NCBI GenBank assembly: GCA_037439425.1
Contig: JBBIWA010000014.1
Location: 29,781-93,780 of the forward strand
Direction of reading: 5' to 3'
Origin: Acidobacteriota bacterium
GTDB lineage: Bacteria > Acidobacteriota > Blastocatellia > RBC074
Length of the DNA stretch: 64,000 nucleotides
How positions within the stretch are numbered: the first letter of the stretch is position 1; every line of letters begins with the position of its first letter. The notes beneath the pieces are model-generated. The model saw only the letters and a program-made list of their open reading frames with translations, had not been told where the DNA came from and searched no databases. Of this stretch, positions 1-64,000 are shown piece after piece. A program made the translations under genes and the position numbers.

Positions 1-869
1 CAGTCGGAAAAGAGGGCATAGTTGGTGCGCAAAAGATTCCGGGTTCGCGCCAGCAGCGCAACGCGCTTTTCCGGTTCAAGCGCAAGCTGCGCAAGCTGAT
101 CGCTGAGCATGCTTGGGGCAATCGTCGTATAGTCACGATAAGACCACAAGTGCCCTGCCACTTCAGCCGGCGCGACGATCCACCCGATGCGCAGCCCGGG
201 CAAGCCATAGGCCTTCGACAGGCCGTTAGTCACGATCACTCGCTCATACCTTCCCCAGAAAGAGGGCGTGAGTTCGCGCTCTCGTTCTGCCCCTTGATAG
301 ACCTCGTCCGCTAACAGCCAGGCTCCGACGCTGGCTGCCATCTCGACGATCGTGCGCATCTCCTGCTGGCTGAGAACGGCGCCAGTCGGATTATTGGGGT
401 TGCAGACTGCAATCAGTCGTGTTTTAGCAGTGACGCTACGCTTCAGCTCCTCAAGGTCTGCTGCCCAGGCTTGCTCCTCGCGCAGGTGGAAAGTGCGCAC
501 CTGGCCGTGAAACCCGCGCGCCAGCCCCCAAACCTGCATATAGTTAGGCACCATCAACACTAACTCATCGTCAGGCTCTACCAGTCCCCAGATCGTGACG
601 AAGTTGGCTTCAGAGGTGCCATTGGTGACCAGGATATTGTCGGGGGTAGCTCCGGCATACATGGCCGCAATGCGTTCGCGCAATGCCACTGTCCCATTGG
701 TCTGACTGTAGCCCAGTCTGGTGTTGGCCAGACGAGCCAGGGTCTCCCAATCGCCGTCAACCAGCTCAGTGCAGCTTAATGGATGAACGCCGCTTTCTGA
801 CAGGTTGTAGTCAACCTTGTGTTCCCACAGAGATTGGGTCCGCTCCAGGGCAAAGGGTTCGATTCTCAT
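1..869 (-). CDS. PLP-dependent aminotransferase, class I/II (partial; C-terminal part lies beyond the window start)
   Basis: Reverse-strand translation from ATG at 867-869 gives MRIEPFALERTQSLWEHKVDYNLSESG...NPNNPTGAV...VIVTNGLSKAYGLPGLRIGWIVAP. This contains the fold-type I aminotransferase lysine loop (SKAYGLPGLRIGW). The ORF runs off position 1. Confidence 0.8.
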   Translation of the reverse strand, partial: MRIEPFALERTQSLWEHKVDYNLSESGVHPLSCTELVDGDWETLARLANTRLGYSQTNGTVALRERIAAMYAGATPDNILVTNGTSEANFVTIWGLVEPDDELVLMVPNYMQVWGLARGFHGQVRTFHLREEQAWAADLEELKRSVTAKTRLIAVCNPNNPTGAVLSQQEMRTIVEMAASVGAWLLADEVYQGAERERELTPSFWGRYERVIVTNGLSKAYGLPGLRIGWIVAPAEVAGHLWSYRDYTTIAPSMLSDQLAQLALEPEKRVALLARTRNLLRTNYALFSD

Positions 870-1024
870 CGTGTCTCTTCACGCGATAATGTCGGGTTAG
901 AGTTAGCTATCAGAATCAGGCACACTAAAGTGCCCCAGCTTACGCCAGGCGAGTGCAGAAAATCAATGAGGCTGGAATGTCAGGCTGAGCGGGTAGCTCT
1001 TCTAGTTATGGGCTAGCCGACGCT

Positions 1025-1267
1025 TCAAGCCGAGAGGACATAGCGTCTGCGCGCTGCGCACCAGAGGTCTTGAAAGACGTAGGCTTGCCCCGTGCGTTGT
1101 GAGAGAGCGCGGCTGATTTTATAGCAATTGTCGAAGGTAGCTGGTTCGAGTGCTCCCAGTTCCAGGTACTCGATGATCTGAAGGTCCAAACCGGCCAACT
1201 CTGCCAACTCTGCTTGAGAGAGACCGGCTGCCTCTCGCTTACGTCGTAGTAATTCGCTTAACTCCAT
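1025..1267 (-). CDS. XRE-family helix-turn-helix transcriptional regulator (80 aa)
   Basis: ORF MELSELLRRKREAAGLSQAELAELAGLDLQIIEYLE has a classic HTH_XRE signature (LSQAELAELAG). An AAGGAG RBS lies upstream. Confidence 0.7.
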   Translation of the reverse strand: MELSELLRRKREAAGLSQAELAELAGLDLQIIEYLELGALEPATFDNCYKISRALSQRTGQAYVFQDLWCAARRRYVLSA

Positions 1268-1637
1268 AGCTCACTCCTTATGTCAACAAGGTGGCTGCTG
1301 ACTTCTCACCTGCCGGGGATCGGGTCAAGCACAGTTTGAAATAAACAGGGATTCCTCATCGAGAGATAGCGAAGTGATGATTAAATTGTCACCCTCCTGA
1401 ATTCGGTTCAGGCAAGCTTGCAGGCGTAGGAGCCAATCGCTTCACTTACAGGTCTATTCTCGGCTCATCCGGTGGGTGACTCACGGCTTGGGGAGCGAAG
1501 ACCCGCTGGGCTTCATCGTCTTCACTGACCATCGCGGCGGCCCGATCAACGGCGTGCCGAACTGGGGCAATAGCTTCATGCCTACGGCCTATCCAGGCAC
1601 GCCCTTCCGCTCACTCCACATCCGGCGAGCAGCACTC

Positions 1638-1758
1638 CCTGGGTACGCACGCTTCCAGCGTGCTTGATTGCCTGGGACCGCCTCCTTTTCATCAACCCCG
1701 CAAAGATGCTTAAGTTCGAGTCCTCTTCCAGCGTGCTTGATTGCCTGGGACCGCCTCC
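1638..1758. repeat. REP/BIME-like hairpin repeat: two direct copies of a 34-bp unit (1652-1685 and 1725-1758) containing GCACGC..GCGTGC stems
   Basis: The unit cttccagcgtgcttgattgcctgggaccgcctcc is exactly repeated about 40 bp apart. The 5' part, cctgggtacgcacgcttccagcgtgct, recurs in inverted orientation at 2649-2675. Confidence 0.7.
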
Positions 1759-1978
1759 CTTCTCCTGGCTATGTGTGTGGCTGATCAAGCCGATGAGCAA
1801 GTACGCCACTGCTGGCAGCTCGTCCCACTGCATTAGCATCCAGACGATGACACAGGCTTGGGCGGCAGCGAACGACCCGCTCCCGGCCGGCCACTGCCCG
1901 CAAGAGCGGCCGATTACCCAGCAGGCATTGCTCGAATATTGTTTGACCGTTGTGCGATAATGCGATTGTAGGCGTGGT

Positions 1979-2561
1979 GGGCGCACATCTTTATTGTAGG
2001 GTGAAAAAGCAGTAAGGATCGGTGGTGAGCCCCGGAGGGGGCCTCAGATGATAGCGAGTCTGAGCCAGGGCGGGTGGGCCCAGGTCTGTAGAGCCTATTT
2101 ATAGAGCTCCAGCGCAGGAGTTTCTAGCTCCGTTAGGAGCGGCCTGTTTATAGCACGCAGCATTACACCTTTTTCAGCTCCGTTATGAGCGGCCTGTTTA
2201 TAGCAGGCGGCATCGCACGTTTTTCAGCTCCGTTATGAGCGGCCTATCTATAGCGATTCAGCTACGGATAGGAGCGAGCAGTCTAGAGCGACGTGATGCG
2301 GAAAGTTTTCAGCTCCGTTAGGAGCGGCCTGTTTATAGCAGGCAGCATTACACGTTTTTCAGCTGCGGTCAGGAGCGAGCTATGAGCAGCAATTGATAGG
2401 TCGCTCCTAAGCGCAGCTAGGCTTACTTTTCTTCACTGCTTGCTATAGACAGCTCGCCCCGGCTGGGGCTGGTGGGCGAGAGCTTCCTCTCCTCCGGCGC
2501 CCCTAGCGGGGCCAAGGCTTCAACCGATCTTCTTTTGACCCTACAATCGTGACGTGCACCC
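1979..2561. mobile_element. MITE-like non-autonomous element, copy 1 (583 bp): terminal inverted repeats plus a nested tandem-repeat insertion
   Basis: Left end is GGGCGCACATCtttattgtagggtgaaaaag and right end is cttttgaccctacaatcgtGACGTGCACCC, an 11-bp TIR (GGGTGCACGTC consensus) with subterminal attgtagggt/accctacaat. Flanked by near-identical 9-bp direct repeats aggcgtggt / aggcgcggt. No transposase ORF is present. Confidence 0.6.
2107..2420. repeat. Tandem array (about 5 units of 50-85 bp) of hairpin-forming units (consensus gtttttcagctccgttaggagcggcctgtttatagcaggcagcattacac) nested inside MITE copy 1
   Basis: The units are directly visible. Each contains the palindrome gctccgttaggagc. 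The terminal unit forms a long imperfect hairpin (gctgcggtcaggagcgagctat...ataggtcgctcctaagcgcagc). Confidence 0.65.
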
Positions 2562-2648
2562 AGGCGCGGTTCGAGTCTTTTATGACCCTAGACTTTGCTG
2601 TACCATATCTTGACCGGTGCAGAAACTAATAGCCTGCGCTCCCAGAAA

Positions 2649-2675
2649 AGCACGCTGGAAGCGTGCGTACCCAGG
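2649..2675. repeat. Inverted copy of the REP-like unit (agcacgctggaagcgtgcgtacccagg)
   Basis: Reverse complement of 1638-1664. Together the two copies bracket the MITE at 1979-2561. Confidence 0.7.
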
Positions 2676-2751
2676 AGCTGTTTGATTCGTACACACTCTC
2701 AATTGATTCTTCACTTTCTCTGTACCGCTTCGTAGCGATCTCAGGAGAGAC

Positions 2752-4198
2752 TATGAACCCAACTGTTCCCCCTTTCTTCACCGCTTTGAAAGCGCCCCTA
2801 TGGCTTGTGCTGGTCGTGCTGATGGGCGCTTGTGCCATCACTTCTGAGTCCACCTCACCCTCAGGAACTCCATCCACCAAAGATATGTCTGAAGCCAAAC
2901 TAATCACCCTCGACCCTGGTCACTTCCACGCCGCGCTGATTCAGAAAGAGATGTATCCTGGCCTGTCAAAAAGAGTATCAGTCTATGCGCCGCTGGGATC
3001 AGACCTGATTGCGCATTTGAACCGCATCGCGCTCTTCAATACGCGCCAAGATAACCCGACCGCCTGGGAGCTGGAAGTCCACACTGGCCCGGATTTCATG
3101 GAGCGAATGCTGAAAGAACGGCCCGGCAATGTCGTGGTCATTTCGGGTCGCAATCGCGGCAAGATTGACCGGATCAAAGCCTCGGTCGAAGCCGGCTTGA
3201 ACGTGCTGGCCGACAAGCCGTGGATCATCTCGGCGGCTGATTTTGCGACTCTGGAAGCGGCGCTCAAGCTGGCTGAACAAAAAGGTTTGATCGCTTACGA
3301 TATTATGACTGAGCGCTACGAGATTGCCACGATGATTCAGAAAGAGTTGATTCACGACCCGGATACCTTTGGCACGATTCTTCAAGGCACGGAAACAGAG
3401 CCAGCCGTGCAACTGGAAAGCGTGCATCACCTGATGAAGATGGTGGCAGGTGCGCCGAACATTCGCCCGGCCTGGTTTTTTGACATCGAACAGCAAGGTG
3501 AAGGCTTGTCCGACGTGACGACGCACCTGGTTGACCTGGTCCAGTGGAAGCTCTTTCCCGAACAGGCGATTGATTATCACAAAGAGATCAACGTGCTTTC
3601 AGCCAGGCGCTGGCCGACAGCCATCACCAGAGCCGAGTTCAAGCGCGTGACCAATACGGATGATTTCCCTGCTTATCTCTCACCCTATGTGAAAGGCGAT
3701 CGGCTTGAGTATTACTGCAATGGCACGGTCAATTACACACTGCGCGGTATTCACACTCAGGTGACCGTAAAATGGAACTACGAAGCGCCTGAAGGTGGCG
3801 GAGACACACACTATGCGGTCTTCAAAGGGAGCAAAGCACGCCTCGAAGTAAGACAGGGGAAAGAGCAAAAGTACCGGCCCGAACTCTACGTAGTGCCGAA
3901 TAATCCAGCTTCGACCAAGGAGCTTCTCATAGCTTTGAAGAAGAAGATCGCATCGTTGCAGTCGAAGTACCCTGGTATCGGCATCGCCGATCTAGGGCAG
4001 GAGATTCACGTCACGATCCCTGATCAATATTATGTCGGTCACGAAGCGCATTTTGCGCAGGTGACGAGCAAATTCCTGGACTATCTGCGCCATCGCGAAA
4101 CGCTGCCAGCCTGGGAGAATGCCAATATGCTGGCCAAATATTTCGTCACCACGAGAGCCGTGGAGCTAAGCCGGCAGACAGCAAGCTCCGGCAGGTGA
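2752..4198 (+). CDS. Putative secreted/lipoprotein oxidoreductase, Gfo/Idh/MocA-like with an oxidoreductase C-terminal domain
   Basis: The ORF (frame of 2663-4198) uses the internal start MNPTVPPFF. It has a signal/lipobox-like LMGAC, then [12 protein letters not shown]...[26 protein letters not shown] before the ATG at 2752. The family assignment is by recollection of the Oxidoreduct_C-type proteins. Confidence 0.55.
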
Positions 4199-4399
4199 CT
4201 TGGAGCGGCTGCAGATCAGCCGCACGTAGAATCTCACTTTCGGGTGACGAACGTGCCGGGCGGTTGCCAGGACAAAACCCACCTGGCCGGTGGCCTTGCC
4301 CCTCAGCGAAGCGATCAAGTAAGCTTGTAACGCAGAGGTTGCAGCCGGGCAGTGGCACCCTGATCAGAAGAGATCGTGTTGAAGGAAAGGATAGCCCCC

Positions 4400-6466
4400 A
4401 TGATCCAGCGGTCAATTCTGTTTCTCATCTTAATCGTTTCTCTGGCCTTCGCTGCCGACCGCCACCGCCGTGTGCCGACGGTTGACGACCTGCTGCTAGT
4501 CAAATCCATCGGCAGCGCGAACATCTCACCTGATGGCCAATGGGTCGCCTATACTGTGACCGAAACCGACTTTAAGCAAGATGCCTTCGTCACGCACATC
4601 TGGCTCGCCGACACACAAACAGGCCGCACCTTTCAACTCACGCGCGGCGAGAAATCCTGCACCAACCCACAATGGTCGCCTGCCAATGATCAAGGCCAAT
4701 GGCTCGCTTTCACAAGCAGCCGCGCTGGCGATAAGGATCAAATCTTTGTGATCCGGCCTGACGGTGGCGAGGCCAGGCAGTTGACCAAAACTGAAAACGG
4801 CGTAAGCAGCTTCGCCTGGTCGCACGATGGCAAAAGCATCGCCTTTACGGCTACTGAACCGACATCGCAGGCGATGAGGGAGCGCAAAGAGTATTTGGGC
4901 GATTACGAGGTTGTGCGCAAGGAATATAAACACGCGCACCTCTGGACGATCGAGCTGGCTGAAGCATTGAAAGAGCCAATCGTTGGGACGCAACGCACTA
5001 AAGGCACAGATCTCCATGTCAGCTCCTTCTCCTGGTCGCCCGACGGAAGGCGAATTGCTTTCAGCGCCACGATCAATCCCGATCTGATCAATAGCGGCAC
5101 GGCAGAGATATACCTGCTGAATTTGGCTGACAACTCGGTCCAGAAGATCGTTTCTCAACCTGGGCCGGACAACAACCCGCGCTGGTCGCCCGATGGCAAG
5201 CAGCTTATCTTTTCATCGGCGATGGGCAATCCGAAATACTATTACAGCAACTTGCGGCTGGCCGTGGTTCCGGTTGAAGGCGGCACGCCGCGTTCAATCA
5301 CGGATGGCTTCGATGAGCGACCTGGCTTCGTCGAATGGAATGCCGATGGGATCTATTTTTCGGGACTGCAAAAGACCGCTTCGCACCTCTTCCGCACCGA
5401 TGTGGCCAGCGGGCGCATCGTGCGCATCACGAGCCCTGATGATCTGATGGCCGGATCGTTCTCCTTCACGAAAGACGGAAAACAGATCGCTTTCATTGCT
5501 GCCTCGCCGACCTCACTGGGCGAGCTCTTCATCTCGCCGGTTTCAAACTTCGCGCCGCGCAAACTGACCGCGATGACCGATCAGGTCAAGGACTTTATCC
5601 TCGGCACACGCGAAGTCATTGCCTGGAAGAGTCGAGATGGAACGATCATCGAAGGGGTCTTGATCAAACCTGCCGACTTCGATCCATCGAAGAAATATCC
5701 GTTGCTGTGCATCATTCACGGCGGGCCAACAGGCATTGATCGCCCCACGCTGCTCGATGCGCGTTACTATCCGGTGGATATATGGGCTGGACGCGGCGCG
5801 CTGATTTTGAAGGTCAACTATCGCGGCAGCGCAGGCTACGGCGAAAGGTTCCGCCAGCTCAACTTCCGCAACCTCGGCATCGGCGATGCCTGGGATGTGC
5901 TCTCAGGCGTGGACTATTTGATCAGCAAGGGCTGGGTGGACCCGCAGCGAGTAGGTTGCATGGGCTGGAGCCAAGGCGGCTACATTTCAGCTTTTCTGAC
6001 GACTGCGAGCGATCGCTTCGCAGCCATTTCGGTCGGCGCGGGGATCTCAAACTGGGCGACCTACTACTACAACACCGATATCACGCCTTTCACGATTCAA
6101 TATCTCGGTGATGATCCGGTCGATGATCCTGAGATTTATCAAAAGACTTCGCCGATGTCCTACATCAAAAGAGCGCGCACACCGACTTTGATTCAGCACG
6201 GCGAATTTGACAGGCGCGTGCCGATTCCCAATGCTTATGAGTTGCGGCAGGGTCTGGAAGATCGCGGCGTGAAGGTTGAGATGATCGTCTATAAAGGCTA
6301 CGGCCACGGCATCACCAAACCTAAGTCCATGCGTGCGGTGATGCAGCACAATCTCGCGTGGTTCAATCATTACATCTTGGGCGATCCGCCGCCGGACTTC
6401 ACCAAGCCGGAATTACCGAAGAAAGAAAGCAAGGAAAAAGGGAAGGAAGTGGCTGGCAACCGATGA
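4400..6466 (+). CDS. S9 family serine peptidase (prolyl oligopeptidase/acylaminoacyl-peptidase type) with an N-terminal TolB-like beta-propeller
   Basis: Signal peptide, repeated WSPDG propeller motifs, a C-terminal alpha/beta-hydrolase with catalytic GWSQGG (GxSxGG) and a Y..GHG segment consistent with the catalytic His region. RBS GAAGGAAAGG before the ATG at 4400. Confidence 0.85.
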   Translation: MIQRSILFLILIVSLAFAADRHRRVPTVDDLLLVKSIGSANISPDGQWVAYTVTETDFKQDAFVTHIWLADTQTGRTFQLTRGEKSCTNPQWSPANDQGQWLAFTSSRAGDKDQIFVIRPDGGEARQLTKTENGVSSFAWSHDGKSIAFTATEPTSQAMRERKEYLGDYEVVRKEYKHAHLWTIELAEALKEPIVGTQRTKGTDLHVSSFSWSPDGRRIAFSATINPDLINSGTAEIYLLNLADNSVQKIVSQPGPDNNPRWSPDGKQLIFSSAMGNPKYYYSNLRLAVVPVEGGTPRSITDGFDERPGFVEWNADGIYFSGLQKTASHLFRTDVASGRIVRITSPDDLMAGSFSFTKDGKQIAFIAASPTSLGELFISPVSNFAPRKLTAMTDQVKDFILGTREVIAWKSRDGTIIEGVLIKPADFDPSKKYPLLCIIHGGPTGIDRPTLLDARYYPVDIWAGRGALILKVNYRGSAGYGERFRQLNFRNLGIGDAWDVLSGVDYLISKGWVDPQRVGCMGWSQGGYISAFLTTASDRFAAISVGAGISNWATYYYNTDITPFTIQYLGDDPVDDPEIYQKTSPMSYIKRARTPTLIQHGEFDRRVPIPNAYELRQGLEDRGVKVEMIVYKGYGHGITKPKSMRAVMQHNLAWFNHYILGDPPPDFTKPELPKKESKEKGKEVAGNR

Positions 6467-6471
6467 AGATC

Positions 6472-6530
6472 AACCACGAAGATCACGAAGACCATTTCCG
6501 CTCTTTGCGCGCTTCGGGTTCTTCGTGGTT
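6472..6530 (+). terminator. Stem-loop AACCACGAAGATCACGAAG...CTTCGTGGTT followed by ATTTT. Probable intrinsic terminator and member of a repeated hairpin family.
   Basis: The inverted repeat is visible. It lies in the 86-bp gap after the peptidase stop. A homologous element lies at 12854-12923. Confidence 0.5.
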
Positions 6531-6552
6531 ATTTTCCTAAGGAGATTTTCCT

Positions 6553-8184
6553 ATGACGACGATGATGAACACTCCGTTAACGATGCCAGTATTGATGGAT
6601 CGCGGGCCACTGCTGGCGCCCGAAGTTGAGATCGTCTCGAAGATGCGCGATCGGATCCACCGCTACACTTACGCTGAGTTGGGCCAGCGCGCGCGGCAAC
6701 TGGCCAAGGCGCTGACTAAACTCGGCGTCAAACAAGGCGACCGCGTGGCAACCTTTGCCTGGAACAGCTACCGGCATCTGGAGATCTATTACGCCGTGCC
6801 GTGCATGGGCGCGGTGCTGCATACGCTCAACCTCCGGCTCTCGGTCAGCGATCTCGAATACATCATCAATCACGCTGAAGATTCGGTCATCTGCGTGGAT
6901 CAAGAGCTGCTGCCGCTGCTGGAGAAGCTGGCCGGAAAGATTCCCACCGTCAAGCATTACATCGTGATGAGCGAGACAGAAGATTTTCAGACCAGCCTGG
7001 CTCCGGCGCACAGCTATGAAGCGTTGCTGGCAGCAGAGAAGCCTGATTTCACCTGGCCCACACTTGATGAGAATGCGCCGATGGGTTTGTGCTACACCAG
7101 CGGCACGACCGGCCACCCCAAGGGCGTGATGTATACGCATCGCTCGAACTATCTGCACACAGTCAGCTCCTCACTGCCCGATGCCTTGGGGCTGAGCCGC
7201 CACGACACGGTGATGGCTGTGGTGCCGATGTTTCATGCTAACGCCTGGGGCTTACCTTACATCTGCTGTATGAACGGCATCAAGCAGGTCTTCCCTGGCC
7301 CGACGATGGATGGAGCTTCGGTCTGTCAACTGCTGCAAGACGAAAAAGTCACCTTCACGGCAGGCGTGCCCACGATCTGGTTGGGGGCGATGGCCGAGTT
7401 GCAAGCCAACCCTGGCAAGTATGATATCTCGAGTTTGCGCGCGATGCTGTGTGGCGGTTCGGCTCCACCACGCCCCATGATCGATTGGTTTGAGACCAAT
7501 CTTGGCATCGAGTTCATTCACGCCTGGGGCATGACCGAAACCAGCCCTCTGGGCTGCGTCAATCACCTCAAACCGAAGATGAAAGACTGGCCTCACGAGA
7601 AGAAGCTGGATGTCAAACAGCGCGCCGGCATCGTCGCCCCTGGCCTTGAGATTCGCATCGTAGATGATGCCGGCAATGAGGTGCCGCACGATGGCACCAC
7701 CATGGGGCGCTTGCTGATTCGCGGCCCGTGGATCGCCAGCGCCTACTATAAAGACCCGGCGCCGGAGAAGTTCCCTGACGGATGGCTCGACACAGGTGAC
7801 ATCGCTACGCTCGATGCAGAGGGCTATATGGCAATTGCCGACCGCTCGAAGGACCTGGTCAAAAGCGGCGGCGAGTGGATCTCGTCAGTGGACCTGGAGA
7901 ACGCTATTATGGCCATCCCCGGCGTAGCTGAAGCTGCGGTCATTGCAGTCCATCATCCGAAATGGCAAGAGCGCCCGCTCGCCTGCGTCGTTCTCAAGCC
8001 GGGAGCCAGTGTGACCAAGCAGCAAATCCTCGATCACCTGGCCGGCCAATTCGCCAAGTGGTGGCTGCCTGATGATGTAGTCTTCATTGACGCGATCCCG
8101 AAGACCAGTGTCGGCAAGTTCGACAAGAAACTGCTGCGCCAACAATACGCCGATTACAAGCTGCCCACAGCCGCGGGAGCTTGA
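6553..8184 (+). CDS. AMP-dependent synthetase/ligase (long-chain or medium-chain fatty-acid--CoA ligase)
   Basis: AMP-binding motif [25 protein letters not shown] and a C-terminal K in [21 protein letters not shown]. Confidence 0.9.
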
Positions 8185-8258
8185 ACCCTGGTGGTTCTAC
8201 GGGCGTGTTTCGCTACGCAAGCCCTGCGGCGAGACACGCCCGTTGCCAGCAGTGCGCT

Positions 8259-11200
8259 TCACTGTCCGCTGACCGTCGCCGGCTTGACGTAAACCGCAGG
8301 CACGTTCTGATCACGCACCAGCTTATTGAAGGCAGGCAGCTCAGCGTTCATAACCTGCCTCAGCTTTTGCAACTGCGCGTTGATCTTACCGACCAGCTCA
8401 TTGTAGACCGCGATGGATTGATCGGTCGGAGCGGCGTCAGCGCTCGCCACCACGCCTGCCAGCGCAGCGAGTTTGTTGTTGAGCTTGATCGGGAAGTTGA
8501 GCGGGTCCTGATTACTCTGGTTTTTGGTCTGATAGAGCTCTTCCTCAATCGCCGTCAATTTGTCGTTGAGCGCTTTCCCGGCATCCACAATCGCCTTGCC
8601 ATTAGGCTGATCTTTGGCGCGTCTGGCGATCTCATCAACCTGTCTGCGCACGTCACGGATCTGGATGATCGCTTCGTGAGTCTCACTGAGCTTGTCGCGA
8701 ATTTTCAGAAGCAGATCGAACTGTTTGGCGAACTCAGCCTGAGTGGTGGCAAGGCGCGGGTCTTTTTTGACCTCAAAACTCTCAGTCAGGCTCTTGCCGC
8801 CAACGGTGAGCCGGACTTGATAGGTGCCCGGCACAGCGCGGGGCCCTTGTGTATTGCCAGCCCACATAATCAGACCGGGGAACCTGGTGGCAGCTGGATA
8901 CCTGAAGTCCCAGATGAAGCGATTCAAGCCAGCTTCAGCAGGTAGCCGGCTGGGCCCGCCGCCACGGAAGAAAAATTCTTCTTCACCGGATGGCGGCCCA
9001 GATGGTTCGTCAACGGCTTTACTGCTAAACTTTTTGACCAGCTTGCCAGCGCTATCGAGGATCTCCAGCGTGAGCTCACCTTCCGGTTTGTTCTTCAGGT
9101 AATAAAAGATCACTGCCCCGTTGGGTGGATTTTGCCCTACGACAGCAGTGGGCGGCAACTGGAAGCCACCGCCGCCCATCCGGTAAGCGTCCTCCGGTTT
9201 GAAGAGATGCGCTTCGGCTCTGGCTATCGCATCTGACATCTGATGCAACACCGGCAGGTCATCGAGGATCCAGAAGGAACGCCCTTGCGTGGCGAGGATC
9301 AGGTCTTTTTCACGCTTGTGTACTGCGATGTCGGTGATCGGTACAACCGGCAAATTGTTTTGCAGCGAGACCCAGTTTTCACCATCATCGAACGAGACGT
9401 AGATACCAGTCTCAGTGCCCGCATAGAGCAAGCCGCGGCGATGCGGGTCAGCGCGGATCACGCGCGTGAAAGCATCTTCAGCAATGCCGTTCACGATCTT
9501 CTTCCACGTCTTGCCGTAATCGTTGGTCTTGTAAAGGTAGGGCTTGTAATCGTCCCACTTGTACATGGTGGCGGCAATGTAAGCTGTGCCCGCCTCATGC
9601 GGTGAGGCTTCGATGGAATTGATTTGGATCCATTCTGGGATCTCTTTCGGCGTGACATTCTCCCACTTCTTGCCGCCATCGCGTGTGACGTGCACCAGAC
9701 CGTCATCTGAACCAACCCAGATCAAGCCCTTCTGCAAGGGTGACTCCATGAGGGTGAAGATCGTGCAGTAATACTCGATGCTGGTATTGTCTTTGGTGAT
9801 CGGGCCGCCGGAAGGGCCTTGTTTGGATTTGTCGTTGCGCGTCAGGTCGGGGCTGATCACTTCCCAGCTCTGACCTTCATTGGTGGACCTGTGCAACACA
9901 TTGCTTGCGGCATAAAGCGTGCTCGCATCGTGGGGCGAAAAGACTATCGGGAAATTCCACTGGAAGCGATACTTCAATTCCGCCGCGCCCCAGCCCATCG
10001 GATTATCAGGCCAGGGGCTGACGTTACGCAACTGTCCGGTGCGATGATCGTAGCGTGTGATCAGGCCGCCATAAGAGCCTGCAAAGACGATGTTAGAATC
10101 CTTCGGGTGCGGCGCAATCCAGCCACTTTCACCGCCGCCCACAGCGTGCCAGTGCGTGCGGTCAATACCGAAGTCAACCGTGCGACTCGGAATCTTAACA
10201 GTTGAGTTGTCCTGCTGCGCGCCGTAGACGTGATAGGGGAAATCATTGTCCACGATGACGCGATAAAACTGCGCCGTCGGTTGATCCTGCGCGGTCCAGG
10301 TCCGGCCACCATTGAACGAAACATTCGCGCCACCATCGTTGCTGTTGATCATGCGCAGCGGATCGTTCGGCGCAATCCACAGATCGTGATTATCCCCATG
10401 TGGGACGCTGATGGTCGTGTAGGTGCGCCCACCATCGGTGGACTTGTAGAAGCCGGTGTTGAGCACATAGACCGTGTCAGCGCTCACCGGATCAGCATAG
10501 ATGCGCGTGTAGTACCAGGCGCGCTGCCGCAGTCGCCGCTCCTGATTGACGCGCGTCCAGCTCAGGCCACCATTGTCCGAACGAAAGACGCCGCCGTCTT
10601 CAGCTTCAATGATGGCCCAAACACGCTCTGGATTAGCCGGAGAAACCGTGATACCGACTTTGCCAATGAGGCCTTTGGGCAGGCCGGGATTGCGCGTCAA
10701 TTCAGTCCAGGTATCGCCGCCATCGGTGGATTTGAAGATGCCGCTGCCGGGACCGCCACTCTCCAGCGTGTAAGGCGTGCGATAGACCTCCCAGAATCCA
10801 GCATAGATGATATTGGGATTAGTTGGGTCCAGGATCAGATCGACTGCGCCGGCCTTGTTGCTGCGATAGAGGACCTTCTCCCAGCTCTTGCCGCCATCCC
10901 TGGTGCGAAAGACGCCGCGCTCTTCATTTGGCCCCCAGACATGGCCAAGTGCGGCAACATAGACGATGTGGGGATTGCGCGGATGGACGCGCACACGACC
11001 GATCTGGCGGGTCTCTTTCAAGCCAACGTGCTTCCACGTCTTGCCCGCATCCATTGATTTGTACACCCCATCGCCGTGCGAGACGTTGCCGCGGATGGGC
11101 ACTTCGCCCATCCCGACGTAGATGATGTTGGGATCAGATTCAGCTACCCCAATAGCTCCGACTGAACCGGTGCCAAACTGCCCATCTGAAACCGGGAACC

Positions 11201-11471
11201 AATTCATTCCGCCATCAGTCGTCTTCCAGACACCGCCGCCGCAGGCGCCAAAGTAATAGACCATAGGTTGTGAACTGACACCGGCGACAGCCGTTACGCG
11301 CCCGCCGCGATACGGGCCGATGCTGCGCCACTGCAGCGATTTGAGGATCTTTCCTGTTTCAGATGCTGATTGCGCCTGGACTGACAGCCACGAAAGGCTG
11401 ATTGCGAGGCTCAGCATCAACAGCGAAATGAGAACTGCTGGACGTTGAATAAAGCGTTGAAATCTCTTCAT
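8259..11471 (-). CDS. Large secreted BNR/Asp-box repeat protein (sortilin/VPS10- or GH74-like beta-propeller) with a C-terminal coiled-coil region
   Basis: Signal peptide [33 protein letters not shown]. Multiple S-x-D-x-G-x-T-W Asp-box motifs ([40 protein letters not shown]). The start is chosen at the internal Met of the 1103-aa ORF. Confidence 0.8.
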
Positions 11472-11486
11472 GGTGAATTCTCCTAC

Positions 11487-11588
11487 GGAAAATCCCGGGT
11501 GCGCACGCTTCTGAGCGCCTTCTTCTACATTAAGCAACCCGTGATCAGAGACCGGGCGCGCCAGAGGCATGTACCCAGGATATTTTTA
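11487..11588. repeat. REP-like element fragments (ggaaaatcccgggtgcgcacgcttctgagcgcc ... catgtacccagg) in the intergenic region
   Basis: Shares the gaaaatcc(t/c)gggtRcgcacgc core with the copies at 1638, 12606 and 41032. Confidence 0.5.
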
Positions 11589-12605
11589 TCACTTATGCGA
11601 AATCACTACCTGTTCCAAAGTGGGCGGCAGAGGGTGAAATTCACTGCGTGCAAATCCGGCGTTGGCAAACATTCGTTCGTACTCCGCAAAAGTGTAAGCA
11701 TCTCCGCTCGGGGTCGTACCTAGCATGATCATGGCGAAAGCAGCCGCACTGGGCGGGCTGATCCGGTCTTCATTGGGAATAAAATCGAGCGTGACGGCGC
11801 GCCCGCCCTCAGCGAGTGCCGCGTGAACCTTCCTGAGCACCTTCTCGCAAGTGGCCATATCGAAGTGGTGCAAAAAGTTGGTCAGGAAGACCAGATCATA
11901 GCCGCTGCCCAGATCTACTTCAAAGGCGCTGCCGGCAATGGTGCTGAAGCGATGGCTTATGCCGGCAGCTTTGGCGTTCTCTTTAGCCACCTCGAGCACA
12001 TTGGCCCAATCCAGCGCGACTACTTCAGCCTTCGGATGATGCTGGGCAAAGGTGATCCCATACATGCCGTGACCGGCGGCGATATCGAGCACCCGCCATC
12101 TTCGAGCAGGGTCGCCCCTGAGAAGCTTGACCAACTCTTGAGCCGGCAACCTGGCCACCGCAGCCATGGAACGCGCGAACTTCACCCAGATGGGATTTTC
12201 GGCTGAGACGGTGCCCTCTTCAGCTATCACCGTCCCGCCTTTGCGCACCGCAGCCGTCAACTCTTTGAACCCATCGGTCAACATAGGCGAGAGCAAGAAT
12301 TCGATCGCCGAACCCAGGTAAGAAGGAGAACGCCGATCGAGAAACATCGCCGTGTCTGGAGTCAGACGGTAGCGATGATCTTCCTTGATCAGAAAGCCAA
12401 TAATGGTCAGGTAATCGCACAAGATGCGCGTGCCACGTTCAGAAGCTGCGCATCTGGCGGCGATCTCTTGAGCCGTCGCATTCCCTTCGCCGATGGCGGT
12501 AAAGAGATTTAACTCGATGGCTGCTTTGATCGCAGCGGTTCGGATGTGGGCATTAACCGTATCGAAGAATAATGCGGGTGAAAGCTCCGCAATCTGGCTA
12601 GGCAT
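11589..12605 (-). CDS. Class I SAM-dependent O-methyltransferase (family 2 O-MT, CrtF/hydroxyneurosporene-OMT-like)
   Basis: Dimerisation-like N-domain plus VLDIAAGHGMYGITFAQHHPKAEVVALDWANVLEVAKENA, the SAM-binding motif I/post-I pattern. Confidence 0.8.
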   Translation of the reverse strand: MPSQIAELSPALFFDTVNAHIRTAAIKAAIELNLFTAIGEGNATAQEIAARCAASERGTRILCDYLTIIGFLIKEDHRYRLTPDTAMFLDRRSPSYLGSAIEFLLSPMLTDGFKELTAAVRKGGTVIAEEGTVSAENPIWVKFARSMAAVARLPAQELVKLLRGDPARRWRVLDIAAGHGMYGITFAQHHPKAEVVALDWANVLEVAKENAKAAGISHRFSTIAGSAFEVDLGSGYDLVFLTNFLHHFDMATCEKVLRKVHAALAEGGRAVTLDFIPNEDRISPPSAAAFAMIMLGTTPSGDAYTFAEYERMFANAGFARSEFHPLPPTLEQVVISHK

Positions 12606-12850
12606 CTGACTCCTGCGGAAAATCCTGGGTATGCACGCATCCTTGCGTGCTCATTGGAGCTGAAAATCTTGCACGCTAGATCAGCGTGCGTACCCAGGCT
12701 TAGAAAATCTCTGGGAGCGCATGCATCCTTGCGTGCCTGTCTTCGTCGAGTAGGCTATTACCGAAGACCAAGCACGCTAGAAGCGTGCGCTCGTGAGGGT
12801 TTCATCATCTCAGGGCGCCGTCGAAGACGACATGAAAGACTCCTCTGAAA
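12606..12850. repeat. REP/BIME-like structured repeat cluster (about 170-bp unit, about 1.5 copies)
   Basis: Contains gaaaatcctgggtatgcacgcatccttgcgtgc, gaaaatcttgcacgctagatcagcgtgcg and tttcatcatctcagggcgccgtcgaagacgac. The same modules occur in the same order at 41032-41450. Confidence 0.7.
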
Positions 12851-12853
12851 GGG

Positions 12854-12923
12854 AACCACGAAGGCCACGCAACGTCACGAAGAGAGGCAGATGATCTTTG
12901 TTTGCTTCGTGATCTTCGTGGTT
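12854..12923. repeat. AACCACGAAG...CTTCGTGGTT stem-loop element followed by TATTTGTTTC (second copy of the 6472-6530 hairpin)
   Basis: aaccacgaaggccacgcaacgtcacgaag...cttcgtgatcttcgtggtt. The terminal arm is the reverse complement of the 6472 element. Confidence 0.55.
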
Positions 12924-13204
12924 TATTTGTTTCTGCTGCGCCGTCCGTGACGGCCTGAACGACTTCTCTGAAAATAAACTACCAAGAACCGAACCTCAGA
13001 CCCCCGACCAATAAGAGGTCTGAGGTCTGAATCTCTTTGCTTATCTGGCATCAGGTCTGGTATATCTTAAGTCCGTTGTCACGATTGAGCAACGCTTCAA
13101 GCGCACACGGATGAGACAGAGCAAACTGATCTCGACGAGCCGCTGCTGCGGCGTCGCATCAGCTTCATCTGTTTCATCCGTCTTTTATTCAGAGGTAGTA
13201 AGAA

Positions 13205-14179
13205 GTGATCACTAAAATCATTCCGCTCGGCACCAGTTCAGGCAAACCGACGCTCACGCGCAATGTCAGCGCCACGGCTATCTTGGGCGAGGGCGAGTGG
13301 TGGTTGTTTGACTGCGGCGAAGGTACGCAGATGCAGATTGTGCGCGCCGGACTGTCGTTTCATCGTCTGGCGGGAATTTTTATCACGCATCTGCACGGCG
13401 ATCATTTCAACGGGCTGGCTGGCCTGCTCTCCACGCTCGGCCTTAATCAGCGAGAGCATGAGCTAACGCTGGTCGGTCCGCCCGGCCTTGGCGAGTACCT
13501 TGACCTGGTCCGACGGTTGCGGATTTTGTATCTCAATTTTCCGCTCCGTCTGCGCGAAGTGAGCCAAGCGGATTTCGGTACCGGAAGCAGCGATGAAGGT
13601 TTGCCCGGCAATCCGCTGCTCGTTTATGAGTCGGAGAAATATACAGTGATCACGCTGCCGCTCGATCATCGCCTCTTCGCGCTGGGCTATCGCGTCCAGG
13701 AGCGAACTCGTCCGGGGCGGTTTAATGTCGCACGAGCGCGTGAGCTGGGCATTCCCGAAGGCCCGCTCTATGGACAGTTGCAGCGCGGCTTTGACATTCG
13801 GCTTCCTGATGGTCGCGTCATTCATCCTTCAGATGTGCTTGGCCCACCGCGTCCCGGCAAAGCGGTAGCCTATTGTCTTGACACACGCCCCTGCGCCAAT
13901 GCGGTTGAGCTGTCACGCCAGGCCCACTATCTGATTCACGAAGCGACTTACACGGAAGACTTGATTGATGAAGCGCACCTCTATGGCCATTCGACTGCGG
14001 CGCAGGCGGCGCGCACCGCTCGCCTGGCTGGAGCCGAGCGTCTGTTGATTACTCATTTCAGCTCGCGCTTCCCTGATGCCAAGCCGTTGCTGGCTGAAGC
14101 CCGCGCCATCTTCCCCGCCACCACTATGGCGGAAGAGCTGGTGGAGATAGAAGTAAAGGTAGAGCATCGCCATGGATGA
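13205..14179 (+). CDS. rnz: Ribonuclease Z (tRNA 3' endonuclease), metallo-beta-lactamase fold
   Basis: [12 protein letters not shown] (the HxHxDH motif) and the N-terminal pattern typical of short-form RNase Z. GTG start. Confidence 0.85.
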
Positions 14180-15614
14180 AGGGCGCAGGATTCCTCCCAC
14201 AGCAACGCCAGTAGAACAGCAACTCGGCGCTTGCCGTCTCTGGAACGCCTTGCGCGAAGCTATTAGTGGCACCGAGCAGGATTTCACCGAAGGCAGCATT
14301 GGCCGCGCGATTGTATTGCTCTCGATTCCGATGGTGCTGGAGATGGCGATGGAGTCGTTGTTTGGTATCGTCAACATCTTCTGGGTCTCGCGGCTGGGCG
14401 CGGATGCGATCGCCACTGTGGGCTTGACCGAAGCGCTGCTCACGATCGTCTTCGCCATTGCCATGGGACTGAGCCTGGCAACAACTGCTACAGTGGCGCG
14501 CCGCATTGGTGAGAAAGACCCGGAAGGCGCTTCGGTTGCTGCCGTGCAAACTATCGCGCTGGGAATCTTCGTCTCCATTCCCATCGGTCTGGTGGGACTC
14601 TTCTTCGTGAAGGAATTGTTCCAATTGATGAAGGCCGAGCCGAGCGTGATCGCAGCAGGAACAGGCTATGGCCGCATCATCTTCGGCGCTAACGTCGTGG
14701 TCATGCTGCTGTTTCTGATCAACGCGATCTTTCGTGGAGCAGGCGATGCAGCCATTGCGATGCGCGCCTTGTGGTTTGGCAATCTCATCAATCTGGTGCT
14801 TGACCCGTGTTTCATCTTCGGACTGGGTCCGTTTCCCGAATGGGGAGTGACCGGATCAGCCGTAGCAACCACCATCGGGCGCGGCCTGGCCGTGGTCTAT
14901 CAACTCTCGGTTCTGCTGCGCCGGAACAGCCGCGTGCCAGTGCGGTTCAACCATTTGTGGCTCGACTTCGGAGTGATGCGGCGGCTGGTGCGCATCTCGG
15001 TGGGCGGGATGTTTCAATACCTGGTGGCGACGGCGAGCTGGGTAGGACTGGTCTGGATTGTTGATCACTTCGGCAAAGAGGCACTGGCTGGCTACACTGT
15101 GGCGCTGCGCATTATCGTCGTCACGATCTTGCCTTCGTGGGGGATGAGCAATGCAGCAGCAACACTGGTCGGCCAAAATCTGGGAGCGGGAAAGCCGGAG
15201 CGCGCCGAGCGTTCGGTCTGGGTGACGGGCTTCAGCAACATGGTCTTCCTGGCAGGCGTTGCCATTGTCTTCATCCTTTTTGCCGAATGGCTGATCCACC
15301 TCTTCACGCGCGATCCGGCAGTGGTGCCTTACGGCGTGGATTGTTTGCGCTACATCAGCTACGGCTACATCTTCTATGCCTACGGCATGGTGATGTTGCA
15401 ATCGTTCAACGGCGCAGGCGATACCTACACGCCGACGGTGATCAATCTCTTTTGCTATTGGCTGTTTCAGATTCCGCTGGCTTACGTGCTGGCGATGAAG
15501 CTAGACTTTGGCGCACAGGGGGTGTTTTTGGCCATCACCATAGCTGAGTCCATGATTGCCGTTGTGGCGGTGATAGCATTCCGGCGAGGGCGCTGGAAAG
15601 AGCAGCAAGTCTAA
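14172..15614 (+). CDS. MATE family efflux transporter
   Basis: About 12 predicted TM helices and duplicated MatE-like halves. The 8-bp overlap with rnz suggests translational coupling. Confidence 0.85.
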
Positions 15615-15628
15615 AGTTTTGGTCTGAT

Positions 15629-17479
15629 ATGGAAAACAAGAAGCACTTCAGTTTTTCCGAGGCCTGGCACGAAGCTAGAGAATTGGTCTGGGCACATCGC
15701 GCCCGATTGGCGATCGGTTTAGCGTTGATGCTGATCAACCGAGTGGTGGGATTGGTGCTGCCAGCTTCCTCGAAATTCTTGATTGACGAAATCATCATCA
15801 AGCAGCGCGGCGAGCTACTGCTGTCGGTCGCGCTGGTCACGGGAGCGGCCACTCTCATTCAGGCTGCGACCTCCTTTTCGCTTTCGCAGGTGCTGGGCGT
15901 CGCAGCGCAGCGGGCGATTACTGAAATGCGCAAGAGCGTTCAGGCGCATGTGGCGCGGCTGCCGATCAGCTATTTCGATTCCACGCAGACCGGGGTGTTG
16001 ATTTCACGCATCATGACTGATGCCGAGGGAGTCAGGAATCTGGTAGGCACGGGACTGGTGCAGTTGAGTGGCGGTCTGGTGACAGCAAGCCTGGCGCTCG
16101 GAGTGCTCTTTTACCTCAATTGGCAGCTGACTTTGATTACGCTTCTGATCCTGGCGCTTTTCGGCGGTGGAGTAGCTCTGGCCTTTGCGAAATTGCGACC
16201 GCTGTTTCAAGAGCGCGGAAAAATTCAAGCTGAAATCACTGGCCGATTGGCTCAATCCTTAAGTGGTATTCGTATCGTCAAGTCATACACGGCAGAGAAA
16301 CGCGAGGAACTGGTCTTCGCGCGTGGCGCGCACCGGCTGTTCCGCAACATCGCCAAATCAATCACCGGAGTCTCGTTGACGATGACGATGGTCACGATCA
16401 TCATCGGCCTGGTAGGCGTGACGATGATTCTAGTGGGTGGGCGTGCGATCCTTTCCGGCGAGATGACGCTGGGCGATTTTGTGATGTATATCTTCTTCAC
16501 CGGTCTGGTCGCTGCGCCGCTGATTGACATCGCCAGCATCGGAACTCAAATCAGCGAAGCTTTTGCTGGACTCGATCGCATCCGCGAAATCAAACGCCTG
16601 GCAACAGAAGACGAACAGGACCAGCAGCGTATGCCCTTGCCGGACATTCGTGGTGATGTCACCTTCGAGGATGTCTGTTTCGAATATGAACCTGGCTTCC
16701 CGGTCTTGAAGCACGTCTCCTTTCACGCCCCAGCAGGTTCAACCACAGCTCTGGTGGGATCGAGCGGTTCGGGCAAAAGCACGCTGATCAGTCTGGTGAT
16801 GACGTTTAATCGCCCGACTTCCGGGCGGGTGCTGGTAGACGGCTACGATCTGGCCACCATCAGATTGCGTGATTACCGATCACATCTCGGCGTGGTCTTG
16901 CAGGATAATTTCCTCTTCGATGGCACGATTGCGGAAAACATTCGTTTCTCCCGCCCGCACGCCACTATGGAGGAGATTCAGCAAGCCAGCCGCATCGCGC
17001 ACTGCGAAGAGTTCATCGAAGGGTTCGAGAAGAGATACGACACTATTGTCGGCGAACGTGGGATCAAGCTTTCGGGCGGTCAGCGACAGCGCGTCGCCAT
17101 TGCTCGCGCCATTCTGGCCGATCCCAAAATTCTCATCCTGGATGAAGCGACTTCGAGTCTCGACAGTGAAAGTGAAGCGATGATTCAGGACGGGCTCAGG
17201 TCACTGCGCTGCGGCCGCACCACTTTTGTCATTGCCCATCGCCTCTCAACTATTCAGAGCGCCGATCAGATTCTGGTGTTGGAAGGCGGAGAGATTGTCG
17301 AGCGTGGCACACACGAGCAATTGCTCGCCTCTGGCGGGCGCTACCGGCAGTTATATGAGAAGCAATACAAGCTGCAGCTCGACCGGTTCATCAATCCAGG
17401 CGAAGATTTCACGCCTGAGCCGGAAGAAGTGCTGGCTCCTACTTCAGACCCGGCCTCTGTTCGTCCTACCTCGCTTTAA
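15629..17479 (+). CDS. ABC transporter permease/ATP-binding fusion (MsbA/lipid-A-type exporter)
   Basis: N-terminal 6-TM domain. Walker A GSSGSGKST, ABC signature LSGGQRQRVAIARA, Walker B ILILDEATS. Confidence 0.9.
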   Translation: MENKKHFSFSEAWHEARELVWAHRARLAIGLALMLINRVVGLVLPASSKFLIDEIIIKQRGELLLSVALVTGAATLIQAATSFSLSQVLGVAAQRAITEMRKSVQAHVARLPISYFDSTQTGVLISRIMTDAEGVRNLVGTGLVQLSGGLVTASLALGVLFYLNWQLTLITLLILALFGGGVALAFAKLRPLFQERGKIQAEITGRLAQSLSGIRIVKSYTAEKREELVFARGAHRLFRNIAKSITGVSLTMTMVTIIIGLVGVTMILVGGRAILSGEMTLGDFVMYIFFTGLVAAPLIDIASIGTQISEAFAGLDRIREIKRLATEDEQDQQRMPLPDIRGDVTFEDVCFEYEPGFPVLKHVSFHAPAGSTTALVGSSGSGKSTLISLVMTFNRPTSGRVLVDGYDLATIRLRDYRSHLGVVLQDNFLFDGTIAENIRFSRPHATMEEIQQASRIAHCEEFIEGFEKRYDTIVGERGIKLSGGQRQRVAIARAILADPKILILDEATSSLDSESEAMIQDGLRSLRCGRTTFVIAHRLSTIQSADQILVLEGGEIVERGTHEQLLASGGRYRQLYEKQYKLQLDRFINPGEDFTPEPEEVLAPTSDPASVRPTSL

Positions 17480-17910
17480 CTGAAGAAGCGGCCAGTCGGC
17501 CTCAGATATATCTTCACTACAAGGAAGCTGAGAAAGCATCACAGCCACGCCAGCACATCCCAGCCCTCGACGGCCCGGCCTGACTCAACCACTCTGCTCA
17601 CACCACAGCCCAACCTACTCCGATAACGCAACCGCAGGGAAAGGTAAATAGACGGCGGCCGCTCAAACTTTTCTTGTGATAGTGACCGAAGCGAACGTCT
17701 TCCTAGCTTCACTTCAGATTGACGCCAAGCTCGACTTGATATTTTGGGTCTTAAGAAATAACGACAGGTCGTGGAAGCTGAAGACTAATTTTTCAGGGAG
17801 CTACTCTCTGCCACCACTGCCCGTCGAGTTGCTGCCACAACGGGGCAAGAGCCCTGCTTGTCACAGGAGTCAGCTCCAGGCATTGATTGAGAGATCGCTC
17901 TGTTCCGTCA

Positions 17911-18150
17911 GTAGCGGCCTATCTATAGCGTTCAGCTACGGATAGGAGCGAGCTATGAGCAGCAATTGATAGCTCGCTCCTAACCGCAGCTAGGCTTACT
18001 TTTCTTCACTGCTTACTATAGACAGGTCGCCCCGCTGGGGCTGTAGGAACGCGTGTCGGACGTTTTTCAGCCGCGGTCAGGAGCGAGCAGTTGATAGCAG
18101 GTAGCAGTGCACATTTTTCAGTTCCCTTAGGAGCGGCCTATCTATAGCGA
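17911..18150. repeat. Second copy of the tandem hairpin-repeat module (tttttcagc..cg.t.aggagcg units), here free-standing and not inside a MITE
   Basis: The sequence ggcctatctatagcgttcagctacggataggagcgagctatgagcagcaattgatagctcgctcct closely matches units at 2220-2420. Confidence 0.6.
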
Positions 18151-18312
18151 CGCGATGCTTCGCTGAGGCGATGCTGCGGGCAGTGTTTGTCGAGGCGTTG
18201 CCATTTTCGGGCGGCGGTCGCACAGACTGAGGTAGCAAAAATTCAGCGCTTGAGCGCCTGACTGAGACTGTGGGTTATGCAGCGTAAGGGATAAAGTCAA
18301 GCTCAGGCAGTA

Positions 18313-18342
18313 AAACGGAGACGGGCGTCACAAGAACGCCCG
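18313..18342 (-). terminator. Intrinsic terminator downstream of tRNA-Lys (minus strand)
   Basis: On the minus strand: gggcgttcttgtgacgccc stem-loop followed by gtctccgtttt. Confidence 0.5.
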
Positions 18343-18362
18343 CCACTTGTTGCTGAAGCTGA

Positions 18363-18435
18363 TGAGCCGTGCAGGAATCGAACCTGCGACCCTCTGGTTA
18401 AAAGCCAGATGCTCTACCAACTGAGCTAACGGCCC
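18363..18435 (-). tRNA. tRNA-Lys (anticodon TTT)
   Basis: Reverse complement gggccgttagctcagttggtagagcatctggcttttaaccagagggtcgcaggttcgattcctgcacggctca folds as a cloverleaf. Anticodon loop cuUUUaa. The 7-bp acceptor stem GGGCCGT/ACGGCTC. CCA is not encoded. Confidence 0.85.
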
Positions 18436-18644
18436 AATGTCGTCCAATGCAGCGACAGTTTACCCTGCACCTGTGCTTAAGGTCAACTGGCCCAGCAATT
18501 CCTGCTCAACCCAAAACGCAAGCCCTGACTGTGCCGCTTGAGCGGGAATTGCTGATCCATAGCACTCGTCATTGCTGAGGGCCGAGGGCTCGCTTATAAT
18601 GGCCGGCTCGTTATGCTATCTCAATCCGCTTGAGAGGAGAAAAA

Positions 18645-19580
18645 TTGGCCCTGCAAGATTTGATTTCGATCTCTGATCTGAGCACCCAGGAAATCCACGA
18701 GATATTCCAGACGGCGGCGAAGCTCAAAACTCATCCGCTTGATTACAGTCAGGCGATGGCTGGGCGCAGTGTTGTGCTGATCTTTGAGAAGCCCAGCCTG
18801 CGCACGCGCGTGACGTTTGATCTCGGTGCGACCCAGATGGGAGCTTCCTGCGTCTACCTCGATCATCAAGGCGTCAGGATTGGCGAGCGTGAAGCAGTTA
18901 AAGACATGGCGCTCAATCTCGAACGCTGGGTAGATATCATCGTCGTTCGCACCTATAGCCACGAAACGGTCATCGAGTTTGCCGCTCATGCTTCGGTGCC
19001 GGTCATCAATGGCCTTTCCGATTTCTCGCATCCGTGTCAGGGATTGACCGACTACTTCACGCTCACGGAAAAAGTGGGCGCCAATCTCAAGGGCTTTCGC
19101 CTAGCCTATGTCGGCGATGGCAACAACACCTGCCACTCGCTGATCTTTGGCGCAGCCAAGCTGGGTGTGCATATCACGGTGGGCGCACCGAAGGGTTATG
19201 AGCCGGATGCGGAAGTTCTGAAGCGCGCGCGGCGGGACGCGCGCGCAACGGGCGCCAAGCTCCAGGTGGTTAATGATCCTTATGAAGCGGTTGCAGGCGC
19301 TGATGCGGTCTATACGGATGTTTGGGCTTCGATGGGGTTTGAAGCGGAGACTGAGCGGCGGCGCGAGATCTTCGCTCCTTTCCGCGTGACCAGGAAACTG
19401 ATGGCTCACGCGCGGCGCGGCGCCTTCTTTATGCATTGCCTTCCTGCTCACCGTGGCGACGAAGTGGATGCCGAGGTGATTGATCGCAAAGGCTCCATCG
19501 TTTACGATCAAGCTGAAAACCGCCTCCATACGCAGAAAGCGATTATGTTGCTGCTCGTGCAGGCCAATAAAAAAGCCTAG
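18645..19580 (+). CDS. argF: Ornithine carbamoyltransferase
   Basis: Carbamoyl-phosphate binding SLRTRVTF (the STRTR motif) and ornithine-binding HCLPAHRGDEV. The TTG at 18645 is preceded by GAGAGGAGAAAAA. The ORF track starts the frame at 18630. Confidence 0.8.
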   Translation: MALQDLISISDLSTQEIHEIFQTAAKLKTHPLDYSQAMAGRSVVLIFEKPSLRTRVTFDLGATQMGASCVYLDHQGVRIGEREAVKDMALNLERWVDIIVVRTYSHETVIEFAAHASVPVINGLSDFSHPCQGLTDYFTLTEKVGANLKGFRLAYVGDGNNTCHSLIFGAAKLGVHITVGAPKGYEPDAEVLKRARRDARATGAKLQVVNDPYEAVAGADAVYTDVWASMGFEAETERRREIFAPFRVTRKLMAHARRGAFFMHCLPAHRGDEVDAEVIDRKGSIVYDQAENRLHTQKAIMLLLVQANKKA

Positions 19581-19620
19581 CGTCCGGAGTCCAGCGTCGT
19601 GAAAGAGAAGTTTTGAGCTA

Positions 19621-21387
19621 ATGAGTGAAGTAGCTAAATCCGAACCGGAAGATAAGGCGGGAGAGATCGCTCCTCAGCTCCCAGACCCCAGACCTCAAAC
19701 TCCGGCCCCTCCCCGCCGCAGCATCGCGCGCTCAGCCGGCATCGTCAGTCTTGCCGTGATGGGCAGCCGCGTGCTGGGTCTGGTGCGCGAGCTCACTTTT
19801 GCCGCCTTCTTCGGCGCTGGCTTTGCTACGGACGCCTTCATCATTGCCTTCCGGGTGCCCAACCTGTTGCGCGATCTGTTCGCAGAAGGCGCGCTCTCAG
19901 CGGCTTTCGTGACGACCTTCTCGCAGTATCTGACCAAACGCGGCGAACGTGAAGCGTGGCGACTAGCCAATCTGGTCAACAACGGGTTGATCGTGGTGCT
20001 GTCGGCTGTCGTCCTTGCCGGGATCATCTTTGCGCCGCAGGTGGTGGCTCTGCTGATCGAACCGAGCCGGGTCCCGACTAATCCAGTCAAGGCAGCCTTG
20101 ACCTTTGAACTCGCCGTCACGATGACACGCATCATGTTTCCGTTTCTCTTGATGGTGTCGCTGGCTGCGGTGGCGATGGGGGTGCTCAATACCAAAGACC
20201 GCTTCGGCGTTCCAGCCTCAGCCTCGACGATGTTCAATGCCGGTTCGATCTTCGGCGGGCTGGCCTGCGCTTACTTCCTGGCACCTGATTACATCCTCAG
20301 CATCACCTCAGCTCTCATTCACCGCCAGATGCCGCAGGCGGATGAGCAAGGTGCTGCCCGGGCGATCATTGGCATGGCAGTGGGCACGCTGGCGGGTGGT
20401 ATGCTGCAATGGTTGATTCAGGTGCCGAGTCTGCGCGCGGTTGGTTATCGCTGGCAACCTGTTTTGAGCTTCCGCGATGAAGGGGTCCGGCAGGTGATGA
20501 TGCTGATGGCCCCGGCGATCATCGGAGCGGCGGCGGTGCAGGTGAACGTCTTCGTCAACACCAAATTCGCCTCCGGGCTGGGCGAGGGGCCGGTCTCGTG
20601 GCTCAATTATGCTTTCCGTCTGATTCAGTTTCCGATAGGAGTCTTCGGCGTGGCGATTTCGACCGCGACACTGCCGGCAGCTTCGCGAGCTGCGGCGCTG
20701 GAGAAGGTGGAGGAATTCCGCCACACCATCGCCTCCTCCTTGCGTTTGACTTTTCTGTTGACCATCCCTTCGGCGATTGGGCTGGTGGTACTCAGCCAGC
20801 CTATCATCGGGCTGATCTACCAGCGCGGCCGTTTCACTGCTGCTGACACCGAGCAGGCTGCTCTGGCATTGGGATATTACGCTCTCGGTCTGACGGCTTA
20901 CTCGGCCATCAAGGTGCTCGCGCCGGCCTTTTATGCGCTCAAGGACACGCGCATTCCAATGGCGGCGAGCCTGCTTTCAATCGCCATCAACTACCTCGTG
21001 GCCTCATTGTCAGTCAATCAATTTGGCCTGGGCCATCGCGGCCTGGCGCTTTCGGTCTCAGCGGTCGCGCTCGTCAACTTTGCATTGCTGCTGTTCTTTC
21101 TGCGTCGCAAGCTGGGCGGGATCGAAGGGCGTGACCTGATGATAACTCTCGGCAAAGTTCTACTGGCCTCAGCGCTGATGGGAGCTGTCTGCTGGTTGGC
21201 GAGCGATCAGATGGCGAGACGAGTCGGCTCTGAGTCGCTGGTAGCGCGGATGGCCAATGTCAGCCTCTCCATCGCGATCGGAGTAACTGTATTTTATCTG
21301 GCGGCTCGCGCACTGAAGGTGAGTGAGCTTACCCAGATGGCAGCAGCGCTGCAACGCAGATGGCGGCGAACCGAAAAGATTTTGTGA
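19621..21387 (+). CDS. murJ: Lipid II flippase MurJ (MviN)
   Basis: LAVMGSRVLGLVRELTFAAFFGAGFATDAFIIAFRVPNLLRDLFAEGALSAAFV is the canonical MurJ N-terminus. About 14 TM segments. Confidence 0.9.
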   Translation: MSEVAKSEPEDKAGEIAPQLPDPRPQTPAPPRRSIARSAGIVSLAVMGSRVLGLVRELTFAAFFGAGFATDAFIIAFRVPNLLRDLFAEGALSAAFVTTFSQYLTKRGEREAWRLANLVNNGLIVVLSAVVLAGIIFAPQVVALLIEPSRVPTNPVKAALTFELAVTMTRIMFPFLLMVSLAAVAMGVLNTKDRFGVPASASTMFNAGSIFGGLACAYFLAPDYILSITSALIHRQMPQADEQGAARAIIGMAVGTLAGGMLQWLIQVPSLRAVGYRWQPVLSFRDEGVRQVMMLMAPAIIGAAAVQVNVFVNTKFASGLGEGPVSWLNYAFRLIQFPIGVFGVAISTATLPAASRAAALEKVEEFRHTIASSLRLTFLLTIPSAIGLVVLSQPIIGLIYQRGRFTAADTEQAALALGYYALGLTAYSAIKVLAPAFYALKDTRIPMAASLLSIAINYLVASLSVNQFGLGHRGLALSVSAVALVNFALLLFFLRRKLGGIEGRDLMITLGKVLLASALMGAVCWLASDQMARRVGSESLVARMANVSLSIAIGVTVFYLAARALKVSELTQMAAALQRRWRRTEKIL

Positions 21388-21546
21388 AAGCCTTGAGCTT
21401 CTCGCCCACTCTCATAGCTTTTCCCCCGCAGATTTGTTAAGCTTTCGGCCTTAGGAGATGAAGCCCCCAGAAACTATCAGGTTAGCACAAAGTTCTTTGC
21501 CAGACTGTGCGCCAGCTATCAAGGCAATTAAAATCAGGGAGGACCT

Positions 21547-22188
21547 ATGCAAACTATCTCAAGAAACTCTGGGCGATTGATTAAAGCGGCTTTGGGTGCA
21601 GCTTGCTTGCTGGCCGCTTGGGGATTGGGTAATGAGGCAACTTATTCTCTGGCCCAGAGCAAGAGAAGCACGGCCTCAGTCCCGCGCGGCACTCAGATGA
21701 AGATTCGGCTTGAGAACACGATTGATTCAAAAGAGTCGCGCCATGGTGACCGCTTCACGGCTACGGTCTTGACGCCGAGCCGTTATGCCGAGGCGACTAT
21801 CGAAGGTCATGTGGCTCACATCAAACAATCGGGCAAGTTCAAAGGGCAAACGGCGATCTCACTCGTCTTCGACCGGATCCGCTTTCGCAATGGCAGCAGC
21901 GCTCCGCTGAGCGCTCAGGTGGTCAAAGTCTACGGCGAAGATTCGGTCAAAGAGGTTGATGAAGAAGGGGAGGTTAAAAGCGGTAGCCGCGGTAAAACGA
22001 CAGCGACGCGCACTGCCGGTGGCGCGGCGCTCGGGGCCATCATCGGCGGGATTGCCGGCGGTGGCAAAGGCGCAGCCATCGGAGCAGCCGTAGGTGCAGG
22101 TGTGGGTGCAGGCTCCGTTTTCATCCAGGGCAGCAACAAAGTCAAGCTCGAACCCGGCACCGAGCTCTTGATTCGCACCACACGCTAA
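21547..22188 (+). CDS. Secreted hypothetical protein with a C-terminal glycine-zipper segment
   Basis: Signal peptide. C-terminal [32 protein letters not shown] glycine zipper. AGGGAGGA RBS. Confidence 0.6.
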
Positions 22189-22394
22189 GGATCAAGGATG
22201 AGGGAGGAGGGCAGAAGGACGAAGTAAGTACCTCGGCAAGAATTTCCAGGCATTAAGGCAGCCGCGTGTTTGCCGGCCCGAAGTGAGGCCAGCAGCCAGC
22301 CCGCGCCGACACTTGGGCTGGCGGACATGCACGAGCTGCGTGCCAGCTTGCCGATCAACTCAAACTCATCCCTCATCCTTCAACCTGCCTCAAG

Positions 22395-23423
22395 ATGAAT
22401 CTCGAACGTTACTCGCGACAGATTCTTTTTACTGGGATCGGCTCATCAGGGCAGCAACGGCTGGCGCAGAGTCGCGCCGTCATCATCGGCTGTGGCGCGC
22501 TCGGCAGCTTGCAGGCGGAGATGTTGGCGCGCGCTGGCGTCGGGCATTTGCGGCTGGTGGATCGCGATTTCATCGAAGAATCAAATCTGCAACGCCAGAT
22601 CATGTTCGAAGAGCGTGACGTGACGGCAGCCTTGCCCAAAGCCGTTGCTGCCGCCGCGCGCATCAATCGGATCAACTCTGAGATTGCTGTCGAACCGCTG
22701 GTCAAAGATGTCAACTACACAAATGTCGAAGAGCTGATCCGCGATGCTGATGTGGTGCTGGATGGGACAGACAATTTCGAAGTGCGCTATTTGCTCAATG
22801 ATGCAGCAGTGAAACTTGGGCTCCCGTGGGTCTATGGCGCAGCCGTCGGCTCCTACGGCCTGCAGATGACCATTCGGCCGCGCTTAACGCCTTGCCTGCG
22901 CTGCGTATGGCCCGATGCGCCACCACCCGGAACTTCACCGACCTGCGACACGGCGGGCGTGATTCTGCCTATCGTCGCTACAGTGGCTTCGTTTCAGGTG
23001 GCGGAAGCGCTCAAGATCTTGACCGGTAGTTTTGAGAAACTGCACGGCACGCTCGTGCAGTTCGATCTCTGGGAGAACACCTTCTCGCAGCTCAGACTCG
23101 ACGCCGTGCGCGAAACAGGCCAGTGCCGCACCTGCCAACAAGGCCAATATGATTTTCTCGGTGCGCGAGGCGGTCAATTGGTCACCACTCTCTGCGGGCG
23201 TAATGCGGTGCAGATTACGCCTGCCACCAAGGTCAAGCTGGACTTCAGCCAGTTGGCCGAACAACTGCGCAAGGCGGGTGAGGTCAGTTACAACCGCTAC
23301 CTTTTGCGATTTGCAACTGATGGATACGAGATCACCGTCTTTGCTGACGCGCGGAGCATCATCAAGGGGACAGCCGACCCGGCTTTTGCGCGCTCGCTTT
23401 ATGCTCGCTACATCGGCCTTTGA
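22395..23423 (+). CDS. ThiF/MoeB/HesA-family E1-like adenylyltransferase with a roughly 100-aa C-terminal extension
   Basis: [33 protein letters not shown] (E1 nucleotide-binding G-x-G-x-x-G). CLRC...TC and CRTC cysteine pairs. The extra C-terminal domain (...[29 protein letters not shown]...) is absent from minimal MoeB/ThiF. Confidence 0.8.
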
Positions 23424-23438
23424 GCACCGAACTAACCG

Positions 23439-24362
23439 ATGCCAGAAGCTGAGATCACGATTCCCGCCTCAACCTCGAATCTGGGTGCTAGCTTCGATAC
23501 TTGTGGCCTCGCGCTTCAGCTCCACCTGCGCCTTACGGTCCAGGAGCGGGCAAATGGTTTTGAAGTCGTCCCCTCCGGCGAAGGCGCAAGCGTAGTGCCG
23601 CGCGATGAATCAAACCTCATTGTCCGCGTCGCGCGCTTTGTGGCCGAAGAGCGCCGCCAGAAGCTTGGTGGCGCGCGTCTGTTAGTTGATAATCAAATAC
23701 CGCTGCAGCGTGGTTTGGGCAGCAGCAGCGCCGCCATCCTCGCTGGCATCTCGGTTTATGAAACGCTCTCCGGCGAGCGCCTGAGCGAAGAAGAGCTTTT
23801 CAGTTACGCGCTGCAGTTTGAAGCTCACGGTGATAACCTTGCGCCCAGTCTGCTCGGCGGCCTGGTCGTGGCTTGTGTGGTTGAACGAGCTGGTCTGAGC
23901 TCACTTGTCACCATCAAACGCGCCTGGCCTGAAGAAGTAAAAATTGTGCTCCTCATCCCGGAGCTCGAACTGGAGACCTCCAGGATGCGCGCCGCCTTGC
24001 CCGAAAGTGTGCCGCTGAGCGATGCGGTCTTCAATCTGCAGCGCGCAGCGCTACTGCAAGCGGCGATCTCGGAACGGCGCTTTGACCTGCTTGGTGAAGC
24101 CTTGCGCGACCGCCTGCACCAACCCTATCGCGCACCGCTGGCGTCTGGGATGAGTGAAGTGCTGAAACTGAATGACGAAACGCATCGCTATCCGGGTTTG
24201 CTTGGCGTGGCAATCAGTGGCGCAGGTTCGACGATGATCGCGCTGGCAACGGAGAATGGCGACGAGATTGCGGCAACGATGAGCGCGCGTTTGGCTGCCT
24301 GTGGCGTGCGGTCGCGAACGTTAGAAGTGAAGGTTGATAATCGCGGGCGAATCGTGAGTTAG
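23439..24362 (+). CDS. thrB: Homoserine kinase (GHMP kinase)
   Basis: [13 protein letters not shown]-terminus and GHMP ATP-binding motif [17 protein letters not shown]. Confidence 0.85.
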
Positions 24363-24545
24363 GCACCACCTTACTCGGAGACCTGTGATGCTTAAGGGAG
24401 TGATTACAGTTTGGCTGGGGGCTGAGGACCAGAAAGCGATTTCCACGCAGCCCCAACAACCCTGCCGCCAGCTGATTGTGGGGGCAGTCTAAAGCAACGG
24501 GCAAAGTAAGAATTTCTGCCGATGACTCTGAGGGTAGGGCGGCTT

Positions 24546-25661
24546 ATGTCATCACTAACCAAAATCCCGGCAGGCGTCCAGTACTTCTTCGATGACGAAG
24601 TGCGGCTGCGACGCTACATCGAACGCCAAGCGATGGAAGTGTTCGCCGGTTGGTCGTACGATGAAATCATCCTGCCGATGTTTGATTATCACGATCTGTT
24701 CGCGCGCGGGATGGGGCTGGAGCGAGCCGAGAAGACCTACCGGTTTGTTGATCGCGATGGCGCACTGCTGGCGCTGCGGCCGGAGCTGACTTCGCTGGTG
24801 GCGCGCACCGTGGCGACGCGCTTTGTGCGCCGCGCGCGCCCGATTCGGTTGTGCTATTCGGGTGAAGTCTTCCGCTACGATGAACCGACCGAACGTGCCT
24901 CACGCGAATTTCATCAACTGGGGATCGAGCATATCGGTCAGGCGAGCGTGGCAGCCGATATCGAGGTCTTGCTGGTTGCAGTGGAAGTGCTTACTGCGCT
25001 TGGCCTCACCGACTTCAGGATCGCGCTTTCGCACGTGGACTTCTTCAACGGCGTGGCAGCTGCGCTGGATTTGAATCCAACCGATCGCGCCCACTTGCGC
25101 GAGTTGATTGACCGGCGCAACAGTCAGGCGCTGGATGAATTCTTGCGCGCGCGCGCGCCGCAGGTGGAAGAGGCGCGACGAGAAGGCTTTTGTCGCCTAA
25201 CTCAGATCGCCGGCAAGGATGAGGCAATTGCCCGAGCACGCCAGATTCTGCTCAATGAAAGGTCGCGCACGGCGATTGAAAAACTCGCTGAGATCTACGC
25301 GACGCTGGCCGCGCTGGGGCTGGCCGAAAATTTTGATATCGACTTAGGCGACGCCGGCGGGTTGGAGTATTACACGGGCTTAACCTTCAAAGTCTACGTG
25401 CCGAATTGGGGCACCGAGATCGGGAGCGGCGGGCGGTATGACAACCTGATCGGCAACTTCGGTGCCTCAGAGCCGGCCGTCGGCTTCTCTTTTGCATTGG
25501 ATGGACTAGCTAGCACGGTGGCGCGATGCGGTCAGCTCGATCGCTGGCGCGCTGAAGAATCTGGCCAAAGCATTCATTTGCAGCAAGACTTTGTCACCGC
25601 CTTTCGCCAGGCGCGCCAACTGCGAGCAGAGAAGAGAAAAGTAAAAATCAGTGACCAGTGA
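24546..25661 (+). CDS. hisZ: ATP phosphoribosyltransferase regulatory subunit HisZ (HisRS paralog)
   Basis: Class II aaRS-like core (YRFVDRDGALLALRPELT, FHQLGIE) lacking an anticodon-binding domain. The start is chosen at MSSLTKIPAGVQYF, matching the typical HisZ LPxGVRDxLP N-terminus. The ORF frame opens at 24522. Confidence 0.8.
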   Translation: MSSLTKIPAGVQYFFDDEVRLRRYIERQAMEVFAGWSYDEIILPMFDYHDLFARGMGLERAEKTYRFVDRDGALLALRPELTSLVARTVATRFVRRARPIRLCYSGEVFRYDEPTERASREFHQLGIEHIGQASVAADIEVLLVAVEVLTALGLTDFRIALSHVDFFNGVAAALDLNPTDRAHLRELIDRRNSQALDEFLRARAPQVEEARREGFCRLTQIAGKDEAIARARQILLNERSRTAIEKLAEIYATLAALGLAENFDIDLGDAGGLEYYTGLTFKVYVPNWGTEIGSGGRYDNLIGNFGASEPAVGFSFALDGLASTVARCGQLDRWRAEESGQSIHLQQDFVTAFRQARQLRAEKRKVKISDQ

Positions 25662-25668
25662 CGTGGAG

Positions 25669-26301
25669 ATGCTGACGATTGCGATTTCCAAAGGACGGCT
25701 TCAGGACAAGACGCTGGCGCTCTTTGCGCGTGCTGGGATGGCGCTTGAAGAGCAGGCACTGAACTCGCGCCGCTTGCTGATCGGCTCGGCCAGCGGGCGC
25801 TGCAACTTTATGTTCGTCAAGCCCGCCGATGTCCCAATCTATGTGGAGTACGGCGTTGCCGACGCGGGTGTGTGCGGACGCGACGTGCTGTTGGAATCGC
25901 AGGCCAATGTGCATGAACCGCTCGATTTAAAGCTCGGCCGCTGCCAGATCGCAGTTGCCGGTCGCCGCGAGGTGGTCGGCCAGGACTATAACCTGATGGC
26001 GACGGTGCGCGTAGCGACGAAGTACCCCCACATCACCACGGACTATTTTCAGAGACGGGGCATTCCGATTGAAGTCATCACGCTTGCCGGATCGGTTGAA
26101 CTGGCACCGCTGCTGGGTCTGTCAGACCGGATTGTGGACCTGGTGGAGACCGGGCGGACGCTGCGTGAAAACGGACTTGAAGTCATAGATGTGATCACCG
26201 AATCAACTGCGCGATTGATCGTCAATCGCGCCAGCTTCCATCTCAAGCGAATCGAGATCAGCGCGCTGATTGCTGACCTGACGGAAGCGATGAAAAGGTG
26301 A
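25669..26301 (+). CDS. hisG: ATP phosphoribosyltransferase, short form (HisG-S)
   Basis: MLTIAISKGRLQDKTLALFARAGM N-terminus. Length about 210 aa, consistent with a HisZ-dependent short form. GGAG RBS before 25669. An alternative ATG at 25651 overlaps hisZ. Confidence 0.85.
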   Translation: MLTIAISKGRLQDKTLALFARAGMALEEQALNSRRLLIGSASGRCNFMFVKPADVPIYVEYGVADAGVCGRDVLLESQANVHEPLDLKLGRCQIAVAGRREVVGQDYNLMATVRVATKYPHITTDYFQRRGIPIEVITLAGSVELAPLLGLSDRIVDLVETGRTLRENGLEVIDVITESTARLIVNRASFHLKRIEISALIADLTEAMKR

Positions 26302-26308
26302 GACCGAG

Positions 26309-27616
26309 ATGATCGAGATCATCAAGCTCAGCGGCACTGAGCCTGAAAAGGACCAGAAACTGCAACGCATCTTGAAGCGCGCAAGCGGGCTCGACAGCGA
26401 AGTGATGGCCCGTGCTGAAGCGGTAGTACGCGAGGTTCAAGCGCGTGGCGATGCCGCTTTGCTCGAGTACACGGAGCGCTTTGATCGGGTGAAGCTGACG
26501 CCTGAGACTCTGCTGGTTGGCCGCCAAGTCATCGAAGAGCTGGCAGCACAGGTAAACGAGCCTCTGGTAGCTGCGATGCGCGAAGCGATTACTAATATCC
26601 GCCGTTTCCACCAACAGCAGATGCAGCACGATTGGGAAATCGAAGCCGGAAACGGGGTGCGGCTGGGACAACGCATTAGCCCGCTTGAAACGGTGGGGAT
26701 TTACGTGCCCGGCGGCAGCGCAGCCTATCCTTCCACCGTGATGATGAACGCCGTTCCGGCGCAGGTCGCCGGAGTAAAGCGCATAGTCGTGGCTACGCCG
26801 CCCGCTCGCTTCGTCCAAAATCCAGTCATCGCCGCTGTGCTCAAAGAACTTGGCTTGTTTGAGGTCTACACGGTTGGCGGTGCGCAGGCCATCGCTGCAC
26901 TAGCCTATGGAACTGAGACCATCCCGCGGGTTGATAAAATCGTCGGCCCCGGTAATCAATATGTCGCGGCGGCGAAAAAACTCGTCTATGGCGTGGTCGA
27001 TATTGATTCGCTGGCCGGGCCGAGCGAGATCGTGATCATCGCTGACGATACGGCACGCGCTGATTTTGTAGCTGCCGACTTGCTATCTCAGGCCGAGCAC
27101 TCAGAAGATGCAGCAGCTATTCTGATTACACCGAGCGAAAGCCTGGCCACCGCAGTGCGCGATGAGATCATCAAGCAAACTGCCACGCTGTCGCGCGAAG
27201 CGATCATCAAGCGCTCCCTGGCTGATTACGGCGCATTGATCATAGTGGATTCACTTGATAAGGCCTGCGCCCTAGCTGACCGGATGGCGCCGGAGCATAT
27301 CGAGGTGATGACAGCGGACAGTGAAGCAACAGCAGCGTGTTTGCGCCACGTTGGCGCCATCTTCATCGGCACCTATTCGCCGGAGCCGGTCGGCGATTAC
27401 TTTGCCGGAACAAACCATGTACTGCCTACGGGCGGCACGGCGCGCTTCGCTTCTGCGCTGGGCGTTTATGATTTTCTGAAACGGACAAGCATCATTCGTT
27501 ATACGCGTGCTGAACTGCTGCGCACTGCTGCAGCCATCGATCTGCTTGCCCGAGCCGAGGGTTTTGATGCCCACGCGCGATCGGCAACCATCAGAGTTGA
27601 AGATAGTAGTCAGTAA
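26309..27616 (+). CDS. hisD: Histidinol dehydrogenase
   Basis: Length and conserved blocks (GIYVPGG, SQAEHSEDA, HIEV) of HisD. Confidence 0.9.
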   Translation: MIEIIKLSGTEPEKDQKLQRILKRASGLDSEVMARAEAVVREVQARGDAALLEYTERFDRVKLTPETLLVGRQVIEELAAQVNEPLVAAMREAITNIRRFHQQQMQHDWEIEAGNGVRLGQRISPLETVGIYVPGGSAAYPSTVMMNAVPAQVAGVKRIVVATPPARFVQNPVIAAVLKELGLFEVYTVGGAQAIAALAYGTETIPRVDKIVGPGNQYVAAAKKLVYGVVDIDSLAGPSEIVIIADDTARADFVAADLLSQAEHSEDAAAILITPSESLATAVRDEIIKQTATLSREAIIKRSLADYGALIIVDSLDKACALADRMAPEHIEVMTADSEATAACLRHVGAIFIGTYSPEPVGDYFAGTNHVLPTGGTARFASALGVYDFLKRTSIIRYTRAELLRTAAAIDLLARAEGFDAHARSATIRVEDSSQ

Positions 27617-27684
27617 CAGCAGCCAGCAGGTATTTTCAGCCTCTACTGGCTGCTGACCACTGCTACCGCTTACTGATAACTGCT

Positions 27685-28755
27685 ATGCCCTCTGCTCTCG
27701 ATAAAATTAAGCCCGAAGTGCGGGCGATCAAAGCCTACACGCTGGCGCCGCTGCGCGCCGAGATCAAGATCAACCAAAACGAGAATCCGTTTGATCTGCC
27801 TGCCACTATCAAGCAAGAGGTGTTGCGGCGGTTACAAGATCGCCCCTGGTCGCGCTATCCAGCATTCGTGCCAACAGAATTGCTGGAAAAGCTGGCGGCG
27901 TTCGTGGGCTGGCGCGCCGATGGGGTGCTGGCCGGCAATGGCTCAAATGAGTTGATTCAGGCGCTGCTCACAGTCACTGTTGGCGAAGCTTCGCGTGTGG
28001 TGATCATTGAACCGACTTTCACGCTTTATCGTCAATTGGCGACGGTGCTAGGTGGTGAAGTGATCGCAGTTCCGCTCAATGAAAATCTCACCTTCAACAT
28101 CCCGAAGCTGGCCAGCAAAGTGGTCGCGAGTAAAGCCGATGTGACCATCATCTGTTCACCTAACAATCCAACGGGCTGTGTGATTGAGCGGCGCGACCTG
28201 ACTGCCCTGTTGCGCAATACCGACGGGTTGGTCGTGGTGGACCAGGCTTACGTTGAGTTCGGCGGCGAGGATTTCATCCCACTGCTGAGGGAGCATCAAA
28301 ACCTGATCGTGCTGCGCACCTTCTCGAAAGCGATGGCGATGGCCGGGTTGCGAGTCGGCTATCTGCTCGCCTCGCCGGCGCTGGTGGCGGAGATCAACAA
28401 GGCGAAGCTGCCTTACAATCTCAACTTCTTTTCGATGATGGCAGCTGAGGTGGCGATTGAACATTGGGAACTGCTGCGCCCCTTGATCGCCCAGATCATC
28501 AGCGAGCGTGAGCGACTACTGTCCACCTTGCAACAGATCAAAGGGTTGACGCCCATGCCATCAGCGGCTAATTTCTTCCTCGCGCGCACAGCCATTCCGC
28601 CCAAAGAGTTGTTTGAGGCGCTCTATGCGCGTGGTATTCTGGTGCGCGATGTGAGCAATTATCCCATGCTTTCAGACTACATTCGTATCAGTGTGGGGAA
28701 GCCGGAAGAGAATGACCGGCTGATCTCTGCGCTGCAAGAAATCTTTAGCTCGTGA
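27685..28755 (+). CDS. hisC: Histidinol-phosphate aminotransferase
   Basis: Class II aminotransferase with NPTG, VVVDQAYVEF and the TFSKAMAMAGLRVGY lysine loop, in his-operon context. Confidence 0.85.
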   Translation: MPSALDKIKPEVRAIKAYTLAPLRAEIKINQNENPFDLPATIKQEVLRRLQDRPWSRYPAFVPTELLEKLAAFVGWRADGVLAGNGSNELIQALLTVTVGEASRVVIIEPTFTLYRQLATVLGGEVIAVPLNENLTFNIPKLASKVVASKADVTIICSPNNPTGCVIERRDLTALLRNTDGLVVVDQAYVEFGGEDFIPLLREHQNLIVLRTFSKAMAMAGLRVGYLLASPALVAEINKAKLPYNLNFFSMMAAEVAIEHWELLRPLIAQIISERERLLSTLQQIKGLTPMPSAANFFLARTAIPPKELFEALYARGILVRDVSNYPMLSDYIRISVGKPEENDRLISALQEIFSS

Positions 28756-28819
28756 TGAGCCATGAGTGATGCTCGCCAGGAGGAGTCTCTACTTCACTCC
28801 TCACTCATCACTTTCTATT

Positions 28820-29407
28820 ATGAAGCGTCAGGCCGAAATCACACGCAAGACCAAAGAGACCGACATCCGCGTTGCCCTGCGGCTGGATGGTGCAGGCGAA
28901 GGCCGGATCAGTTCGGGGATTCCGTTTCTCGATCATATGCTCGAACTGTTTGCACGCCACGGCCTATTCGATCTCGAAGTGGCTTGCAGAGGTGACCTGA
29001 GCATTGACGACCATCATTCGGTGGAAGACATCGCCATCTGTCTGGGCCGGGCCTTCGCCGAAGCCATAGGTGATAAGCAAGGCATTGTGCGTTTTGGAGC
29101 AGCCTATGTGCCGATGGATGAGGCGTTGGCGCGCGCCGTGGTAGACCTGTCAGGGCGCGCCTATCTGGTCTATCACGTCAAGAACACGCGCAGCAAGATC
29201 GGGACTTTTTCGACCGAGCTGGCCGAACATTTCTGGCATTCGTTCGCCGAGCAGTGCAAATGTAATCTGCATATCGAGGTCTTCTACGGGCGCAATCAGC
29301 ACCATATCCTCGAAGCAGTCTTCAAAGCCACAGCGCGCGCGCTTTCTCAAGCAGTGAAGATGGATGAACGGATTAAGGGTGTGATGTCAACTAAGGGAAC
29401 CCTATAA
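28820..29407 (+). CDS. hisB: Imidazoleglycerol-phosphate dehydratase
   Basis: [24 protein letters not shown]...[16 protein letters not shown] is diagnostic IGPD sequence. The start is at the internal Met of the 28766 ORF. Confidence 0.9.
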
Positions 29408-29426
29408 ATTGCCTGCGAAGAGCAAA

Positions 29427-30029
29427 ATGTCTATCGCGATCATTGATTACGGGGTCGGGAACCTGCGCAGCGTGGAGAAAGCATTCACCTCGCAAGGCAT
29501 CCCGGCAGTGGTAAGCAGCGACGAGAAAGTTCTGCGTGCGGCAGACAAGTTGGTGCTGCCCGGCGTAGGCGCATTCGCAGCGTGCATGCAGGGGCTGCAA
29601 GAGCGCGGCTTCGATGAGCTGGTGATCGCAGCCGCTAACTCAGGCAAGCCCATCCTCGGGCTGTGCGTTGGCTTGCAGATGCTCTTTGATGAAGGGCAAG
29701 AGTTCGGCCTGCATCGCGGGCTGGGCCTGTTGCCGGGCCGTGTGGTGCGCTTTCCTGAAGGCGTGCGCGTGCCGCACGTCGGCTGGAATCAGGTCGCTAT
29801 CAAACGCCCTCATCCGATCTTCCGCGACCTGCCTGATCAATCATTCTTCTACTTTGTGCACTCCTACTACGTTGAACCGGTGGACGAAACGTGTGTGCTC
29901 GGTGAAACCGAGTATGAATCTTGCTTCGCTTCCATCTGCAGTCGCGGCAGCGTGATCGGTGTTCAGTTCCATCCAGAGAAGAGCCAAACGGCAGGATTGA
30001 AGTTACTCAGAAATTTTGCCGAGCTGTGA
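29427..30029 (+). CDS. hisH: Imidazole glycerol phosphate synthase, glutamine amidotransferase subunit
   Basis: MSIAIIDYGVGNLRSVEKAF N-terminus, catalytic GLCVGLQ Cys and a C-terminal HPEKS triad region. Confidence 0.9.
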   Translation: MSIAIIDYGVGNLRSVEKAFTSQGIPAVVSSDEKVLRAADKLVLPGVGAFAACMQGLQERGFDELVIAAANSGKPILGLCVGLQMLFDEGQEFGLHRGLGLLPGRVVRFPEGVRVPHVGWNQVAIKRPHPIFRDLPDQSFFYFVHSYYVEPVDETCVLGETEYESCFASICSRGSVIGVQFHPEKSQTAGLKLLRNFAEL

Positions 30030-30048
30030 CTGGCAAGAGAGCTTTGCT

Positions 30049-31035
30049 ATGACAAAGAGCAGCCTGATGCTCCCAGTCTTGCTTGCCCTCCTAGCTGGCT
30101 TATTCGGCGCGCAAAAGCCAGAGAGAGAGCCAGGCAGATTGTTTCCTGTTATTCAGAATGACCTGTGGGGCTATATAGATCGAACGGGGAAGATCGTCAT
30201 CCAACCGCAATTCGACAGCGCTGGGGACTTCTCCGAAGGGCTGGGGCGCGTCTCTCTTGATGGCCAGTGGGGTTATGTAGACAGAAGCGGGCGGATCGCT
30301 ATCAAACCACAGTTTGATGACTATGCCGGCGACTTTTCCGGCGGCTTGGCGCTGGTACGAATTGGCGGCAAGTACGGTTACATTGATCAGACAGGGCAGC
30401 TCGTTATCAAACCGCAATTCGATGAGGCACTGAACTTTTCTGAACACTTTGCCCCTGTCCGGATCGGCTCCAAGTGGGGCTACATTGCCAAAACCGGCGG
30501 TGTGATCTTCCAGCCACAGTTTGACCGTGCTGAAGTCTTCTCCGAAGCTCTGGCAGCGGTACAAATTGAGGGTAAAGAAGGCTACCTGGATAAAACGGGG
30601 AAGCTTGCCATCAAACCTCAGTTTGATTTTGCTGGGAATTTCTCCGAAGCGCTGGCCCCGGTGCAGATCGGTGATCGGTGGGGCTATATTGACCGGACCG
30701 GAAGAATCGTCATTGGGCCTCAGTTTGACGACGCGGGAAATTTTTCCGAAGCGTTGGCCTCAGTGCAGATCGGCGGCAAGTATGGCTACATTAACAAAGC
30801 GGGGCAAAGAGTCATCGCTCCGCAATTTGATCTTGCCGAGGCCTTTTCCGAAGGTCTGGCACGCGTGCACAGGGGCGACCAATGGGGCTACATTGATAAG
30901 AGAGGAAAGATCCTCATCGAGCCACAATTTGATCAGGCGGGCGACTTCTCCGGAGGGCTGGCACGTGTGGAGCTGGATGACAAGGTGGGCTACATTGACC
31001 AAAGAGGAAAGTTTGTGTGGCCGCTCTCAAACTAG
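30049..31035 (+). CDS. WG-repeat (KWG/WGYID) beta-propeller-like secreted protein, about 10 tandem repeats of about 30 aa
   Basis: Signal peptide, then the repeating unit xQFDxAxxFSEGLAxVxxxxKWGYIDxTGKxVIxP about 10 times. Confidence 0.75.
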   Translation: MTKSSLMLPVLLALLAGLFGAQKPEREPGRLFPVIQNDLWGYIDRTGKIVIQPQFDSAGDFSEGLGRVSLDGQWGYVDRSGRIAIKPQFDDYAGDFSGGLALVRIGGKYGYIDQTGQLVIKPQFDEALNFSEHFAPVRIGSKWGYIAKTGGVIFQPQFDRAEVFSEALAAVQIEGKEGYLDKTGKLAIKPQFDFAGNFSEALAPVQIGDRWGYIDRTGRIVIGPQFDDAGNFSEALASVQIGGKYGYINKAGQRVIAPQFDLAEAFSEGLARVHRGDQWGYIDKRGKILIEPQFDQAGDFSGGLARVELDDKVGYIDQRGKFVWPLSN

Positions 31036-31101
31036 GGCTGTCACGGCGCCCTCTCAGAAAGGCCATGAAAATCGCCGAGCCACTCTCCCTATCTTCTCAA
31101 A

Positions 31102-31530
31102 CTAGGGCTGTAGCGGCGCCTCTTCAGAAAGGTGTGCCACCCCTTCCATCTCGATCAAGGCCTCGTTATTGAAAAGGCTCTTGACCTCGAAGAAAGCCAT
31201 CGCCGGGTAATGATCGCCAAAGTAAGTGCGATGGATTTTGCCCAGTTCGCGCAGGTGAGCCAGATAAGCAGCGCGATCCGTCACAAAGATGTTGAGCTTG
31301 ACGATGTTGGTTAATCGGCCGCCGGCTGCTTCAACCACAGCTTTGAGGTTCTTGATCACCTGTTCATACTGCGCTACCAGATCGCCCGGTGAGGCGATCT
31401 TTCCTTCCCGGTCGCTACCATCTTGCCCGGCCAGAAACAACAATCGTCCAGGACCGCTAACTAGAATGCCGTGACTAAATCCGCGCGGCGGCACCAGCTC
31501 TGATGGATTGATCACTCGTTTGTCACTCAT
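31102..31530 (-). CDS. RidA/YjgF family reactive-intermediate deaminase
   Basis: About 140 aa with RidA-family blocks (NIVKLNIFVTD, ...MEGVAHL). The start overlaps the crotonase stop (ATGA). Confidence 0.8.
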   Translation of the reverse strand: MSDKRVINPSELVPPRGFSHGILVSGPGRLLFLAGQDGSDREGKIASPGDLVAQYEQVIKNLKAVVEAAGGRLTNIVKLNIFVTDRAAYLAHLRELGKIHRTYFGDHYPAMAFFEVKSLFNNEALIEMEGVAHLSEEAPLQP

Positions 31531-32321
31531 CGTCCTGTAAACTCCGGGGTTCGTTTCTCCTGGTAAGCCTCATAAAAGCGGCGATGATCTTCGCCCATTA
31601 ACAACAATGCCTGCGCTTGCGCTTCAGCTTCGATAGCCGAAGCTAAATCCATGCTCCATTCGTTGTTGACCATGATCTTAGTCATCGAAAGCGCCAGCGC
31701 CGGCCCTTTCACCAACCGCGCTGCCCATTCGCGCGTTGTTTCCATTAATGCCTCGTGCGCGACCACGCGATTGACCAGGCCGTAGCGCTCGGCTGTGACA
31801 GCATCTATCGTGTCACCTAGCAGCAACAATTCCATCGCCCGGCCTGTGCCCACAACTCGCGGCAACAGATAAGCCGCGCCCATGTCGGCTCCGGTCAGTC
31901 CCACTTTAGTGAAGAGGAAAGCAAATTTGGCTTGCTCTGAAGCCAGGCGCAGATCAGCAGCCAGCGCGATGACTGCCCCAGCGCCAGCGGCCATGCCGTT
32001 CACAGCGGCAATGATAGGTTTATCGAGCGTGCGCATATTCTGAACCACCGCTCCGGTCAGGCGCGCAAACTCCAGATGCCCGCGCATATCGCGCGCGAGC
32101 AACTCGCCGATGATTTTGTGGACATCGCCGCCCGCACAAAATGCTTTGCCCCGCCCAGTAACAATGAGCACTTTGACCTGCTCATCGCGGCGCAACTCGG
32201 CAAGCAGATCGCGAAACTGCGCGTAGATGTCAAAGGTCAAAGCATTGAGCACGTCGGGGCGATTGAAAGTCACCGTCGCCACTTGATCTTGAACTTCGTA
32301 CAGGAAATCGTCAGCCATCAC
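31527..32321 (-). CDS. Enoyl-CoA hydratase/isomerase (crotonase) family protein
   Basis: VTFNRPDVLNALT...GKAFCAGGDV oxyanion-hole motif. Length about 260 aa. Confidence 0.85.
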   Translation of the reverse strand: MMADDFLYEVQDQVATVTFNRPDVLNALTFDIYAQFRDLLAELRRDEQVKVLIVTGRGKAFCAGGDVHKIIGELLARDMRGHLEFARLTGAVVQNMRTLDKPIIAAVNGMAAGAGAVIALAADLRLASEQAKFAFLFTKVGLTGADMGAAYLLPRVVGTGRAMELLLLGDTIDAVTAERYGLVNRVVAHEALMETTREWAARLVKGPALALSMTKIMVNNEWSMDLASAIEAEAQAQALLLMGEDHRRFYEAYQEKRTPEFTGR

Positions 32322-32425
32322 TCAATCCTCAATTCATCTCTTGGGGAGACCCACATCTTGCGTGTTTATCTTCAGTCAATGACCTGCTAGGGAAAAGCAG
32401 GCACGCTCCCCGGCGTGCCTCTCAA

Positions 32426-33898
32426 TCAAAGGTTCCACCGCGGCGCCACGAGGCGACGTTTGCCATCCTCGCTTAAGGTGATCCCGGGTTCGTCAAGCTG
32501 CTTGCGATCCCACAGCTTGCAGGTCACCTGCTTGTGCAACTGATCAAGCGCTTCGCAGTAATTGGTGAATTCGCAGCGCCGGATCTCAGCTCCGCGCCCG
32601 AGCTTCATCTTCAAAAACCAGTCCGGGTCGGCCAGTGACTGACGCGCAGCGGCGATGATATCAGCTTCACCGCGACGCAGGATGCCTTCAGCTAGTTCAA
32701 AAGTGGCAATGCCGCCTGAAGTCACTACGGGAGTTGAGTAGCCTGCCTCATTCACTGCGCGCTTGATTGCGGCTGCTAGCGGGACGTTGCGCCCGAATGG
32801 CCCTCGTTGATCCGAGTTCACCGTCGGCATGCACTCATACCCGCTGCGGCCCGTGTAGGGATAAACGGCCTGGCCGACCTTCGGTTGTCTGGCATCCTCG
32901 AACTTGCCGCCTTTGGAAATCGAAAGGTAGTCGAAGCCCGCGCGCGCAAACTCAAGGCCGAAGTAGACAGCCTCTTCGATGCGATTGCCGCCTTCGATGA
33001 CCTCATCACCAAGAAAGCGCACTCCCACCACGTAGTCATCGCCGACACGCTCACGCACCGCGCGATATACCTCTAGCGGCAGCCGCGCGCGGTTTTCGCA
33101 AGGCCCGCCATACCCATCAGGCCGCGTGTTGAGCGCACTCAAAAACGAAGCCATGGTGTAAGCATGTGCGTAGTGCAGCTCAACACCATCAAAGCCAGCT
33201 TCGCGCGCGCGCCAGGCCGCAGCGGCGAAAATCTCAGGTAAGACTTGTGGCAGCTCACGAATGTGAGGCAGATGCATGTCCGTCACGCGCTCGCGGTAGC
33301 CATAGCGCAGCGCTTCAAGCTCGCGTTCATCGAGCAGCCGATCGTGCCACTCATCCGGCGCGGCTTTGAGAAAAGTGCGGATCTCTGCTTCATCCGCTTC
33401 GAGCCAGCGCGCCTCCTGCGTTATTTCAGCCAGCTTATGCCGATGCCGCTCGGTCACCGTCAGGAAGCGGTCGAAGTATTTGTCCTTTGGCGGCCGGCGC
33501 TTGACCGCGAGAAAATCAATGATCTGAATGAAGAGGCGCGTTTGCCCGCCGCTTTCTCGGCGCACGGTTTCGACCAGTTCACGCAATCCTGGAATGAAAC
33601 GATCGTGCCCGATGCGCAGCAGCGGCCCGCTCGGAATATCGCGGATGCCGGTCGCTTCGACCACAATGGCTCCCGGCTGCCCCTGAGCAAAACGGGCATA
33701 CCACTCGAGGATGTGACGCGTGACCTGTCCCTCTTCTGTGGCGCGCCACGGCACCATTGCTGGAACCCACGTGCGGCTTTCCAGCCAGATTGGTCCAATT
33801 TGAATCGGACTGAAGAGAAGCGAAGTGGCCGCTTCTTCCGCCGTTGGCCAACGTGCTTCAGGAAGCGAATACCGGATTGGATTCTCAGGGTGCCACAT
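32426..33898 (-). CDS. NADH:flavin oxidoreductase / Old Yellow Enzyme family (TIM-barrel FMN reductase) with an N-terminal extension
   Basis: IQIGPIWLESRTWVPAMVPW...GAIVVEATGIRDIPSGPLLRIGHDRFIPGLRELV...RLFIQIIDF has the typical OYE N-terminal blocks. The C-terminal GGIATFELAEGILRRGEADIIAAAR is the OYE phosphate/FMN-binding strand. Confidence 0.8.
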   Translation of the reverse strand: MWHPENPIRYSLPEARWPTAEEAATSLLFSPIQIGPIWLESRTWVPAMVPWRATEEGQVTRHILEWYARFAQGQPGAIVVEATGIRDIPSGPLLRIGHDRFIPGLRELVETVRRESGGQTRLFIQIIDFLAVKRRPPKDKYFDRFLTVTERHRHKLAEITQEARWLEADEAEIRTFLKAAPDEWHDRLLDERELEALRYGYRERVTDMHLPHIRELPQVLPEIFAAAAWRAREAGFDGVELHYAHAYTMASFLSALNTRPDGYGGPCENRARLPLEVYRAVRERVGDDYVVGVRFLGDEVIEGGNRIEEAVYFGLEFARAGFDYLSISKGGKFEDARQPKVGQAVYPYTGRSGYECMPTVNSDQRGPFGRNVPLAAAIKRAVNEAGYSTPVVTSGGIATFELAEGILRRGEADIIAAARQSLADPDWFLKMKLGRGAEIRRCEFTNYCEALDQLHKQVTCKLWDRKQLDEPGITLSEDGKRRLVAPRWNL

Positions 33899-34302
33899 TC
33901 TTGGAGAGAGAGATCAGGGGCAGTCGATAACCACCACACCCGCCAGGTTGCTTCCCTGCCCCTCTTCGCGATCTGTCGTTTCTAACGCCGAGGCCTCTCG
34001 GACTCCCATTACAATTCCCCCTGCTGGAGTTATAGCGGAGTTCAATCGGACGCCCAGAAGAAGCAACCAAGTAGCTGACCACCGGCTACGGATGAGTGGT
34101 GACTAAGGTCAAGATCAAATTGCTGCTGGCCCATAAATCTCTCCCTCACCCTCAGGGGACGGCTTTCAGGCTTCAGTGGTCAGTAAGAGGCAGACTTTCC
34201 GAACGCACAATCAAAACTCTGTAAGTCGACGACAGCTGTCAACCAACAGCCAGGAACACTGCAGTCTTAATCCATCGCTAGCACTAGAAACTGCGCGGAT
34301 TA

Positions 34303-35445
34303 TCATTCAGCTTCTTTGTTGGCCAACCAGCGCTCATAAGCGGCAATAAATTCGGGGTCCCGCTTCTTCAAATTCTCATACGTGATCCGGCCACTGCGAG
34401 TCATGATCTTGTAGGCGAAAGGCAATGGATCCAGATGCAGCTCTTCGTGGATATTCTCTAGCAGCAGGAGGCTGGAAAGAGCAGCCTCTTGCAAGCTCTC
34501 GACCACTGGTCTTCTCACTCTCTCGAACTCACTGAGCGCGGCCGCGACTGTTGAGTGCTGGGCAAAACAACCGGCCAGCGCGATGGCATCTTCCAGCGCC
34601 AGCTTGGTTCCTGAACCAATCGAGAAATGAGCTGTATGCAGGGCGTCGCCCAAGAGCACCACATTTTCGTGGCTCCAACGCTGATTCTTCACCAGCGTAA
34701 AGTTGAGCCACCTGACATAGTTCTTTGAAAGCAGCGGACAGCCGCCAAGGTCCTTCCTGAAGACTTCGGCCAGATAAAGGCAAGTCTCCTGCTCAGACAT
34801 GCACTCAAATCCCGCCTGCGCCCAGGTCTGCTCGCTACATTCTACGATAAAAGTGCTCCTCGTCTGATCGAACTTGTAGGAATGGGCGATGAAGAGACCA
34901 GCTTCGTGCTTGCGGAAAGTGAGCCTCAGGCCGTGGAACAACCGAGGCGTCCCTAGCCAGATGTACTTGTTCTTGCGCACATCCAGCACCGGCTCGAAGA
35001 ATTGGCTGTAGGTGCGCCGCACCAGACTGTTGACGCCATCAGCCCCAACCAGCAGATCACAATCGGCCAGCTCACCGATCTCATTTACGTTGGTATGAAA
35101 GCGAAGATCAACGCCCAGCTCCCGGCATCGTTGGTGCAGAATGTTGAGAAACTTGATACGAGCGATCCCGGAAAACCGATTGCCTCGGATGCTCACCTTC
35201 TGATCCTGGTGGACGATCTCTACGTTGTCCCAGATCTGGCAACTGTTGATGATCTGCCAGTAGGAGGGATAGTCGCTCTCTTTGAGGTAAGAAAAGGTTT
35301 GATCCGAAAAGACGATGCCCCAACCAAAGGTATCGTTGGGGCCATCGCGCTCCAGAATCGTGATCTCGTGGGCCGGATTGAGTTGCTTGATGAGAATGGC
35401 GAAATACAATCCGGCCGGCCCGCCACCGATGATATTGATCTTCAT
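34303..35445 (-). CDS. Class A FAD-dependent monooxygenase (salicylate / 2-aminobenzoyl-CoA monooxygenase-like)
   Basis: N-terminal Rossmann motif MKINIIGGGPAGLYFA, DG motif and C-terminal VVLLGDALHTAHFSIGSGTKLALEDA (GD...G.G motif). Confidence 0.8.
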   Translation of the reverse strand: MKINIIGGGPAGLYFAILIKQLNPAHEITILERDGPNDTFGWGIVFSDQTFSYLKESDYPSYWQIINSCQIWDNVEIVHQDQKVSIRGNRFSGIARIKFLNILHQRCRELGVDLRFHTNVNEIGELADCDLLVGADGVNSLVRRTYSQFFEPVLDVRKNKYIWLGTPRLFHGLRLTFRKHEAGLFIAHSYKFDQTRSTFIVECSEQTWAQAGFECMSEQETCLYLAEVFRKDLGGCPLLSKNYVRWLNFTLVKNQRWSHENVVLLGDALHTAHFSIGSGTKLALEDAIALAGCFAQHSTVAAALSEFERVRRPVVESLQEAALSSLLLLENIHEELHLDPLPFAYKIMTRSGRITYENLKKRDPEFIAAYERWLANKEAE

Positions 35446-35488
35446 CCTTCAGACCTCAGACCTGCTGATCTTACCGCTTTCGAGCAGG

Positions 35489-38266
<2,778 letters not shown>

Positions 38267-38612
38267 CATAAAGAGCCTCCTTGTTAGTTGTCGGGGATGA
38301 GCCTGGCAGATAAGCTTTCGGCAACTGCACACCACAGAAAGTGACCTTGTCAGAGTATAAGCACCGAGTGGGATTCTATGATTGCGCTCGCAGATAAGTC
38401 AATGATGATGGCAGTTCTCAAACAGGCCCGGCCTTGATCTTGCCAGGGCAGGTACGCGTCTTGCGCGCTAGACTTGAGACCAGATCAACTCATCCGGCAG
38501 GGGCCGAGCGAACTCTTGTGGGCCAAAGAGCTATGCTGCTTGATCCACTCCCCTCTCCCACTACTCTCAGCGCGCCTCCCGCGCGAGTACCCAGGGAGGC
38601 TGGAAATCTATC

Positions 38613-38640
38613 TTGAGCTTCGCTCGTTTCTCGCTATAAT
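38613..38640 (+). promoter_or_regulatory. Candidate sigma70-type promoter (TTGAGC - 16 nt - TATAAT) upstream of the carbonic anhydrase gene
   Basis: Hexamers read directly with 16-nt spacing. A stem-loop caggcatcaggcccccatgcctg follows in the 5' leader. Confidence 0.4.
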
Positions 38641-38740
38641 TCAGCCCGCCCCAGGCATCAGGCCCCCATGCCTGAAACAACCCACCTGCTTTGACAGACG
38701 ACAACCCTTCTACTCCAAATCAGCGAAAAGGAAATTCGAG

Positions 38741-39619
38741 ATGAAAGCAAATCACTTTGATAGAACTGTCACACGGTTGTTTCAAGCTCTGGCCATCGGG
38801 CTGATTCTGGCTCTGGGGATTGCTTCGATCAGTTGCAGTTCTGAGAAATCTGCGGAAGCTGAAGAATCACACGAGGAAGAAGAATTCTCAAAGTCCAGCA
38901 AGAAAAAGTCTAGAGCTTACGACGAAGACGAAGATCAAAGCGAGGAGGCGGAAGACTCGCTTGACAAGACGGCAAGTCATAAATCAGATGACGCAGGCAA
39001 AAACTCGCACGCCGCCTCAGGGCATTCTTCGCCCAAGCCACCCATGTCGCCTGAACAAGCTTTGGCGCGCTTGAAAGAAGGCAATGAGAACTTCCTCAAA
39101 GGAATGATCAGTTTTGAGCACCTGGCCGAGGCGCATCGCACTGCTCTGGCTGGTGGCCAACGCCCCTTTGCGATGGTGCTCTCCTGCGCTGACTCGCGCG
39201 TGCCGCCAGAGCAGGTCTTCGCTCAAGGGCTGGGCGATATTTTCACCGTCCGTGTGGCAGGCAATATTGCCGAGCCAGCGACGATTGCCAGTCTCGAATA
39301 CGCTGCTGCGCATCTGGGAACTCCGTTGCTGGTCATTATGGGCCATACTGAATGCGGCGCAGTCAAGGCCGCTATGGCCGGAGCCAGCGACACACCTAGC
39401 ATCACCCAACTGGTCAAAGCCATTCAGCCCGCAGTCGCGAAGTATTCAAAGACTGGTGACACAGCATCTGCAGTGCGAGCCAATGTCAGTCATGCCCACG
39501 AGGAACTGCTACGCCAAAGCAAACTGCTCAGCGACCTGGTAGACGAAAAGAGACTTAAGGTGGTGGAAGCAGTCTATAACTTAAAGACCGGACGGGTCAA
39601 GTTTGAGTCAGGCCAGTAG
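38741..39619 (+). CDS. Beta-class carbonic anhydrase with lipoprotein signal and an acidic low-complexity linker
   Basis: Signal/lipobox ...GIASISCSS. An acidic/Ser/Lys-rich linker. Beta-CA zinc ligands CADSRVPPE and HTECGAV. Confidence 0.85.
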   Translation: MKANHFDRTVTRLFQALAIGLILALGIASISCSSEKSAEAEESHEEEEFSKSSKKKSRAYDEDEDQSEEAEDSLDKTASHKSDDAGKNSHAASGHSSPKPPMSPEQALARLKEGNENFLKGMISFEHLAEAHRTALAGGQRPFAMVLSCADSRVPPEQVFAQGLGDIFTVRVAGNIAEPATIASLEYAAAHLGTPLLVIMGHTECGAVKAAMAGASDTPSITQLVKAIQPAVAKYSKTGDTASAVRANVSHAHEELLRQSKLLSDLVDEKRLKVVEAVYNLKTGRVKFESGQ

Positions 39620-39656
39620 ACAAACAAAGGGGAAAAGCGATGCGTTGCTTTTCCCC
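39620..39656. terminator. Bidirectional intrinsic terminator between convergent genes (perfect 10-bp stem GGGGAAAAGC/GCTTTTCCCC)
   Basis: Stem-loop visible. A T-run on the minus strand (tttgtttgt). Confidence 0.55.
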
Positions 39657-39666
39657 ATCAGGAAGA

Positions 39667-40422
39667 CTAGGGCTGAGCGATCTTCGCAATACTGACGATA
39701 ACGATCTTAGTCACTCCTTTGCCTTCGTCTATGATGCTGATGTTTTTGCTGCCATTCTCCATTTTGACAGTGAGCACCACGGTCCGATTGCCGCCACTTG
39801 AGCTTTCAAACGTATTAGTGATCTCAGCGGCGAGTTCTCCTTTGTAAAAAGCAACCACCTCGTCCAGGCTATCGGTGGTAGTGAAAGTAACTGCGCTAAA
39901 ACTTCCCTTGCCTTCCTTACTCGCCCCTGAAATACTGAATGAGCCACCACTCTCATCGGCTTTAGCGCCGGGATAGATCGGCACGCCCAGTTGTTCTTCA
40001 GAGACCTCCCCTTTGGCTGAGATATTGAGATCACCACCCGGCGTCTTGATATTGAGTTCAGGCTGACCACCGGGACCTTCTTTGACGGAAATATTTTCTG
40101 CCGCTCTTTTGAGAAAGATACCGATGCCAACGACCGCCGTGACGAAGAGAATGACAAGCAGGCCAAGAGTGATCAATACCACTTTGAGCGCGGTGCTTGA
40201 TCTCTTCGGTGGCGCACCCATTGGGGACGCTCCATAAGGCGACGCCGGATATGAGCCAGGTGGCGGCTGATATGGCGAGGTCGGGGGCGGAGACATCGGG
40301 CGCGCAGGGGCCTCTGAAACTCGAGCCGCAGGCGCTCCGCAAGATTGGCAGAATTTCGCGCCCTCTCTGATTTGGTTTCCACAATTTGCGCAATAGATTG
40401 CCATAACTCTCTCCTCGATCAA
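39667..40422 (-). CDS. Zinc-ribbon domain membrane protein with a Pro/Tyr-rich linker, single TM helix and an about 150-aa extracytoplasmic domain
   Basis: N-terminal CANCGNQIREGAKFCQSCG zinc ribbon, a proline-rich tract, the TM helix ALKVVLITLGLLVILFVTAVVGIGIFL and a beta-rich C-terminal domain. Confidence 0.6.
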   Translation of the reverse strand: MIEERVMAIYCANCGNQIREGAKFCQSCGAPAARVSEAPARPMSPPPTSPYQPPPGSYPASPYGASPMGAPPKRSSTALKVVLITLGLLVILFVTAVVGIGIFLKRAAENISVKEGPGGQPELNIKTPGGDLNISAKGEVSEEQLGVPIYPGAKADESGGSFSISGASKEGKGSFSAVTFTTTDSLDEVVAFYKGELAAEITNTFESSSGGNRTVVLTVKMENGSKNISIIDEGKGVTKIVIVSIAKIAQP

Positions 40423-40484
40423 GCTGCTTCAGCTTTCAGAGCTAATAACCTTACTCATCGCGCCTGCCAGCACGCGATCCCCAA

Positions 40485-41031
40485 TTACCCAGCCTGCTGC
40501 TCGGCCAGGTCGCCAATCACTGGAAGCTTGAAGCGCTCGTTTTGATAAGCTTTGTACATCAGGTACAACCACAACAGAAAGCCGCCCAGGCTGACTGCCA
40601 AAAAAATCAAACTGCCCAAAAATCCCAGCCCCCAGGGAAGCACACTTGAAATGATTGAGCTGGCGATTACCAACACAATCCAGGCCACGTGAAAGAAGAT
40701 CGCTTGAAAAGCGTGAAACCGCACAAACCGGTCTTTGTTATACGGATCCAGCACCAAGAAAACGATGCCAGTAATCAATCCGAGCACATAGCAAAGCAAG
40801 CCGGCAATATTCGGTTGCAAGCCGCCAGCCGATGCTTGACCTTGATATTGTGGGTACTGATATCCCGGCGGTGATTGGTATGACGGTGGCGTTTGATACG
40901 GTGGTGGTGGTGTAACGACAGGCGCTTCCTGCGGCGGCTGAGTCGGAGTAACGGCCGCTCCGCATTTATTACAGAATCTCGCGCCCTCGACCGTTAAGGG
41001 GTTTCCGCAATGGATACAGAATTTGGGCATA
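40485..41031 (-). CDS. Zinc-ribbon domain membrane protein with a DUF4870-like multi-TM C-terminus
   Basis: CIHCGNPLTVEGARFCNKCG zinc ribbon, PPPYQTPPSYQSPPGYQYPQYQ linker, then the TM region LCYVLGLITGIVF...FVRFHAFQAI typical of DUF4870. AAGGAGAAGACCT RBS before the ATG at 41031. Confidence 0.7.
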
Positions 41032-41450
41032 GGTCTTCTCCTTAGAAAATCCTGGGCAGGCACGCATCCTTACTTGCCTGCCTTCGTTAAGCAAGCCATT
41101 ACTGGAGACCGATCACGCTAGATCAGCGTGCTTGCCCGCGCGCTGCGCGCAAGCAGGCGCTCCAAGTTTTTCATCATCTCAGGGCGTCGTCCGTGACGAC
41201 CTGCAAGACTCCTGCGGAAGATCCTGGGAGCGCACGCATCCTTGCGTGCTCGCCTAGTTAAGAGTGAAAATCTTGCACGCTCGCAAGCGTGCGCTCCTAG
41301 GTTTTCATCATTTCTCCCGTGTCGTCCGTGACGACCTGCAAGACTCCCGCGGAAAATTCTGGGTACGCTGCCCGTCTTGCCTGCAAAGCATTTTCGTGGC
41401 TCTCGGGGCGTCGTCAAAGACAAGGTGTAAAAACTCCCCAGAAAATGCCA
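41032..41450. repeat. REP/BIME-like structured repeat cluster (about 2.3 tandem copies of an about 170-bp unit), homologous to 12606-12850
   Basis: Units start with gaaaatcctggg/gaagatcctggg/gaaaattctggg. Each carries the hairpins GCACGC-atcctt-GCGTGC, GCACGCT-N5-AGCGTGC and GTCGTCcgtGACGAC. Confidence 0.7.
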
Positions 41451-42195
41451 GGCCAAGCGGTTAGTTGGCACTTGTCTCCTGCGAAACCAGGTGTGGCGTA
41501 AGTTGCCAACTGGCGCTCCAGTATTTTCATTCTTCGGTGCATGCACTTGCCTGCGCGCCGCGCGCAAGCAGGTGAGCACTGCGCAGACGTTAGTTTGACA
41601 AGGTCTCAAAGATTAAAGTGTAAGCCAAGCACCTGTCACTCGCTGACCTGAGGGATCTGCCTGTACAGACTCAGGATGAGCCTAAATGATCAATTCGGGA
41701 TTGTCAACGTCTGTGGCCCTAGCAGATTGAGCTGATCGGCTGCGGCCCACAGTCGGTGCGCCAAGCAGAACTTGGTAGGCATCAAGCAGCTAACCTTATT
41801 TCGATTCGCTACCAGAGGTCTCATCAGGTCTGGCCTGTTATTGAGCAGACAGACTCGAAGAGTCACCACTTTCTCACCACCCGCCTCGCTGCAGCGGCCA
41901 GGCAGAAGCATTGGTCCGAGCCCCAATCAGGTTACATCCCCCTGCGACTGGCCCACTACTGATCGGCAAAGCTTCTCCTGAGAGGGTAGAAATCTCTTCT
42001 CCTTTCAGAATCAGGTACCACAAGCAGAAAAATCTCTTCTCTACTCTCACCTTGATTATGCGCCCAATTCGGCCTCTGCACTCTTTGTGTTGCAATAGTC
42101 GATAAGCCGTTTTTCGTGCAAAATCTGGGTGAGAAGATAAGATTAGGAGAGGAGCCTGGAGTATAAACTGAACATCTGTATTCCATCTAATCGCT

Positions 42196-42412
42196 GTCGC
42201 CCGCCTGCGCGGGCTGATGGTTGGTGATCCAATTTGATAGGTCTCCGTTGCTGCCATCGCCCGCGTGTGCGGGCGGGAGTCTCAAAGCTGTAAGTGTTCG
42301 GTCCCATCCCACAGCCCGCGAATGCGGGCAGCAGCTTAAAGCCCAGCTTGGAGCGCGCAGCGCGTGACCCTGGGAGAGGCTGGACAAATGGTTCCCAGCC
42401 CGTGAAACGGGC
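42196..42412. repeat. Array of four GC-rich hairpins GCCCGC-N4-GCGGGC / GCCCG-N5-CGGGC at irregular 56-80-bp spacing, preceded by an AT-rich tract
   Basis: gtcgcccgcctgcgcgggc (42196), atcgcccgcgtgtgcgggc (42258), acagcccgcgaatgcgggc (42313), ccagcccgtgaaacgggc (42395). Stems are conserved. Loops and flanks differ. Confidence 0.5.
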
Positions 42413-42732
42413 GGCAGCCATTACTCATACCGCTACACTCATACAACTAGTTAGGCTCCTACCTGACCAGAACCAGATTGACAGCTACCAGGAATGGCCT
42501 CGCTCAGAAGAGAGAGCTCTACACAGGGCTGGCTTGCGTGCTGATCTCTTCAACGGCCTGTGGCAAGAGCCTTCGCGCCAGATCCTATAATGCGGCTTGA
42601 CAGACTTGAGAAGACCGCTATCTTCTCACCTATGCCTCACGCATAGGCAGATTCTGAGGCTGGCTTGACCAACTTTAGAAAACTTTGTCCTCCTTTTTCT
42701 ACCAAGTCCTACTTGGCACACCCGCCCACAGC

Positions 42733-42966
42733 GGGTGCACGTCTTTATTGTAGGGTGAAAAAGCAGTAAGGATCGGTGGTGAGCCCCGGTGGGGGCATCA
42801 GATGATAGCGAGTCTGAGCCAGCGCGGGTGGGTCCAGGTCTGGAGAGCCTAAGGCCAGCCCCGGCCGGGGCTGGTGGTGGGCGAGAGCTTTCTCTCCACC
42901 AGCGCCCCTAGCGGGGCTAAGGCTTCAACCGATCTTCTTTTGACCCTACAATCGTGACGTGCACCC
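42733..42966. mobile_element. MITE-like element copy 2 (234 bp) with perfect 11-bp TIRs GGGTGCACGTC and 9-bp target-site duplication GCCCACAGC, inserted just upstream of tRNA-Pro
   Basis: Left end is gcccacagc|GGGTGCACGTCtttattgtagggtgaaaaag. Right end is cttttgaccctacaatcgtGACGTGCACCC|gcccacagc. The internal sequence is about 90% identical to the arms of the 1979-2561 copy. Confidence 0.7.
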
Positions 42967-43049
42967 GCCCACAGCTTTGCGGTTGACAAGGCAAACTCTG
43001 GCTCAGTAATATGACTTCTCGTCGCGACCGGCCGTGACTTGAGAGAGTA

Positions 43050-43124
<75 letters not shown>

Positions 43125-43132
43125 CTATTCCC

Positions 43133-43211
43133 AAAGGCAAAAGGCAAATATCAAAAAAGGTGAGGGTTTCCTACGACCATCTTTGCCTTTTCACTTTTGC
43201 CTTTTGCCTTT
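43133..43211 (+). promoter_or_regulatory. Long inverted repeat (AAAGGCAAAAGGCAAA ... TTTGCCTTTTGCCTTT) between tRNA-Pro and acyP. Terminator, attenuator or regulatory hairpin.
   Basis: 16-nt arms separated by about 47 nt. The structure ends 12 nt before the acyP ATG. Confidence 0.4.
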
Positions 43212-43223
43212 TGATTTGCCCTC

Positions 43224-43496
43224 ATGGTTGCCAGACGTTTCATCATTGATGGTGAAGTTCAGGGCGTGGGCTTTCGTTATTTCGCCTTGCGAGCAGCGGC
43301 GCGCCATCAAGTCACAGGCACCGTGCGCAATCTGCCGGATGGCCGGGTGGAAGTGATTGCTGAAGGTGAGCGCGAGGCGATCGAAGAGTTCAAGAAAGAG
43401 CTGGCAACCGGCCCGCGCCTGGCTCGCGTCACCAGGCTGGAGGAACTTGACATCGAGGTGACGGGCCGCTACCGTGACTTCCGCATAGACTACTAA
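43224..43496 (+). CDS. acyP: Acylphosphatase
   Basis: 90 aa. VQGVGFRYF signature and a C-terminal conserved R. This is the classic acylphosphatase pattern. Confidence 0.85.
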   Translation: MVARRFIIDGEVQGVGFRYFALRAAARHQVTGTVRNLPDGRVEVIAEGEREAIEEFKKELATGPRLARVTRLEELDIEVTGRYRDFRIDY

Positions 43497-43521
43497 CCCT
43501 CAATGAAGGAGACAATCCTTG

Positions 43522-44073
43522 ATGGCTGCCCCATTAGTCGAATCGCCAGAGGTAGTGGAACTCAAGCGCTTGATCCGTGAAATCCCGGACTTTCCCAAAC
43601 CTGGGATTCTCTTCTACGACATCACAACTTTGCTCAAAGACGCGCGCGGATTGCGTACCGTCATCAATCGGCTGAGCGAGAATTTCTGCGGCCAGAGGAT
43701 TGACACGGTAATTGGCATCGAGGCGCGCGGATTTATCTTCGCGCCTGCCTTAGCCTATCATCTCGGCGCAGGCTTCGTCCCGGTGCGCAAGCCAAGGAAG
43801 CTTCCCTCCGAGGTCGAAAGCTACACCTATGATCTGGAGTACGGCAAAGACACGCTCGAGATCCATCGTGATGCTATCGGCCAGGGGCATCACGTGATCA
43901 TCGCTGACGACCTGCTCGCTACTGGTGGCACGGCTGAAGCCGTCGTCAGGTTGGTAGAGAAGTTGGGCGGCAAAGTAGCCGGGTTAGCCTTTGTGATCGA
44001 ACTAGAGTTTTTGAGAGGGCGCGAGCGTCTGGCTGGCTATGATGTCTTCTCGCTACTGAAATATCAGTCCTGA
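43522..44073 (+). CDS. apt: Adenine phosphoribosyltransferase
   Basis: [43 protein letters not shown] and the PRPP motif [26 protein letters not shown]. Confidence 0.9.
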
Positions 44074-44110
44074 TCGGGTGCGTCCGTCTGGCACACTTGA
44101 GAGAGGCCCC

Positions 44111-45463
44111 ATGAGCTCTGGTCTCACCCCGCCTGGGCCGAAAGGCCATTTCTTGATCGGCCATCTACTGGATTCCAATCGGGACACGCTCAACTTTCTG
44201 ACTCAATGTGCTCGCCAGTATGGCGACATAGTCTATCTCACTGCTTTCAATTTGCCGATCTACCTGCTCAATCATCCCGATGATATCGAGTACGTGCTGG
44301 TCACAAACAATCGAAACTTTATCAAAGACAAGTGGCTGCGCACGCGCGCGGGCCGGAGACTGCTCGGCAATGGGTTGCTGACCAGCGAGGGCGATTTCTG
44401 GCTCCGGCAGCGACGACTAGCGCAACCAGCTTTTCATCGCGAGCAGGTTGCCGCTTATGGCCAAATCATGGTGGATTACACTGAGCGAATGCTTGCCAAT
44501 TGGCAAGCTGGTCAGGTGCACGACATTCACCAGGACATGATGCGGCTGACACTGGAGATCGTGGCGAAAACGCTCTTCGATGCTGATGCTGCCAGCGCAG
44601 CTGATGAAGTCGGCCGTGCGCTGGAAGTTGTGGCTGCCCTGTTCGATTCTCAGGCGAGCTTTTCTGATTTTCTAGGGAACTTGCTGCCGATGCCCAGCTA
44701 TTTCCGGTTTCACCAGGCAGTCAAGCGGCTCGACCGGATCATTCACCACATCATCCAACAACGCCGGAGCAGCGGTCAGGAGAAGAAAGACCTGCTCGCC
44801 CTGTTGCTCGCTGCGCAAGATGAAGACGGAAGCCGAATGACAGATCAGCAATTGCGCGATGAGACGATGACTCTGTTTCTTGCGGGCCACGAAACGACGG
44901 CGCTCGCTTTGTCCTGGACCTGGTATCTGCTGGCGCAGCATCCGGAAGTGGAGAATAAGCTAGTAGCGGAGCTGCGGGAAGTGTTGAGAGGCCGCGCGCC
45001 CAGCGTCACGGACTTGCCGCAGCTACGCTATGCTGAGAGGGTGATCAAGGAAGCCATGCGGTTGTATCCGCCAGCCTGGGCCATTGGCCGTGAGGCAATT
45101 GAAGATTGCGAGATTGGCGGCTATCACGTGCCTGCCGGAGCGCAGATCATGCTCTGCCAGTGGATACTACATCGGGATGCTCGCTACTTTGATCAGCCGG
45201 AGCAATTCAGCCCCGACCGCTGGGATGAGGAATTGGAGAAAAGACTACCGCGATACGCCTATTTTCCTTTTGGCGGTGGGCCGAGACTTTGCATCGGCAG
45301 CTCCTTTGCCATGATGGAAGCCGTGTTGATTCTGGCCACTATTGCGTCACGATACCAGCTCAAGCTGGTGGCCGGGCATTCGGTTACCCCGATGCCTTCT
45401 ATTACTTTGCGCCCGAAAGAAGGGATCAAAGTGGAGGTGGCCAGCCGGGGCGGCACCTTGTAA
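44111..45463 (+). CDS. Cytochrome P450
   Basis: Heme-binding loop FGGGPRLCIGSSFA, the EXXR segment ETMRLYP and the I-helix AGHETT. Confidence 0.85.
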   Translation: MSSGLTPPGPKGHFLIGHLLDSNRDTLNFLTQCARQYGDIVYLTAFNLPIYLLNHPDDIEYVLVTNNRNFIKDKWLRTRAGRRLLGNGLLTSEGDFWLRQRRLAQPAFHREQVAAYGQIMVDYTERMLANWQAGQVHDIHQDMMRLTLEIVAKTLFDADAASAADEVGRALEVVAALFDSQASFSDFLGNLLPMPSYFRFHQAVKRLDRIIHHIIQQRRSSGQEKKDLLALLLAAQDEDGSRMTDQQLRDETMTLFLAGHETTALALSWTWYLLAQHPEVENKLVAELREVLRGRAPSVTDLPQLRYAERVIKEAMRLYPPAWAIGREAIEDCEIGGYHVPAGAQIMLCQWILHRDARYFDQPEQFSPDRWDEELEKRLPRYAYFPFGGGPRLCIGSSFAMMEAVLILATIASRYQLKLVAGHSVTPMPSITLRPKEGIKVEVASRGGTL

Positions 45464-45541
45464 TCGAACCTTCGAGTAAATAGCCCACCAGCATCATCCT
45501 GTCCGCCATTCACCACGCACTGCGGCAAAAGGAGAGGGAAA

Positions 45542-45574
45542 CAAAAAAAGGCCGTAGCCAGGAAAGCCACGGCC
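45542..45574 (-). terminator. Intrinsic terminator (stem GGCCGT...ACGGCC with a T7 run on the minus strand) downstream of the 45683-46042 gene. Also sits after the P450 stop.
   Basis: On the minus strand: ggacaggccgtggctttcctggctacggcctttttttg. Confidence 0.55.
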
Positions 45575-45682
45575 TGTCCAAACCTCAGGAAAGGAGGAGA
45601 GACGAAGGTGTTAAATTGGATCTTCCATACTTCGGATCAAGGATCGGCAAAGGCAGATTGGATAGCTGTCATCACCATCGTA

Positions 45683-46042
45683 TTATTGAACATCGCCAGC
45701 AAGAAGGTAGCCATTCCAATCTGAGTCAGGTCGCCGCTTGCGAAAGCGGCTCGGGCGCTGCCGGAGCGCATCAATCAACCGCGGATTACCTGTTAGCTTG
45801 AGCAGAATATTCGGCCCATTGAAGAAACAGGTCACGCATTTGAAGACCGAGCCGGGATAGCTGAAAGTATCTAGCTGCGCTGTGACGAATTCCCGATCAA
45901 GGGCCGCCTGAGCAGTGCCAAAGTCTTCCAGTAGGGCGACGATTTCGTCCTCACTTGCTGCTCCACGGTTGAGCGAGAGAATGAAGAGATTGCTGATGCC
46001 GCCCGCTTTGGCATAAGCCTTCCGGCTTATCGCCCACATCAC
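45683..46042 (-). CDS. Hypothetical protein (119 aa), no recognisable domain
   Basis: An ORF with a dedicated downstream intrinsic terminator. Composition is typical of coding sequence. No motif recognised. Confidence 0.4.
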   Translation of the reverse strand: MMWAISRKAYAKAGGISNLFILSLNRGAASEDEIVALLEDFGTAQAALDREFVTAQLDTFSYPGSVFKCVTCFFNGPNILLKLTGNPRLIDALRQRPSRFRKRRPDSDWNGYLLAGDVQ

Positions 46043-46737
46043 TGAGTCACCGCCACCCCTGGAGTCGGCTGCTCACCAGCGCCAATCACCCCGGTGCCAT
46101 AGGGGGCATTGTACTTGCTGCCGCAGGTCAGAATAGTGCCTCAACTGCTACAGAGTTGGTAGCTATTAGGGGTCAGCTTTCAGCTTGTAGCAAGACCACT
46201 ACCAGAACGACGTTGAAAGAGCAGTAGCCAATGACTGACAGCGACACTGCTCCCAGTGAGTTTTATTACTGAATGGAAAAACTATTGACTCGAACCCAAA
46301 ATTCAAATGCGAGCTCGTCAGTAGTTCCTGGAATAAGCCGGTTGTCTAAGACTTCCTGACGCTGGTTCGAGGGTGAACTCTAGCAGTGCATACCTGATAC
46401 GATGTTAGCGGCGCCCGTTGAATAGTGAGGATCAACCGCCAGGGGTTTCAGGCAAGGGCGATTATACATGGCTGAGTGAGACACTTCAACATGATTTCCA
46501 AACAGTCTCAGCAGCGGGGTGCAACTAAAAACGGGACGAGACCGCAACAGCTTGCCCTCACGAGCGCACGCTTCTAGTGCACCTAACTCGTGCCCTCCCA
46601 CAGCACGTAAGATGCGTGCGCTCCCAGGACCAGTCCCACTTTCAATTGCACCTTCGGCGGCAGCTTCTCTGAAGGACTGAAGACAGGCGTGGCCGCGCTG
46701 ATGGTGGTTGGCCGGGCCAACGGAAAGGGCGTCGAAA

Positions 46738-47244
46738 TCAGGGTTCGGTTCCAGCCGGAGTCTCACGGAATTCGACCGGTTCGCGGCAACACATGCAAGG
46801 TCCTGGTTTGTGCGTGACAATGTTGCAGACTTCGCAGTAGTAATAGAGATCATAGAGCTGGCCATCGCGCAGCGATTGCAGCTTGATTACCTCAATGAAT
46901 GAGGTAGCAGGAAACAACCGCGCTGTCACCTGCAACTTGCGCTCGCGCACTCGTTGATCGTCATAGATGGCGGCGGCAGTATCAGTGGGAAGGAAAGGGT
47001 AGAGTTTACCTTCGGCTGTTTTGAGACTGTAGAGATGGCCTCGTTTGTCACAGTCGGTCGTGGTGTGATAAAGACGGTCCAGTTCCTCAGTCAGACAAAC
47101 TACCTGACCACGCAAAATGATGGGTGAAGGCTCTTGCAGCGGTTTCTCTGAAGAAAGCCTCTCCTGAGCCGAAGCAATCTGACTCAGCGCGCCGAGCCAC
47201 AGCAGCGCAAGCAGCACGATTTGTTTGAGCAGCCGATTCATCAT
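46738..47244 (-). CDS. Small secreted hypothetical protein with a C-terminal Cys cluster (C-x2-C-x9-C-x-C-C)
   Basis: The internal start MMNRLLKQIVLLALLWLGALSQIASA (a signal peptide) is preceded by a GGGAGA RBS. It ends ...YYCEVCNIVTHKPGPCMCCREP. Confidence 0.55.
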   Translation of the reverse strand: MMNRLLKQIVLLALLWLGALSQIASAQERLSSEKPLQEPSPIILRGQVVCLTEELDRLYHTTTDCDKRGHLYSLKTAEGKLYPFLPTDTAAAIYDDQRVRERKLQVTARLFPATSFIEVIKLQSLRDGQLYDLYYYCEVCNIVTHKPGPCMCCREPVEFRETPAGTEP

Positions 47245-47454
47245 TTTTATTCTCCCTGCAGAGACTTTACCAGATGGTCCAGCTGAGCGCAATTGAGAGA
47301 GAGAAAGTTCTCGCTGAAACAGCTACCGAAATTGTTACCCCCAAGCTATAATCACTGTCGGCTTCCGATGGGAAGCGAAAAACCAAATTGAAAGGTAGTT
47401 GTTAGATTCGGCGCCTCACCTACCAAATCACCAGCAATCAGTTCCAGACGCTTC

Positions 47455-48894
47455 ATGCAGACGAAACATTTTCACCTCATTGGGGTATGCGGCACAGCAA
47501 TGGCTTCGCTCGCGGGCTTGCTCAAGGCTCAAGGCCATCGCGTCACCGGTTCGGACAAAGCTTTTTACCCGCCGATGTCTGACGAGCTGCGGCGACTCGG
47601 CATTGAGACTTACGATAGTTTTGATCCCGCGCACCTGCAACCGCCGCCGGATGTAGTGGTGATTGGCAATGCGACCTCGCGCGGCAATCCTGAGATCGAA
47701 TATGTGTTGAATGCCAAACTGCGTTACGCATCGATGCCTGAAGTGATTCGTGAGCATTTCATTCGCGGACGTCACTCGGTTGTCGTTGCGGGCACGCACG
47801 GCAAGACGACGACCACTTCACTGTTAGCCTGGGTGATGGAGTTGGGGGGGCTGGATCCTACTTTTCTCCTTGGAGGTGTGGCGGAGAATTTTGGCGCAAG
47901 CTTCAAGCTGGGCTCGTCTGATTACTTCTTGATCGAAGGAGATGAATACGATACGGCTTACTTCGACAAGGGCGCGAAATTCATGCACTATTTGCCCGAC
48001 ACGGTAGTACTCAACAACATCGAGTACGATCATGCCGACATCTATCCAGACCTTGAAGCGGTCAAGAAGGCATTTCGGTTGCTGGTCAATCTAATCCCTT
48101 CCAACGGCTGCTTGGTGGCAGGTTGGGATTCCCCCTTGGTGCGCGAGATCATCACGCAGGTAGTGGCTCCCCAAGGCGTTTGGTGTCGGGTCGAGAGCTT
48201 TGGCATTGACAGCGAAGCTAAATGGACGGCGCGAGAGATAGACTTTTCACCTGCTGAGACTCGCTTTACAGTCTTTTGCGAAAACAAGGAGCTAGCCCGG
48301 TTCTGCACCCCGCTGGCGGGCTATTTCAATGTGCGTAACTGTTTGGGAGCTATTGTGGCGGCCGAGTGGCTGGGCATCGACCGGAAGGCGGTGGCCGAAG
48401 CGCTAGCGACCTTCAAGAGCGTCAAGCGGCGGATGCAGGTGCGCGGCGTCGTAGATGGTGTCACGGTGATTGACGACTTTGCGCATCATCCAACGGCCGT
48501 GCGCGAAACTCTACAAGCGGTTGCACAAAAGTACCCGCAACGTCGCATCGTCGCCATCTTTGAGCCGCGCTCGTGGACTTCGCGCAAGAAGGTCTTCCAG
48601 CAGCAGTATGCGCAAGCCTTCTCATCTGCGAGCGAAGTTGTGATTGCCCCTCTCTTTGAATCTTTCCGTTTAGCCGCTGACGATCAATTATCGGTTGAGG
48701 AGTTGGTGGCCGCCTTAGCTGCGCAAGGAAAGGTCGCTGCCTCAATTGAAGGGGCCGAGGCGATCGTGGCATATCTTGCACCGCGCTTGCGGTCTGGCGA
48801 TGTAGTGGTCATTATGTCTAATGGAGGTTTTGGAGGGATTCATCAGAAGATGCTCGAGGCTCTTGAATCGCGTAGCCGCGGTTCGGTCGCTTGA
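47455..48894 (+). CDS. mpl: UDP-N-acetylmuramate:L-alanyl-gamma-D-glutamyl-meso-diaminopimelate ligase (murein peptide ligase)
   Basis: The Mur-ligase N-terminus HFHLIGVCGTAMASLA...YPPMS...GNATSRGNPE...VAGTHGKTTT matches the Mpl pattern as recalled from E. coli Mpl, rather than MurC. Length 479 aa. Confidence 0.75.
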   Translation: MQTKHFHLIGVCGTAMASLAGLLKAQGHRVTGSDKAFYPPMSDELRRLGIETYDSFDPAHLQPPPDVVVIGNATSRGNPEIEYVLNAKLRYASMPEVIREHFIRGRHSVVVAGTHGKTTTTSLLAWVMELGGLDPTFLLGGVAENFGASFKLGSSDYFLIEGDEYDTAYFDKGAKFMHYLPDTVVLNNIEYDHADIYPDLEAVKKAFRLLVNLIPSNGCLVAGWDSPLVREIITQVVAPQGVWCRVESFGIDSEAKWTAREIDFSPAETRFTVFCENKELARFCTPLAGYFNVRNCLGAIVAAEWLGIDRKAVAEALATFKSVKRRMQVRGVVDGVTVIDDFAHHPTAVRETLQAVAQKYPQRRIVAIFEPRSWTSRKKVFQQQYAQAFSSASEVVIAPLFESFRLAADDQLSVEELVAALAAQGKVAASIEGAEAIVAYLAPRLRSGDVVVIMSNGGFGGIHQKMLEALESRSRGSVA

Positions 48895-48941
48895 TTCAGT
48901 GCATCAGGAGAAGCAGATCCATTTTGATCGGGAGGGGAAAG

Positions 48942-49406
48942 ATGCGACTAGTGTCTAGAGGTAGCGTTTTAATCTTCTTGGCGCTGGCAGTTTGCCAAGT
49001 GAGCCTGGCAAAGGGCCAGACTCAGAATGCTTCAGGAAAAGAACAAGATCAGCCCTACGTGGTCGAATACTATTACAAAGCGCGCTGGGGCTACGCCGAT
49101 GAATTTATTCGACTCTTTAAGAAGAATCACTTTCCTGTGCTCAAGAAACAGATCGAAACCGGGCGCATTCTTCAGGTGAGCGCTGTGCGCCCGCGCTATC
49201 ACGCCACGGAAGATGGGCGTTGGGATTACAAGGTGACGATTGTCTTTAAAAACCTCGCGGCCGCTCACGATTCGAGCCAGGAAGAAGCCATCATCAAACA
49301 ACTCTTTCCGGATCAGGAGACATTCCGCCGCGAAGAGCAGCGGCGCTTCGAGATCTTGCTGGCGCACTGGGACGTGCCGGTCGTCAGTGTCGTCCTAGAT
49401 CAGTAG
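48942..49406 (+). CDS. Secreted hypothetical protein (about 155 aa)
   Basis: Signal peptide MRLVSRGSVLIFLALAVCQVSLA after a GGGAGGGGAAAG RBS. An AT-rich terminator-like tract follows. Confidence 0.55.
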   Translation: MRLVSRGSVLIFLALAVCQVSLAKGQTQNASGKEQDQPYVVEYYYKARWGYADEFIRLFKKNHFPVLKKQIETGRILQVSAVRPRYHATEDGRWDYKVTIVFKNLAAAHDSSQEEAIIKQLFPDQETFRREEQRRFEILLAHWDVPVVSVVLDQ

Positions 49407-50235
49407 CGCGGCCAGATTAACGGCCAGATTAAGGCTTCTGTTAAAAAATAAGTTGATGCTCTGTAGCACAAAGTGCAGCTTTTCGGCTTTTTTCAAACCT
49501 GCGTTAGAAAATGGATCAATTTATTTTTTAACGAAGCCTAAATGACGCGCCAGCGATGACACAGGGGAGAGTTTGCCCGCTTGAGCAGCGCTCCGAAAAT
49601 TTTTTGGCTAGGAGCGAAAAAAAGACTTCCCCACAACCCCCCTTCTGACTATAATAGCCCCATCGTAATCACTGGGGTTTGCTTTTCAAAGTTTGATGCG
49701 GCGACCTACCGCGCTGCGTCAAAACCACGAGAGGAGTCCTGCGTAGTACGCACAAGTTTTTTGAGCGAATTGAGACCTGAGAGCTAGAGGGCGAGCGAGT
49801 TTGATTCTTGTTCGTTACGTGTGGCTTGGCAACGTGACCTCACAGCCTGTGTCTGAAGAAGACGGATTCTAGCGTTTCTCGGTGAAGTTATGACGGGAAC
49901 GGTTGACGCTCATCTCGCCAAAGATTTCCGGCAGAATTTTGGCACCCATCTGGCTGCGTCAACTCCGTCCACCCGGAGTTGGCGATAACGTGTAAAAAAT
50001 TTAATCCGGTAGGAGATAGACCTGATTTCGTGAGAGACGAGGACTCTCGTTCGTGCTGACGACTGCACGAAGGTGCGGGCTTCAGTATCGGGGCTCTCTT
50101 TCTTCGTTGGGGGACCGCTCACTCCGCCAGGATATGGGTCTGGTACTGGAAGCTTGGTCCCGAGAGCTTCAGCTCATGTGCTTGGGCTACTTACCAGCTA
50201 GCATCCTTAAGTTTGTAGGCTAAGATGTCAGGAAG

Positions 50236-51435
50236 GTGATCATGAAAGCCCCCACAACAATGTCGTGGAACTCTTACCTGAAAAAGAATGACGCCCTGGG
50301 ACTGTGGAACTCCCTCTACCGCCTGGTCTCAGTCCATCCTCTGGTTCGCTCCACGCTCCGCGCTCAGAACGGAGCGACGCATCCCACGCTACTGTTTTCG
50401 GTACGCGATCTCACCCAGGACCTGTTTGTGCTCCTGCTTGAGAAGGGACGCTTCGAGCATTACCTGAGAGCTCAGATGAGTGATGCGGAGATTGAGCGCG
50501 AGATCTTCCAGATCGAGCTGACCAACATGTTGATCGGGCGACTGAGGCGGCGGCGACCAGAAAATTACCGCATTGTGCGACGGGTGAGCAAAGTACTGGA
50601 AAGCAGCGGGCGATTCCGGGTGTTCAACCATAACGGTAAAAACACCCCGGCGCGCTATCATCAATCGGCTGGGACTATCTTCGGCTTGCGCGAATGGAGT
50701 GACGATAAGCCGATCAAGGATGGCGGCACCTTCGCCGAATTGATCGAGCAAGTCCCTATGCGCCAGCGCAATCGCCGCCGGGTCGGCTGCCGGGGCGAGG
50801 CGCAACTGATCATCACCAATCAAGAGCTGAGTGACTTGATGGAAGAGATTTTGCGCGCGATTGATTCGCCGGCTCCGCTCCGCTTGCTGCGCTCGCTGGC
50901 GCTGTCGAAACTGCCTGTCTATGACGCCGTCCTCAGCTCGCTGGAGGATGAGGTGGATGAAGAACGGCAGGGTCACTCACGCCACCAGATGATAGCTTCT
51001 ACCGAAGCCAGTCCGGAACAGATAGCGCTGCGCCACGAACAGGAAGAGCTGGCACGGCGGGCTGCAACGGAGTTTCTCGACCACATTCACCGCATGACGC
51101 GTGCACACCCGCAGCGCACCGAGCGTTTCTGGCGTGTGCTCTGGCACTGCTACTTTGATCCGGCCGAACCGTCGCAACTTTCCATTGCCGAGATGGTGGG
51201 CATTTCTGATTCCTCGGTGAGCGACTATCGCCGCAAGCTCGAAGACGAGTTGCGCAAACTGAGACTCGCTCCTGAGGAGCTGCGGTTCTTTGCCGAAGAG
51301 CTGGACGAGCAGTTGCGGCTGCGTCTGGATACACTTGAACCGCCCAGGCAGCGGGCCGACTGGCCAGCTACCACCGACTGGCCACGCTACAGCTACGATT
51401 CCCTGGTGCAGCTTGAAGGCATCCCTGTGGTTTGA
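50236..51435 (+). CDS. Hypothetical protein (399 aa) with sigma-70 region-2-like and region-4-like (HTH) segments. Candidate divergent sigma/regulatory factor heading the EPS locus.
   Basis: [20 protein letters not shown]...[17 protein letters not shown] resembles the ECF sigma region 2. The C-terminal [32 protein letters not shown] resembles a region 4 HTH. A long Arg/Glu-rich linker lies between them. The assignment is an inference. Confidence 0.55.
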
Positions 51436-51746
51436 AGCTCAGAAGCAGCCCCCGAGACTATCAAGTGCCCCCTTCCTTGCCCACCTGCCTGCTGAAGTTT
51501 GTTCTTGTCTAATCTTCCCAGCGAAGCTATGATCTAGTAGCCCGTAACGCCCTGTGCTCAAACTGAGAAGAGCCAAACTGAGAAGAGATGGTTAACAAGG
51601 CTGATTTCAATGGCGTAATTACACGCCCTGGATTATGATGCGCATTCCCTTCTTCCCCGAAGACAGAATTGGGTAATCCAATCTTCGTTGGCGCGATGGG
51701 TGTGGTGAGCTTGAGCACCTGGTAATGAGCGCTATGAGGAGAGAGT

Positions 51747-52643
51747 GTGAAACGGAATCAGAGCGAGCCACCTCAGGAGCTAGTCAACGCACTGACGGTA
51801 GATGTCGAAGACTATTTTCAGGTCGAGGCTTTTGCCGATGTGGTGCGCCGTGAAGACTGGCCTCACTGGGAGTCTCGGATCGAACGCAATACTCATTTGA
51901 TTCTTGACCTGTTGGCGCGCTACGCTGTGCATGGCACCTTCTTTATCCTGGGCTGGATTGCCGAGCATCATCCTCACCTGGTGCGTGAAATCGCAGCGGC
52001 CGGGCATGAGGTGGCCTCCCACGGATATGAGCATAGGCTGATTTATCGGCAGAGGCCGGATCAGTTTCGCTCTGATGTGCAGCGCGCCAGAAAGATTCTA
52101 GAGGATCTGATTGGCGCGCGGGTAGAAGGCTATCGCGCTCCAAGTTATTCGATCACAAGGGAGAGCTTATGGGCACTTGATATCTTGATCGAGGAAGGGT
52201 TTAGCTACGATTCCTCGATCTTCCCGGTGCACCACGACCGCTATGGGATCCCTAAGGCCAAGCGGTTTTTACACACCATCAGCCGTCCGGCCGGAGAGAT
52301 TCTGGAATTTCCGCCCTCGACTTTGAGGTTGCTGGGAATCAATTTCCCGATAGCAGGAGGCGGCTACTTTCGTCTTTTGCCTTATTGGCTCTTTCGCTGG
52401 GGGCTGAGCTACATCAATCGTCACGAGCAGCAGCCTGTGGTCTTCTTTGTGCATCCCTGGGAGTTGGACCCCGCCCAGCCTATGATCCCAGGCAAGCGCT
52501 TCAATGTCTGGCGCCACCGACTTCATCTGGGGCGGACCGAGGATCGGTTGAAGCAACTGCTAGCGCATTTCCGCTTTGCGCCGGTCCGCCAACTGATGCG
52601 GCTGGCAGTGGGGCCCAGCTGTGTGAGGCAAGCTACGATTTGA
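51747..52643 (+). CDS. Polysaccharide deacetylase, PEP-CTERM/XrtA-locus subfamily (with DUF3473-like C-terminus)
   Basis: [19 protein letters not shown]-terminus and the His-containing NodB-type motifs (ASHGYEH, HPWE). Confidence 0.8.
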
Positions 52644-52677
52644 GCTCCGGTCAGGCTCTCTCTTCGCGAGCCTCTCG

Positions 52678-53826
52678 TTGAGGCTGGTTGCAAGCAACCT
52701 GCCCTGGCCTTTTCCAGGCCTTAGGATTTTGAGAATTTTGGAAACGGTTATCTCATCAGTGACGGCAACCGCGCAGACAGCCACGACAATCAAGCACTAC
52801 ACTTCGGCGCGCGCCGCCGAGTGGGATGCTTACGTGCGCCGCGCCGCGCTAGGGACCTTCTGCCACCTGACCGGTTGGGGCAGTGTCATTGAGCGCACTT
52901 GGGGGCATCGGCCGTATTATCTTTATGCTGAGCGCGATGGCGCAGTTGTGGGCGTGCTACCACTATTTTACGTTCGCAGCCGGTTATTCGATACCGTCCT
53001 GGTCTCAACTCCCAATGCAGTTTATGGTGGAGCGATAGCCGATGATTGGCCGACTCGGCAGGCGCTCACTGAGGCGGCCAAACAGTTGGCCAGGCAATTG
53101 CATGTTGATTATCTGGAACTGCGTGACTGTTGGGAGACAGAGGCCGGAGTGGCGGATCCGGAGTTGCAGCGCAAAGACCTCTACGTCAGCTTCGAGTATC
53201 CGATCAGCACTGACGAAGACGCGCTGATGCGCAGCTTTCCCCGCGATATTCGCCGCATGATCCGCCAGGGGCCAAAACATGGACTGATCTCCGAAATAGG
53301 AGGGGAAGAATTGCTCGACGACTTCTATGAGGTCTATGCCACCAGCGTGCGTAATCTGGGCACGCCGGTCTTTCCGAAAAAGCTCTTCGCTGAGTTTCTG
53401 CGGCAGTTCCCCGAGGCCAGTGACATACTGCTCTTGCGCCAGGGCAGGCAAGTAGCCGGTGCAGTAATGAGCTTCTACTTTCGGGACACCGTGATGCCTT
53501 ACTATGCGGGCGCCTATCGCGACTTCTACGGCGCGGGCGTGAACAACTTTATGTACTGGGAATTGATGCGCCGGGCAGCGAGGCGCGGCTACAGGCGCTT
53601 CGACTTTGGCCGCAGCAAACGCGGCACCGGGGCCTACGAGTTCAAACGTGGGTGGGGCATGCAGGAGCGCCTATTGCCTTATCGGTATTTTTTGGTGCGT
53701 GCCCGTCAATTGCCCAATCTGAATCCGACCAATCCGAAGTTCGAGCTGCTGATCAAGGTGTGGCAAAGACTGCCTGTTAGAGTGACTAAACTGATCGGGC
53801 CCAAAATTGTAAGTAAGTTACCCTGA
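52678..53826 (+). CDS. FemAB-like (GNAT-fold) protein, PEP-CTERM/exosortase-system-associated family
   Basis: Similarity pattern to FemAB-related EPS proteins (YYLYAERDGAVVGVLPLFYVRSR..., MYWELMRRAARRGYRRFDFGRS). The exact start is uncertain; a GTG at 52756 is an alternative. Confidence 0.7.
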   Translation: MRLVASNLPWPFPGLRILRILETVISSVTATAQTATTIKHYTSARAAEWDAYVRRAALGTFCHLTGWGSVIERTWGHRPYYLYAERDGAVVGVLPLFYVRSRLFDTVLVSTPNAVYGGAIADDWPTRQALTEAAKQLARQLHVDYLELRDCWETEAGVADPELQRKDLYVSFEYPISTDEDALMRSFPRDIRRMIRQGPKHGLISEIGGEELLDDFYEVYATSVRNLGTPVFPKKLFAEFLRQFPEASDILLLRQGRQVAGAVMSFYFRDTVMPYYAGAYRDFYGAGVNNFMYWELMRRAARRGYRRFDFGRSKRGTGAYEFKRGWGMQERLLPYRYFLVRARQLPNLNPTNPKFELLIKVWQRLPVRVTKLIGPKIVSKLP

Positions 53827-53885
53827 GCCAGTTGTCGGCAGGCAGGAGCTTCTCCTGACTACTGACGGCTGACGGCTGATCACTA

Positions 53886-55178
53886 ATGAAGATCCTCTTT
53901 TTGGCACATCGCATCCCATATCCGCCCAACAAGGGCGACAAGATGCGCTCTTTTCATGAGCTGCACGCCTTGATCGCCCGAGGGCATAAGGTGCATCTGC
54001 TAGCCTTTGCCGATGAAACAAAGGATTTGCAATATCAGGCCCAGCTCTCTGCGCTGTGCGCTTCGGCTGTCATCGTGCCTCTCAATCGGCGCTGGGCACA
54101 GCTGCAAGCTGCCAAGAAGCTTTCAAGCCGCACGCCGCTTTCGGTGGGCTATTTTGCTTCGCCCCGCATGCGCCGTCTGGTGGCGCATAAACTCACCAGG
54201 CTGAATCCGGAAGCGATTTTTGTCTTCTCTTCCACCATGGCGCAATACGTGCTGCCACAGTTTGCCTCGCGCACAGTAGTGGATCTGGTTGATGTTGATT
54301 CGGAGAAGTGGCGTGACTACGCTTGGCACACCAGTTGGCCCCGGTCCTGGCTCTATCAGCTTGAGTGGCGACGGCTGCGGCGTTATGAACACGCCATCGT
54401 CAGGCAATTTGCTCAGACCATAGTTACCACTGAGCGGGAGGCGGCACTGCTGGATGAGCTTGATGAATTCACGCGACGGGCACGGCTGCGGGTGATCACT
54501 AACGGCGTGGATCTAGAGCATTATCGCCCCTTCGGAGCGGAGCTGCTTGAAGAGTTGCCGGTAGAAGAGCAAAAGTATTTCACCAATTCAGCTGCGATTC
54601 GGCTGGTCTTTACGGGCGCGATGGATTACTACGCCAATGTCGAAGGCGTCCGTTACTTTGTCGATCAAGTGTTGCCGTTCATCCGCGAGCGCGAGCCAGG
54701 CGTCGAGTTTCTGATTGTGGGCCGCAATCCGAGCTCTGAGGTCAGACGCCTAGGCGAACGCGACGGAGTCACAGTTACCGGTGAGGTCCGGGATGTGCGC
54801 CCTTACCTGACAGCGGCCACAGCCTGTGTGGTGCCGCTGCGGATTGCGCGTGGAGTGCAGAATAAAGTGCTGGAAGCGATGGCTTGCGGCCGCGCAGTCA
54901 TTGCTCTGCCAGAGGCGGTTGGCGGACTGAGGGTGGTTGCGGGCAAGCACTTGCTGGTAGCGCGCGATGCGCAGACAATGGCAGAGGCAGTGTTGAAGGT
55001 GCTTGCAGATGAAAGCTTGCGCGCGCAGCTTGGCCTTCAGGCCCGGCGTTTTGTCGAGGTCGAGCACGATTGGGCTCCGTTGCTGGAAAGGGTGGTTGAC
55101 TTGATCGAGTCGGTTGGCTCGCGCGCCATCTTGGCGCGGCAGCCTCGAGAGCAGAATGAAGTGGTAAATTGGAAATAA
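53886..55178 (+). CDS. Sugar transferase, PEP-CTERM/EpsH1-system-associated (stp1-like GT4)
   Basis: MKILFLAHRIPYPPNKGDKMRSFHEL is the hallmark N-terminus of this family. The C-terminal GT4 catalytic domain has the E..ACG motif. Confidence 0.8.
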   Translation: MKILFLAHRIPYPPNKGDKMRSFHELHALIARGHKVHLLAFADETKDLQYQAQLSALCASAVIVPLNRRWAQLQAAKKLSSRTPLSVGYFASPRMRRLVAHKLTRLNPEAIFVFSSTMAQYVLPQFASRTVVDLVDVDSEKWRDYAWHTSWPRSWLYQLEWRRLRRYEHAIVRQFAQTIVTTEREAALLDELDEFTRRARLRVITNGVDLEHYRPFGAELLEELPVEEQKYFTNSAAIRLVFTGAMDYYANVEGVRYFVDQVLPFIREREPGVEFLIVGRNPSSEVRRLGERDGVTVTGEVRDVRPYLTAATACVVPLRIARGVQNKVLEAMACGRAVIALPEAVGGLRVVAGKHLLVARDAQTMAEAVLKVLADESLRAQLGLQARRFVEVEHDWAPLLERVVDLIESVGSRAILARQPREQNEVVNWK

Positions 55179-55214
55179 GCGCTGGACCGTGGGAAGCAGT
55201 TTGTCCAGCCGAGG

Positions 55215-56315
55215 ATGAACATGGTGAAGGTTCTGAATGTGGTTGGGGCTCGCCCGAATTTCATGAAGGTGGCACCGATTGTCGCCGCCATCCAACGGCG
55301 CAGAGGCGAAATTTCGCAGGTGCTGGTTCACACCGGACAGCACTACGATGAAGCGCTGTCGGCTTCCTTCTTCCACGATCTCGGCATGCCAGCGCCGGAG
55401 ATCAACCTGGGAGTTGGATCAGGCACTCACGCCGAGCAGACGGCGCGCGTGATGCTGGCCTTCGAACCAGTCCTGGTCGCGCAGCAACCGGATTGGGTGG
55501 TGGTTGTCGGGGATGTCAATTCGACGATGGCTTGCGCCCTGGTGGCCAGCAAACTGTGCGTTCGCGTGGCTCACGTGGAGGCGGGATTGCGGAGCTTCGA
55601 TCGCACGATGCCGGAAGAGATCAACCGGATTGTGACCGATTGTATCGCTGATTTGTTATTGACTCCGAGCGCTGATGCCGATGCCAACTTGCGTCGGGAA
55701 GGCATCAGCGACGACAAAATCGTGCGCGTTGGTAATGTGATGATTGACACTCTGCTGACGCAACTGGACCGAGCAAGCCAATCACGTGTGCTTGAAGAAT
55801 TGGAGCTGGTACCGCGCGAGTTTATTGCCTTGACAATGCACCGGCCAACGAATGTAGATAATCCGGAAGCGCTAGATCGGATCTTCAGCGCGCTGAGCGA
55901 AATCGCGCGCCGGTTACCAATTATCTTCCCAGCCCATCCGCGCACTCAGGCGCGCCTGCGTGAGTTCAAGATCAAGGTGCCACCTGGCGTCCGTGTGCTA
56001 AAGCCAATGGGTTACCTTGATTTCCTGCGGTTGTGGAGTAACGCGCGGCTGGTAATGACCGATTCCGGCGGATTGCAGGAGGAGACTACAGCGCTGGGCA
56101 TCCCGTGCCTGACGCTGCGCGAAAACACTGAGCGGCCGATCACCATTGAGCAGGGGACCAATCGCCTGGTAGGGCGCGATCCGGAGCGCATCAAAGCTGC
56201 CGTTTTTGAAATCCTCGACCACGGCCATCAGCGCACCGCCCGTGTGCCAGAGTTGTGGGATGGTCGCGCGGCCGAGCGGATCGTCGAAGCACTGCTTGCT
56301 CACACTAGAAGTTGA
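55215..56315 (+). CDS. wecB: UDP-N-acetylglucosamine 2-epimerase (non-hydrolysing)
   Basis: KVLNVVGARPNFMKVAPI...VHTGQHYD...DSGGLQEE are diagnostic WecB/MnaA blocks. Confidence 0.9.
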   Translation: MNMVKVLNVVGARPNFMKVAPIVAAIQRRRGEISQVLVHTGQHYDEALSASFFHDLGMPAPEINLGVGSGTHAEQTARVMLAFEPVLVAQQPDWVVVVGDVNSTMACALVASKLCVRVAHVEAGLRSFDRTMPEEINRIVTDCIADLLLTPSADADANLRREGISDDKIVRVGNVMIDTLLTQLDRASQSRVLEELELVPREFIALTMHRPTNVDNPEALDRIFSALSEIARRLPIIFPAHPRTQARLREFKIKVPPGVRVLKPMGYLDFLRLWSNARLVMTDSGGLQEETTALGIPCLTLRENTERPITIEQGTNRLVGRDPERIKAAVFEILDHGHQRTARVPELWDGRAAERIVEALLAHTRS

Positions 56316-56359
56316 AAGCCGGAAGGAGCAGTTTTCGCTCTTCGCCCTCTTCCTGATGC

Positions 56360-57589
56360 ATGATGAGAGTACTCCACGTCCTAGATCACTCACTACCTTA
56401 CCTCAGCGGTTACAGCTTCCGCAGCAGCTACCTTATCAATATGCAGCGGCGGCTGGGGTTGCACCCGTGGGTGGTGACCTCGCCCAAGCATGAAGAGTTT
56501 AGTGAGCCATGCGAGAAGCTGAATGAGGTGGATTATTATCGGCTCAAATGGCCCTCCTTTTATTTTCTGCCTGCGCCGCGCCTGATTCCGCTGCTCAAGC
56601 AAGCTGCCTGTCTCGCCGCGCTGACGAAGCAAGTCACCAGACTGGCGCGAGAATTGAAAGTTGATCTAATTCATGCCCACTCGCCTTCACTCAATGGTCT
56701 GGCGGCCAGTCGCGCGGCGCAGCGCCTGGGATTGCCTTGGATTTATGAGCTGCGCTATTACGAGGAGGATGCAGCAGTTGACCGGGGGAAGACGAAATAT
56801 CAGTCGCTTCGTTATCGTCTGGCACAGCAGCTCGAACAAGAAGCGCTCAAGCGCGCGGACCTGGTGGTCACTATCGCTTCGCAGTTGCGGGCTGATTTGA
56901 TGGCGCGTGGCATACCGGCGCAGAAGGTCTTTGAAGTGCCGAACGGGGTTGACACTCAGCTCTTCAAGCCGCGTCCACCCGATCCTGAACTGATCGCGCA
57001 CCACCATCTGGCAGGCAAAACCGTAGTCGGCTTCATCGGCTCCTTCTACGCCTATGAGGGTCTGTCCTGCCTGGTGGAGGCGATGCTTTTCCTGTTGCGC
57101 GATCGTGATGATCTGAAGTTGTTGCTGGTGGGAGAAGGAGAGACGGAAGCGCAATTGCGCGAGCAGATCCCCAAGCATTTAAGCTCGCATTTCGTTTTCG
57201 CCGGGAAGATCAAGCATGAGCAGGTGCTACGTTATTACTCGGTCATGGACATGCTCGTCTATCCACGCCTCAGCTCGCGCTTGACGGAGCTGACCACGCC
57301 GCTCAAGCCGCTAGAGGCGATGGCAATGGAACGCGCCGTGATTGGCAGCGATGTTGGCGGACTGCGCGATCAGGTGGTGCATAACGAGACCGGCCTTCTA
57401 TTTGAAGCCAACAATAGCACGGCGCTCGCCGCCTGCATTTCGCGCCTAGCTAGCAACCCGGCCGAGCGACGCGCCTTCGGGCGGCGAGCGCGCGAAATGG
57501 TGGTGCGGACGCGCGATTGGGAACGCATCACTGAGCGTTACCTGGAAATCTATGGTCAGTTAGGTGTGCGCCAGCGCGTGGCCGCCTAA
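56360..57589 (+). CDS. Glycosyltransferase family 4, exosortase-A (XrtA)-system-associated type
   Basis: MMRVLHVLDHSLPYLSGYSFRS N-terminus typical of this EPS GT family. GT4 C-terminal EGLSCLVEAMA.. motif. Confidence 0.8.
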   Translation: MMRVLHVLDHSLPYLSGYSFRSSYLINMQRRLGLHPWVVTSPKHEEFSEPCEKLNEVDYYRLKWPSFYFLPAPRLIPLLKQAACLAALTKQVTRLARELKVDLIHAHSPSLNGLAASRAAQRLGLPWIYELRYYEEDAAVDRGKTKYQSLRYRLAQQLEQEALKRADLVVTIASQLRADLMARGIPAQKVFEVPNGVDTQLFKPRPPDPELIAHHHLAGKTVVGFIGSFYAYEGLSCLVEAMLFLLRDRDDLKLLLVGEGETEAQLREQIPKHLSSHFVFAGKIKHEQVLRYYSVMDMLVYPRLSSRLTELTTPLKPLEAMAMERAVIGSDVGGLRDQVVHNETGLLFEANNSTALAACISRLASNPAERRAFGRRAREMVVRTRDWERITERYLEIYGQLGVRQRVAA

Positions 57590-57623
57590 GAGGTGAGCAG
57601 TAGTTTGGAGTTAAGGGATAGTC

Positions 57624-58517
57624 ATGTCAGCAACTTTGGCCAGCAAAAAGGGGCTTGAAGCATCAAGCGAAAGACTCGACATCAAGACGCCTGAACCGAC
57701 GCTGAAGAATACGGTTGAGTGGAGCGATAGTCTGCTAGCGCACCTGCGCGAGCTGATCTCTCATCGCGAGCTGCTCTTTTTGGTGACCTATCGGGAGATC
57801 AAAGTGCGCTATAAACAGACTCTGCTCGGTGCGCTCTGGGCGATCCTCCAGCCGTTTTCGCTGATGCTGGTCTTCACGCTCTTCTTCTCGCTCTTTTACC
57901 AGATGCCAAGCGATGGCATCCCTTATCCGATTTTTGCCTATGCCGCGCTGCTGCCGTGGACGTTCTTTGCAACGGCGCTTTCGTTTGCCGTGCCGAGTCT
58001 GATCACGAACTCCTACATCATCACGAAGATCTACTTTCCGCGAGAGATAGTTCCTCTCTCTTCGGTGCTTGCTGCGCTGGTTGATTTCGGCTTTGCTGCG
58101 CTCGTTTTCGTCGCCATGTTGGCTTATTATCGGATTGCGCCGACCTGGAATGTGCTTTACGTCGTGCCCCTGTTGGCAGTGCAATTGATCTTCACGACGG
58201 GGTTGTGTCTGCTGCTATCGGCCTTCACGGTGCTTTACCGTGATGTGCGCTTTACGATCCCACTGCTGATTCAAATCTGGATGTTTTCCACCCCCATTCT
58301 TTACCCGGTCTCCATCGTGCCGGACTCGCTGCGGGTCTTCTACATGACGCTCAATCCGATGGCTGTGGTGATTGATGGCTACCGGCGCGCACTCGTGCAG
58401 GGACAAGCGCCAGAGCTGCTCTACCTGGCCAACACCGCCGTGGTCTCAGTAGCGTTGCTGTGGCTGTCCTACAAATATTTCAAGCATCTAGAACGAGAAT
58501 TCGCCGATATCGTCTGA
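57624..58517 (+). CDS. ABC-2 type polysaccharide exporter permease (Wzm/KpsM/TagG-like)
   Basis: Six TM helices and an ABC-2 membrane signature. Immediately upstream of the cognate ATPase. Confidence 0.8.
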
Positions 58518-58576
58518 AATGGCCCGTCGTCGGTTGCCAGTTGCAACTTGACTATGCTGGCCACTAACCACCGGTT

Positions 58577-59857
58577 ATGAAGATCATCACCATGGAAAAC
58601 CTGTCGAAGCGTTACCGGCTGAGCCGTCTCGGTTCCAAATCCATCCGAGAAGAGTTAGCGCGAGTGGGGAAGCGCTTGCTGCGGCGCTCGCCTCATCAAG
58701 GGGAAGCCAGCGAGGATGAATTTTATGCGTTGCGCAATATCAGCCTGGAGGTCGAACAGGGGGAGACCATCGGTTTTATCGGCCCGAACGGATCGGGCAA
58801 AAGCACCGTTTTGAAACTGCTGGCGCGCATCATCTATCCGACCAGCGGCAAACTCGCCGTCCACGGATCGGTCGCTTCGCTGATCGAAGTTGGCGCAGGT
58901 TTTCACCCGGAGTTGACCGGACGCGAAAACCTCTATCTTTACGGTTCGATTATGGGCATGCGGCGCAGCGAGGTGCGAGAGAAATTCGATCGCATTGTGG
59001 ATTTCGCCGAGCTGCATCAATTCATTGATACCCCGGTCAAGCGTTACTCATCGGGGATGTATGTACGCTTGGGCTTTGCCGTAGCAGCGCACATCAATCC
59101 CCATCTGCTTCTGGTTGACGAGGTGCTGGCGGTGGGGGATGCGGCCTTTCAGAGCAAATGCCAGCAACGAATAGAAGAGTTGCGCCGCAATGGGATGACG
59201 ATCGTCTTCGTCTCGCATGATATGGCCGCCGTCGAGCGATTGTGCAATCGCGCTTTCTTTCTCTATCGAGGGGAGATTCGTTCCGAAGGCGAGCCGCAAA
59301 AAGTCATTAGCGATTACTATGGTACGGTGCTCTTTAAAAAGCCAGTGCAGAATGATGGTCCACCGGTTGAGCTGGCTGAATCCGCATCCGGGCGCGAGGC
59401 CGAAATCCTCGGCGTTCGCTTCTTCAATCGAGATGAGCAAGCAGTTGAGACTATCTCGACAGGTGAACCGCTGATTGCACGCATCGAATATCATGCCTAT
59501 CGCGCCATCGAAGACCCCGTCTTTGAGCTGCTCTTTTATTCCGCCGATGATCATTTGCACTGCCAGTACACGACGGCGCTGACCGGGGAGCGCATCCCAC
59601 TGCTGCAAGGGCGCGGAGTGGTCGAAATCGTGTGTGAAGAGTTCGGGCTGACGCCAGGGATCTTCAAAATTGACGCCCTTCTTGCGCGCCGTGGCGCGCT
59701 GGCCCCCTATGACTGGAAGCCACGCCAGTACTTGCTCAAAGTGCTGCCTGGCAAGCGAGTGCGTGGTATGTTTTATTCTCCTCATTACTGGCGGCTCATG
59801 CCAGCCGACGAAGCGCGGTTGGAGAGCGGCCCGAGAGAAGAAGTCCTTTATCTCTGA
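58577..59857 (+). CDS. ABC polysaccharide exporter ATP-binding protein (Wzt/TagH-like) with a C-terminal carbohydrate-binding extension
   Basis: Walker [13 protein letters not shown] signature [12 protein letters not shown], Walker [13 protein letters not shown] and an about 170-aa C-terminal extension as in Wzt. Confidence 0.85.
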
Positions 59858-59897
59858 AACTCGGCGCTGGCCGCCCCCTATCCCGCGTAGTTTGGTT

Positions 59898-60851
59898 ATG
59901 TCAAACAGTCCGGTAGTCAGCATTATCATCCCCGCCTACAATGTTGCCCCATACATCGGCGAAGCGCTCGCTTCAGTAGTGGCGCAAAGCTATACTGATT
60001 ACGAGGCGATTGTGATCAATGATGGTTCCACCGATGAGACCGAGCGCGCAGTGGAGCCGTTTCGTGATCGCATCATTTACCTTAAGCAGGAAAATCGCGG
60101 CTTGGCAGGAGCGCGCAATACAGGATTGCGCCACGCCCGTGGCCGCTACGTCGCTTTACTTGATGGTGATGACATCTGGATGCCGGATTATCTGGAGAAA
60201 CTGGTAGGGCGTTTACTCGCCGATTCGGGGATTGACCTTATCTATCCCAATGCGATCTATTTCGGCTCGCCGCGTTGGGAAGGACATCTGTTTCAGGATT
60301 TCTATCCTTCGCGCGAGCCAGTGACTTTCGAGAAGCTCTTGCAGCGAGAGTGCACAGTCTTTGGCTCTGCCGTGTTCAAGCGTGAGCTAGCCATTGAAGC
60401 CGGAATGTTCGACGAATCATTGCGCGAAGGCGGTGAGGACTTCGATCTATGGCTGCGTCTGGCGCAGAATGGCGCGCGCATCACTTTCACCACCGAACCG
60501 CTGGTGCGCTATCGCAAGCGCAGCGAGTCACTCTCCCATGACGGAACGCGCATGCCGCGCAGCCAGATCAGGATTTACGAGAAGGTTCTGGCCAATCCTA
60601 AAACGACGCAACAGCAAGCTGAACTGATTGCACCAGTGATGGCTGAAATGCGCGCCCAGCTCAATCGAGCTGTGGGCAAAGAATTGCTCGCTGCTGGAGA
60701 TTATGCCGGGGCGGCTCACCATTTTGCGCTCGCCAATGCGCATTTTCGCAGCCTGAAGCTGACGCTGGTGGCGGCCGGATTAAAGCTCGCCCCCAGCTTG
60801 GTGGCTGCAGCCTTCGCCAGACAGTCGGAATCAGACCGGAAGGAGCTCTAA
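59898..60851 (+). CDS. Glycosyltransferase family 2
   Basis: VSIIIPAYNVAPYIGEALASVVAQSY...VINDGSTDET...LLDGDD is the GT2 DxD-type N-domain. The start is at the internal ATG 59898 of the 59670 ORF. Confidence 0.8.
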   Translation: MSNSPVVSIIIPAYNVAPYIGEALASVVAQSYTDYEAIVINDGSTDETERAVEPFRDRIIYLKQENRGLAGARNTGLRHARGRYVALLDGDDIWMPDYLEKLVGRLLADSGIDLIYPNAIYFGSPRWEGHLFQDFYPSREPVTFEKLLQRECTVFGSAVFKRELAIEAGMFDESLREGGEDFDLWLRLAQNGARITFTTEPLVRYRKRSESLSHDGTRMPRSQIRIYEKVLANPKTTQQQAELIAPVMAEMRAQLNRAVGKELLAAGDYAGAAHHFALANAHFRSLKLTLVAAGLKLAPSLVAAAFARQSESDRKEL

Positions 60852-60899
60852 GATCACCACCCACTGCAAGCGGGAAGCGACAGGGAAGAGAATCCACTG

Positions 60900-61643
60900 A
60901 TGGAGCCGCGGTATCAGAGAGAGCGTGACTTTCATAATCAAACCTTCAGCGCCGGTGGGCGAGAAGAAGCAGGCAAATTTTATGCGATCGTGCACCGCAG
61001 TTGGGCTTGTTACGAAGAGCTGCTGCGCGCTCACGGCGCGCACCGGCGCGTCCTGGAGTACGGCTGCGGGCCTGGAAGCAACGCTTTTTCGCTGGCCTAC
61101 CACGGTGCGATCGTCACCGGCATTGATATCTCGGAGGTGGCAATTGAACAGGCTCGGCAGCGCGCCGAGCGCGAGCAGCTCAATAGCGTCAGCTTTCAGG
61201 TAATGAATGCTGAAGCGCTGGAGTTCCCCGATCACTCATTCGATGTCGTCTGCGGCCGCGCGATTATGCATCACCTAGATTTGACCAGAGCCTTCGCCGA
61301 GCTGGCGCGCGTGCTCAAACCAGATGGCGTGGCGATCTTTATCGAACCGCTAGGACACAATCCGCTGATCAATCTCTACCGTCGCCTCACTCCGCAGATG
61401 CGCACTCCGGATGAACACCCCTTGCTTATGTCTGATCTGGAGATGGCACGCCATTACTTCGGCAAGATCGAAATGCGTTTCTTCCATCTCCAGTCGCTGC
61501 TTGCCGTTCCGTTCCGCAATCGGCCAGGGTTTGAAAGCTTGCTAAAACTGCTCGATGCTGCTGATCAGGCTTTGTTCAAGCTGATGCCATTTGCCAGACG
61601 CTATGCCTGGACAGTGGTGCTGACTCTGTCGCAGCCGAAATGA
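60900..61643 (+). CDS. Class I SAM-dependent methyltransferase
   Basis: VLEYGCGPGSNAF (motif I G-x-G-x-G), DVVCGRAIMHHL and LKPDGVAIF. Confidence 0.75.
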   Translation: MEPRYQRERDFHNQTFSAGGREEAGKFYAIVHRSWACYEELLRAHGAHRRVLEYGCGPGSNAFSLAYHGAIVTGIDISEVAIEQARQRAEREQLNSVSFQVMNAEALEFPDHSFDVVCGRAIMHHLDLTRAFAELARVLKPDGVAIFIEPLGHNPLINLYRRLTPQMRTPDEHPLLMSDLEMARHYFGKIEMRFFHLQSLLAVPFRNRPGFESLLKLLDAADQALFKLMPFARRYAWTVVLTLSQPK

Positions 61644-61837
61644 AGCGGAGAGCAAAAGCATCTGCTTCAGGCCCCTTTCGCCCGGGAAGGAAGCAACATG
61701 CAAGAGAAAAATCCTTTATGGATGTTGCGTGGAAGTAATCAGGCATATTGCGATGGGTTGTTCTCTGTTCCACAATGTAGCTTACCTGATCGCGCGAGGC
61801 CCCGAAGAAATGCGATTGCGCAGAAAAGGAGGCGACC

Positions 61838-62638
61838 ATGCCATCACCATTTCCTGGAATGGATCCTTATCTCGAAGGCGAAATGTGGCAGGAATTCCAC
61901 GAGACGCTGGCAAGCACCATCCGCGCTCAACTGATGCCGCTTTTGGCGCCGAAGTATGTGGCCTTGCTAGCCAAGCGCTATGCGCTGGATCGAGCCGACA
62001 TTGGGATCATCGGACTGCCCGCTGAACGGGTGCTCTATCCCGATGTGGACGTGGTTGCACCGCCGAGCCGAGCGGCTGCTTCGCTCTCCAGCAGTGCCAG
62101 TGTGGCAGTGGCCGAGCCAGCAGTGGAACTGGTCAGCCCGATGAGCGAGGAAGTGCCACTGCTGAGCGTGGAGATTCGAGATGTGGCGAATCGGCGTCTG
62201 GTCACCTTGATTGAGATTCTCTCGCCGATCAACAAACGAGGTGAAGAGTGGCGCGAATATCTGAATCGGCGCGAGGAGATACTGCAAACCAAGACCCATC
62301 TGCTGGAGATAGACTTGTTGCTCCAGGGGCTGCGCTTGCCGCTGCTTGGGGAGTTACCGCCAGCGGCCTACTATATCTTTCTCAGTCGCTGGCAGCGGCG
62401 GCCCTGGACTCAGGTCTGGCAGATTTCGTTACGTCAGGCGTTGCCTGCGGTGCCGGTTCCCTTGTTGCCGCCGGACCCGGATGTGCCCCTGGATTTACAG
62501 GCAGCGGTCAAGGCTTGTTTTGAGCTCGTGGGGTATGAGCGTTTGTTAGATTATTCAGTGCCGCCGCCACCACCAGCCTTGAGCCAGGAGGATGCGGCTT
62601 GGGTAGCAGAGTGTTTGCGCGCCGCTGGGGTAGCGTGA
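61838..62638 (+). CDS. DUF4058 family protein
   Basis: The N-terminus MPSPFPGMDPYLEGEMWQEFHETL is the characteristic start of DUF4058 proteins. About 265 aa. Confidence 0.65.
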   Translation: MPSPFPGMDPYLEGEMWQEFHETLASTIRAQLMPLLAPKYVALLAKRYALDRADIGIIGLPAERVLYPDVDVVAPPSRAAASLSSSASVAVAEPAVELVSPMSEEVPLLSVEIRDVANRRLVTLIEILSPINKRGEEWREYLNRREEILQTKTHLLEIDLLLQGLRLPLLGELPPAAYYIFLSRWQRRPWTQVWQISLRQALPAVPVPLLPPDPDVPLDLQAAVKACFELVGYERLLDYSVPPPPPALSQEDAAWVAECLRAAGVA

Positions 62639-62678
62639 GGAGCTGTTTGCCCTTGATTTGACTACTAGCTGATCTCAG

Positions 62679-63830
62679 ATGGGTGAGAGAAAGGTCAAAA
62701 TTCTGCACGTGCTCGATTCACTCGGTGTTGGTGGCACGGAGCGCATGCTGGTAGAAGTGATTAAGGGGCTTGATGAGAAGCGGTTTGAGCACGCTATCTG
62801 TTGTATCACGCGTTTAGGCGAGCTTGCTGGCCGGTTGCCAGAGGGCGTGAAATGCTACGATATGGGCAAGGGCGCCAGGCGCGATTTCTTGATGCCTGTC
62901 AAGCTGGCGCAGCTAATGCACCGCCTGCGTCCAGACATCGTTCACACGCGGAACTGGGCTGGAATTGATGGGGCGCTGGCTTGTTTACTTGAGCGCAGTC
63001 CCCGCCTGGTTCACAGCGAGCACGGGCGCGATCTACCTTACATTCATTTTGAGCCGGCCAGGCGCAAAATGATTCGTCGCCTCGTCTATCATCTGGCCGA
63101 TGCCGTCTTCAGCGTTTCTGGTGAGCTGCGCGACTATTACTGCCGCGAGACAGGCTTTGCTCCCGAACGCATGCGCGTGATCCCGAACGGTGTAGATGTT
63201 AGGCGCTTTAATGCCGCCGATGGGCATGGCGCGCGTCAAGAGCTGGGCATAGAGGTTGATGATTTTGTCATCGGCGTGGTAGCTCGGCTCAGCGCGACCA
63301 AAGACCTGTTGACGCTGGCGCGGGCCTTCGCGCGCCTCTACCGCGCTCAGCGCGAGCCGCGCCTCAAATTGCTCATTGTTGGCGATGGCGAAGCTCGCGC
63401 TGAACTAGAAAATTTTGCTGTTGAGCAGGGGCTGACTTGTGCCATCATTCTGGCTGGCGCGCGCGAGGATGTGCCGCGACTGCTGCGCGCGATGGATGTA
63501 TTTGCGCTCCCTTCGCTTTCGGAAGGAATGCCGGGCGCGATACTTGAGGCGATGGCCGCATCCTTGCCAGTAGTTGCCACCAAGGTGGGCGCAACTCCAG
63601 AGTTGGTGACTGATGGCGAAACAGGCTTTCTGGTAGCACCACGCGCAGACGAAGAGATGGCTGAACGACTCTCGCTGTTGCTGGCCGATCGTGAGCTGGC
63701 GCGGAAGTTAGGCGCTGCCGGGCGGCAGTTGGTGCAGCGCGACTATAGTCTTGAGGTGATGTTGCAGCGATACGAGGAACTTTACCTCTCATCGGTTAGT
63801 CATGAGTTACAGCAGTTTTCACTTGCGTGA
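62679..63830 (+). CDS. Sugar transferase, PEP-CTERM/EpsH1-system-associated (stp2-like GT4)
   Basis: KILHVLDSLGVGGTERMLVEVIKGLDEKRFEHAICCI N-terminus typical of the stp2 family. GT4 C-terminus EGMPGAILEAMA. Confidence 0.8.
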   Translation: MGERKVKILHVLDSLGVGGTERMLVEVIKGLDEKRFEHAICCITRLGELAGRLPEGVKCYDMGKGARRDFLMPVKLAQLMHRLRPDIVHTRNWAGIDGALACLLERSPRLVHSEHGRDLPYIHFEPARRKMIRRLVYHLADAVFSVSGELRDYYCRETGFAPERMRVIPNGVDVRRFNAADGHGARQELGIEVDDFVIGVVARLSATKDLLTLARAFARLYRAQREPRLKLLIVGDGEARAELENFAVEQGLTCAIILAGAREDVPRLLRAMDVFALPSLSEGMPGAILEAMAASLPVVATKVGATPELVTDGETGFLVAPRADEEMAERLSLLLADRELARKLGAAGRQLVQRDYSLEVMLQRYEELYLSSVSHELQQFSLA

Positions 63831-64000
63831 AGAGAGTTTGGGGCTGCAACCTTCAGGTGGGCTTTGAGCTGTAGAAAAAAAGCTCGCCTGCAGGCTGCAG
63901 CTCCAAACCAAACCTTATCCTTTCATCACTGGCTCTTCATTCTTTTGAAAACCGCTCTAAACAAACCTGAGCTAACGAGGAATGTATGAAGGTTAGAGTT

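Follow-up and report, generated by a model that had tools for sequence, protein, structure and literature searches.

A probable REPIN-type repeat family of Blastocatellia (Acidobacteriota) at gene boundaries and beside RAYT genes

The closest described counterparts of the repeats presented here are the REPIN-RAYT systems of Pseudomonas fluorescens and Enterobacteria (PMC3116915, PMC5581495) in which, as here, an inverted REP doublet gives one long hairpin. E. coli REP/BIME sequences with TnpA-REP (REPtron; 4ER8) share with our repeats a palindrome of 20-40 nt whose 5′ foot is unpaired, and IS200/IS605 elements (IS608, ISDra2) share the same transposase superfamily and the lack of a target-site duplication. 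In the survey by Di Nocera et al. 2013 (PMC3733652), GTAG repeats came from Proteobacteria, Cyanobacteria, Chloroflexi and the PVC group, and Acidobacteria contributed only Y1 genes with long flanking TIRs (TIRYTs). Quentin et al. 2018 (PMC6006769) list for Acidobacteria a TnpA-Y1 of class 3 whose hairpins are atypical. For Acidobacteriota, the searchable literature contains only Y1 genes, with either long TIRs or hairpins of atypical form, and no REP family of high copy number, and we found in it no description of the repeat family reported below.

The repeats lie in a 64-kb stretch of DNA from an Acidobacteriota genome, analysed as a whole and hereafter called the window. They are in all probability REPs arranged as REPINs (inverted doublets, each forming one long hairpin) that belong to a Blastocatellia/Pyrinomonadaceae (Acidobacteriota) family. 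This family is a fresh example of a long-known kind of element and not a new kind; its anatomy, its dispersal, its link to RAYT in relatives and the absence of target-site duplication are already demonstrated.

Anatomy and census of the repeats

The window census combined pattern searches for GGG-N3-GCACGC-N5-7-GCGTGC with a profile (HMM) search, in which the near-palindromic element matches on both strands. With up to 2 mismatches the motif CCTGGGTRCGCACGC has 10 matches in the 64-kb window against 0.37 expected, a count reached by 0 of 100 shuffles, and the ten matches are spread over seven intergenic loci; the longer core GAAAATCCTGGGTRCGCACGC, with up to 3 mismatches, has 4 matches (11488, 12618, 41045 and 41217) against 0.01 expected. 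The original prediction had listed several related copies sharing one core and an ordered set of hairpins. Reading the sequence together with the motif counts confirmed all of those copies, and the three hairpins it named were all found (GCACGC-N6-GCGTGC, GCACGCT-N5-AGCGTGC and GTCGTCcgtGACGAC). The core is indeed enriched, but its 'gaaaat' part is missing from the copy at 1638, and the copies at 46557-46628 and, in decayed form, at 32342-32424 had been overlooked.

A palindrome of 24-27 nt, CCTGGG-nnn-GCACGC-ATCCTT-GCGTGC, is present in each copy as an inverted doublet, and a REP amounts to an 18-nt hairpin plus a 9-nt foot. The order in a good copy is foot CCTGGG-nnn, hairpin GCACGC-ATCCTT-GCGTGC, a 20-40-nt spacer, second hairpin GCACGC(T)-loop-(A)GCGTGC and foot nnn-CCCAGG, and the three variable foot bases change jointly on both sides (TAT/GTA, AGC/GCT, TAC/GTA). 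As single strands, the units of 75-90 nt each take the form of one long hairpin, with fold energies of -39.7 to -62.2 kcal/mol and z from -2.0 to -4.7 among window units. Window doublets are heterodimers rather than exact inverted copies, since their second REP has another loop (AGATC, TCGCA). Feet read GGGTAC, GGGTAT, GGGCAG or GGGTGC in the window and GGGAGC in most other genomes; the classical GTAG tag 5′ of the stem is not present, the foot being at best GTAG-like (GTAC, GGAG) with three varying inner bases.

Pairing from arm to arm over 27 bp holds in 91.8% of cells, and 7 pairs are altered on both sides; no shuffle equals the observed share of cells paired or the covariation score, and every slid control is lower. 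This covariation expresses palindromy and is no proof of selection on RNA structure, because inverted duplication of one REP variant yields an equal signal. The spacer ends add nothing to the pairing (the terminal 10 nt on either side pair at least as well with permuted partners), and spacers of the long type carry internal hairpins of their own.

The doublet is nested in a larger repeated unit that reads, on the minus strand, GTCGTCACGGACGAC hairpin - GCCCTGAGATGATGAAAA - doublet - ATTTTCCGCAGGAGTC, with outer arms that are imperfectly complementary (GACTCCTGCGGAAAAT ... TTTTCATCATCTCAGGGCGTC) and with the small linker hairpin included. Units repeat in tandem, every 86, 135 or 172 nt, and decay more with distance from the gene. 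The size of about 170 bp given in the original prediction fits only one such unit, and the basic unit is the 75-90-nt inverted doublet. Linker modules are confined to the 12.8-kb and 41.2-kb loci, and alternating REP variants and conserved linkers occur in the window clusters. Two candidate readings of the linker were rejected: by eye CUGAGAUGAUGAAA resembles a hammerhead, but it has no stem II and no Rfam match, and a small ORF in the linker has reading frames that vary among copies.

The array at 12606-12990 is the most complete example. Its outer arm, at 12606-12623 on the minus strand, reads ATTTTCCGC-AGGAG-TCAG followed by the ATG of an O-methyltransferase gene, AGGAG being the complement of 12610-12614. 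Next to it lies a first REPIN at 12624-12698 (foot CCTGGGTAT; HMM E = 1.6e-12; fold -39.7 kcal/mol, z = -3.6), composed of the hairpin GCACGC ATCCTT GCGTGC at 12633-12650, a 20-nt spacer, the hairpin GCACGCT AGATC AGCGTGC at 12671-12689 and the foot GTACCCAGG. A second one spans 12710-12798 with REPs at 12719-12736 (GCATGC ATCCTT GCGTGC) and 12772-12788 and a decayed outer foot (GCTCGTGAGG); it has E = 8.5e-19 and a fold of -62.2 kcal/mol (z = -4.65), and its 35-nt spacer is homologous to spacers in other genomes. The linker module follows at 12799-12852, with TTTCATCATCTCAGGGCG, a small hairpin (CGTCGAAGACG) and a second GACTCCT arm, and is common to 41169-41220 at 83% identity. In the degenerate third unit (12853-12990) the linker scaffold is kept and a different inverted repeat (AACCACGAAGG / CTTCGTGGTT) takes the place of the REP doublet. 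A scan of 12500-13300 returned no promoter-like site, and its terminator-like sites are weak. Beyond the array, a 24-nt inverted repeat (13107-13181, 83% complementary) lies just upstream of a metallo-beta-lactamase-fold gene at 13205.

A decayed REPIN is found at 11494-11579 (E = 4.7e-9, fold z = -2.8), and a second array occupies 41031-41575 upstream of a zinc-ribbon/DUF4870 gene. The latter holds REPINs at 41051-41140 (E = 2.7e-16) and 41223-41301 (1.6e-14) with a linker after each, then a REP remnant at 41352-41384 and progressively degenerate units to about 41575. A second G+C-rich palindrome (CTTGCCYGCGCGCYGCGCGCAAGCAGG) stands at both ends of this array (41131-41157 and 41546-41572), with a weaker match at 61153-61179. 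Another decayed REPIN, at 46557-46628, has the opposite orientation, lies about 110 nt 3′ of the stop of the minus-strand gene 46738-47292 and is without the AGGAG arm. A REP-like singlet on the minus strand at 38570-38595 has the variant stem GGGTAC TCGCGC GGGAG GCGCGC, and 32342-32424 is a probable decayed REPIN with a weak score (E = 7e-5) and a first hairpin that is now terminator-like.

At 1638-1665 on the plus strand, a REP with foot (CCTGGGTAC GCACGC TTCCA GCGTGC) is the left arm of an inverted pair whose right arm, at 2648-2675 on the minus strand, is about 78 nt upstream of an oxidoreductase gene start. The partner that had been proposed for this copy is real: the two arms, of 28 nt each, are perfectly inverted repeats of one another and stand 982 nt apart. 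ORF 1476-1667 (63 aa) is by eye a DUF1501-like gene fragment that ends inside the REP at 1638-1665, the remainder being missing, which suggests a repeat-associated deletion or rearrangement. Between the arms lies a separate MITE-like element (1978-2562) with 30-nt terminal inverted repeats (TGGGCGCACATCTTTATTGTAGGGTGAAAA, 80% complementary) and an internal 50-nt tandem repeat at 2121-2254. A role of the repeats as IS/MITE target sites is not supported, because this MITE is not inserted in any REP and sits 312 and 85 nt inside the flanking ones. A short 234-bp copy of the MITE-like element is found at 42733-42966, just upstream of the tRNA gene 43051-43124, and related pieces at 17899-18149 beside the tRNA gene 18363-18435.

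The window holds two further repeats. Seven copies with a 102-nt period at 30159-30961, inside ORF 30016-31035, look by eye like WG/KWG-type beta-propeller protein repeats and not like a nucleotide element, and a 38-nt direct repeat (31025-31062 / 31095-31132, 87% identical, 70 nt apart) lies between convergent genes.

Gene boundaries and the AGGAG-bearing outer arm

The original prediction placed several copies within 1-2 nt of minus-strand start codons. Shared sequence does approach three such starts, at 12603-12605, 11469-11471 and 41028-41030, although at a distance of 3-8 nt. The genes downstream are unrelated: the O-methyltransferase (11589-12605), a BNR/sortilin gene and the zinc-ribbon/DUF4870 gene (40485-41030, minus strand). 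Divergent genes enclose the region of 599 nt that holds the 12606-12990 array, and 3-4 nt separate this array from the O-methyltransferase ATG; for the 41031-41575 array the distance to the zinc-ribbon/DUF4870 ATG is 7 nt. The gap from the O-methyltransferase stop (11589-11591) to the BNR/sortilin start (11469-11471) measures 117 nt and is almost filled by the decayed REPIN at 11494-11579.

All three loci read CCCRGG-ATTTTC-N2-3-AGGAG-N4-8-ATG on the minus strand, so that the AGGAG of the outer arm stands 4-8 nt before the start codon in the same orientation each time. At the BNR/sortilin locus the arm gives AGGAG (complement of 11480-11484) 8 nt before the ATG, and at the zinc-ribbon/DUF4870 locus AAGGAG is the complement of 41038-41043. 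The outer arm GACTCCTGCGGAA[A/G]AT is also present at 41205 and 41340, where it adjoins no gene. AGGAG is part of the repeated unit, because the ATTTTCCGCAGGAGTC arm is also found at internal array positions without an adjoining gene, and copy-to-copy similarity ends just past AGGAG (AGGAGTC at 12606) at the three unrelated genes.

We speculate, as a rather doubtful proposal, that the element may itself supply a ribosome-binding site through the Shine-Dalgarno-like AGGAG of its outer arm (ATTTTCCGC-AGGAG-TC). If true, an element-borne ribosome-binding site would explain how an insertion almost at a start codon survives; translation would then initiate next to a 75-90-nt hairpin, and REPIN-borne initiation regions would be dispersed modules of post-transcriptional control. 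A start-plus-SD signature was seen at 13 of 115 outer ends in other genomes, against 2.5% of random 40-mers, with no fixed spacing. As for the extended arm, a first metagenome scan returned no copies and a second returned 2 loci, one of them from the same species as L022. A family-wide rule by which the element targets Shine-Dalgarno sequences was considered and rejected: 4-mers complementary to SD occur within 25 nt of cluster ends in 19% of cases versus 16% at random. AGGAG adjoining start codons is the sole feature that we judge worth experiments.

This placement could also point to a cis-regulatory leader RNA (riboswitch, attenuator or thermometer) whose tandem aptamer-like units control the downstream minus-strand genes. 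Three copies do end 4-8 nt before starts in one orientation with AGGAG at the edge, and the folds are stable. We nevertheless hold such a leader to be highly improbable: the genes downstream have nothing in common, the near-palindromic element matches both strands, one copy is reversed and lies 3′ of a gene, clusters in other genomes abut stops as often as starts, and the same sequence flanks a transposase gene. Nor is there an Rfam family for it. At gathering scores only two tRNAs reach threshold in the whole window, and in E-value mode the two main loci match MIR2084 alone, with 20-29 bits against a threshold of 100 and on both strands, which is generic long-hairpin noise. Within the REPIN reading, transcribed copies would form long hairpins in 5′ leaders or between cistrons and so influence mRNA stability or translation.

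Relatives, RAYT genes and possible turnover

An exact scan for the 24-nt motif GGGNNNGCAYGCATCCTTGCGTGC, with one genome per species, returned at least 61 loci in at least 17 assemblies. Among the matches listed, 16 of 17 species-level MAGs are labelled Acidobacteriota, mostly Blastocatellia/Pyrinomonadaceae; the sole non-acidobacterial one listed is a single exact REP (L007 7446-7481) in a MAG labelled Candidatus Cloacimonadales, where mis-binning or chance is possible. The matches listed include 48 doublets, every one of them '+ then -' (head-to-head), of the form C[CT]GGGAGC-GCACGCATCCTTGCGTGC-spacer-GCACGCAAGGATGCGTGC-GCTCCC[AG]G and in two size classes, short (about 70 nt) and long (about 116 nt). 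Window units align with these REPINs of relatives, the 35-nt spacer included.

Among the listed loci, 49 of 54 REP clusters fall outside ORFs as drawn by a crude gene caller. By the same crude caller, they lie between co-directional, convergent and divergent genes in 39, 8 and 2 cases against a background of 236, 59 and 52, and are thus depleted between divergent genes. Cluster ends come within 30 nt of start codons in about 25 of 66 cases and of stop codons in about 23 of 55. In L005, for instance, a stop plus 1 nt is followed by the cluster and then by 8 nt and an ATG, and L028, L002 and L022 give further boundary examples. Starts and stops being abutted alike, the position at boundaries comes from short spacers being filled rather than from a rule on 5′ leaders. 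The original prediction was hence correct in placing the repeats precisely at gene boundaries but not in tying them to 5′ leaders, the reversed copy at 46557-46628 being a case within the window itself. Two loci, L028 6702-6842 and L061 1665-1805, carry tandem arrays of 39-nt period (one REP and a 21-nt spacer, four times); the L028 array ends in a full doublet with an ATG 9 nt further. These arrays are not CRISPR-like, because their spacers are identical.

The RAYT gene that was to be sought elsewhere is found in relatives, where the same REP flanks it in L017, L047, L067 and L068. In L017 the gene (3504-4094) lies between two REPINs, one on each side, and its product shows the motifs NHVH, WQ and YIENNPV. 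It scores 24.8 bits against Pfam Y1_Tnp (cut-off 23) and 76.3 bits against NCBIfam REP_Tyr_transpos (E = 2.1e-21), just below the curated cut-off of 80, and the one PDB entry that it matches, E. coli TnpA-REP (4ER8), aligns with it at both the HUH and the Y motif. The L047 homologue (85% identical) also adjoins a REP, the L067 homologue (84% identical) is preceded by a REPIN and followed, where its contig ends, by a REP, and the contig of the L068 homologue (at least 84% identical) begins inside a REP. Two of these four RAYTs (L067 and L068) were fetched by protein similarity alone and are therefore independent of the repeat. RAYTs of 60-66% identity have other hairpins in their flanks, GGAGCGC-ggcc-GCGCTCC in L063 and GCAGGCA-ggt-TGCCTGC in L065, so that the REP sequence tracks the RAYT lineage.

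This protein family counts 6898 homologues at E ≤1e-20, with the JGI label 'REP element-mobilizing transposase RayT', and two close Logan-derived homologues, P0005 and P0011, come from other samples. In the 64-kb window itself tblastn gave no RAYT match, and the sequence between the 1638 and 2675 arms shows no similarity to a RAYT remnant; the window genome is itself absent from the 61 loci listed. From the distribution of the copies we infer that a RAYT in the window genome mobilises them.

Flanks of the repeats show no excess of direct repeats (3.80 observed against 3.67 +/- 0.13 permuted), and hence no target-site duplication, and do show an excess of inverted complementarity (5.13 against 4.03 +/- 0.21). 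This result bears on whether the repeats are a MITE derived from a DDE-transposase IS, with CCTGGGTAC-GCACGC... as terminal inverted repeats and 1638-2675 as a longer member. The perfect 28-nt inverted repeat that brackets about 1 kb, and the short copies with inverted termini, would suit that origin. It is nonetheless highly unlikely: the duplication is missing, every terminus is itself a hairpin, the one transposase found with these repeats in its flanks is a Y1/RAYT, and between the 1638 and 2675 arms there is no DDE transposase but an unrelated MITE and sequence without Pfam match. It is the REP/BIME reading that is supported by the flanking RAYT with identical repeats, the lineage-dependent hairpins and the absence of target-site duplication. 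In agreement with that original assignment, the doublets are head-to-head and intergenic, and the tandem clusters have BIME-like conserved linkers.

Copies may also turn over. L005 is syntenic with window 31.1-34.8 kb at only about 75% identity, and between these two genomes its four-REP cluster (2782-2932) corresponds to the weak decayed doublet at the orthologous window site 32342-32424; no REPIN flanks the L045 orthologue of the O-methyltransferase. At 32342-32424 the first hairpin with its T-run resembles an intrinsic terminator, and this could be a REP turned into a terminator.

By a further alternative, the repeats are immobile host palindromes (terminators, RNA-stabilising hairpins, gyrase- or IHF-type sites) that were selected and multiplied by local duplication only. 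The 24-nt sequence is exactly conserved across many species, some stems are terminator-like and local tandem duplication is clear. On the other hand, the sites are non-orthologous among genomes and orthologous sites appear to differ in presence and absence, most hairpins have no T-tract and the sequence co-varies with the RAYT lineage. We regard immobility as very improbable, although the reading is not exclusive, since REPs can be both mobile and exapted for host functions. Each of the rival explanations is contradicted by several results.

For mobile REPs we propose the following course, by analogy with TnpA-REP and IS200/IS605 enzymes. REPs and REPINs would be non-autonomous and mobilised by a host-encoded RAYT, an HUH-Y1 enzyme of the IS200/IS605 superfamily, which would recognise the single-stranded DNA hairpin with its 5′ foot (GGGAGC or GGGTAC here) and excise and reinsert the element without target duplication. 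Copies would pile up where tolerated, in short spacers between stop codon and ribosome-binding site and upstream of genes, and local duplication would turn them into BIME-like clusters that later decay. In the window genome the mobile or duplicated unit is larger than the doublet and includes the outer arms and the linker hairpin.

Repeats of this kind also affect assemblies. L001 (window 2534-12645; Logan, short-read) is the sole other public contig with this O-methyltransferase, 100% identical. Both of its ends fall inside repeats, so that assemblies of this lineage are broken up by them. The family thus accounts for broken contigs when these organisms are assembled from short reads, and it is a possible marker for binning and strain typing.

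Comparison with known systems

These results widen the range of REP/REPIN-RAYT systems to Blastocatellia, an abundant and little-studied soil lineage of Acidobacteriota, and the exact 24-nt motif in at least 16 acidobacterial species-level genomes adds a case for long vertical persistence of REPIN-RAYT pairs. With the REPINs of Pseudomonas and Enterobacteria our family has in common dozens or more extragenic copies per genome without target-site duplication, a Y1/HUH RAYT flanked by the same repeats, REPs that change with the RAYT lineage and persistence across a whole bacterial clade. Unlike them, it belongs to Acidobacteriota (Blastocatellia), has another sequence, many heterodimers and unlike loops, carries extra conserved outer arms and a linker hairpin, and has its RAYT known from relatives.

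E. coli BIMEs resemble the window clusters in being mosaic, with alternating REP orientation and conserved linkers, between cistrons or after genes. They are bound by IHF, gyrase or Pol I, and the comparison of the present family with them covers the arrangement of REPs and linkers. Its foot is GGGAGC or GGGTAC and not GTAG, its sequence is unrelated to Y/Z REPs, and several window copies lie directly upstream of starts and not downstream of genes.

In the GTAG super-family (PMC3733652), too, head-to-head dimers dominate, repeats lie mainly between unidirectional and convergent genes and some families are found inside longer palindromes. In contrast to the TIRYTs of the same survey, the present family is of true REP type in Acidobacteriota, without a strict GTAG. 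The subterminal hairpins of IS200/IS605 elements (IS608, ISDra2) are recognised as single-stranded DNA, a property that our repeats would share by analogy. They differ from these elements in carrying no transposase, the RAYT being a separate and presumably single-copy gene, and in having, in other genomes, no fixed target motif at the element ends.

Follow-up and report, generated by a model that had tools for sequence, protein, structure and literature searches.

What does the pairing of a flavin-dependent monooxygenase gene with an Old Yellow Enzyme (OYE) gene mean in this Acidobacteriota genome, and is it a divided form of the fused anthraniloyl-CoA monooxygenase/reductase (ACMR), as a sequence-only reading had proposed? 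ACMR (AbmA; EC 1.14.13.40) of Azoarcus/Aromatoleum evansii converts 2-aminobenzoyl-CoA, with 2 NAD(P)H and O2, into 2-amino-5-oxocyclohex-1-enecarbonyl-CoA. The Azoarcus gene cluster was reportedly first described by Schühle et al. in 2001. Based on sequence comparisons, we consider it probable that the window (the whole 64,000-nucleotide stretch analysed here) holds the central genes of a pathway, typical of Blastocatellia, that degrades anthranilate (2-aminobenzoate) aerobically as its CoA thioester and in which the two activities of ACMR reside on separate proteins.

Four neighbouring ORFs, all on the minus strand, make up the module, and open reading frames, Pfam and NCBIfam confirmed the families, coordinates and co-directional arrangement previously given for them. 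The first encodes a standalone class A FAD monooxygenase (MO; 34303..35445, 380 aa), predicted to be an anthraniloyl-CoA (2-aminobenzoyl-CoA) 5-hydroxylase. A 404-bp spacer (33899..34302, minus strand) separates it from the gene of an OYE-family flavoprotein of 490 aa (32426..33898), hereafter OYE-490, the predicted ring reductase partner. About 104 bp further lies a crotonase of the PRK08258 type (31527..32321, 264 aa), a predicted hydratase or ring-opening hydrolase of an alicyclic CoA ester, followed by a Rid-superfamily protein (31102..31530, 142 aa), which is predicted to deaminate an enamine CoA ester or to have another role. The module is neighboured in the window by an M14 peptidase gene and a his operon.

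Homology between the monooxygenase and the N-terminal part of the fused enzyme extends over the entire protein, in agreement with the sequence-only reading. Residues 1-378 align with positions 1-388 of the 768 positions of the NCBIfam model NF006101 (471 bits, E 6e-141), and the N-halves of fused proteins that pass the cutoff of this model (e.g., P0154, 1123 bits) are 40-48% identical to MO. The translation displays GGGPAG (the GxGxxG dinucleotide fold), GADGVNS (the DG motif), and the motifs GDALHTAHFSIGSGTKLA and GDALHTAHFSIGSG; thus the GxGxxG, DG and GD motifs of class A flavoprotein monooxygenases are all present, and the match to PF01494 (48.5 bits) exceeds the Pfam gathering cutoff of 22. 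Assignment to the UbiH/Coq6-type hydroxylases, named in the earlier reading as a competing family, was rejected, with those models scoring 45 bits or less against 471. The next best NCBIfam model is VioD, which is also the closest solved structure (PDB 3c4a, 8gqr; E 1.7e-66). VioD shares the class A flavoprotein monooxygenase fold, but its model scores only 268 bits against 471, and the context of MO is CoA-ester catabolism rather than violacein biosynthesis.

Standalone orthologues of MO from Blastocatellia are 68-94% identical to it and carry the IMG name 'anthraniloyl-CoA monooxygenase'. In the MO tree, the standalone proteins form a clade of their own apart from the fused ones, and the window protein falls within it. 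In one relative, P0184, the protein is fused to a domain of the benzoate-CoA-ligase family, an arrangement that points to an aryl-CoA as substrate. In Variovorax, a standalone MO occurs without any OYE, in the order ligase, thioesterase, MO.

The reductase displayed a different relationship. OYE-490 matches PF00724 with 139 bits and NF006101 with 128 bits, and the OYE fold was recovered both in an AlphaFold2 (AF2) model and by Foldseek. The TIM barrel holds the classical active site of the family, His242/His245/Tyr247 (H-x-x-H-x-Y), which is invariant in 30 orthologues and aligns with the equivalent residues of NemA and of the fused C-terminal halves. Relative to solved OYEs, the protein contains two insertions: a helical one of roughly 60 aa (about residues 138-199), and a second (about residues 339-368) that bears an invariant Cys356. 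Near the C-terminus lies the motif C442-x5-C448-x11-C460, whose cysteines match cysteines 1, 3 and 4 of the FadH-type 4Fe-4S motif (C-x2-C-x2/3-C-x11/12-C); the second position is occupied by Thr or Ser, and Cys356 may stand in for it, judging from the alignment. The AF2 model is of moderate confidence (pLDDT 72), with the helical insertion confidently predicted and the Cys-bearing segments poorly so.

The closest affinities of OYE-490 are to FadH-type Fe-S OYEs (E. coli 2,4-dienoyl-CoA reductase, PDB 1ps9; BaiCD; mycofactocin-system OYEs; 6qkg), which provide its best NCBIfam matches and its best plasmid matches. They share the OYE barrel, a Cys motif directly after it (with three of the four cysteines in OYE-490), and action on CoA thioesters, the last being a prediction in the case of OYE-490. 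There are also differences. OYE-490 ends about 30 residues past the Cys motif, at 490 aa instead of about 650-680 aa, and lacks the C-terminal FAD/NAD(P)H-binding domains of FadH; it replaces the second cysteine with Thr/Ser, possibly compensated by the remote Cys356, contains the helical insertion, and, unlike FadH, has retained the His/His/Tyr site. Its 120 best homologues are all 485-516 aa long. In a small NJ tree, OYE-490 forms its own clade with 97% bootstrap, and this clade groups with the FadH-like Fe-S OYEs; a sister relationship to them is tentative because the deep bootstrap is only 48-60%. Foldseek against the PDB returned FadH 1ps9 and 2-naphthoyl-CoA reductase 6qkg among its neighbours, in a comparison that does not discriminate OYE subclasses.

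These results bear directly on the origin of the pair. The OYE had been read as the counterpart of the fused C-half; that half is YqjM/NamA-like, and alignment of the fused C-halves revealed no FadH-type cysteine motif, so that OYE-490, with its own clade, two insertions and Cys motif, does not correspond to it. The NamA model gives OYE-490 106 bits, compared to 257-302 bits for the fused C-halves, and identity to a fused C-half is 33% over 216 aa. Fused members of NF006101 are single polypeptides of ~760-800 aa with at least 1078 bits, genuine ones scoring about 1120 bits, whereas the window holds two ORFs of 471 and 128 bits. Among the homologue matches listed, no fusion of MO to OYE-490 was present. 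Simple gene fission of a fused ACMR is contradicted by the MO tree, by the OYE tree and motifs, and by the variable gene orientation described below, and the idea of a split gene was abandoned. Since the reductase derives from a lineage other than that of the fused reductase half, the pair is most likely, on these comparisons, an unfused, non-orthologous two-component version and not the product of a recent fission.

Gene neighbourhoods provided insights into the function of this version. OYE-490 was counted in at least 591 species-level genome loci, and the best 80, almost all from Blastocatellia/Pyrinomonadaceae, were analysed for neighbours. An MO orthologue occurs within 10 kb in 58 of these 80, and in 39 of the 45 fully flanked loci, those with 5 kb or more in each direction (the remaining 6 having no MO nearby). 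The pair is thus conserved as neighbours, which also disposes of the possibility, considered in the earlier reading, that the OYE is a stray housekeeping NADH oxidase without synteny. Orientation is far less constant: the two genes are convergent in 48 of the 58 relatives, and only 10 keep the co-directional order of MO followed by OYE, a count that does not support a literal split of the fused gene. OYE-490 itself is 77-95% conserved, with lineage-specific insertions.

The best 80 loci also frequently contain genes for kynureninase (48), tryptophan 2,3-dioxygenase (TDO; 43), a benzoate-CoA-ligase-family enzyme (42), an acyl-CoA dehydrogenase (ACAD; 45), a PRK08258 crotonase (48) and a Rid protein (46). 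The relatives' TDO and kynureninase score below the NCBIfam equivalog cutoffs. The arrangement is well illustrated by locus L088, where one arm reads thioesterase, Amphi-Trp, ligase, TDO and kynureninase, followed by the OYE on the opposite strand, and a second arm converges on the OYE with MO, ACAD, crotonase, Rid, SDR, two further crotonases and TetR. The window genes are 65% (MO) and 79% (OYE) identical to those of L088. The presence of TDO, kynureninase and a benzoate-CoA-ligase-family gene in relatives argues for a pathway that begins with anthranilate and runs through amino-aromatic CoA thioesters.

Loci of the co-directional type found in the window carry the same ligase orthologue together with a gene of PF04199 (kynurenine-formamidase family). 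In three of them (L008, L012 and L014), this orthologue is 63-70% identical to the ligases that adjoin TDO and kynureninase. Because neither TDO nor kynureninase lies within 10 kb in the ten co-directional loci, the link of this subtype to tryptophan comes from orthology to the genes of Pyrinomonadaceae and from the PF04199 neighbours. Genes for an aryl-CoA ligase, TDO and kynureninase were likewise not found within the 64-kb window, confirming the earlier remark that no CoA ligase adjoins the module. The ligase at 6553-8184 was rejected as the pathway ligase, being of the fatty-acid/3-(methylthio)propionyl-CoA-ligase type and 25-27% identical to the cluster ligase of relatives. A histidine ammonia-lyase beside MO in L001, L008 and L014 was also discarded as a pathway component; its score exceeds the hutH equivalog cutoff, and most loci lack it.

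The two downstream genes fit the same context. The crotonase matches PF00378 and NF006107 (PRK08258; 377.2 bits, cutoff 330), and is 48% identical to that of the Ralstonia fused-enzyme cluster. The Rid protein belongs to PF01042 (76 bits), in line with the family assigned earlier, but the specific label RidA could not be kept: the RidA model TIGR00004 gives 69.7 bits, below its cutoff of 106.25, and a Met aligns with Arg105 of E. coli RidA. This arginine binds the substrate carboxylate and is essential for imine hydrolysis by RidA, and the arginine-less Rid4-7 group, which the window protein resembles in this respect, consists of proteins without assigned functions (PMC4433059). Fused-enzyme clusters of Ralstonia, Roseivivax and the archaeon Haladaptatus hold the same crotonase and Rid types, with Rid proteins that are 34-51% identical to that of the window and have Met at the same position. 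The window and its relatives share with ACMR/NF006101 systems, which include Streptomyces SdgC, a PRK08258 crotonase and an arginine-less Rid protein linked to a pathway with a known enamine intermediate and, in relatives, a benzoate-CoA-ligase-family enzyme (42 of the best 80 loci), SDR, thioesterase and ACAD. An OYE-family reductase with the H-x-x-H-x-Y site also accompanies the hydroxylase in both, and the overall reaction is predicted to be the same. They differ in having two genes instead of one polypeptide, in unconserved gene order and orientation, in the separate clade of MO, and in a reductase that is not YqjM/NamA-like.

The crotonase and Rid genes overlap by ATGA (...CGATGAGTG...), as previously noted. 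MO, OYE-490 and the crotonase are set apart by the 404-bp and 104-bp gaps, and given these gaps their co-transcription is putative. The proposal that the 404-bp spacer might harbour a riboswitch or attenuator was rejected: it had no Rfam match at the gathering threshold or at E<=1, folded no better than shuffled sequences (z-score +0.43), and is not conserved except for its last 33 bp, the only part shared by the closest relative (94% identical), whose own gap is 135 bp. Repeats of the spacer sequence were found neither in the window nor in any fetched locus, and the gap between MO and OYE in co-directional relatives ranges over 37-636 bp. A hairpin rich in GC, with a T-rich tract behind it (32399..32420, minus strand), lies 5 nt past the OYE stop codon and has an 8-bp stem, 6 GC pairs and the tail GCTTTTCCCT. 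It is a possible terminator or attenuator ahead of the crotonase, on weak evidence because the region contains no more terminator-like sites (9) than shuffles give (7.3 expected).

Building on the observed gene identities and synteny, we infer each chemical step of the following route. Tryptophan would be converted into anthranilate by TDO, formamidase and kynureninase and activated by a benzoate-CoA-ligase-family enzyme; none of these genes lies in the window. MO would then hydroxylate C5 of 2-aminobenzoyl-CoA with NAD(P)H and O2. OYE-490, with FMN and His242/His245/Tyr247, would hydrogenate the non-aromatic tautomer to 2-amino-5-oxocyclohex-1-ene-1-carbonyl-CoA, and its Cys motif may bind an Fe-S cluster as the source of electrons. 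The arginine-less Rid protein could hydrolyse the enamine of this product, yielding a 2,5-dioxo CoA ester and ammonia; as a counterpoint, the arginine on which RidA depends for imine hydrolysis is absent from it. Finally, the PRK08258-type crotonase would hydrate the ring or open it hydrolytically, with beta-oxidation enzymes encoded elsewhere completing the degradation. The earlier notion of a CoA-thioester aromatic/aminoaromatic module is upheld in its functional reading by the MO score, synteny and accessory genes, and loses the split and the RidA label.

We regard as rather doubtful, yet worth stating, a more specific version of this reading. OYE-490 would represent an undescribed single-domain subclass in which the His/His/Tyr site is joined by a reconstructed FadH-type Fe-S site (Cys356/442/448/460) and by a helical insertion for docking. 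It would be a dearomatising reductase recruited independently to serve the standalone anthraniloyl-CoA hydroxylase, in non-orthologous replacement of the ACMR reductase half, and its electron donor is perhaps not NAD(P)H. Rid (as enamine-CoA deaminase) and the crotonase (for ring opening) would supply the lower steps of what would be the main tryptophan/anthranilate route of soil Blastocatellia.

The affinity to FadH also feeds a different explanation, unlikely in our estimate, in which MO alone 5-hydroxylates an aryl-CoA to a product that is still aromatic, such as 5-hydroxyanthraniloyl-CoA or gentisyl-CoA, and OYE-490 works uncoupled from it at a later step, for instance in dienoyl-CoA reduction in the manner of FadH or in NCR-like dearomatising reduction during ring beta-oxidation. 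The weak grouping with FadH-like Fe-S OYEs (60% bootstrap), the common Cys motif, the FadH-like plasmid matches and the structural neighbours 1ps9 and 6qkg would all suit such a role, as would the convergent orientation in 48 of 58 loci, which precludes a single transcription unit there, and standalone MOs without an OYE such as that of Variovorax. Yet the clusters encode no second enzyme that would suit the reductive half-reaction of the fused enzyme, and OYE-490 retains the classical active site that FadH lacks. The net chemistry would be nearly equal to that of the two-component ACMR reading, so the difference is one of coupling and not of pathway.

The substrate in the window lineage might instead be another aromatic CoA ester, such as salicylyl-CoA (the case of Streptomyces SdgC) or a benzoyl-CoA with some other substituent. 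NCBI names NF006101 'salicylyl-CoA 5-hydroxylase/oxidoreductase', loci of the co-directional subtype all lack TDO and kynureninase within 10 kb, and the window neighbours are an M14 peptidase and a his operon. We judge this quite improbable given the identity to L088 genes set between kynureninase/TDO and beta-oxidation genes, the resemblance of the L008, L012 and L014 ligases to those adjoining TDO/kynureninase, and the Rid-family gene, which makes ready sense only if the intermediate contains nitrogen. A chance placement of the OYE, as a general NAD(P)H:flavin oxidoreductase, beside MO would agree with the non-conserved spacer and the lack of operon-type overlap between the two genes, but it is hardly credible for a pair whose synteny recurs in 39 of the 45 fully flanked loci, in two orientations, across Blastocatellia, Pyrinomonadaceae and beyond, with an OYE of such conservation and lineage-specific insertions.

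To our knowledge, the aerobic anthraniloyl-CoA pathway is understood only as far as the ACMR product. For lack of knowledge, a curated pathway tool omitted tryptophan degradation via anthraniloyl-CoA monooxygenase/reductase (PMC9007349). The arginine-less Rid protein, the PRK08258 crotonase and, in relatives, the ACAD, SDR and extra crotonases are concrete candidates for the missing steps, and with hydroxylase and reductase on separate proteins the two half-reactions could be studied apart. Occurrence in at least 591 species-level genomes suggests that an abundant soil group, one that is poorly cultured, probably uses this as a main route to turn over tryptophan/anthranilate. For biocatalysis, OYE-490 may be of interest as a scaffold for ene-reductases that possibly includes a metal site.

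Neither an unfused ACMR nor the OYE-490 type is described in the literature searched, and databases label the protein only 'NADH:flavin oxidoreductase' or '2,4-dienoyl-CoA reductase-like'. A plasmid of Limnohabitans encodes a 55% identical homologue of OYE-490, which adjoins a permease and a tryptophanase gene without an MO.

Five co-directional ORFs occupy the minus strand: an M14 peptidase (35489-38335), a 380-aa class A FAD monooxygenase (34303-35445), a 490-aa Old Yellow Enzyme family protein (OYE-490; 32426-33898), a 264-aa crotonase (31527-32321) and a 142-aa Rid-family (PF01042) protein (31102-31530). The last four had been singled out as one gene set in the sequence-only reading, and all of them are present, with families backed by both Pfam and NCBIfam; the 4-bp overlap (ATGA) of the crotonase and Rid genes is likewise there in the sequence. 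The monooxygenase and OYE genes are separated by 404 bp, and the OYE and crotonase genes by about 104 bp, a gap that holds a hairpin and T-tract directly 3' of the OYE stop. Downstream of the block, the his operon lies on the opposite strand. The 404-bp spacer had been put forward for a riboswitch or attenuator scan, in which no regulatory RNA was found: there was no Rfam match, folding was not unusual, and against a 94% identical relative, where the gap is 135 bp, conservation was confined to the 33 bp that precede the OYE start.

The monooxygenase matched positions 1-388 of 768 of the NCBIfam model NF006101 ('bifunctional salicylyl-CoA 5-hydroxylase/oxidoreductase') with 471 bits. This fused family also includes the Azoarcus 2-aminobenzoyl-CoA monooxygenase/reductase (ACMR). 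The second-best model was VioD (268 bits), which was also the closest solved structure. A UbiH/Coq6-type hydroxylase was rejected, as those models reached at most 45 bits vs 471 for NF006101. Searching all 1.8 billion representatives recovered fused proteins (650-800 aa) that share 40-48% identity with the monooxygenase, several of them passing the NF006101 cutoff. The nearest homologues were thousands of standalone proteins of ~380 aa from Blastocatellia and other Acidobacteriota (68-94% identity), already present in IMG under the name 'anthraniloyl-CoA monooxygenase', so that the annotation itself is not new. Standalone and fused monooxygenases formed two separate clades in a neighbor-joining tree (midpoint-rooted, without bootstrap), indicating that the protein of the window is not a recently detached half. 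When both proteins were queried by tblastn against 72,556 plasmids, monooxygenase homologues were found on 323; most of those seen with an annotation were fused enzymes.

The OYE (PF00724, 139 bits) belongs to a type in which the classical site, H242-x2-H245-x-Y247, is invariant. The NamA/YqjM model gave 257-302 bits for the C-terminal OYE halves of fused enzymes vs 106 bits for OYE-490, whose best NCBIfam models were BaiCD and a mycofactocin-system FadH/OYE enzyme; identity to a fused C-half was 33%, over 216 residues only. In a neighbor-joining tree, the 490-aa type formed one clade (97% bootstrap) outside the fused-C-half group, joined weakly (60%) to FadH-like enzymes. Foldseek returned OYEs in general, FadH and 2-naphthoyl-CoA reductase among them, and homologues carry only generic database names ('NADH:flavin oxidoreductase', '2,4-dienoyl-CoA reductase-like'). 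Compared with solved OYEs, there are two insertions, one at residues ~138-199, confidently helical in the AF2 model, and one at ~339-368, which carries the invariant Cys356. Immediately C-terminal to the barrel lies C442-x5-C448-x11-C460, which aligns with the 4Fe-4S motif of FadH from E. coli and its relatives, has Thr or Ser at the position of the second FadH cysteine, and may mark a putative Fe-S cluster; the alignment places no such motif in fused C-halves. OYE-490 has the aligned cysteine motif but lacks the FAD/NADPH domains of FadH, because the protein ends ~30 residues past the motif.

The proposed resemblance to a split ACMR therefore holds for the monooxygenase, which matches the N-terminal half of NF006101, but not for the reductase, which is not of the fused C-half type, and the monooxygenase itself sits in a separate, standalone clade. 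The module would work like ACMR, yet it stands outside the fused family by architecture and reductase type: it is a two-component, non-orthologous variant of ACMR. In the literature searched, we found no description of an unfused system or of the 490-aa OYE type.

With each species represented by a single genome, the 490-aa OYE was encoded at no fewer than 591 loci. We took a tblastn census of the best 80 of these, almost all from Blastocatellia or Pyrinomonadaceae, counting genes within 10 kb of the OYE. The monooxygenase orthologue occurred in 58 of the 80 loci, kynureninase-like and PRK08258 crotonase genes in 48 each, Rid in 46, acyl-CoA dehydrogenase in 45, tryptophan 2,3-dioxygenase-like genes in 43, and benzoate-CoA-ligase-family genes (TIGR02262, above cutoff) in 42. 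Of the 45 loci whose flanks reached 5 kb or more on each side, 39 had the monooxygenase. The pairing claimed for the two flavoenzymes is thus widespread, but its co-directional form is the lesser one: the order of the window recurs in 10 loci (gaps 37-636 bp), and the two genes are convergent in 48. In the model Pyrinomonadaceae cluster (L088), thioesterase, Amphi-Trp, ligase, tryptophan 2,3-dioxygenase and kynureninase genes share one strand, from which the OYE diverges; convergent with the OYE are monooxygenase, acyl-CoA dehydrogenase, crotonase, Rid, SDR, two further crotonase and TetR genes.

The types of crotonase and Rid found in the window recur beside fused enzymes, which bears out their proposed membership of the module. 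Ralstonia has the fused enzyme, MarR, crotonase, thioesterase and Rid; Roseivivax has Rid and thioesterase on one side and the fused enzyme and SDR on the other; the archaeon Haladaptatus has ligase, fused enzyme, Rid, acyl-CoA dehydrogenase, SDR and crotonase. The crotonase of the window is 48% identical to that of Ralstonia, and its Rid protein 34-51% identical to these counterparts. The label 'RidA' had to be dropped: the Rid proteins score under the cutoff of that model, and Met replaces E. coli RidA Arg105 in the window and in all compared fused-cluster proteins. Imine hydrolysis by RidA requires Arg105, and no function is known for the Rid subfamilies that lack this arginine (PMC4433059). 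One may speculate that Met in place of the carboxylate-binding Arg would suit a substrate whose carboxyl is held as a thioester.

From gene identities, homology, synteny and conserved motifs, which are established, we infer that the monooxygenase would perform the first half of the reaction of the fused enzyme and OYE-490 the second, possibly in contact with each other, after which hydrolysis of an enamine would fall to the Rid protein, and hydration or opening of the ring to the crotonase. In the chemistry known for the fused enzyme, 5-hydroxyanthraniloyl-CoA is released under limiting NADH (PMC3534580). The main rival, an OYE acting later and independently of the monooxygenase, is unlikely. 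That the OYE is a chance neighbour is highly improbable and is contradicted by the synteny census. The likely substrate is anthraniloyl-CoA. The ligase orthologue of L088-type clusters and a PF04199 (kynurenine-formamidase family) gene also occur in co-directional loci, where tryptophan 2,3-dioxygenase and kynureninase are absent within 10 kb of the OYE; none of these four was found in the window, and the ligase at 6553 was rejected as the pathway ligase, being of an unrelated fatty-acid type. There is a slim chance that the substrate is another aryl-CoA. Knowledge of the lower part of the anthraniloyl-CoA pathway is acknowledged to be lacking (PMC9007349). The two-component module would gain in significance with proof of a metal cluster in the OYE, or of the proposed Rid and crotonase reactions.

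Several homologues displayed unusual architectures. A 921-aa natural fusion protein (P0184) combines a monooxygenase of the standalone clade with a benzoate-CoA-ligase-family domain (TIGR02262, 531 bits), an independent, Rosetta-stone link of the hydroxylase to aryl-CoA formation and an aryl-CoA substrate. A close, 515-aa homologue of the monooxygenase from Candidatus Rokubacteria (P0107, 70% identity) has an extra F420-dependent PPOX-class domain (PF01243/PF12900); here the same hydroxylase may have been joined to another kind of reductase partner. In some fused proteins, the His/His/Tyr site of the OYE half is partly or wholly gone ('VDMAGGGLL' in P0124, 'HAGHGGL' in P0142), which may leave these reductase halves altered or without activity. 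The annotated 'bifunctional salicylyl-CoA 5-hydroxylase/oxidoreductase' of a Ralstonia solanacearum megaplasmid (L005 9001-12132) has 1043 aa, ~270 above the typical family length, the extra part being C-terminal.

The top plasmid matches to OYE-490 were one true orthologue, followed by FadH-like enzymes. This orthologue, on the betaproteobacterial plasmid pTEGF4 of Limnohabitans sp. TEGF004 (L091 10001-11488), is full-length, 55% identical and has all four cysteines. Its neighbours are a tryptophanase and an NCS2 permease; beta-oxidation genes lie 6 kb away, and there is no monooxygenase within 10 kb; evidently, OYE-490 is able to function in another indole/tryptophan-related context.

Other neighbours were also recorded. 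In L088, the gene of a 75-aa Amphi-Trp domain protein (PF20068; 5871-6098) separates that of the anthranilate-type CoA ligase from that of the thioesterase, with equivalents in other loci. Beside the monooxygenase, insertions of small genes (Rv0078B, DUF6036) are frequent (9-10 of 80 loci). In several Blastocatellales loci, namely L001 (6497-7996; distance 4 bp), L008, L012 and L014, a genuine histidine ammonia-lyase gene (hutH, 684 bits) is immediately upstream of the monooxygenase and adjoins a PF04199 cyclase-family gene; no link between this neighbour and the anthranilate module is evident. In the window, the M14 gene ends 43 bp upstream of the monooxygenase on the same strand; its zinc-carboxypeptidase domain covers only residues 112-243 of 948, the remainder having no family match, and as a neighbour it is retained in L003 and L004, both 94% identical relatives, though not in more distant loci. 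A 339-aa protein with eight WG-containing beta repeats (PF14903, 356 bits) is encoded at 30016-31035 (plus strand), 3' of hisB and hisH and convergent with the Rid gene; L003 has an unannotated 328-aa gene at this position. A beta-class carbonic anhydrase (38474-39619, plus strand; Pro_CA domain at residues 233-375) carries an N-terminal extension of ~230 aa without a confident family match, and its gene call in L003 is shorter (319 aa).

Follow-up and report, generated by a model that had tools for sequence, protein, structure and literature searches.

A sigma-70-like protein family encoded at exopolysaccharide loci of Blastocatellia and its candidate role as a regulator

Acidobacteriota are among the most abundant bacteria of soils, and exopolysaccharides (EPS) shape soil aggregation and biofilms. 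To our knowledge, the regulation of EPS synthesis in Acidobacteriota is essentially unknown, and PrsK/PrsR with sigma-54 are the only PEP-CTERM regulators that have been described. The PrsK/PrsR/PrsT system, which works with sigma-54, is proteobacterial and comprises a two-component pair and a TPR protein (Haft et al. 2006, PMC1569441); it acts at −24/−12 sites upstream of PEP-CTERM protein genes (PMC1569441). The locus analyzed here, located on a 64,000-nt stretch of DNA from a member of the Blastocatellia (the window), is likewise associated with an XrtA/PEP-CTERM EPS system, but its promoters are of the −35/−10 type. Genes for two-component or sigma-54 activators were absent from the 10 large window ORFs scanned, in line with the statement of the first-pass annotation that PrsK/PrsR-type genes are lacking. 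The argument from this absence for an alternative regulator dedicated to EPS synthesis carries little weight: the known regulators belong to proteobacteria, and their targets are the genes of PEP-CTERM proteins (PMC1569441).

Table 1. Features of the putative regulator gene, its leader, and the EPS operon (window positions).
Feature	Position	Strand	Description or basis
Conserved promoter block of regulator gene	49590..49661	+	Close-relative alignment; nhmmer
Predicted 5′ leader, ~580 nt, non-coding	49662..50241	+	From predicted transcription start to start codon
Hairpin P1	49692..49723	+	10-12 bp stem, conserved loop CCUACC(A)
Hairpin P2 with U-tract	49740..49762	+	TGCGT-AGT-ACGCA, then CAAGTTTTTT; terminator scan
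Sigma-like protein CDS	50242..51435	+	397 aa from ATG 50242
N-terminal helical domain, sigma region-2-like	50266..50604	+	aa 11-123; region 2.2-like and 2.3/2.4-like motifs
Middle domain, mixed alpha/beta	50605..50919	+	aa 124-228, conserved
Acidic linker, variable, predicted-disordered	50920..51009	+	aa 229-258
C-terminal helical domain	51010..51336	+	aa 259-367; sigma region-4-like HTH at aa ~296-341
EPS operon promoter, sigma-70-like, conserved	51505..51533	+	TTGTCT, 17 nt, TATGAT; scanner call
Eleven co-directional polysaccharide genes	51747..63830	+	Gaps 34-194 nt

A protein family with sigma-70-like segments

The longest ORF at the head of the locus (50236-51435, plus strand, GTG start, 399 aa) is present as annotated in the first pass. 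Because its homologs start with MKA and GGAAGGTGA stands ahead of the ATG at position 50242, this ATG is probably the true start codon, which yields the same length as that of P0001, the homolog that represents the window's own sequence (100% identity). Among 90% identity clusters, 223 homologs were found, the best 120 of which share 56-75% identity over the full length; every homolog that bears a name is a hypothetical protein of Blastocatellia or Acidobacteriota. The gene was present in a single copy in each of 54 species genomes, and no contig with two family copies was found.

The similarity of two segments of the protein to sigma-70 regions 2 and 4, which had been noticed before, exceeds what is expected by chance. 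The sigma70-ECF model TIGR02937 matched aa 56-341 (profile positions 28-163) with an E value of 5.7e-5, and it also matched 38 of 38 close members (E 1e-5 to 1e-6). Among diverse members, 22 of 36 were matched (best E 2.9e-7); region 4 followed region 2, as it should. Other matches were scattered and below threshold, to SigF, SigE, SigK, FecI, and Bacteroidetes-type ECF models, with almost nothing besides. Fold matches back the resemblance to both regions, and FliA, SigF, and SigB appear among fold and HMM matches. The proposed sigma-like nature is supported in part: the region 2/4 similarity is reproducible and fold-backed, but the protein fails every curated sigma cutoff. TIGR02937 scored 22.8 bits versus a cutoff of 42.9 bits, Pfam Sigma70_r2 matched 0 of 38 members and Sigma70_r4 only two of 38 (E 0.04), and the protein passed none of the curated sigma models (TIGR02937, Pfam Sigma70_r2, Sigma70_r4 or r4_2). 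When compared by hhalign with a small ECF profile, the family reached a probability of 17-18%, with region 4 alone covered and both profiles being low in diversity. The ECF set consisted of sigmaE (verified against 1or7), AlgU, SigW, and one acidobacterial ECF; when ECF genes were sought in the DNA examined, only one was found. Against PDB sequences, the family profile retrieved no sigma factor above chance (no match with A1, chance-level ones with A5), and a search over 1.84 billion proteins did not bring up the ECF family, huge as it is. In the alignments, which were read by eye, conservation did not extend to the tryptophan of the ‘WL..IA.N’ motif of ECF region 2.3.

The region between the sigma-like segments had been described as a long Arg/Glu-rich insert. 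Its composition (12.0% R, 10.2% E) shows no enrichment compared with that of the entire protein (12.0% R, 9.3% E). Since its conservation extends down to 25% identity, the alignments indicate a domain followed by a short acidic linker, predicted to be disordered, and not a spacer; the earlier picture of an ECF-like factor with a spacer gives way to one with a conserved middle domain between the segments. This domain is marked by the motifs FR.F, YGL..W, and R.RN.R..G..G..Q.IISN.EL..L..EI..A.DSP and includes a basic loop of low confidence (aa 179-190). The linker (pLDDT 31-39; 16.7% E, 10% D) varies across the alignments in both length and sequence. At the N-terminus, ~55 conserved residues precede region 2, and at the other end the recognition-helix region of the HTH (SDS.VS.YR) is one of the stretches that the family conserves best.

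Linkage to polysaccharide genes

Downstream of the putative regulator gene, eleven co-directional polysaccharide genes were counted before the end of the window, one less than initially reported. Their products include an XrtA-system deacetylase, a FemAB-family protein, an stp1 glycosyltransferase (GT), a WecB epimerase, an stp3 GT, a Wzm/Wzt ABC exporter, a GT2, a methyltransferase, an unknown 266-aa protein, and an stp2-like GT. Four genes exceed the NCBIfam cutoffs for XrtA/PEP-CTERM-associated families (TIGR03006, 384.6 versus 276.2 bits; TIGR03019, 407.7 versus 260.4; TIGR03087, 444.2 versus 316.7; TIGR04063, 446.7 versus 442.1), and further matches were to TIGR00236, Wzm/Wzt-like, and GT2 models. 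Judged by these markers, the downstream genes constitute an XrtA/PEP-CTERM-associated EPS locus; the exosortase XrtA was not seen inside the window.

The promoter of the EPS operon lies 213 nt ahead of the deacetylase start and has the family consensus CTTGA.T, ~18 nt, GGCTATTAT (anchored alignment), and GCTATTAT, with at most one mismatch, is present in 38 of 39 intergenic regions (a maximum of 19 in shuffles). It is missing 3′ of the regulator gene in 20 of the 22 loci without the deacetylase and, therefore, is part of the EPS operon. The idea that it travels with the regulator gene was rejected, as loci lacking the EPS genes lack the promoter too. GRCTATNAT was also dropped as a regulon-wide motif (four matches in the window versus 1.8 expected, not significant), and no separate promoter emerged as a candidate target of the sigma-like protein. 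Both the EPS promoter and the regulator's own promoter resemble housekeeping −35/−10 elements and are not ECF-like; an autoregulated promoter of the ECF type (GGAAC-like −35, CGT-like −10) was encountered neither at the gene nor at the EPS operon.

At 38 of 60 ortholog loci, genes for the XrtA deacetylase and FemAB lie directly downstream, and 7 further loci have another EPS-type arrangement there (~45 of 60 in total). PEP-CTERM-type GT genes are found downstream at L032 and L046, GT2 genes at L026, L028, L029, and L033, and the deacetylase gene ~3 kb downstream at L047. The remaining orthologs (~15 of 60) do not adjoin EPS genes. The expected co-occurrence with EPS loci holds for most orthologs and for two distant subfamilies, but not for about a quarter of the ortholog loci. 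Upstream, the orthologs are flanked by a conserved housekeeping block, TK-GlpX-DUF2085, and the downstream flank varies. In the first distant subfamily (P0132, ~35% identity), the genes that follow directly downstream are, at 28 of 30 loci, either Wzy-like, GT2, and GT4 genes or genes for TPR and Wzz proteins; in the second (P0142, 34% identity), the gene is flanked by a UGDH-GT2-Wzx operon and by a gene for a sugar epimerase. Because the neighboring EPS genes differ in these two subfamilies, the link to polysaccharides would seem to tell more there.

In the P0132 subfamily, a small gene with an invariant C-x24-H-x3-C-x2-C motif lies upstream of the regulator gene at 68 of 80 loci, in divergent orientation. 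The best PDB and NCBIfam matches of this ZAS-like partner are anti-sigma factors (DdvA, ChrR, RsrA, and NF052375, the last at 1e-6). Near the window gene and at Blastocatellia-type loci, tblastn, HMM, and motif scans detected no anti-sigma gene. Most family members are encoded by single-copy chromosomal genes with linkage to polysaccharide loci; some divergent members occur on phage-like contigs and in one IMG/VR viral genome, and no relatives were found in PHROGs or among 50,697 GenBank phage records.

Promoter and hairpins of the leader

The non-coding stretch ahead of the ORF (49407-50235) is as long and as low in GC as had been described (829 nt; GC 0.50 versus 0.59 in the CDS). It contains a conserved promoter block composed of a T-run and an A-run (UP-like), a weak −35 box (TTCCCC, 49627-49632; TAGCCA in relatives), a 17-nt spacer, and an invariant extended −10 box (GACTATAAT, 49647-49655), of which CTATAAT is unchanged across 16 sequences. 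Because the −35 box of the window matches at only three of six positions, a simple consensus promoter scanner misses this promoter. The nhmmer profile of the block was positive for 50 of 61 sequences, namely the window plus 49 of the 60 Blastocatellia-type loci. In every case the block lay on the plus strand, 400-900 bp ahead of the regulator gene, irrespective of the genes flanking it. This profile, built from close relatives, was required: a blastn search with the leader gave no match in distant loci, and an exact-pattern search of the block returned close relatives only. The −10 box and the start codon are 474-594 nt apart (18 loci). A second conserved promoter nearer to the gene was not seen in the close-relative alignment; in a distant subfamily, a comparable promoter is located ~430 nt upstream of the start codon.

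Of the multiple stem-loops attributed to the leader, two stand out, one covarying (P1) and one terminator-like (P2), but overall folding is ordinary (z −1.39 for the whole leader, not significant). RNAalifold on 16 sequences gave nine pairs for P1, five of them showing compensatory double changes, and the hairpin was also seen in single-sequence MFE and centroid folds. P2 is an intrinsic-terminator or attenuator-like element ~100 nt past the −10 box. A hairpin followed by a T-run is found 86-107 nt past the −10 box in ~15 of 50 loci, which belong to three clades and differ in their stems (TGCGT/ACGCA, GCGAA/TTCGC, GCGC/GCGC); it is missing from the remaining clades and hence not universal. Conservation is concentrated in the first 100-180 nt of the leader, and alignment of the window with L055 revealed 1-nt indels and hairpins with compensatory changes. 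The suggestion of a known riboswitch, for example, for c-di-GMP, found no support, as no Rfam family matched: a cmscan of 49300-51800 (E up to 5) yielded nothing but two chance matches to eukaryotic lncRNAs. Two further candidates were rejected, pairing of the P1 loop CCUACC with GGUAGG at 50008-50013 (partner present in only three of ~12 loci) and a hidden small protein gene like that of the distant subfamily (no ZAS-like or other conserved ORF; indels not multiples of three). With its covarying hairpin and terminator-like element, the leader is a candidate for a new cis-regulatory RNA.

Interpretation and comparison with known systems

With a probability of about one half, we regard the protein as a very divergent member of the sigma-70 superfamily and a trans-acting regulator dedicated to EPS clusters, most likely an alternative sigma factor. 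It would consist of a sigma2-like domain, a family-specific middle domain of ~105 aa, the acidic linker, and a sigma4-like domain and, we infer, bind RNA polymerase and most likely steer it to one or a few target promoters. In the lineage of the window, the regulator gene would be read from its own sigma-70-type promoter through the ~580-nt leader, the first 100 nt of which (P1, then the terminator-like P2) probably gate read-through into the gene by attenuation, so that the amount of regulator, and via the regulator EPS synthesis, would be set there. In the distant branch, control would probably be exerted instead by the small zinc-binding anti-sigma-like protein encoded divergently upstream. 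The proposal of a dedicated EPS regulator is supported by the linkage and, in one subfamily, by the ZAS-type gene, but weakened by the housekeeping-type promoters, the unlinked quarter of the loci, and the phage-borne members. It is less likely than not, though conceivable, that the family amounts to a new sigma-70 class (sigma2, new domain, sigma4) that is shared by Acidobacteriota chromosomes and their uncultivated phages, specific for polysaccharide loci, and controlled, depending on the branch, by a ZAS-type anti-sigma factor or, in that of the window, a new structured, attenuator-like leader RNA.

It is somewhat unlikely that the protein is an ordinary DNA-binding transcription factor, an activator or repressor and not a subunit of RNA polymerase. 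Such a factor would contact operators close to the EPS promoter through its C-terminal HTH, with sensing or oligomerization left to the N-terminal and middle domains. A sigma mimic, or a modulator that binds RNA polymerase or an anti-sigma factor, comparable to the sigma-like domain of PhyR, titrating a partner (such as the ZAS-like protein or a regulator of the housekeeping sigma factor) and recognizing no promoters itself, is very improbable: a receiver or other signaling domain is absent, the high conservation of the recognition-helix region argues for contact with DNA, and the subfamily of the window is without an anti-sigma-like neighbor. The occurrence of divergent members on phage-like contigs and in a viral genome, the conserved TK-GlpX-DUF2085 block facing a variable downstream side, and the retention of the gene beside non-EPS neighbors in several clades would fit a domesticated factor from a phage or mobile element, whose adjacency to EPS genes marks the boundary of a variable island and not regulation. 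Yet the gene is single-copy, 56-75% identical, and syntenic in 54 species genomes, and three deeply diverged subfamilies each adjoin different polysaccharide loci, which island boundaries alone explain poorly; integrase or mobility genes were not noted beside chromosomal copies in an incidental, unsystematic look. We consider this origin quite improbable as an explanation.

Concerning the leader only, promoter, P1, and P2 might constitute a separate small RNA gene of ~100 nt, the regulator gene being served by an unrecognized proximal promoter of its own. The intrinsic-terminator form of the hairpin and U-tract in part of the loci, together with the focus of conservation on the beginning of the leader, speaks for such a gene. 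It is, however, unlikely, as the terminator-like element is missing in most clades while promoter and spacing are kept, the promoter block always lies on the strand of the regulator gene and accompanies it, the alignment showed no further conserved promoter in the proximal region, and the distant subfamily has a comparable promoter ~430 nt upstream of the start codon. The reading of the leader as part of the regulator's transcript is the one preferred here.

Compared with ECF sigma factors (group 4; TIGR02937, e.g., E. coli sigmaE and B. subtilis SigW), the protein stays below the curated cutoffs. ECFs consist of sigma2 and sigma4 connected by a short variable linker, whereas ~170 aa, including a conserved domain, separate the two segments here; the extensions published for ECFs are N- or C-terminal (PMC7826278, PMC8999054). 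The conserved residues ahead of region 2 and the promoters associated with the family also set it apart, and ECF anti-sigma factors are co-transcribed, whereas the anti-sigma-like gene of the P0132 subfamily is divergent. Group 3 factors (FliA/sigma28, SigF/SigB) likewise have three parts, one domain being placed between regions 2 and 4, but the middle domain here does not qualify as a sigma3 domain. If the protein is a sigma factor, the sigma-70 family would be enlarged by a new architecture, invisible to current classification pipelines, in which a conserved domain separates regions 2 and 4, the EPS loci of Blastocatellia would gain a concrete, testable regulator, and cellular EPS regulators would be tied to phage-encoded transcription factors. 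Phage carriage is common among divergent sigma factors, and phages encode highly divergent ones such as T4 gp55 and SPO1 gp28/gp34; unlike these, the present family is mostly chromosomal and polysaccharide-linked and has no match in the phage collections searched.

Regulators encoded at the head of polysaccharide operons with long leaders are exemplified by UpxY/UpxZ of Bacteroides and by RfaH with its ops/JUMPStart element. The protein described here bears no resemblance to NusG/KOW, nor was an ops element identified. As in those systems, however, a first gene or a long 5′ leader would control a long polysaccharide operon, and the family stands beside polysaccharide loci of different types; the resemblance is best understood as one of genomic logic, not of homology.

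Sequence family and architecture of the sigma-like protein

The reading frame assigned by the first-pass annotation to the head of the PEP-CTERM exopolysaccharide (EPS) locus is present at 50236-51435 (+), but its product probably comprises 397 aa from the ATG at 50242 rather than 399 aa, because homologs begin with MKA and a Shine-Dalgarno sequence, GGAAGGTGA, precedes this ATG. A homolog search yielded 223 clusters, the best 120 of which shared 56-75% full-length identity with the window protein (100% for P0001, the window's own sequence). Every named homolog was a "hypothetical protein" from Blastocatellia or Acidobacteriota MAGs, and none of the family members among the matches listed contained a Pfam domain. 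Only 213 of 1.84 billion cluster representatives matched the family profile at E ≤ 1e-3, which marks the family as small and separate from the very large canonical sigma family. The same search added full-length relatives with as little as 25% identity, and their alignment keeps the complete architecture, including the region previously regarded as an Arg/Glu-rich insert, whose Arg/Glu content is no higher than that of the rest of the protein. The AF2 model (pLDDT 73) resolves the window protein into the domains listed in the table.

The proposed likeness to sigma-70 was reproducible in profile and fold matches, whereas formal membership of ECF or group 3 sigma factors failed. TIGR02937 (sigma70-ECF superfamily) matched the window protein at E 5.7e-5 (aa 56-341 to profile positions 28-163; 22.8 bits, not reaching the cutoff of 42.9), 38/38 close homologs (best E 7e-6) and 22/36 diverse members (best E 2.9e-7). 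Diverse members also gave scattered matches to SigF, SigE, SigK, FecI and Bacteroidetes-type ECF models. Sigma factors in RNA polymerase complexes made up most of the top Foldseek matches, although at E values of 0.015-1.

Features of the window, of the sigma-like protein and of related loci
Feature	Position or motif	Detail
Hairpin P1 (leader)	49692-49723	loop CCUACC(A) kept; compensatory changes at 5/9 pairs (16 sequences)
Hairpin P2 + U-tract (leader)	49740-49762	resembles intrinsic terminator
EPS operon promoter, sigma-70-like	51505-51533	equivalent position in 38/39 loci
XrtA-system deacetylase	downstream gene	above cutoff, TIGR03006
FemAB	downstream gene	above cutoff, TIGR03019
stp1	downstream gene	above cutoff, TIGR03087
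stp3	downstream gene	above cutoff, TIGR04063
N-terminal helical domain	aa 11-123	AF2 model, confident
Middle domain, mixed	aa 127-228	AF2 model
Acidic linker, disordered	aa 229-258	AF2 model
C-terminal helical domain	aa 260-367	AF2 model, confident
Conserved motif	DLTQ.LF..LL.K.RF..Y	family alignment
Conserved motif	IE.EI.QIEL.N	family alignment
Conserved motif	LR.R.PESYRLARRI	family alignment
Conserved motif	YGL..W	family alignment
Conserved motif	R.RN.R..G..G..Q.IISN.EL..L..EI..A.DSP	family alignment
Conserved motif	VLWHCYFDP...Q..IA..LG.SDSLVS.YR	family alignment
Fold match SigG1		7.6; 92; 11.9
Fold match SigF sigma4 (35% identity)		7.3; 57; 1.9
Fold match sigmaE region 2		7.0; 96; 3.8
Fold match FliA		6.9; 94; 4.8
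Fold match SigW		6.6; 100; 4.1
Fold match SigC sigma2		6.2; 78; 3.0
Fold match sigmaE region 4		6.2; 68; 2.9
Fold match T4 gp55		6.2; 105; 6.6
Small divergent gene (P0132 subfamily)	L109:5048-5356 (-), L082:5151-5519 (-)	+ 66 further loci among L062-L140
Family members on phage-like contigs	L142:2064-3107, L144:7001-8080, L145:8001-9053 (IMGVR_UViG_3300045996_000642)	~29-35% identity

Association with polysaccharide loci

Eleven co-directional genes, not 12, follow up to the window end. Four of them scored above the NCBIfam cutoffs of families associated with XrtA/PEP-CTERM; among the rest are WecB, a Wzm/Wzt ABC exporter, a GT2, a methyltransferase and an stp2-like GT. The longest GT2 reading frame (59670-60851, starting with TTG at 59670) shares 188 nt with the preceding Wzt ATPase gene (58577-59857), and its true start is probably further downstream, because the GT2 domain starts at residue 77. 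No two-component or sigma-54 activator genes were found among the large upstream ORFs scanned.

A single copy of the regulator gene occurs in every one of 54 species-level genomes. XrtA deacetylase and FemAB genes lie directly downstream in 38 of the 60 Blastocatellia-type ortholog loci; two further loci have PEP-CTERM-type GTs and four GT2 genes downstream, and one has the deacetylase 3 kb away. The expected tie of orthologs to EPS loci thus held for these 38 and seven other EPS-type loci, but not for the remaining ~15, whose neighbours are VIT/vWA-HtpX-TerC, MFS or other genes. Loci without EPS neighbours are confined to a few separate clades of the protein tree, a pattern that looks like lineage-specific rearrangement. 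Upstream genes differ among clades (TK-GlpX-DUF2085-hypothetical in many).

One clade (L015, L017:6612-9764, L019, L022:7451-9943, L023, L030, L044) carries a downstream gene for an 830-1050 aa protein matching TIGR03788, "marine proteobacterial sortase target", at or near cutoff (one of these proteins also has a TonB C-terminal domain), then HtpX and TerC genes, an odd setting for an acidobacterium. Several MAG contigs (L006, L007, L012, L013, L015, L017, L020, L022, L023, L027, L028, L049, L051) are titled "uncultured Heliomicrobium sp." or "Heliobacteriaceae", which are Firmicutes names; this is probably a taxonomic mislabel, since they carry Blastocatellia-type genes and synteny.

The distant P0132 subfamily (~35% identity to the window protein; 80 metagenome loci) is directly followed by Wzy-like, GT2, GT4 and DUF218 genes, or by TPR and Wzz genes, in 28/30 informative loci. 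The intergenic region spans only 80-120 nt, so these genes are probably co-transcribed with the regulator gene. This region also contains a conserved hairpin, AAGCGCAGG...CCTGC (L065-L139; e.g. L109:7084-7180), a candidate for RNA processing, attenuation or translation control. A co-directional OmpR-type response regulator and PAS histidine kinase lie upstream in 34/42 loci (L061-L140; e.g. L109:3055-5032) and could add another level of control over the same polysaccharide locus. P0142 (34% identity; Blastocatellia MAG) is encoded between a divergent UGDH-GT2-Wzx operon and a sugar epimerase gene. The strongest support for a role in regulating polysaccharide genes is that three deeply diverged branches adjoin polysaccharide loci, of a different kind in each case.

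Leader and promoters

The leader (49407-50235) is non-coding, as annotated, with a GC content of 0.50 versus 0.59 in coding sequence. Close relatives share a sharply conserved block (49590-49790) comprising tracts of T and A, a hexamer resembling a -35 element, an invariant CTATAAT (TATAAT at 49650-49655) and ~100 nt of conserved, probably transcribed sequence. An nhmmer profile detected it in the window and in 49/60 Blastocatellia-type loci. Irrespective of flanking genes, it lay 400-900 bp upstream and on the same strand as the gene in every case; the -10 element precedes the start codon by 474-594 nt. An analogous pair, a sigma-70-like promoter and a hairpin, lies ~430 nt ahead of the start codon in the distant subfamily. 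From this arrangement we infer a long regulated 5' leader. Hairpins of the P2 type with a U-tract recur with different stem sequences in ~15/50 loci and are missing from other clades, and attenuation is likely in the window's clade. The ~100-nt conserved sequence could possibly be a separate small RNA instead; the leader gave no match in Rfam, and its overall folding energy is unexceptional (z -1.39). Directly 5' of the leader, the gene at 48891-49406 specifies a protein of 171 aa whose N-terminus resembles a signal peptide and which matched no family (EthD reached only E 0.08); this gene is not kept beside orthologs, where other genes for ~170-250 aa occupy the position.

Between regulator gene and deacetylase, 38/39 loci share CTTGA.T, ~18 nt and then GGCTATTAT, which resembles a housekeeping rather than an ECF promoter. 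The motif precedes the deacetylase start by 77-534 nt in 37/38 loci (5 nt in L027), typically with a 5' UTR of 170-210 nt. Its conservation far exceeds that of the non-coding DNA around it; the flanks are conserved as well. Of 62 motif matches in 1.5 Mb, 38 occupy this position, and the promoter is missing behind the regulator gene in 20/22 loci without deacetylase, the two exceptions having PEP-CTERM GTs there. In its extended -10 it is similar to the regulator's own promoter (G[A/G]CTATAAT), a motif not enriched across the window. The EPS promoter is a candidate for being read by sigmaA, or for being read or modulated by the sigma-like protein.

Weighing the sigma reading against known systems

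In the P0132 subfamily, the ~960-bp "gap" between kinase and sigma-like genes holds a small divergent gene (100-120 aa), easily overlooked in annotation, with protein-level conservation in 68/80 loci. Its product has invariant C15, H40, C44 and C47 (C-x24-H-x3-C-x2-C), the ligand pattern of zinc-binding (ZAS-type) anti-sigma factors, and a C-terminal motif (E/Q)MP..LR.LAE..L. Its profile best matched the anti-sigma factors DdvA (E 0.037) and ChrR in the PDB; among 20 members, nine matched the NCBIfam "anti-sigma factor" NF052375 (best E 1e-6), eight RsrA and five ChrR. The small gene has no Pfam match. This partner gene, which has no counterpart near the window's gene, backs a sigma function independently of the sigma-like protein's own sequence.

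The best-supported model (probability about 0.5) takes the sigma-like protein for a regulator of polysaccharide loci that belongs to the sigma-70 family but has a new architecture; the window protein is probably a remote superfamily member. Counting against a sigma factor, hhalign against a small ECF alignment gave a probability of 17-18% and covered region 4 only, and the family profile found only chance-level matches among PDB sequences. The main rival, a less probable reading, is that the protein fills this role as an ordinary HTH transcription factor. There is also a lesser but realistic chance that the family forms a new sigma factor class of its own, which phages share. P0162 (29% identity) is encoded within a run of small unannotated co-directional ORFs including a Gp80 gene, P0276 (~31%) among dozens of small ORFs with HNH (HNH_3), YAcAr and DUF1064 genes, and a protein from one IMG/VR viral genome shares 35% identity with the window protein across aa 11-365; searches of PHROGs and GenBank phages gave no relatives. 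Phages typically carry divergent sigma factors, and members on phage-like contigs therefore fit the sigma reading. Overall, the first-pass observation stands with corrections, and its interpretation is partly supported.

A literature search found no paper joining PEP-CTERM, sigma factor and Acidobacteria. The PrsK/PrsR/PrsT system belongs to proteobacteria and targets sigma-54 sites ahead of PEP-CTERM protein genes, and Haft et al. regarded regulators elsewhere as still to be found (PMC1569441). Published classifications of ECF factors list extensions at the N- and C-terminus and a linker that is short and variable, and no group with a conserved inter-domain domain was found in them (PMC7826278, PMC8999054). 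Where ECF sigma factors have that short linker, the sigma-like protein carries a conserved domain between the two regions.
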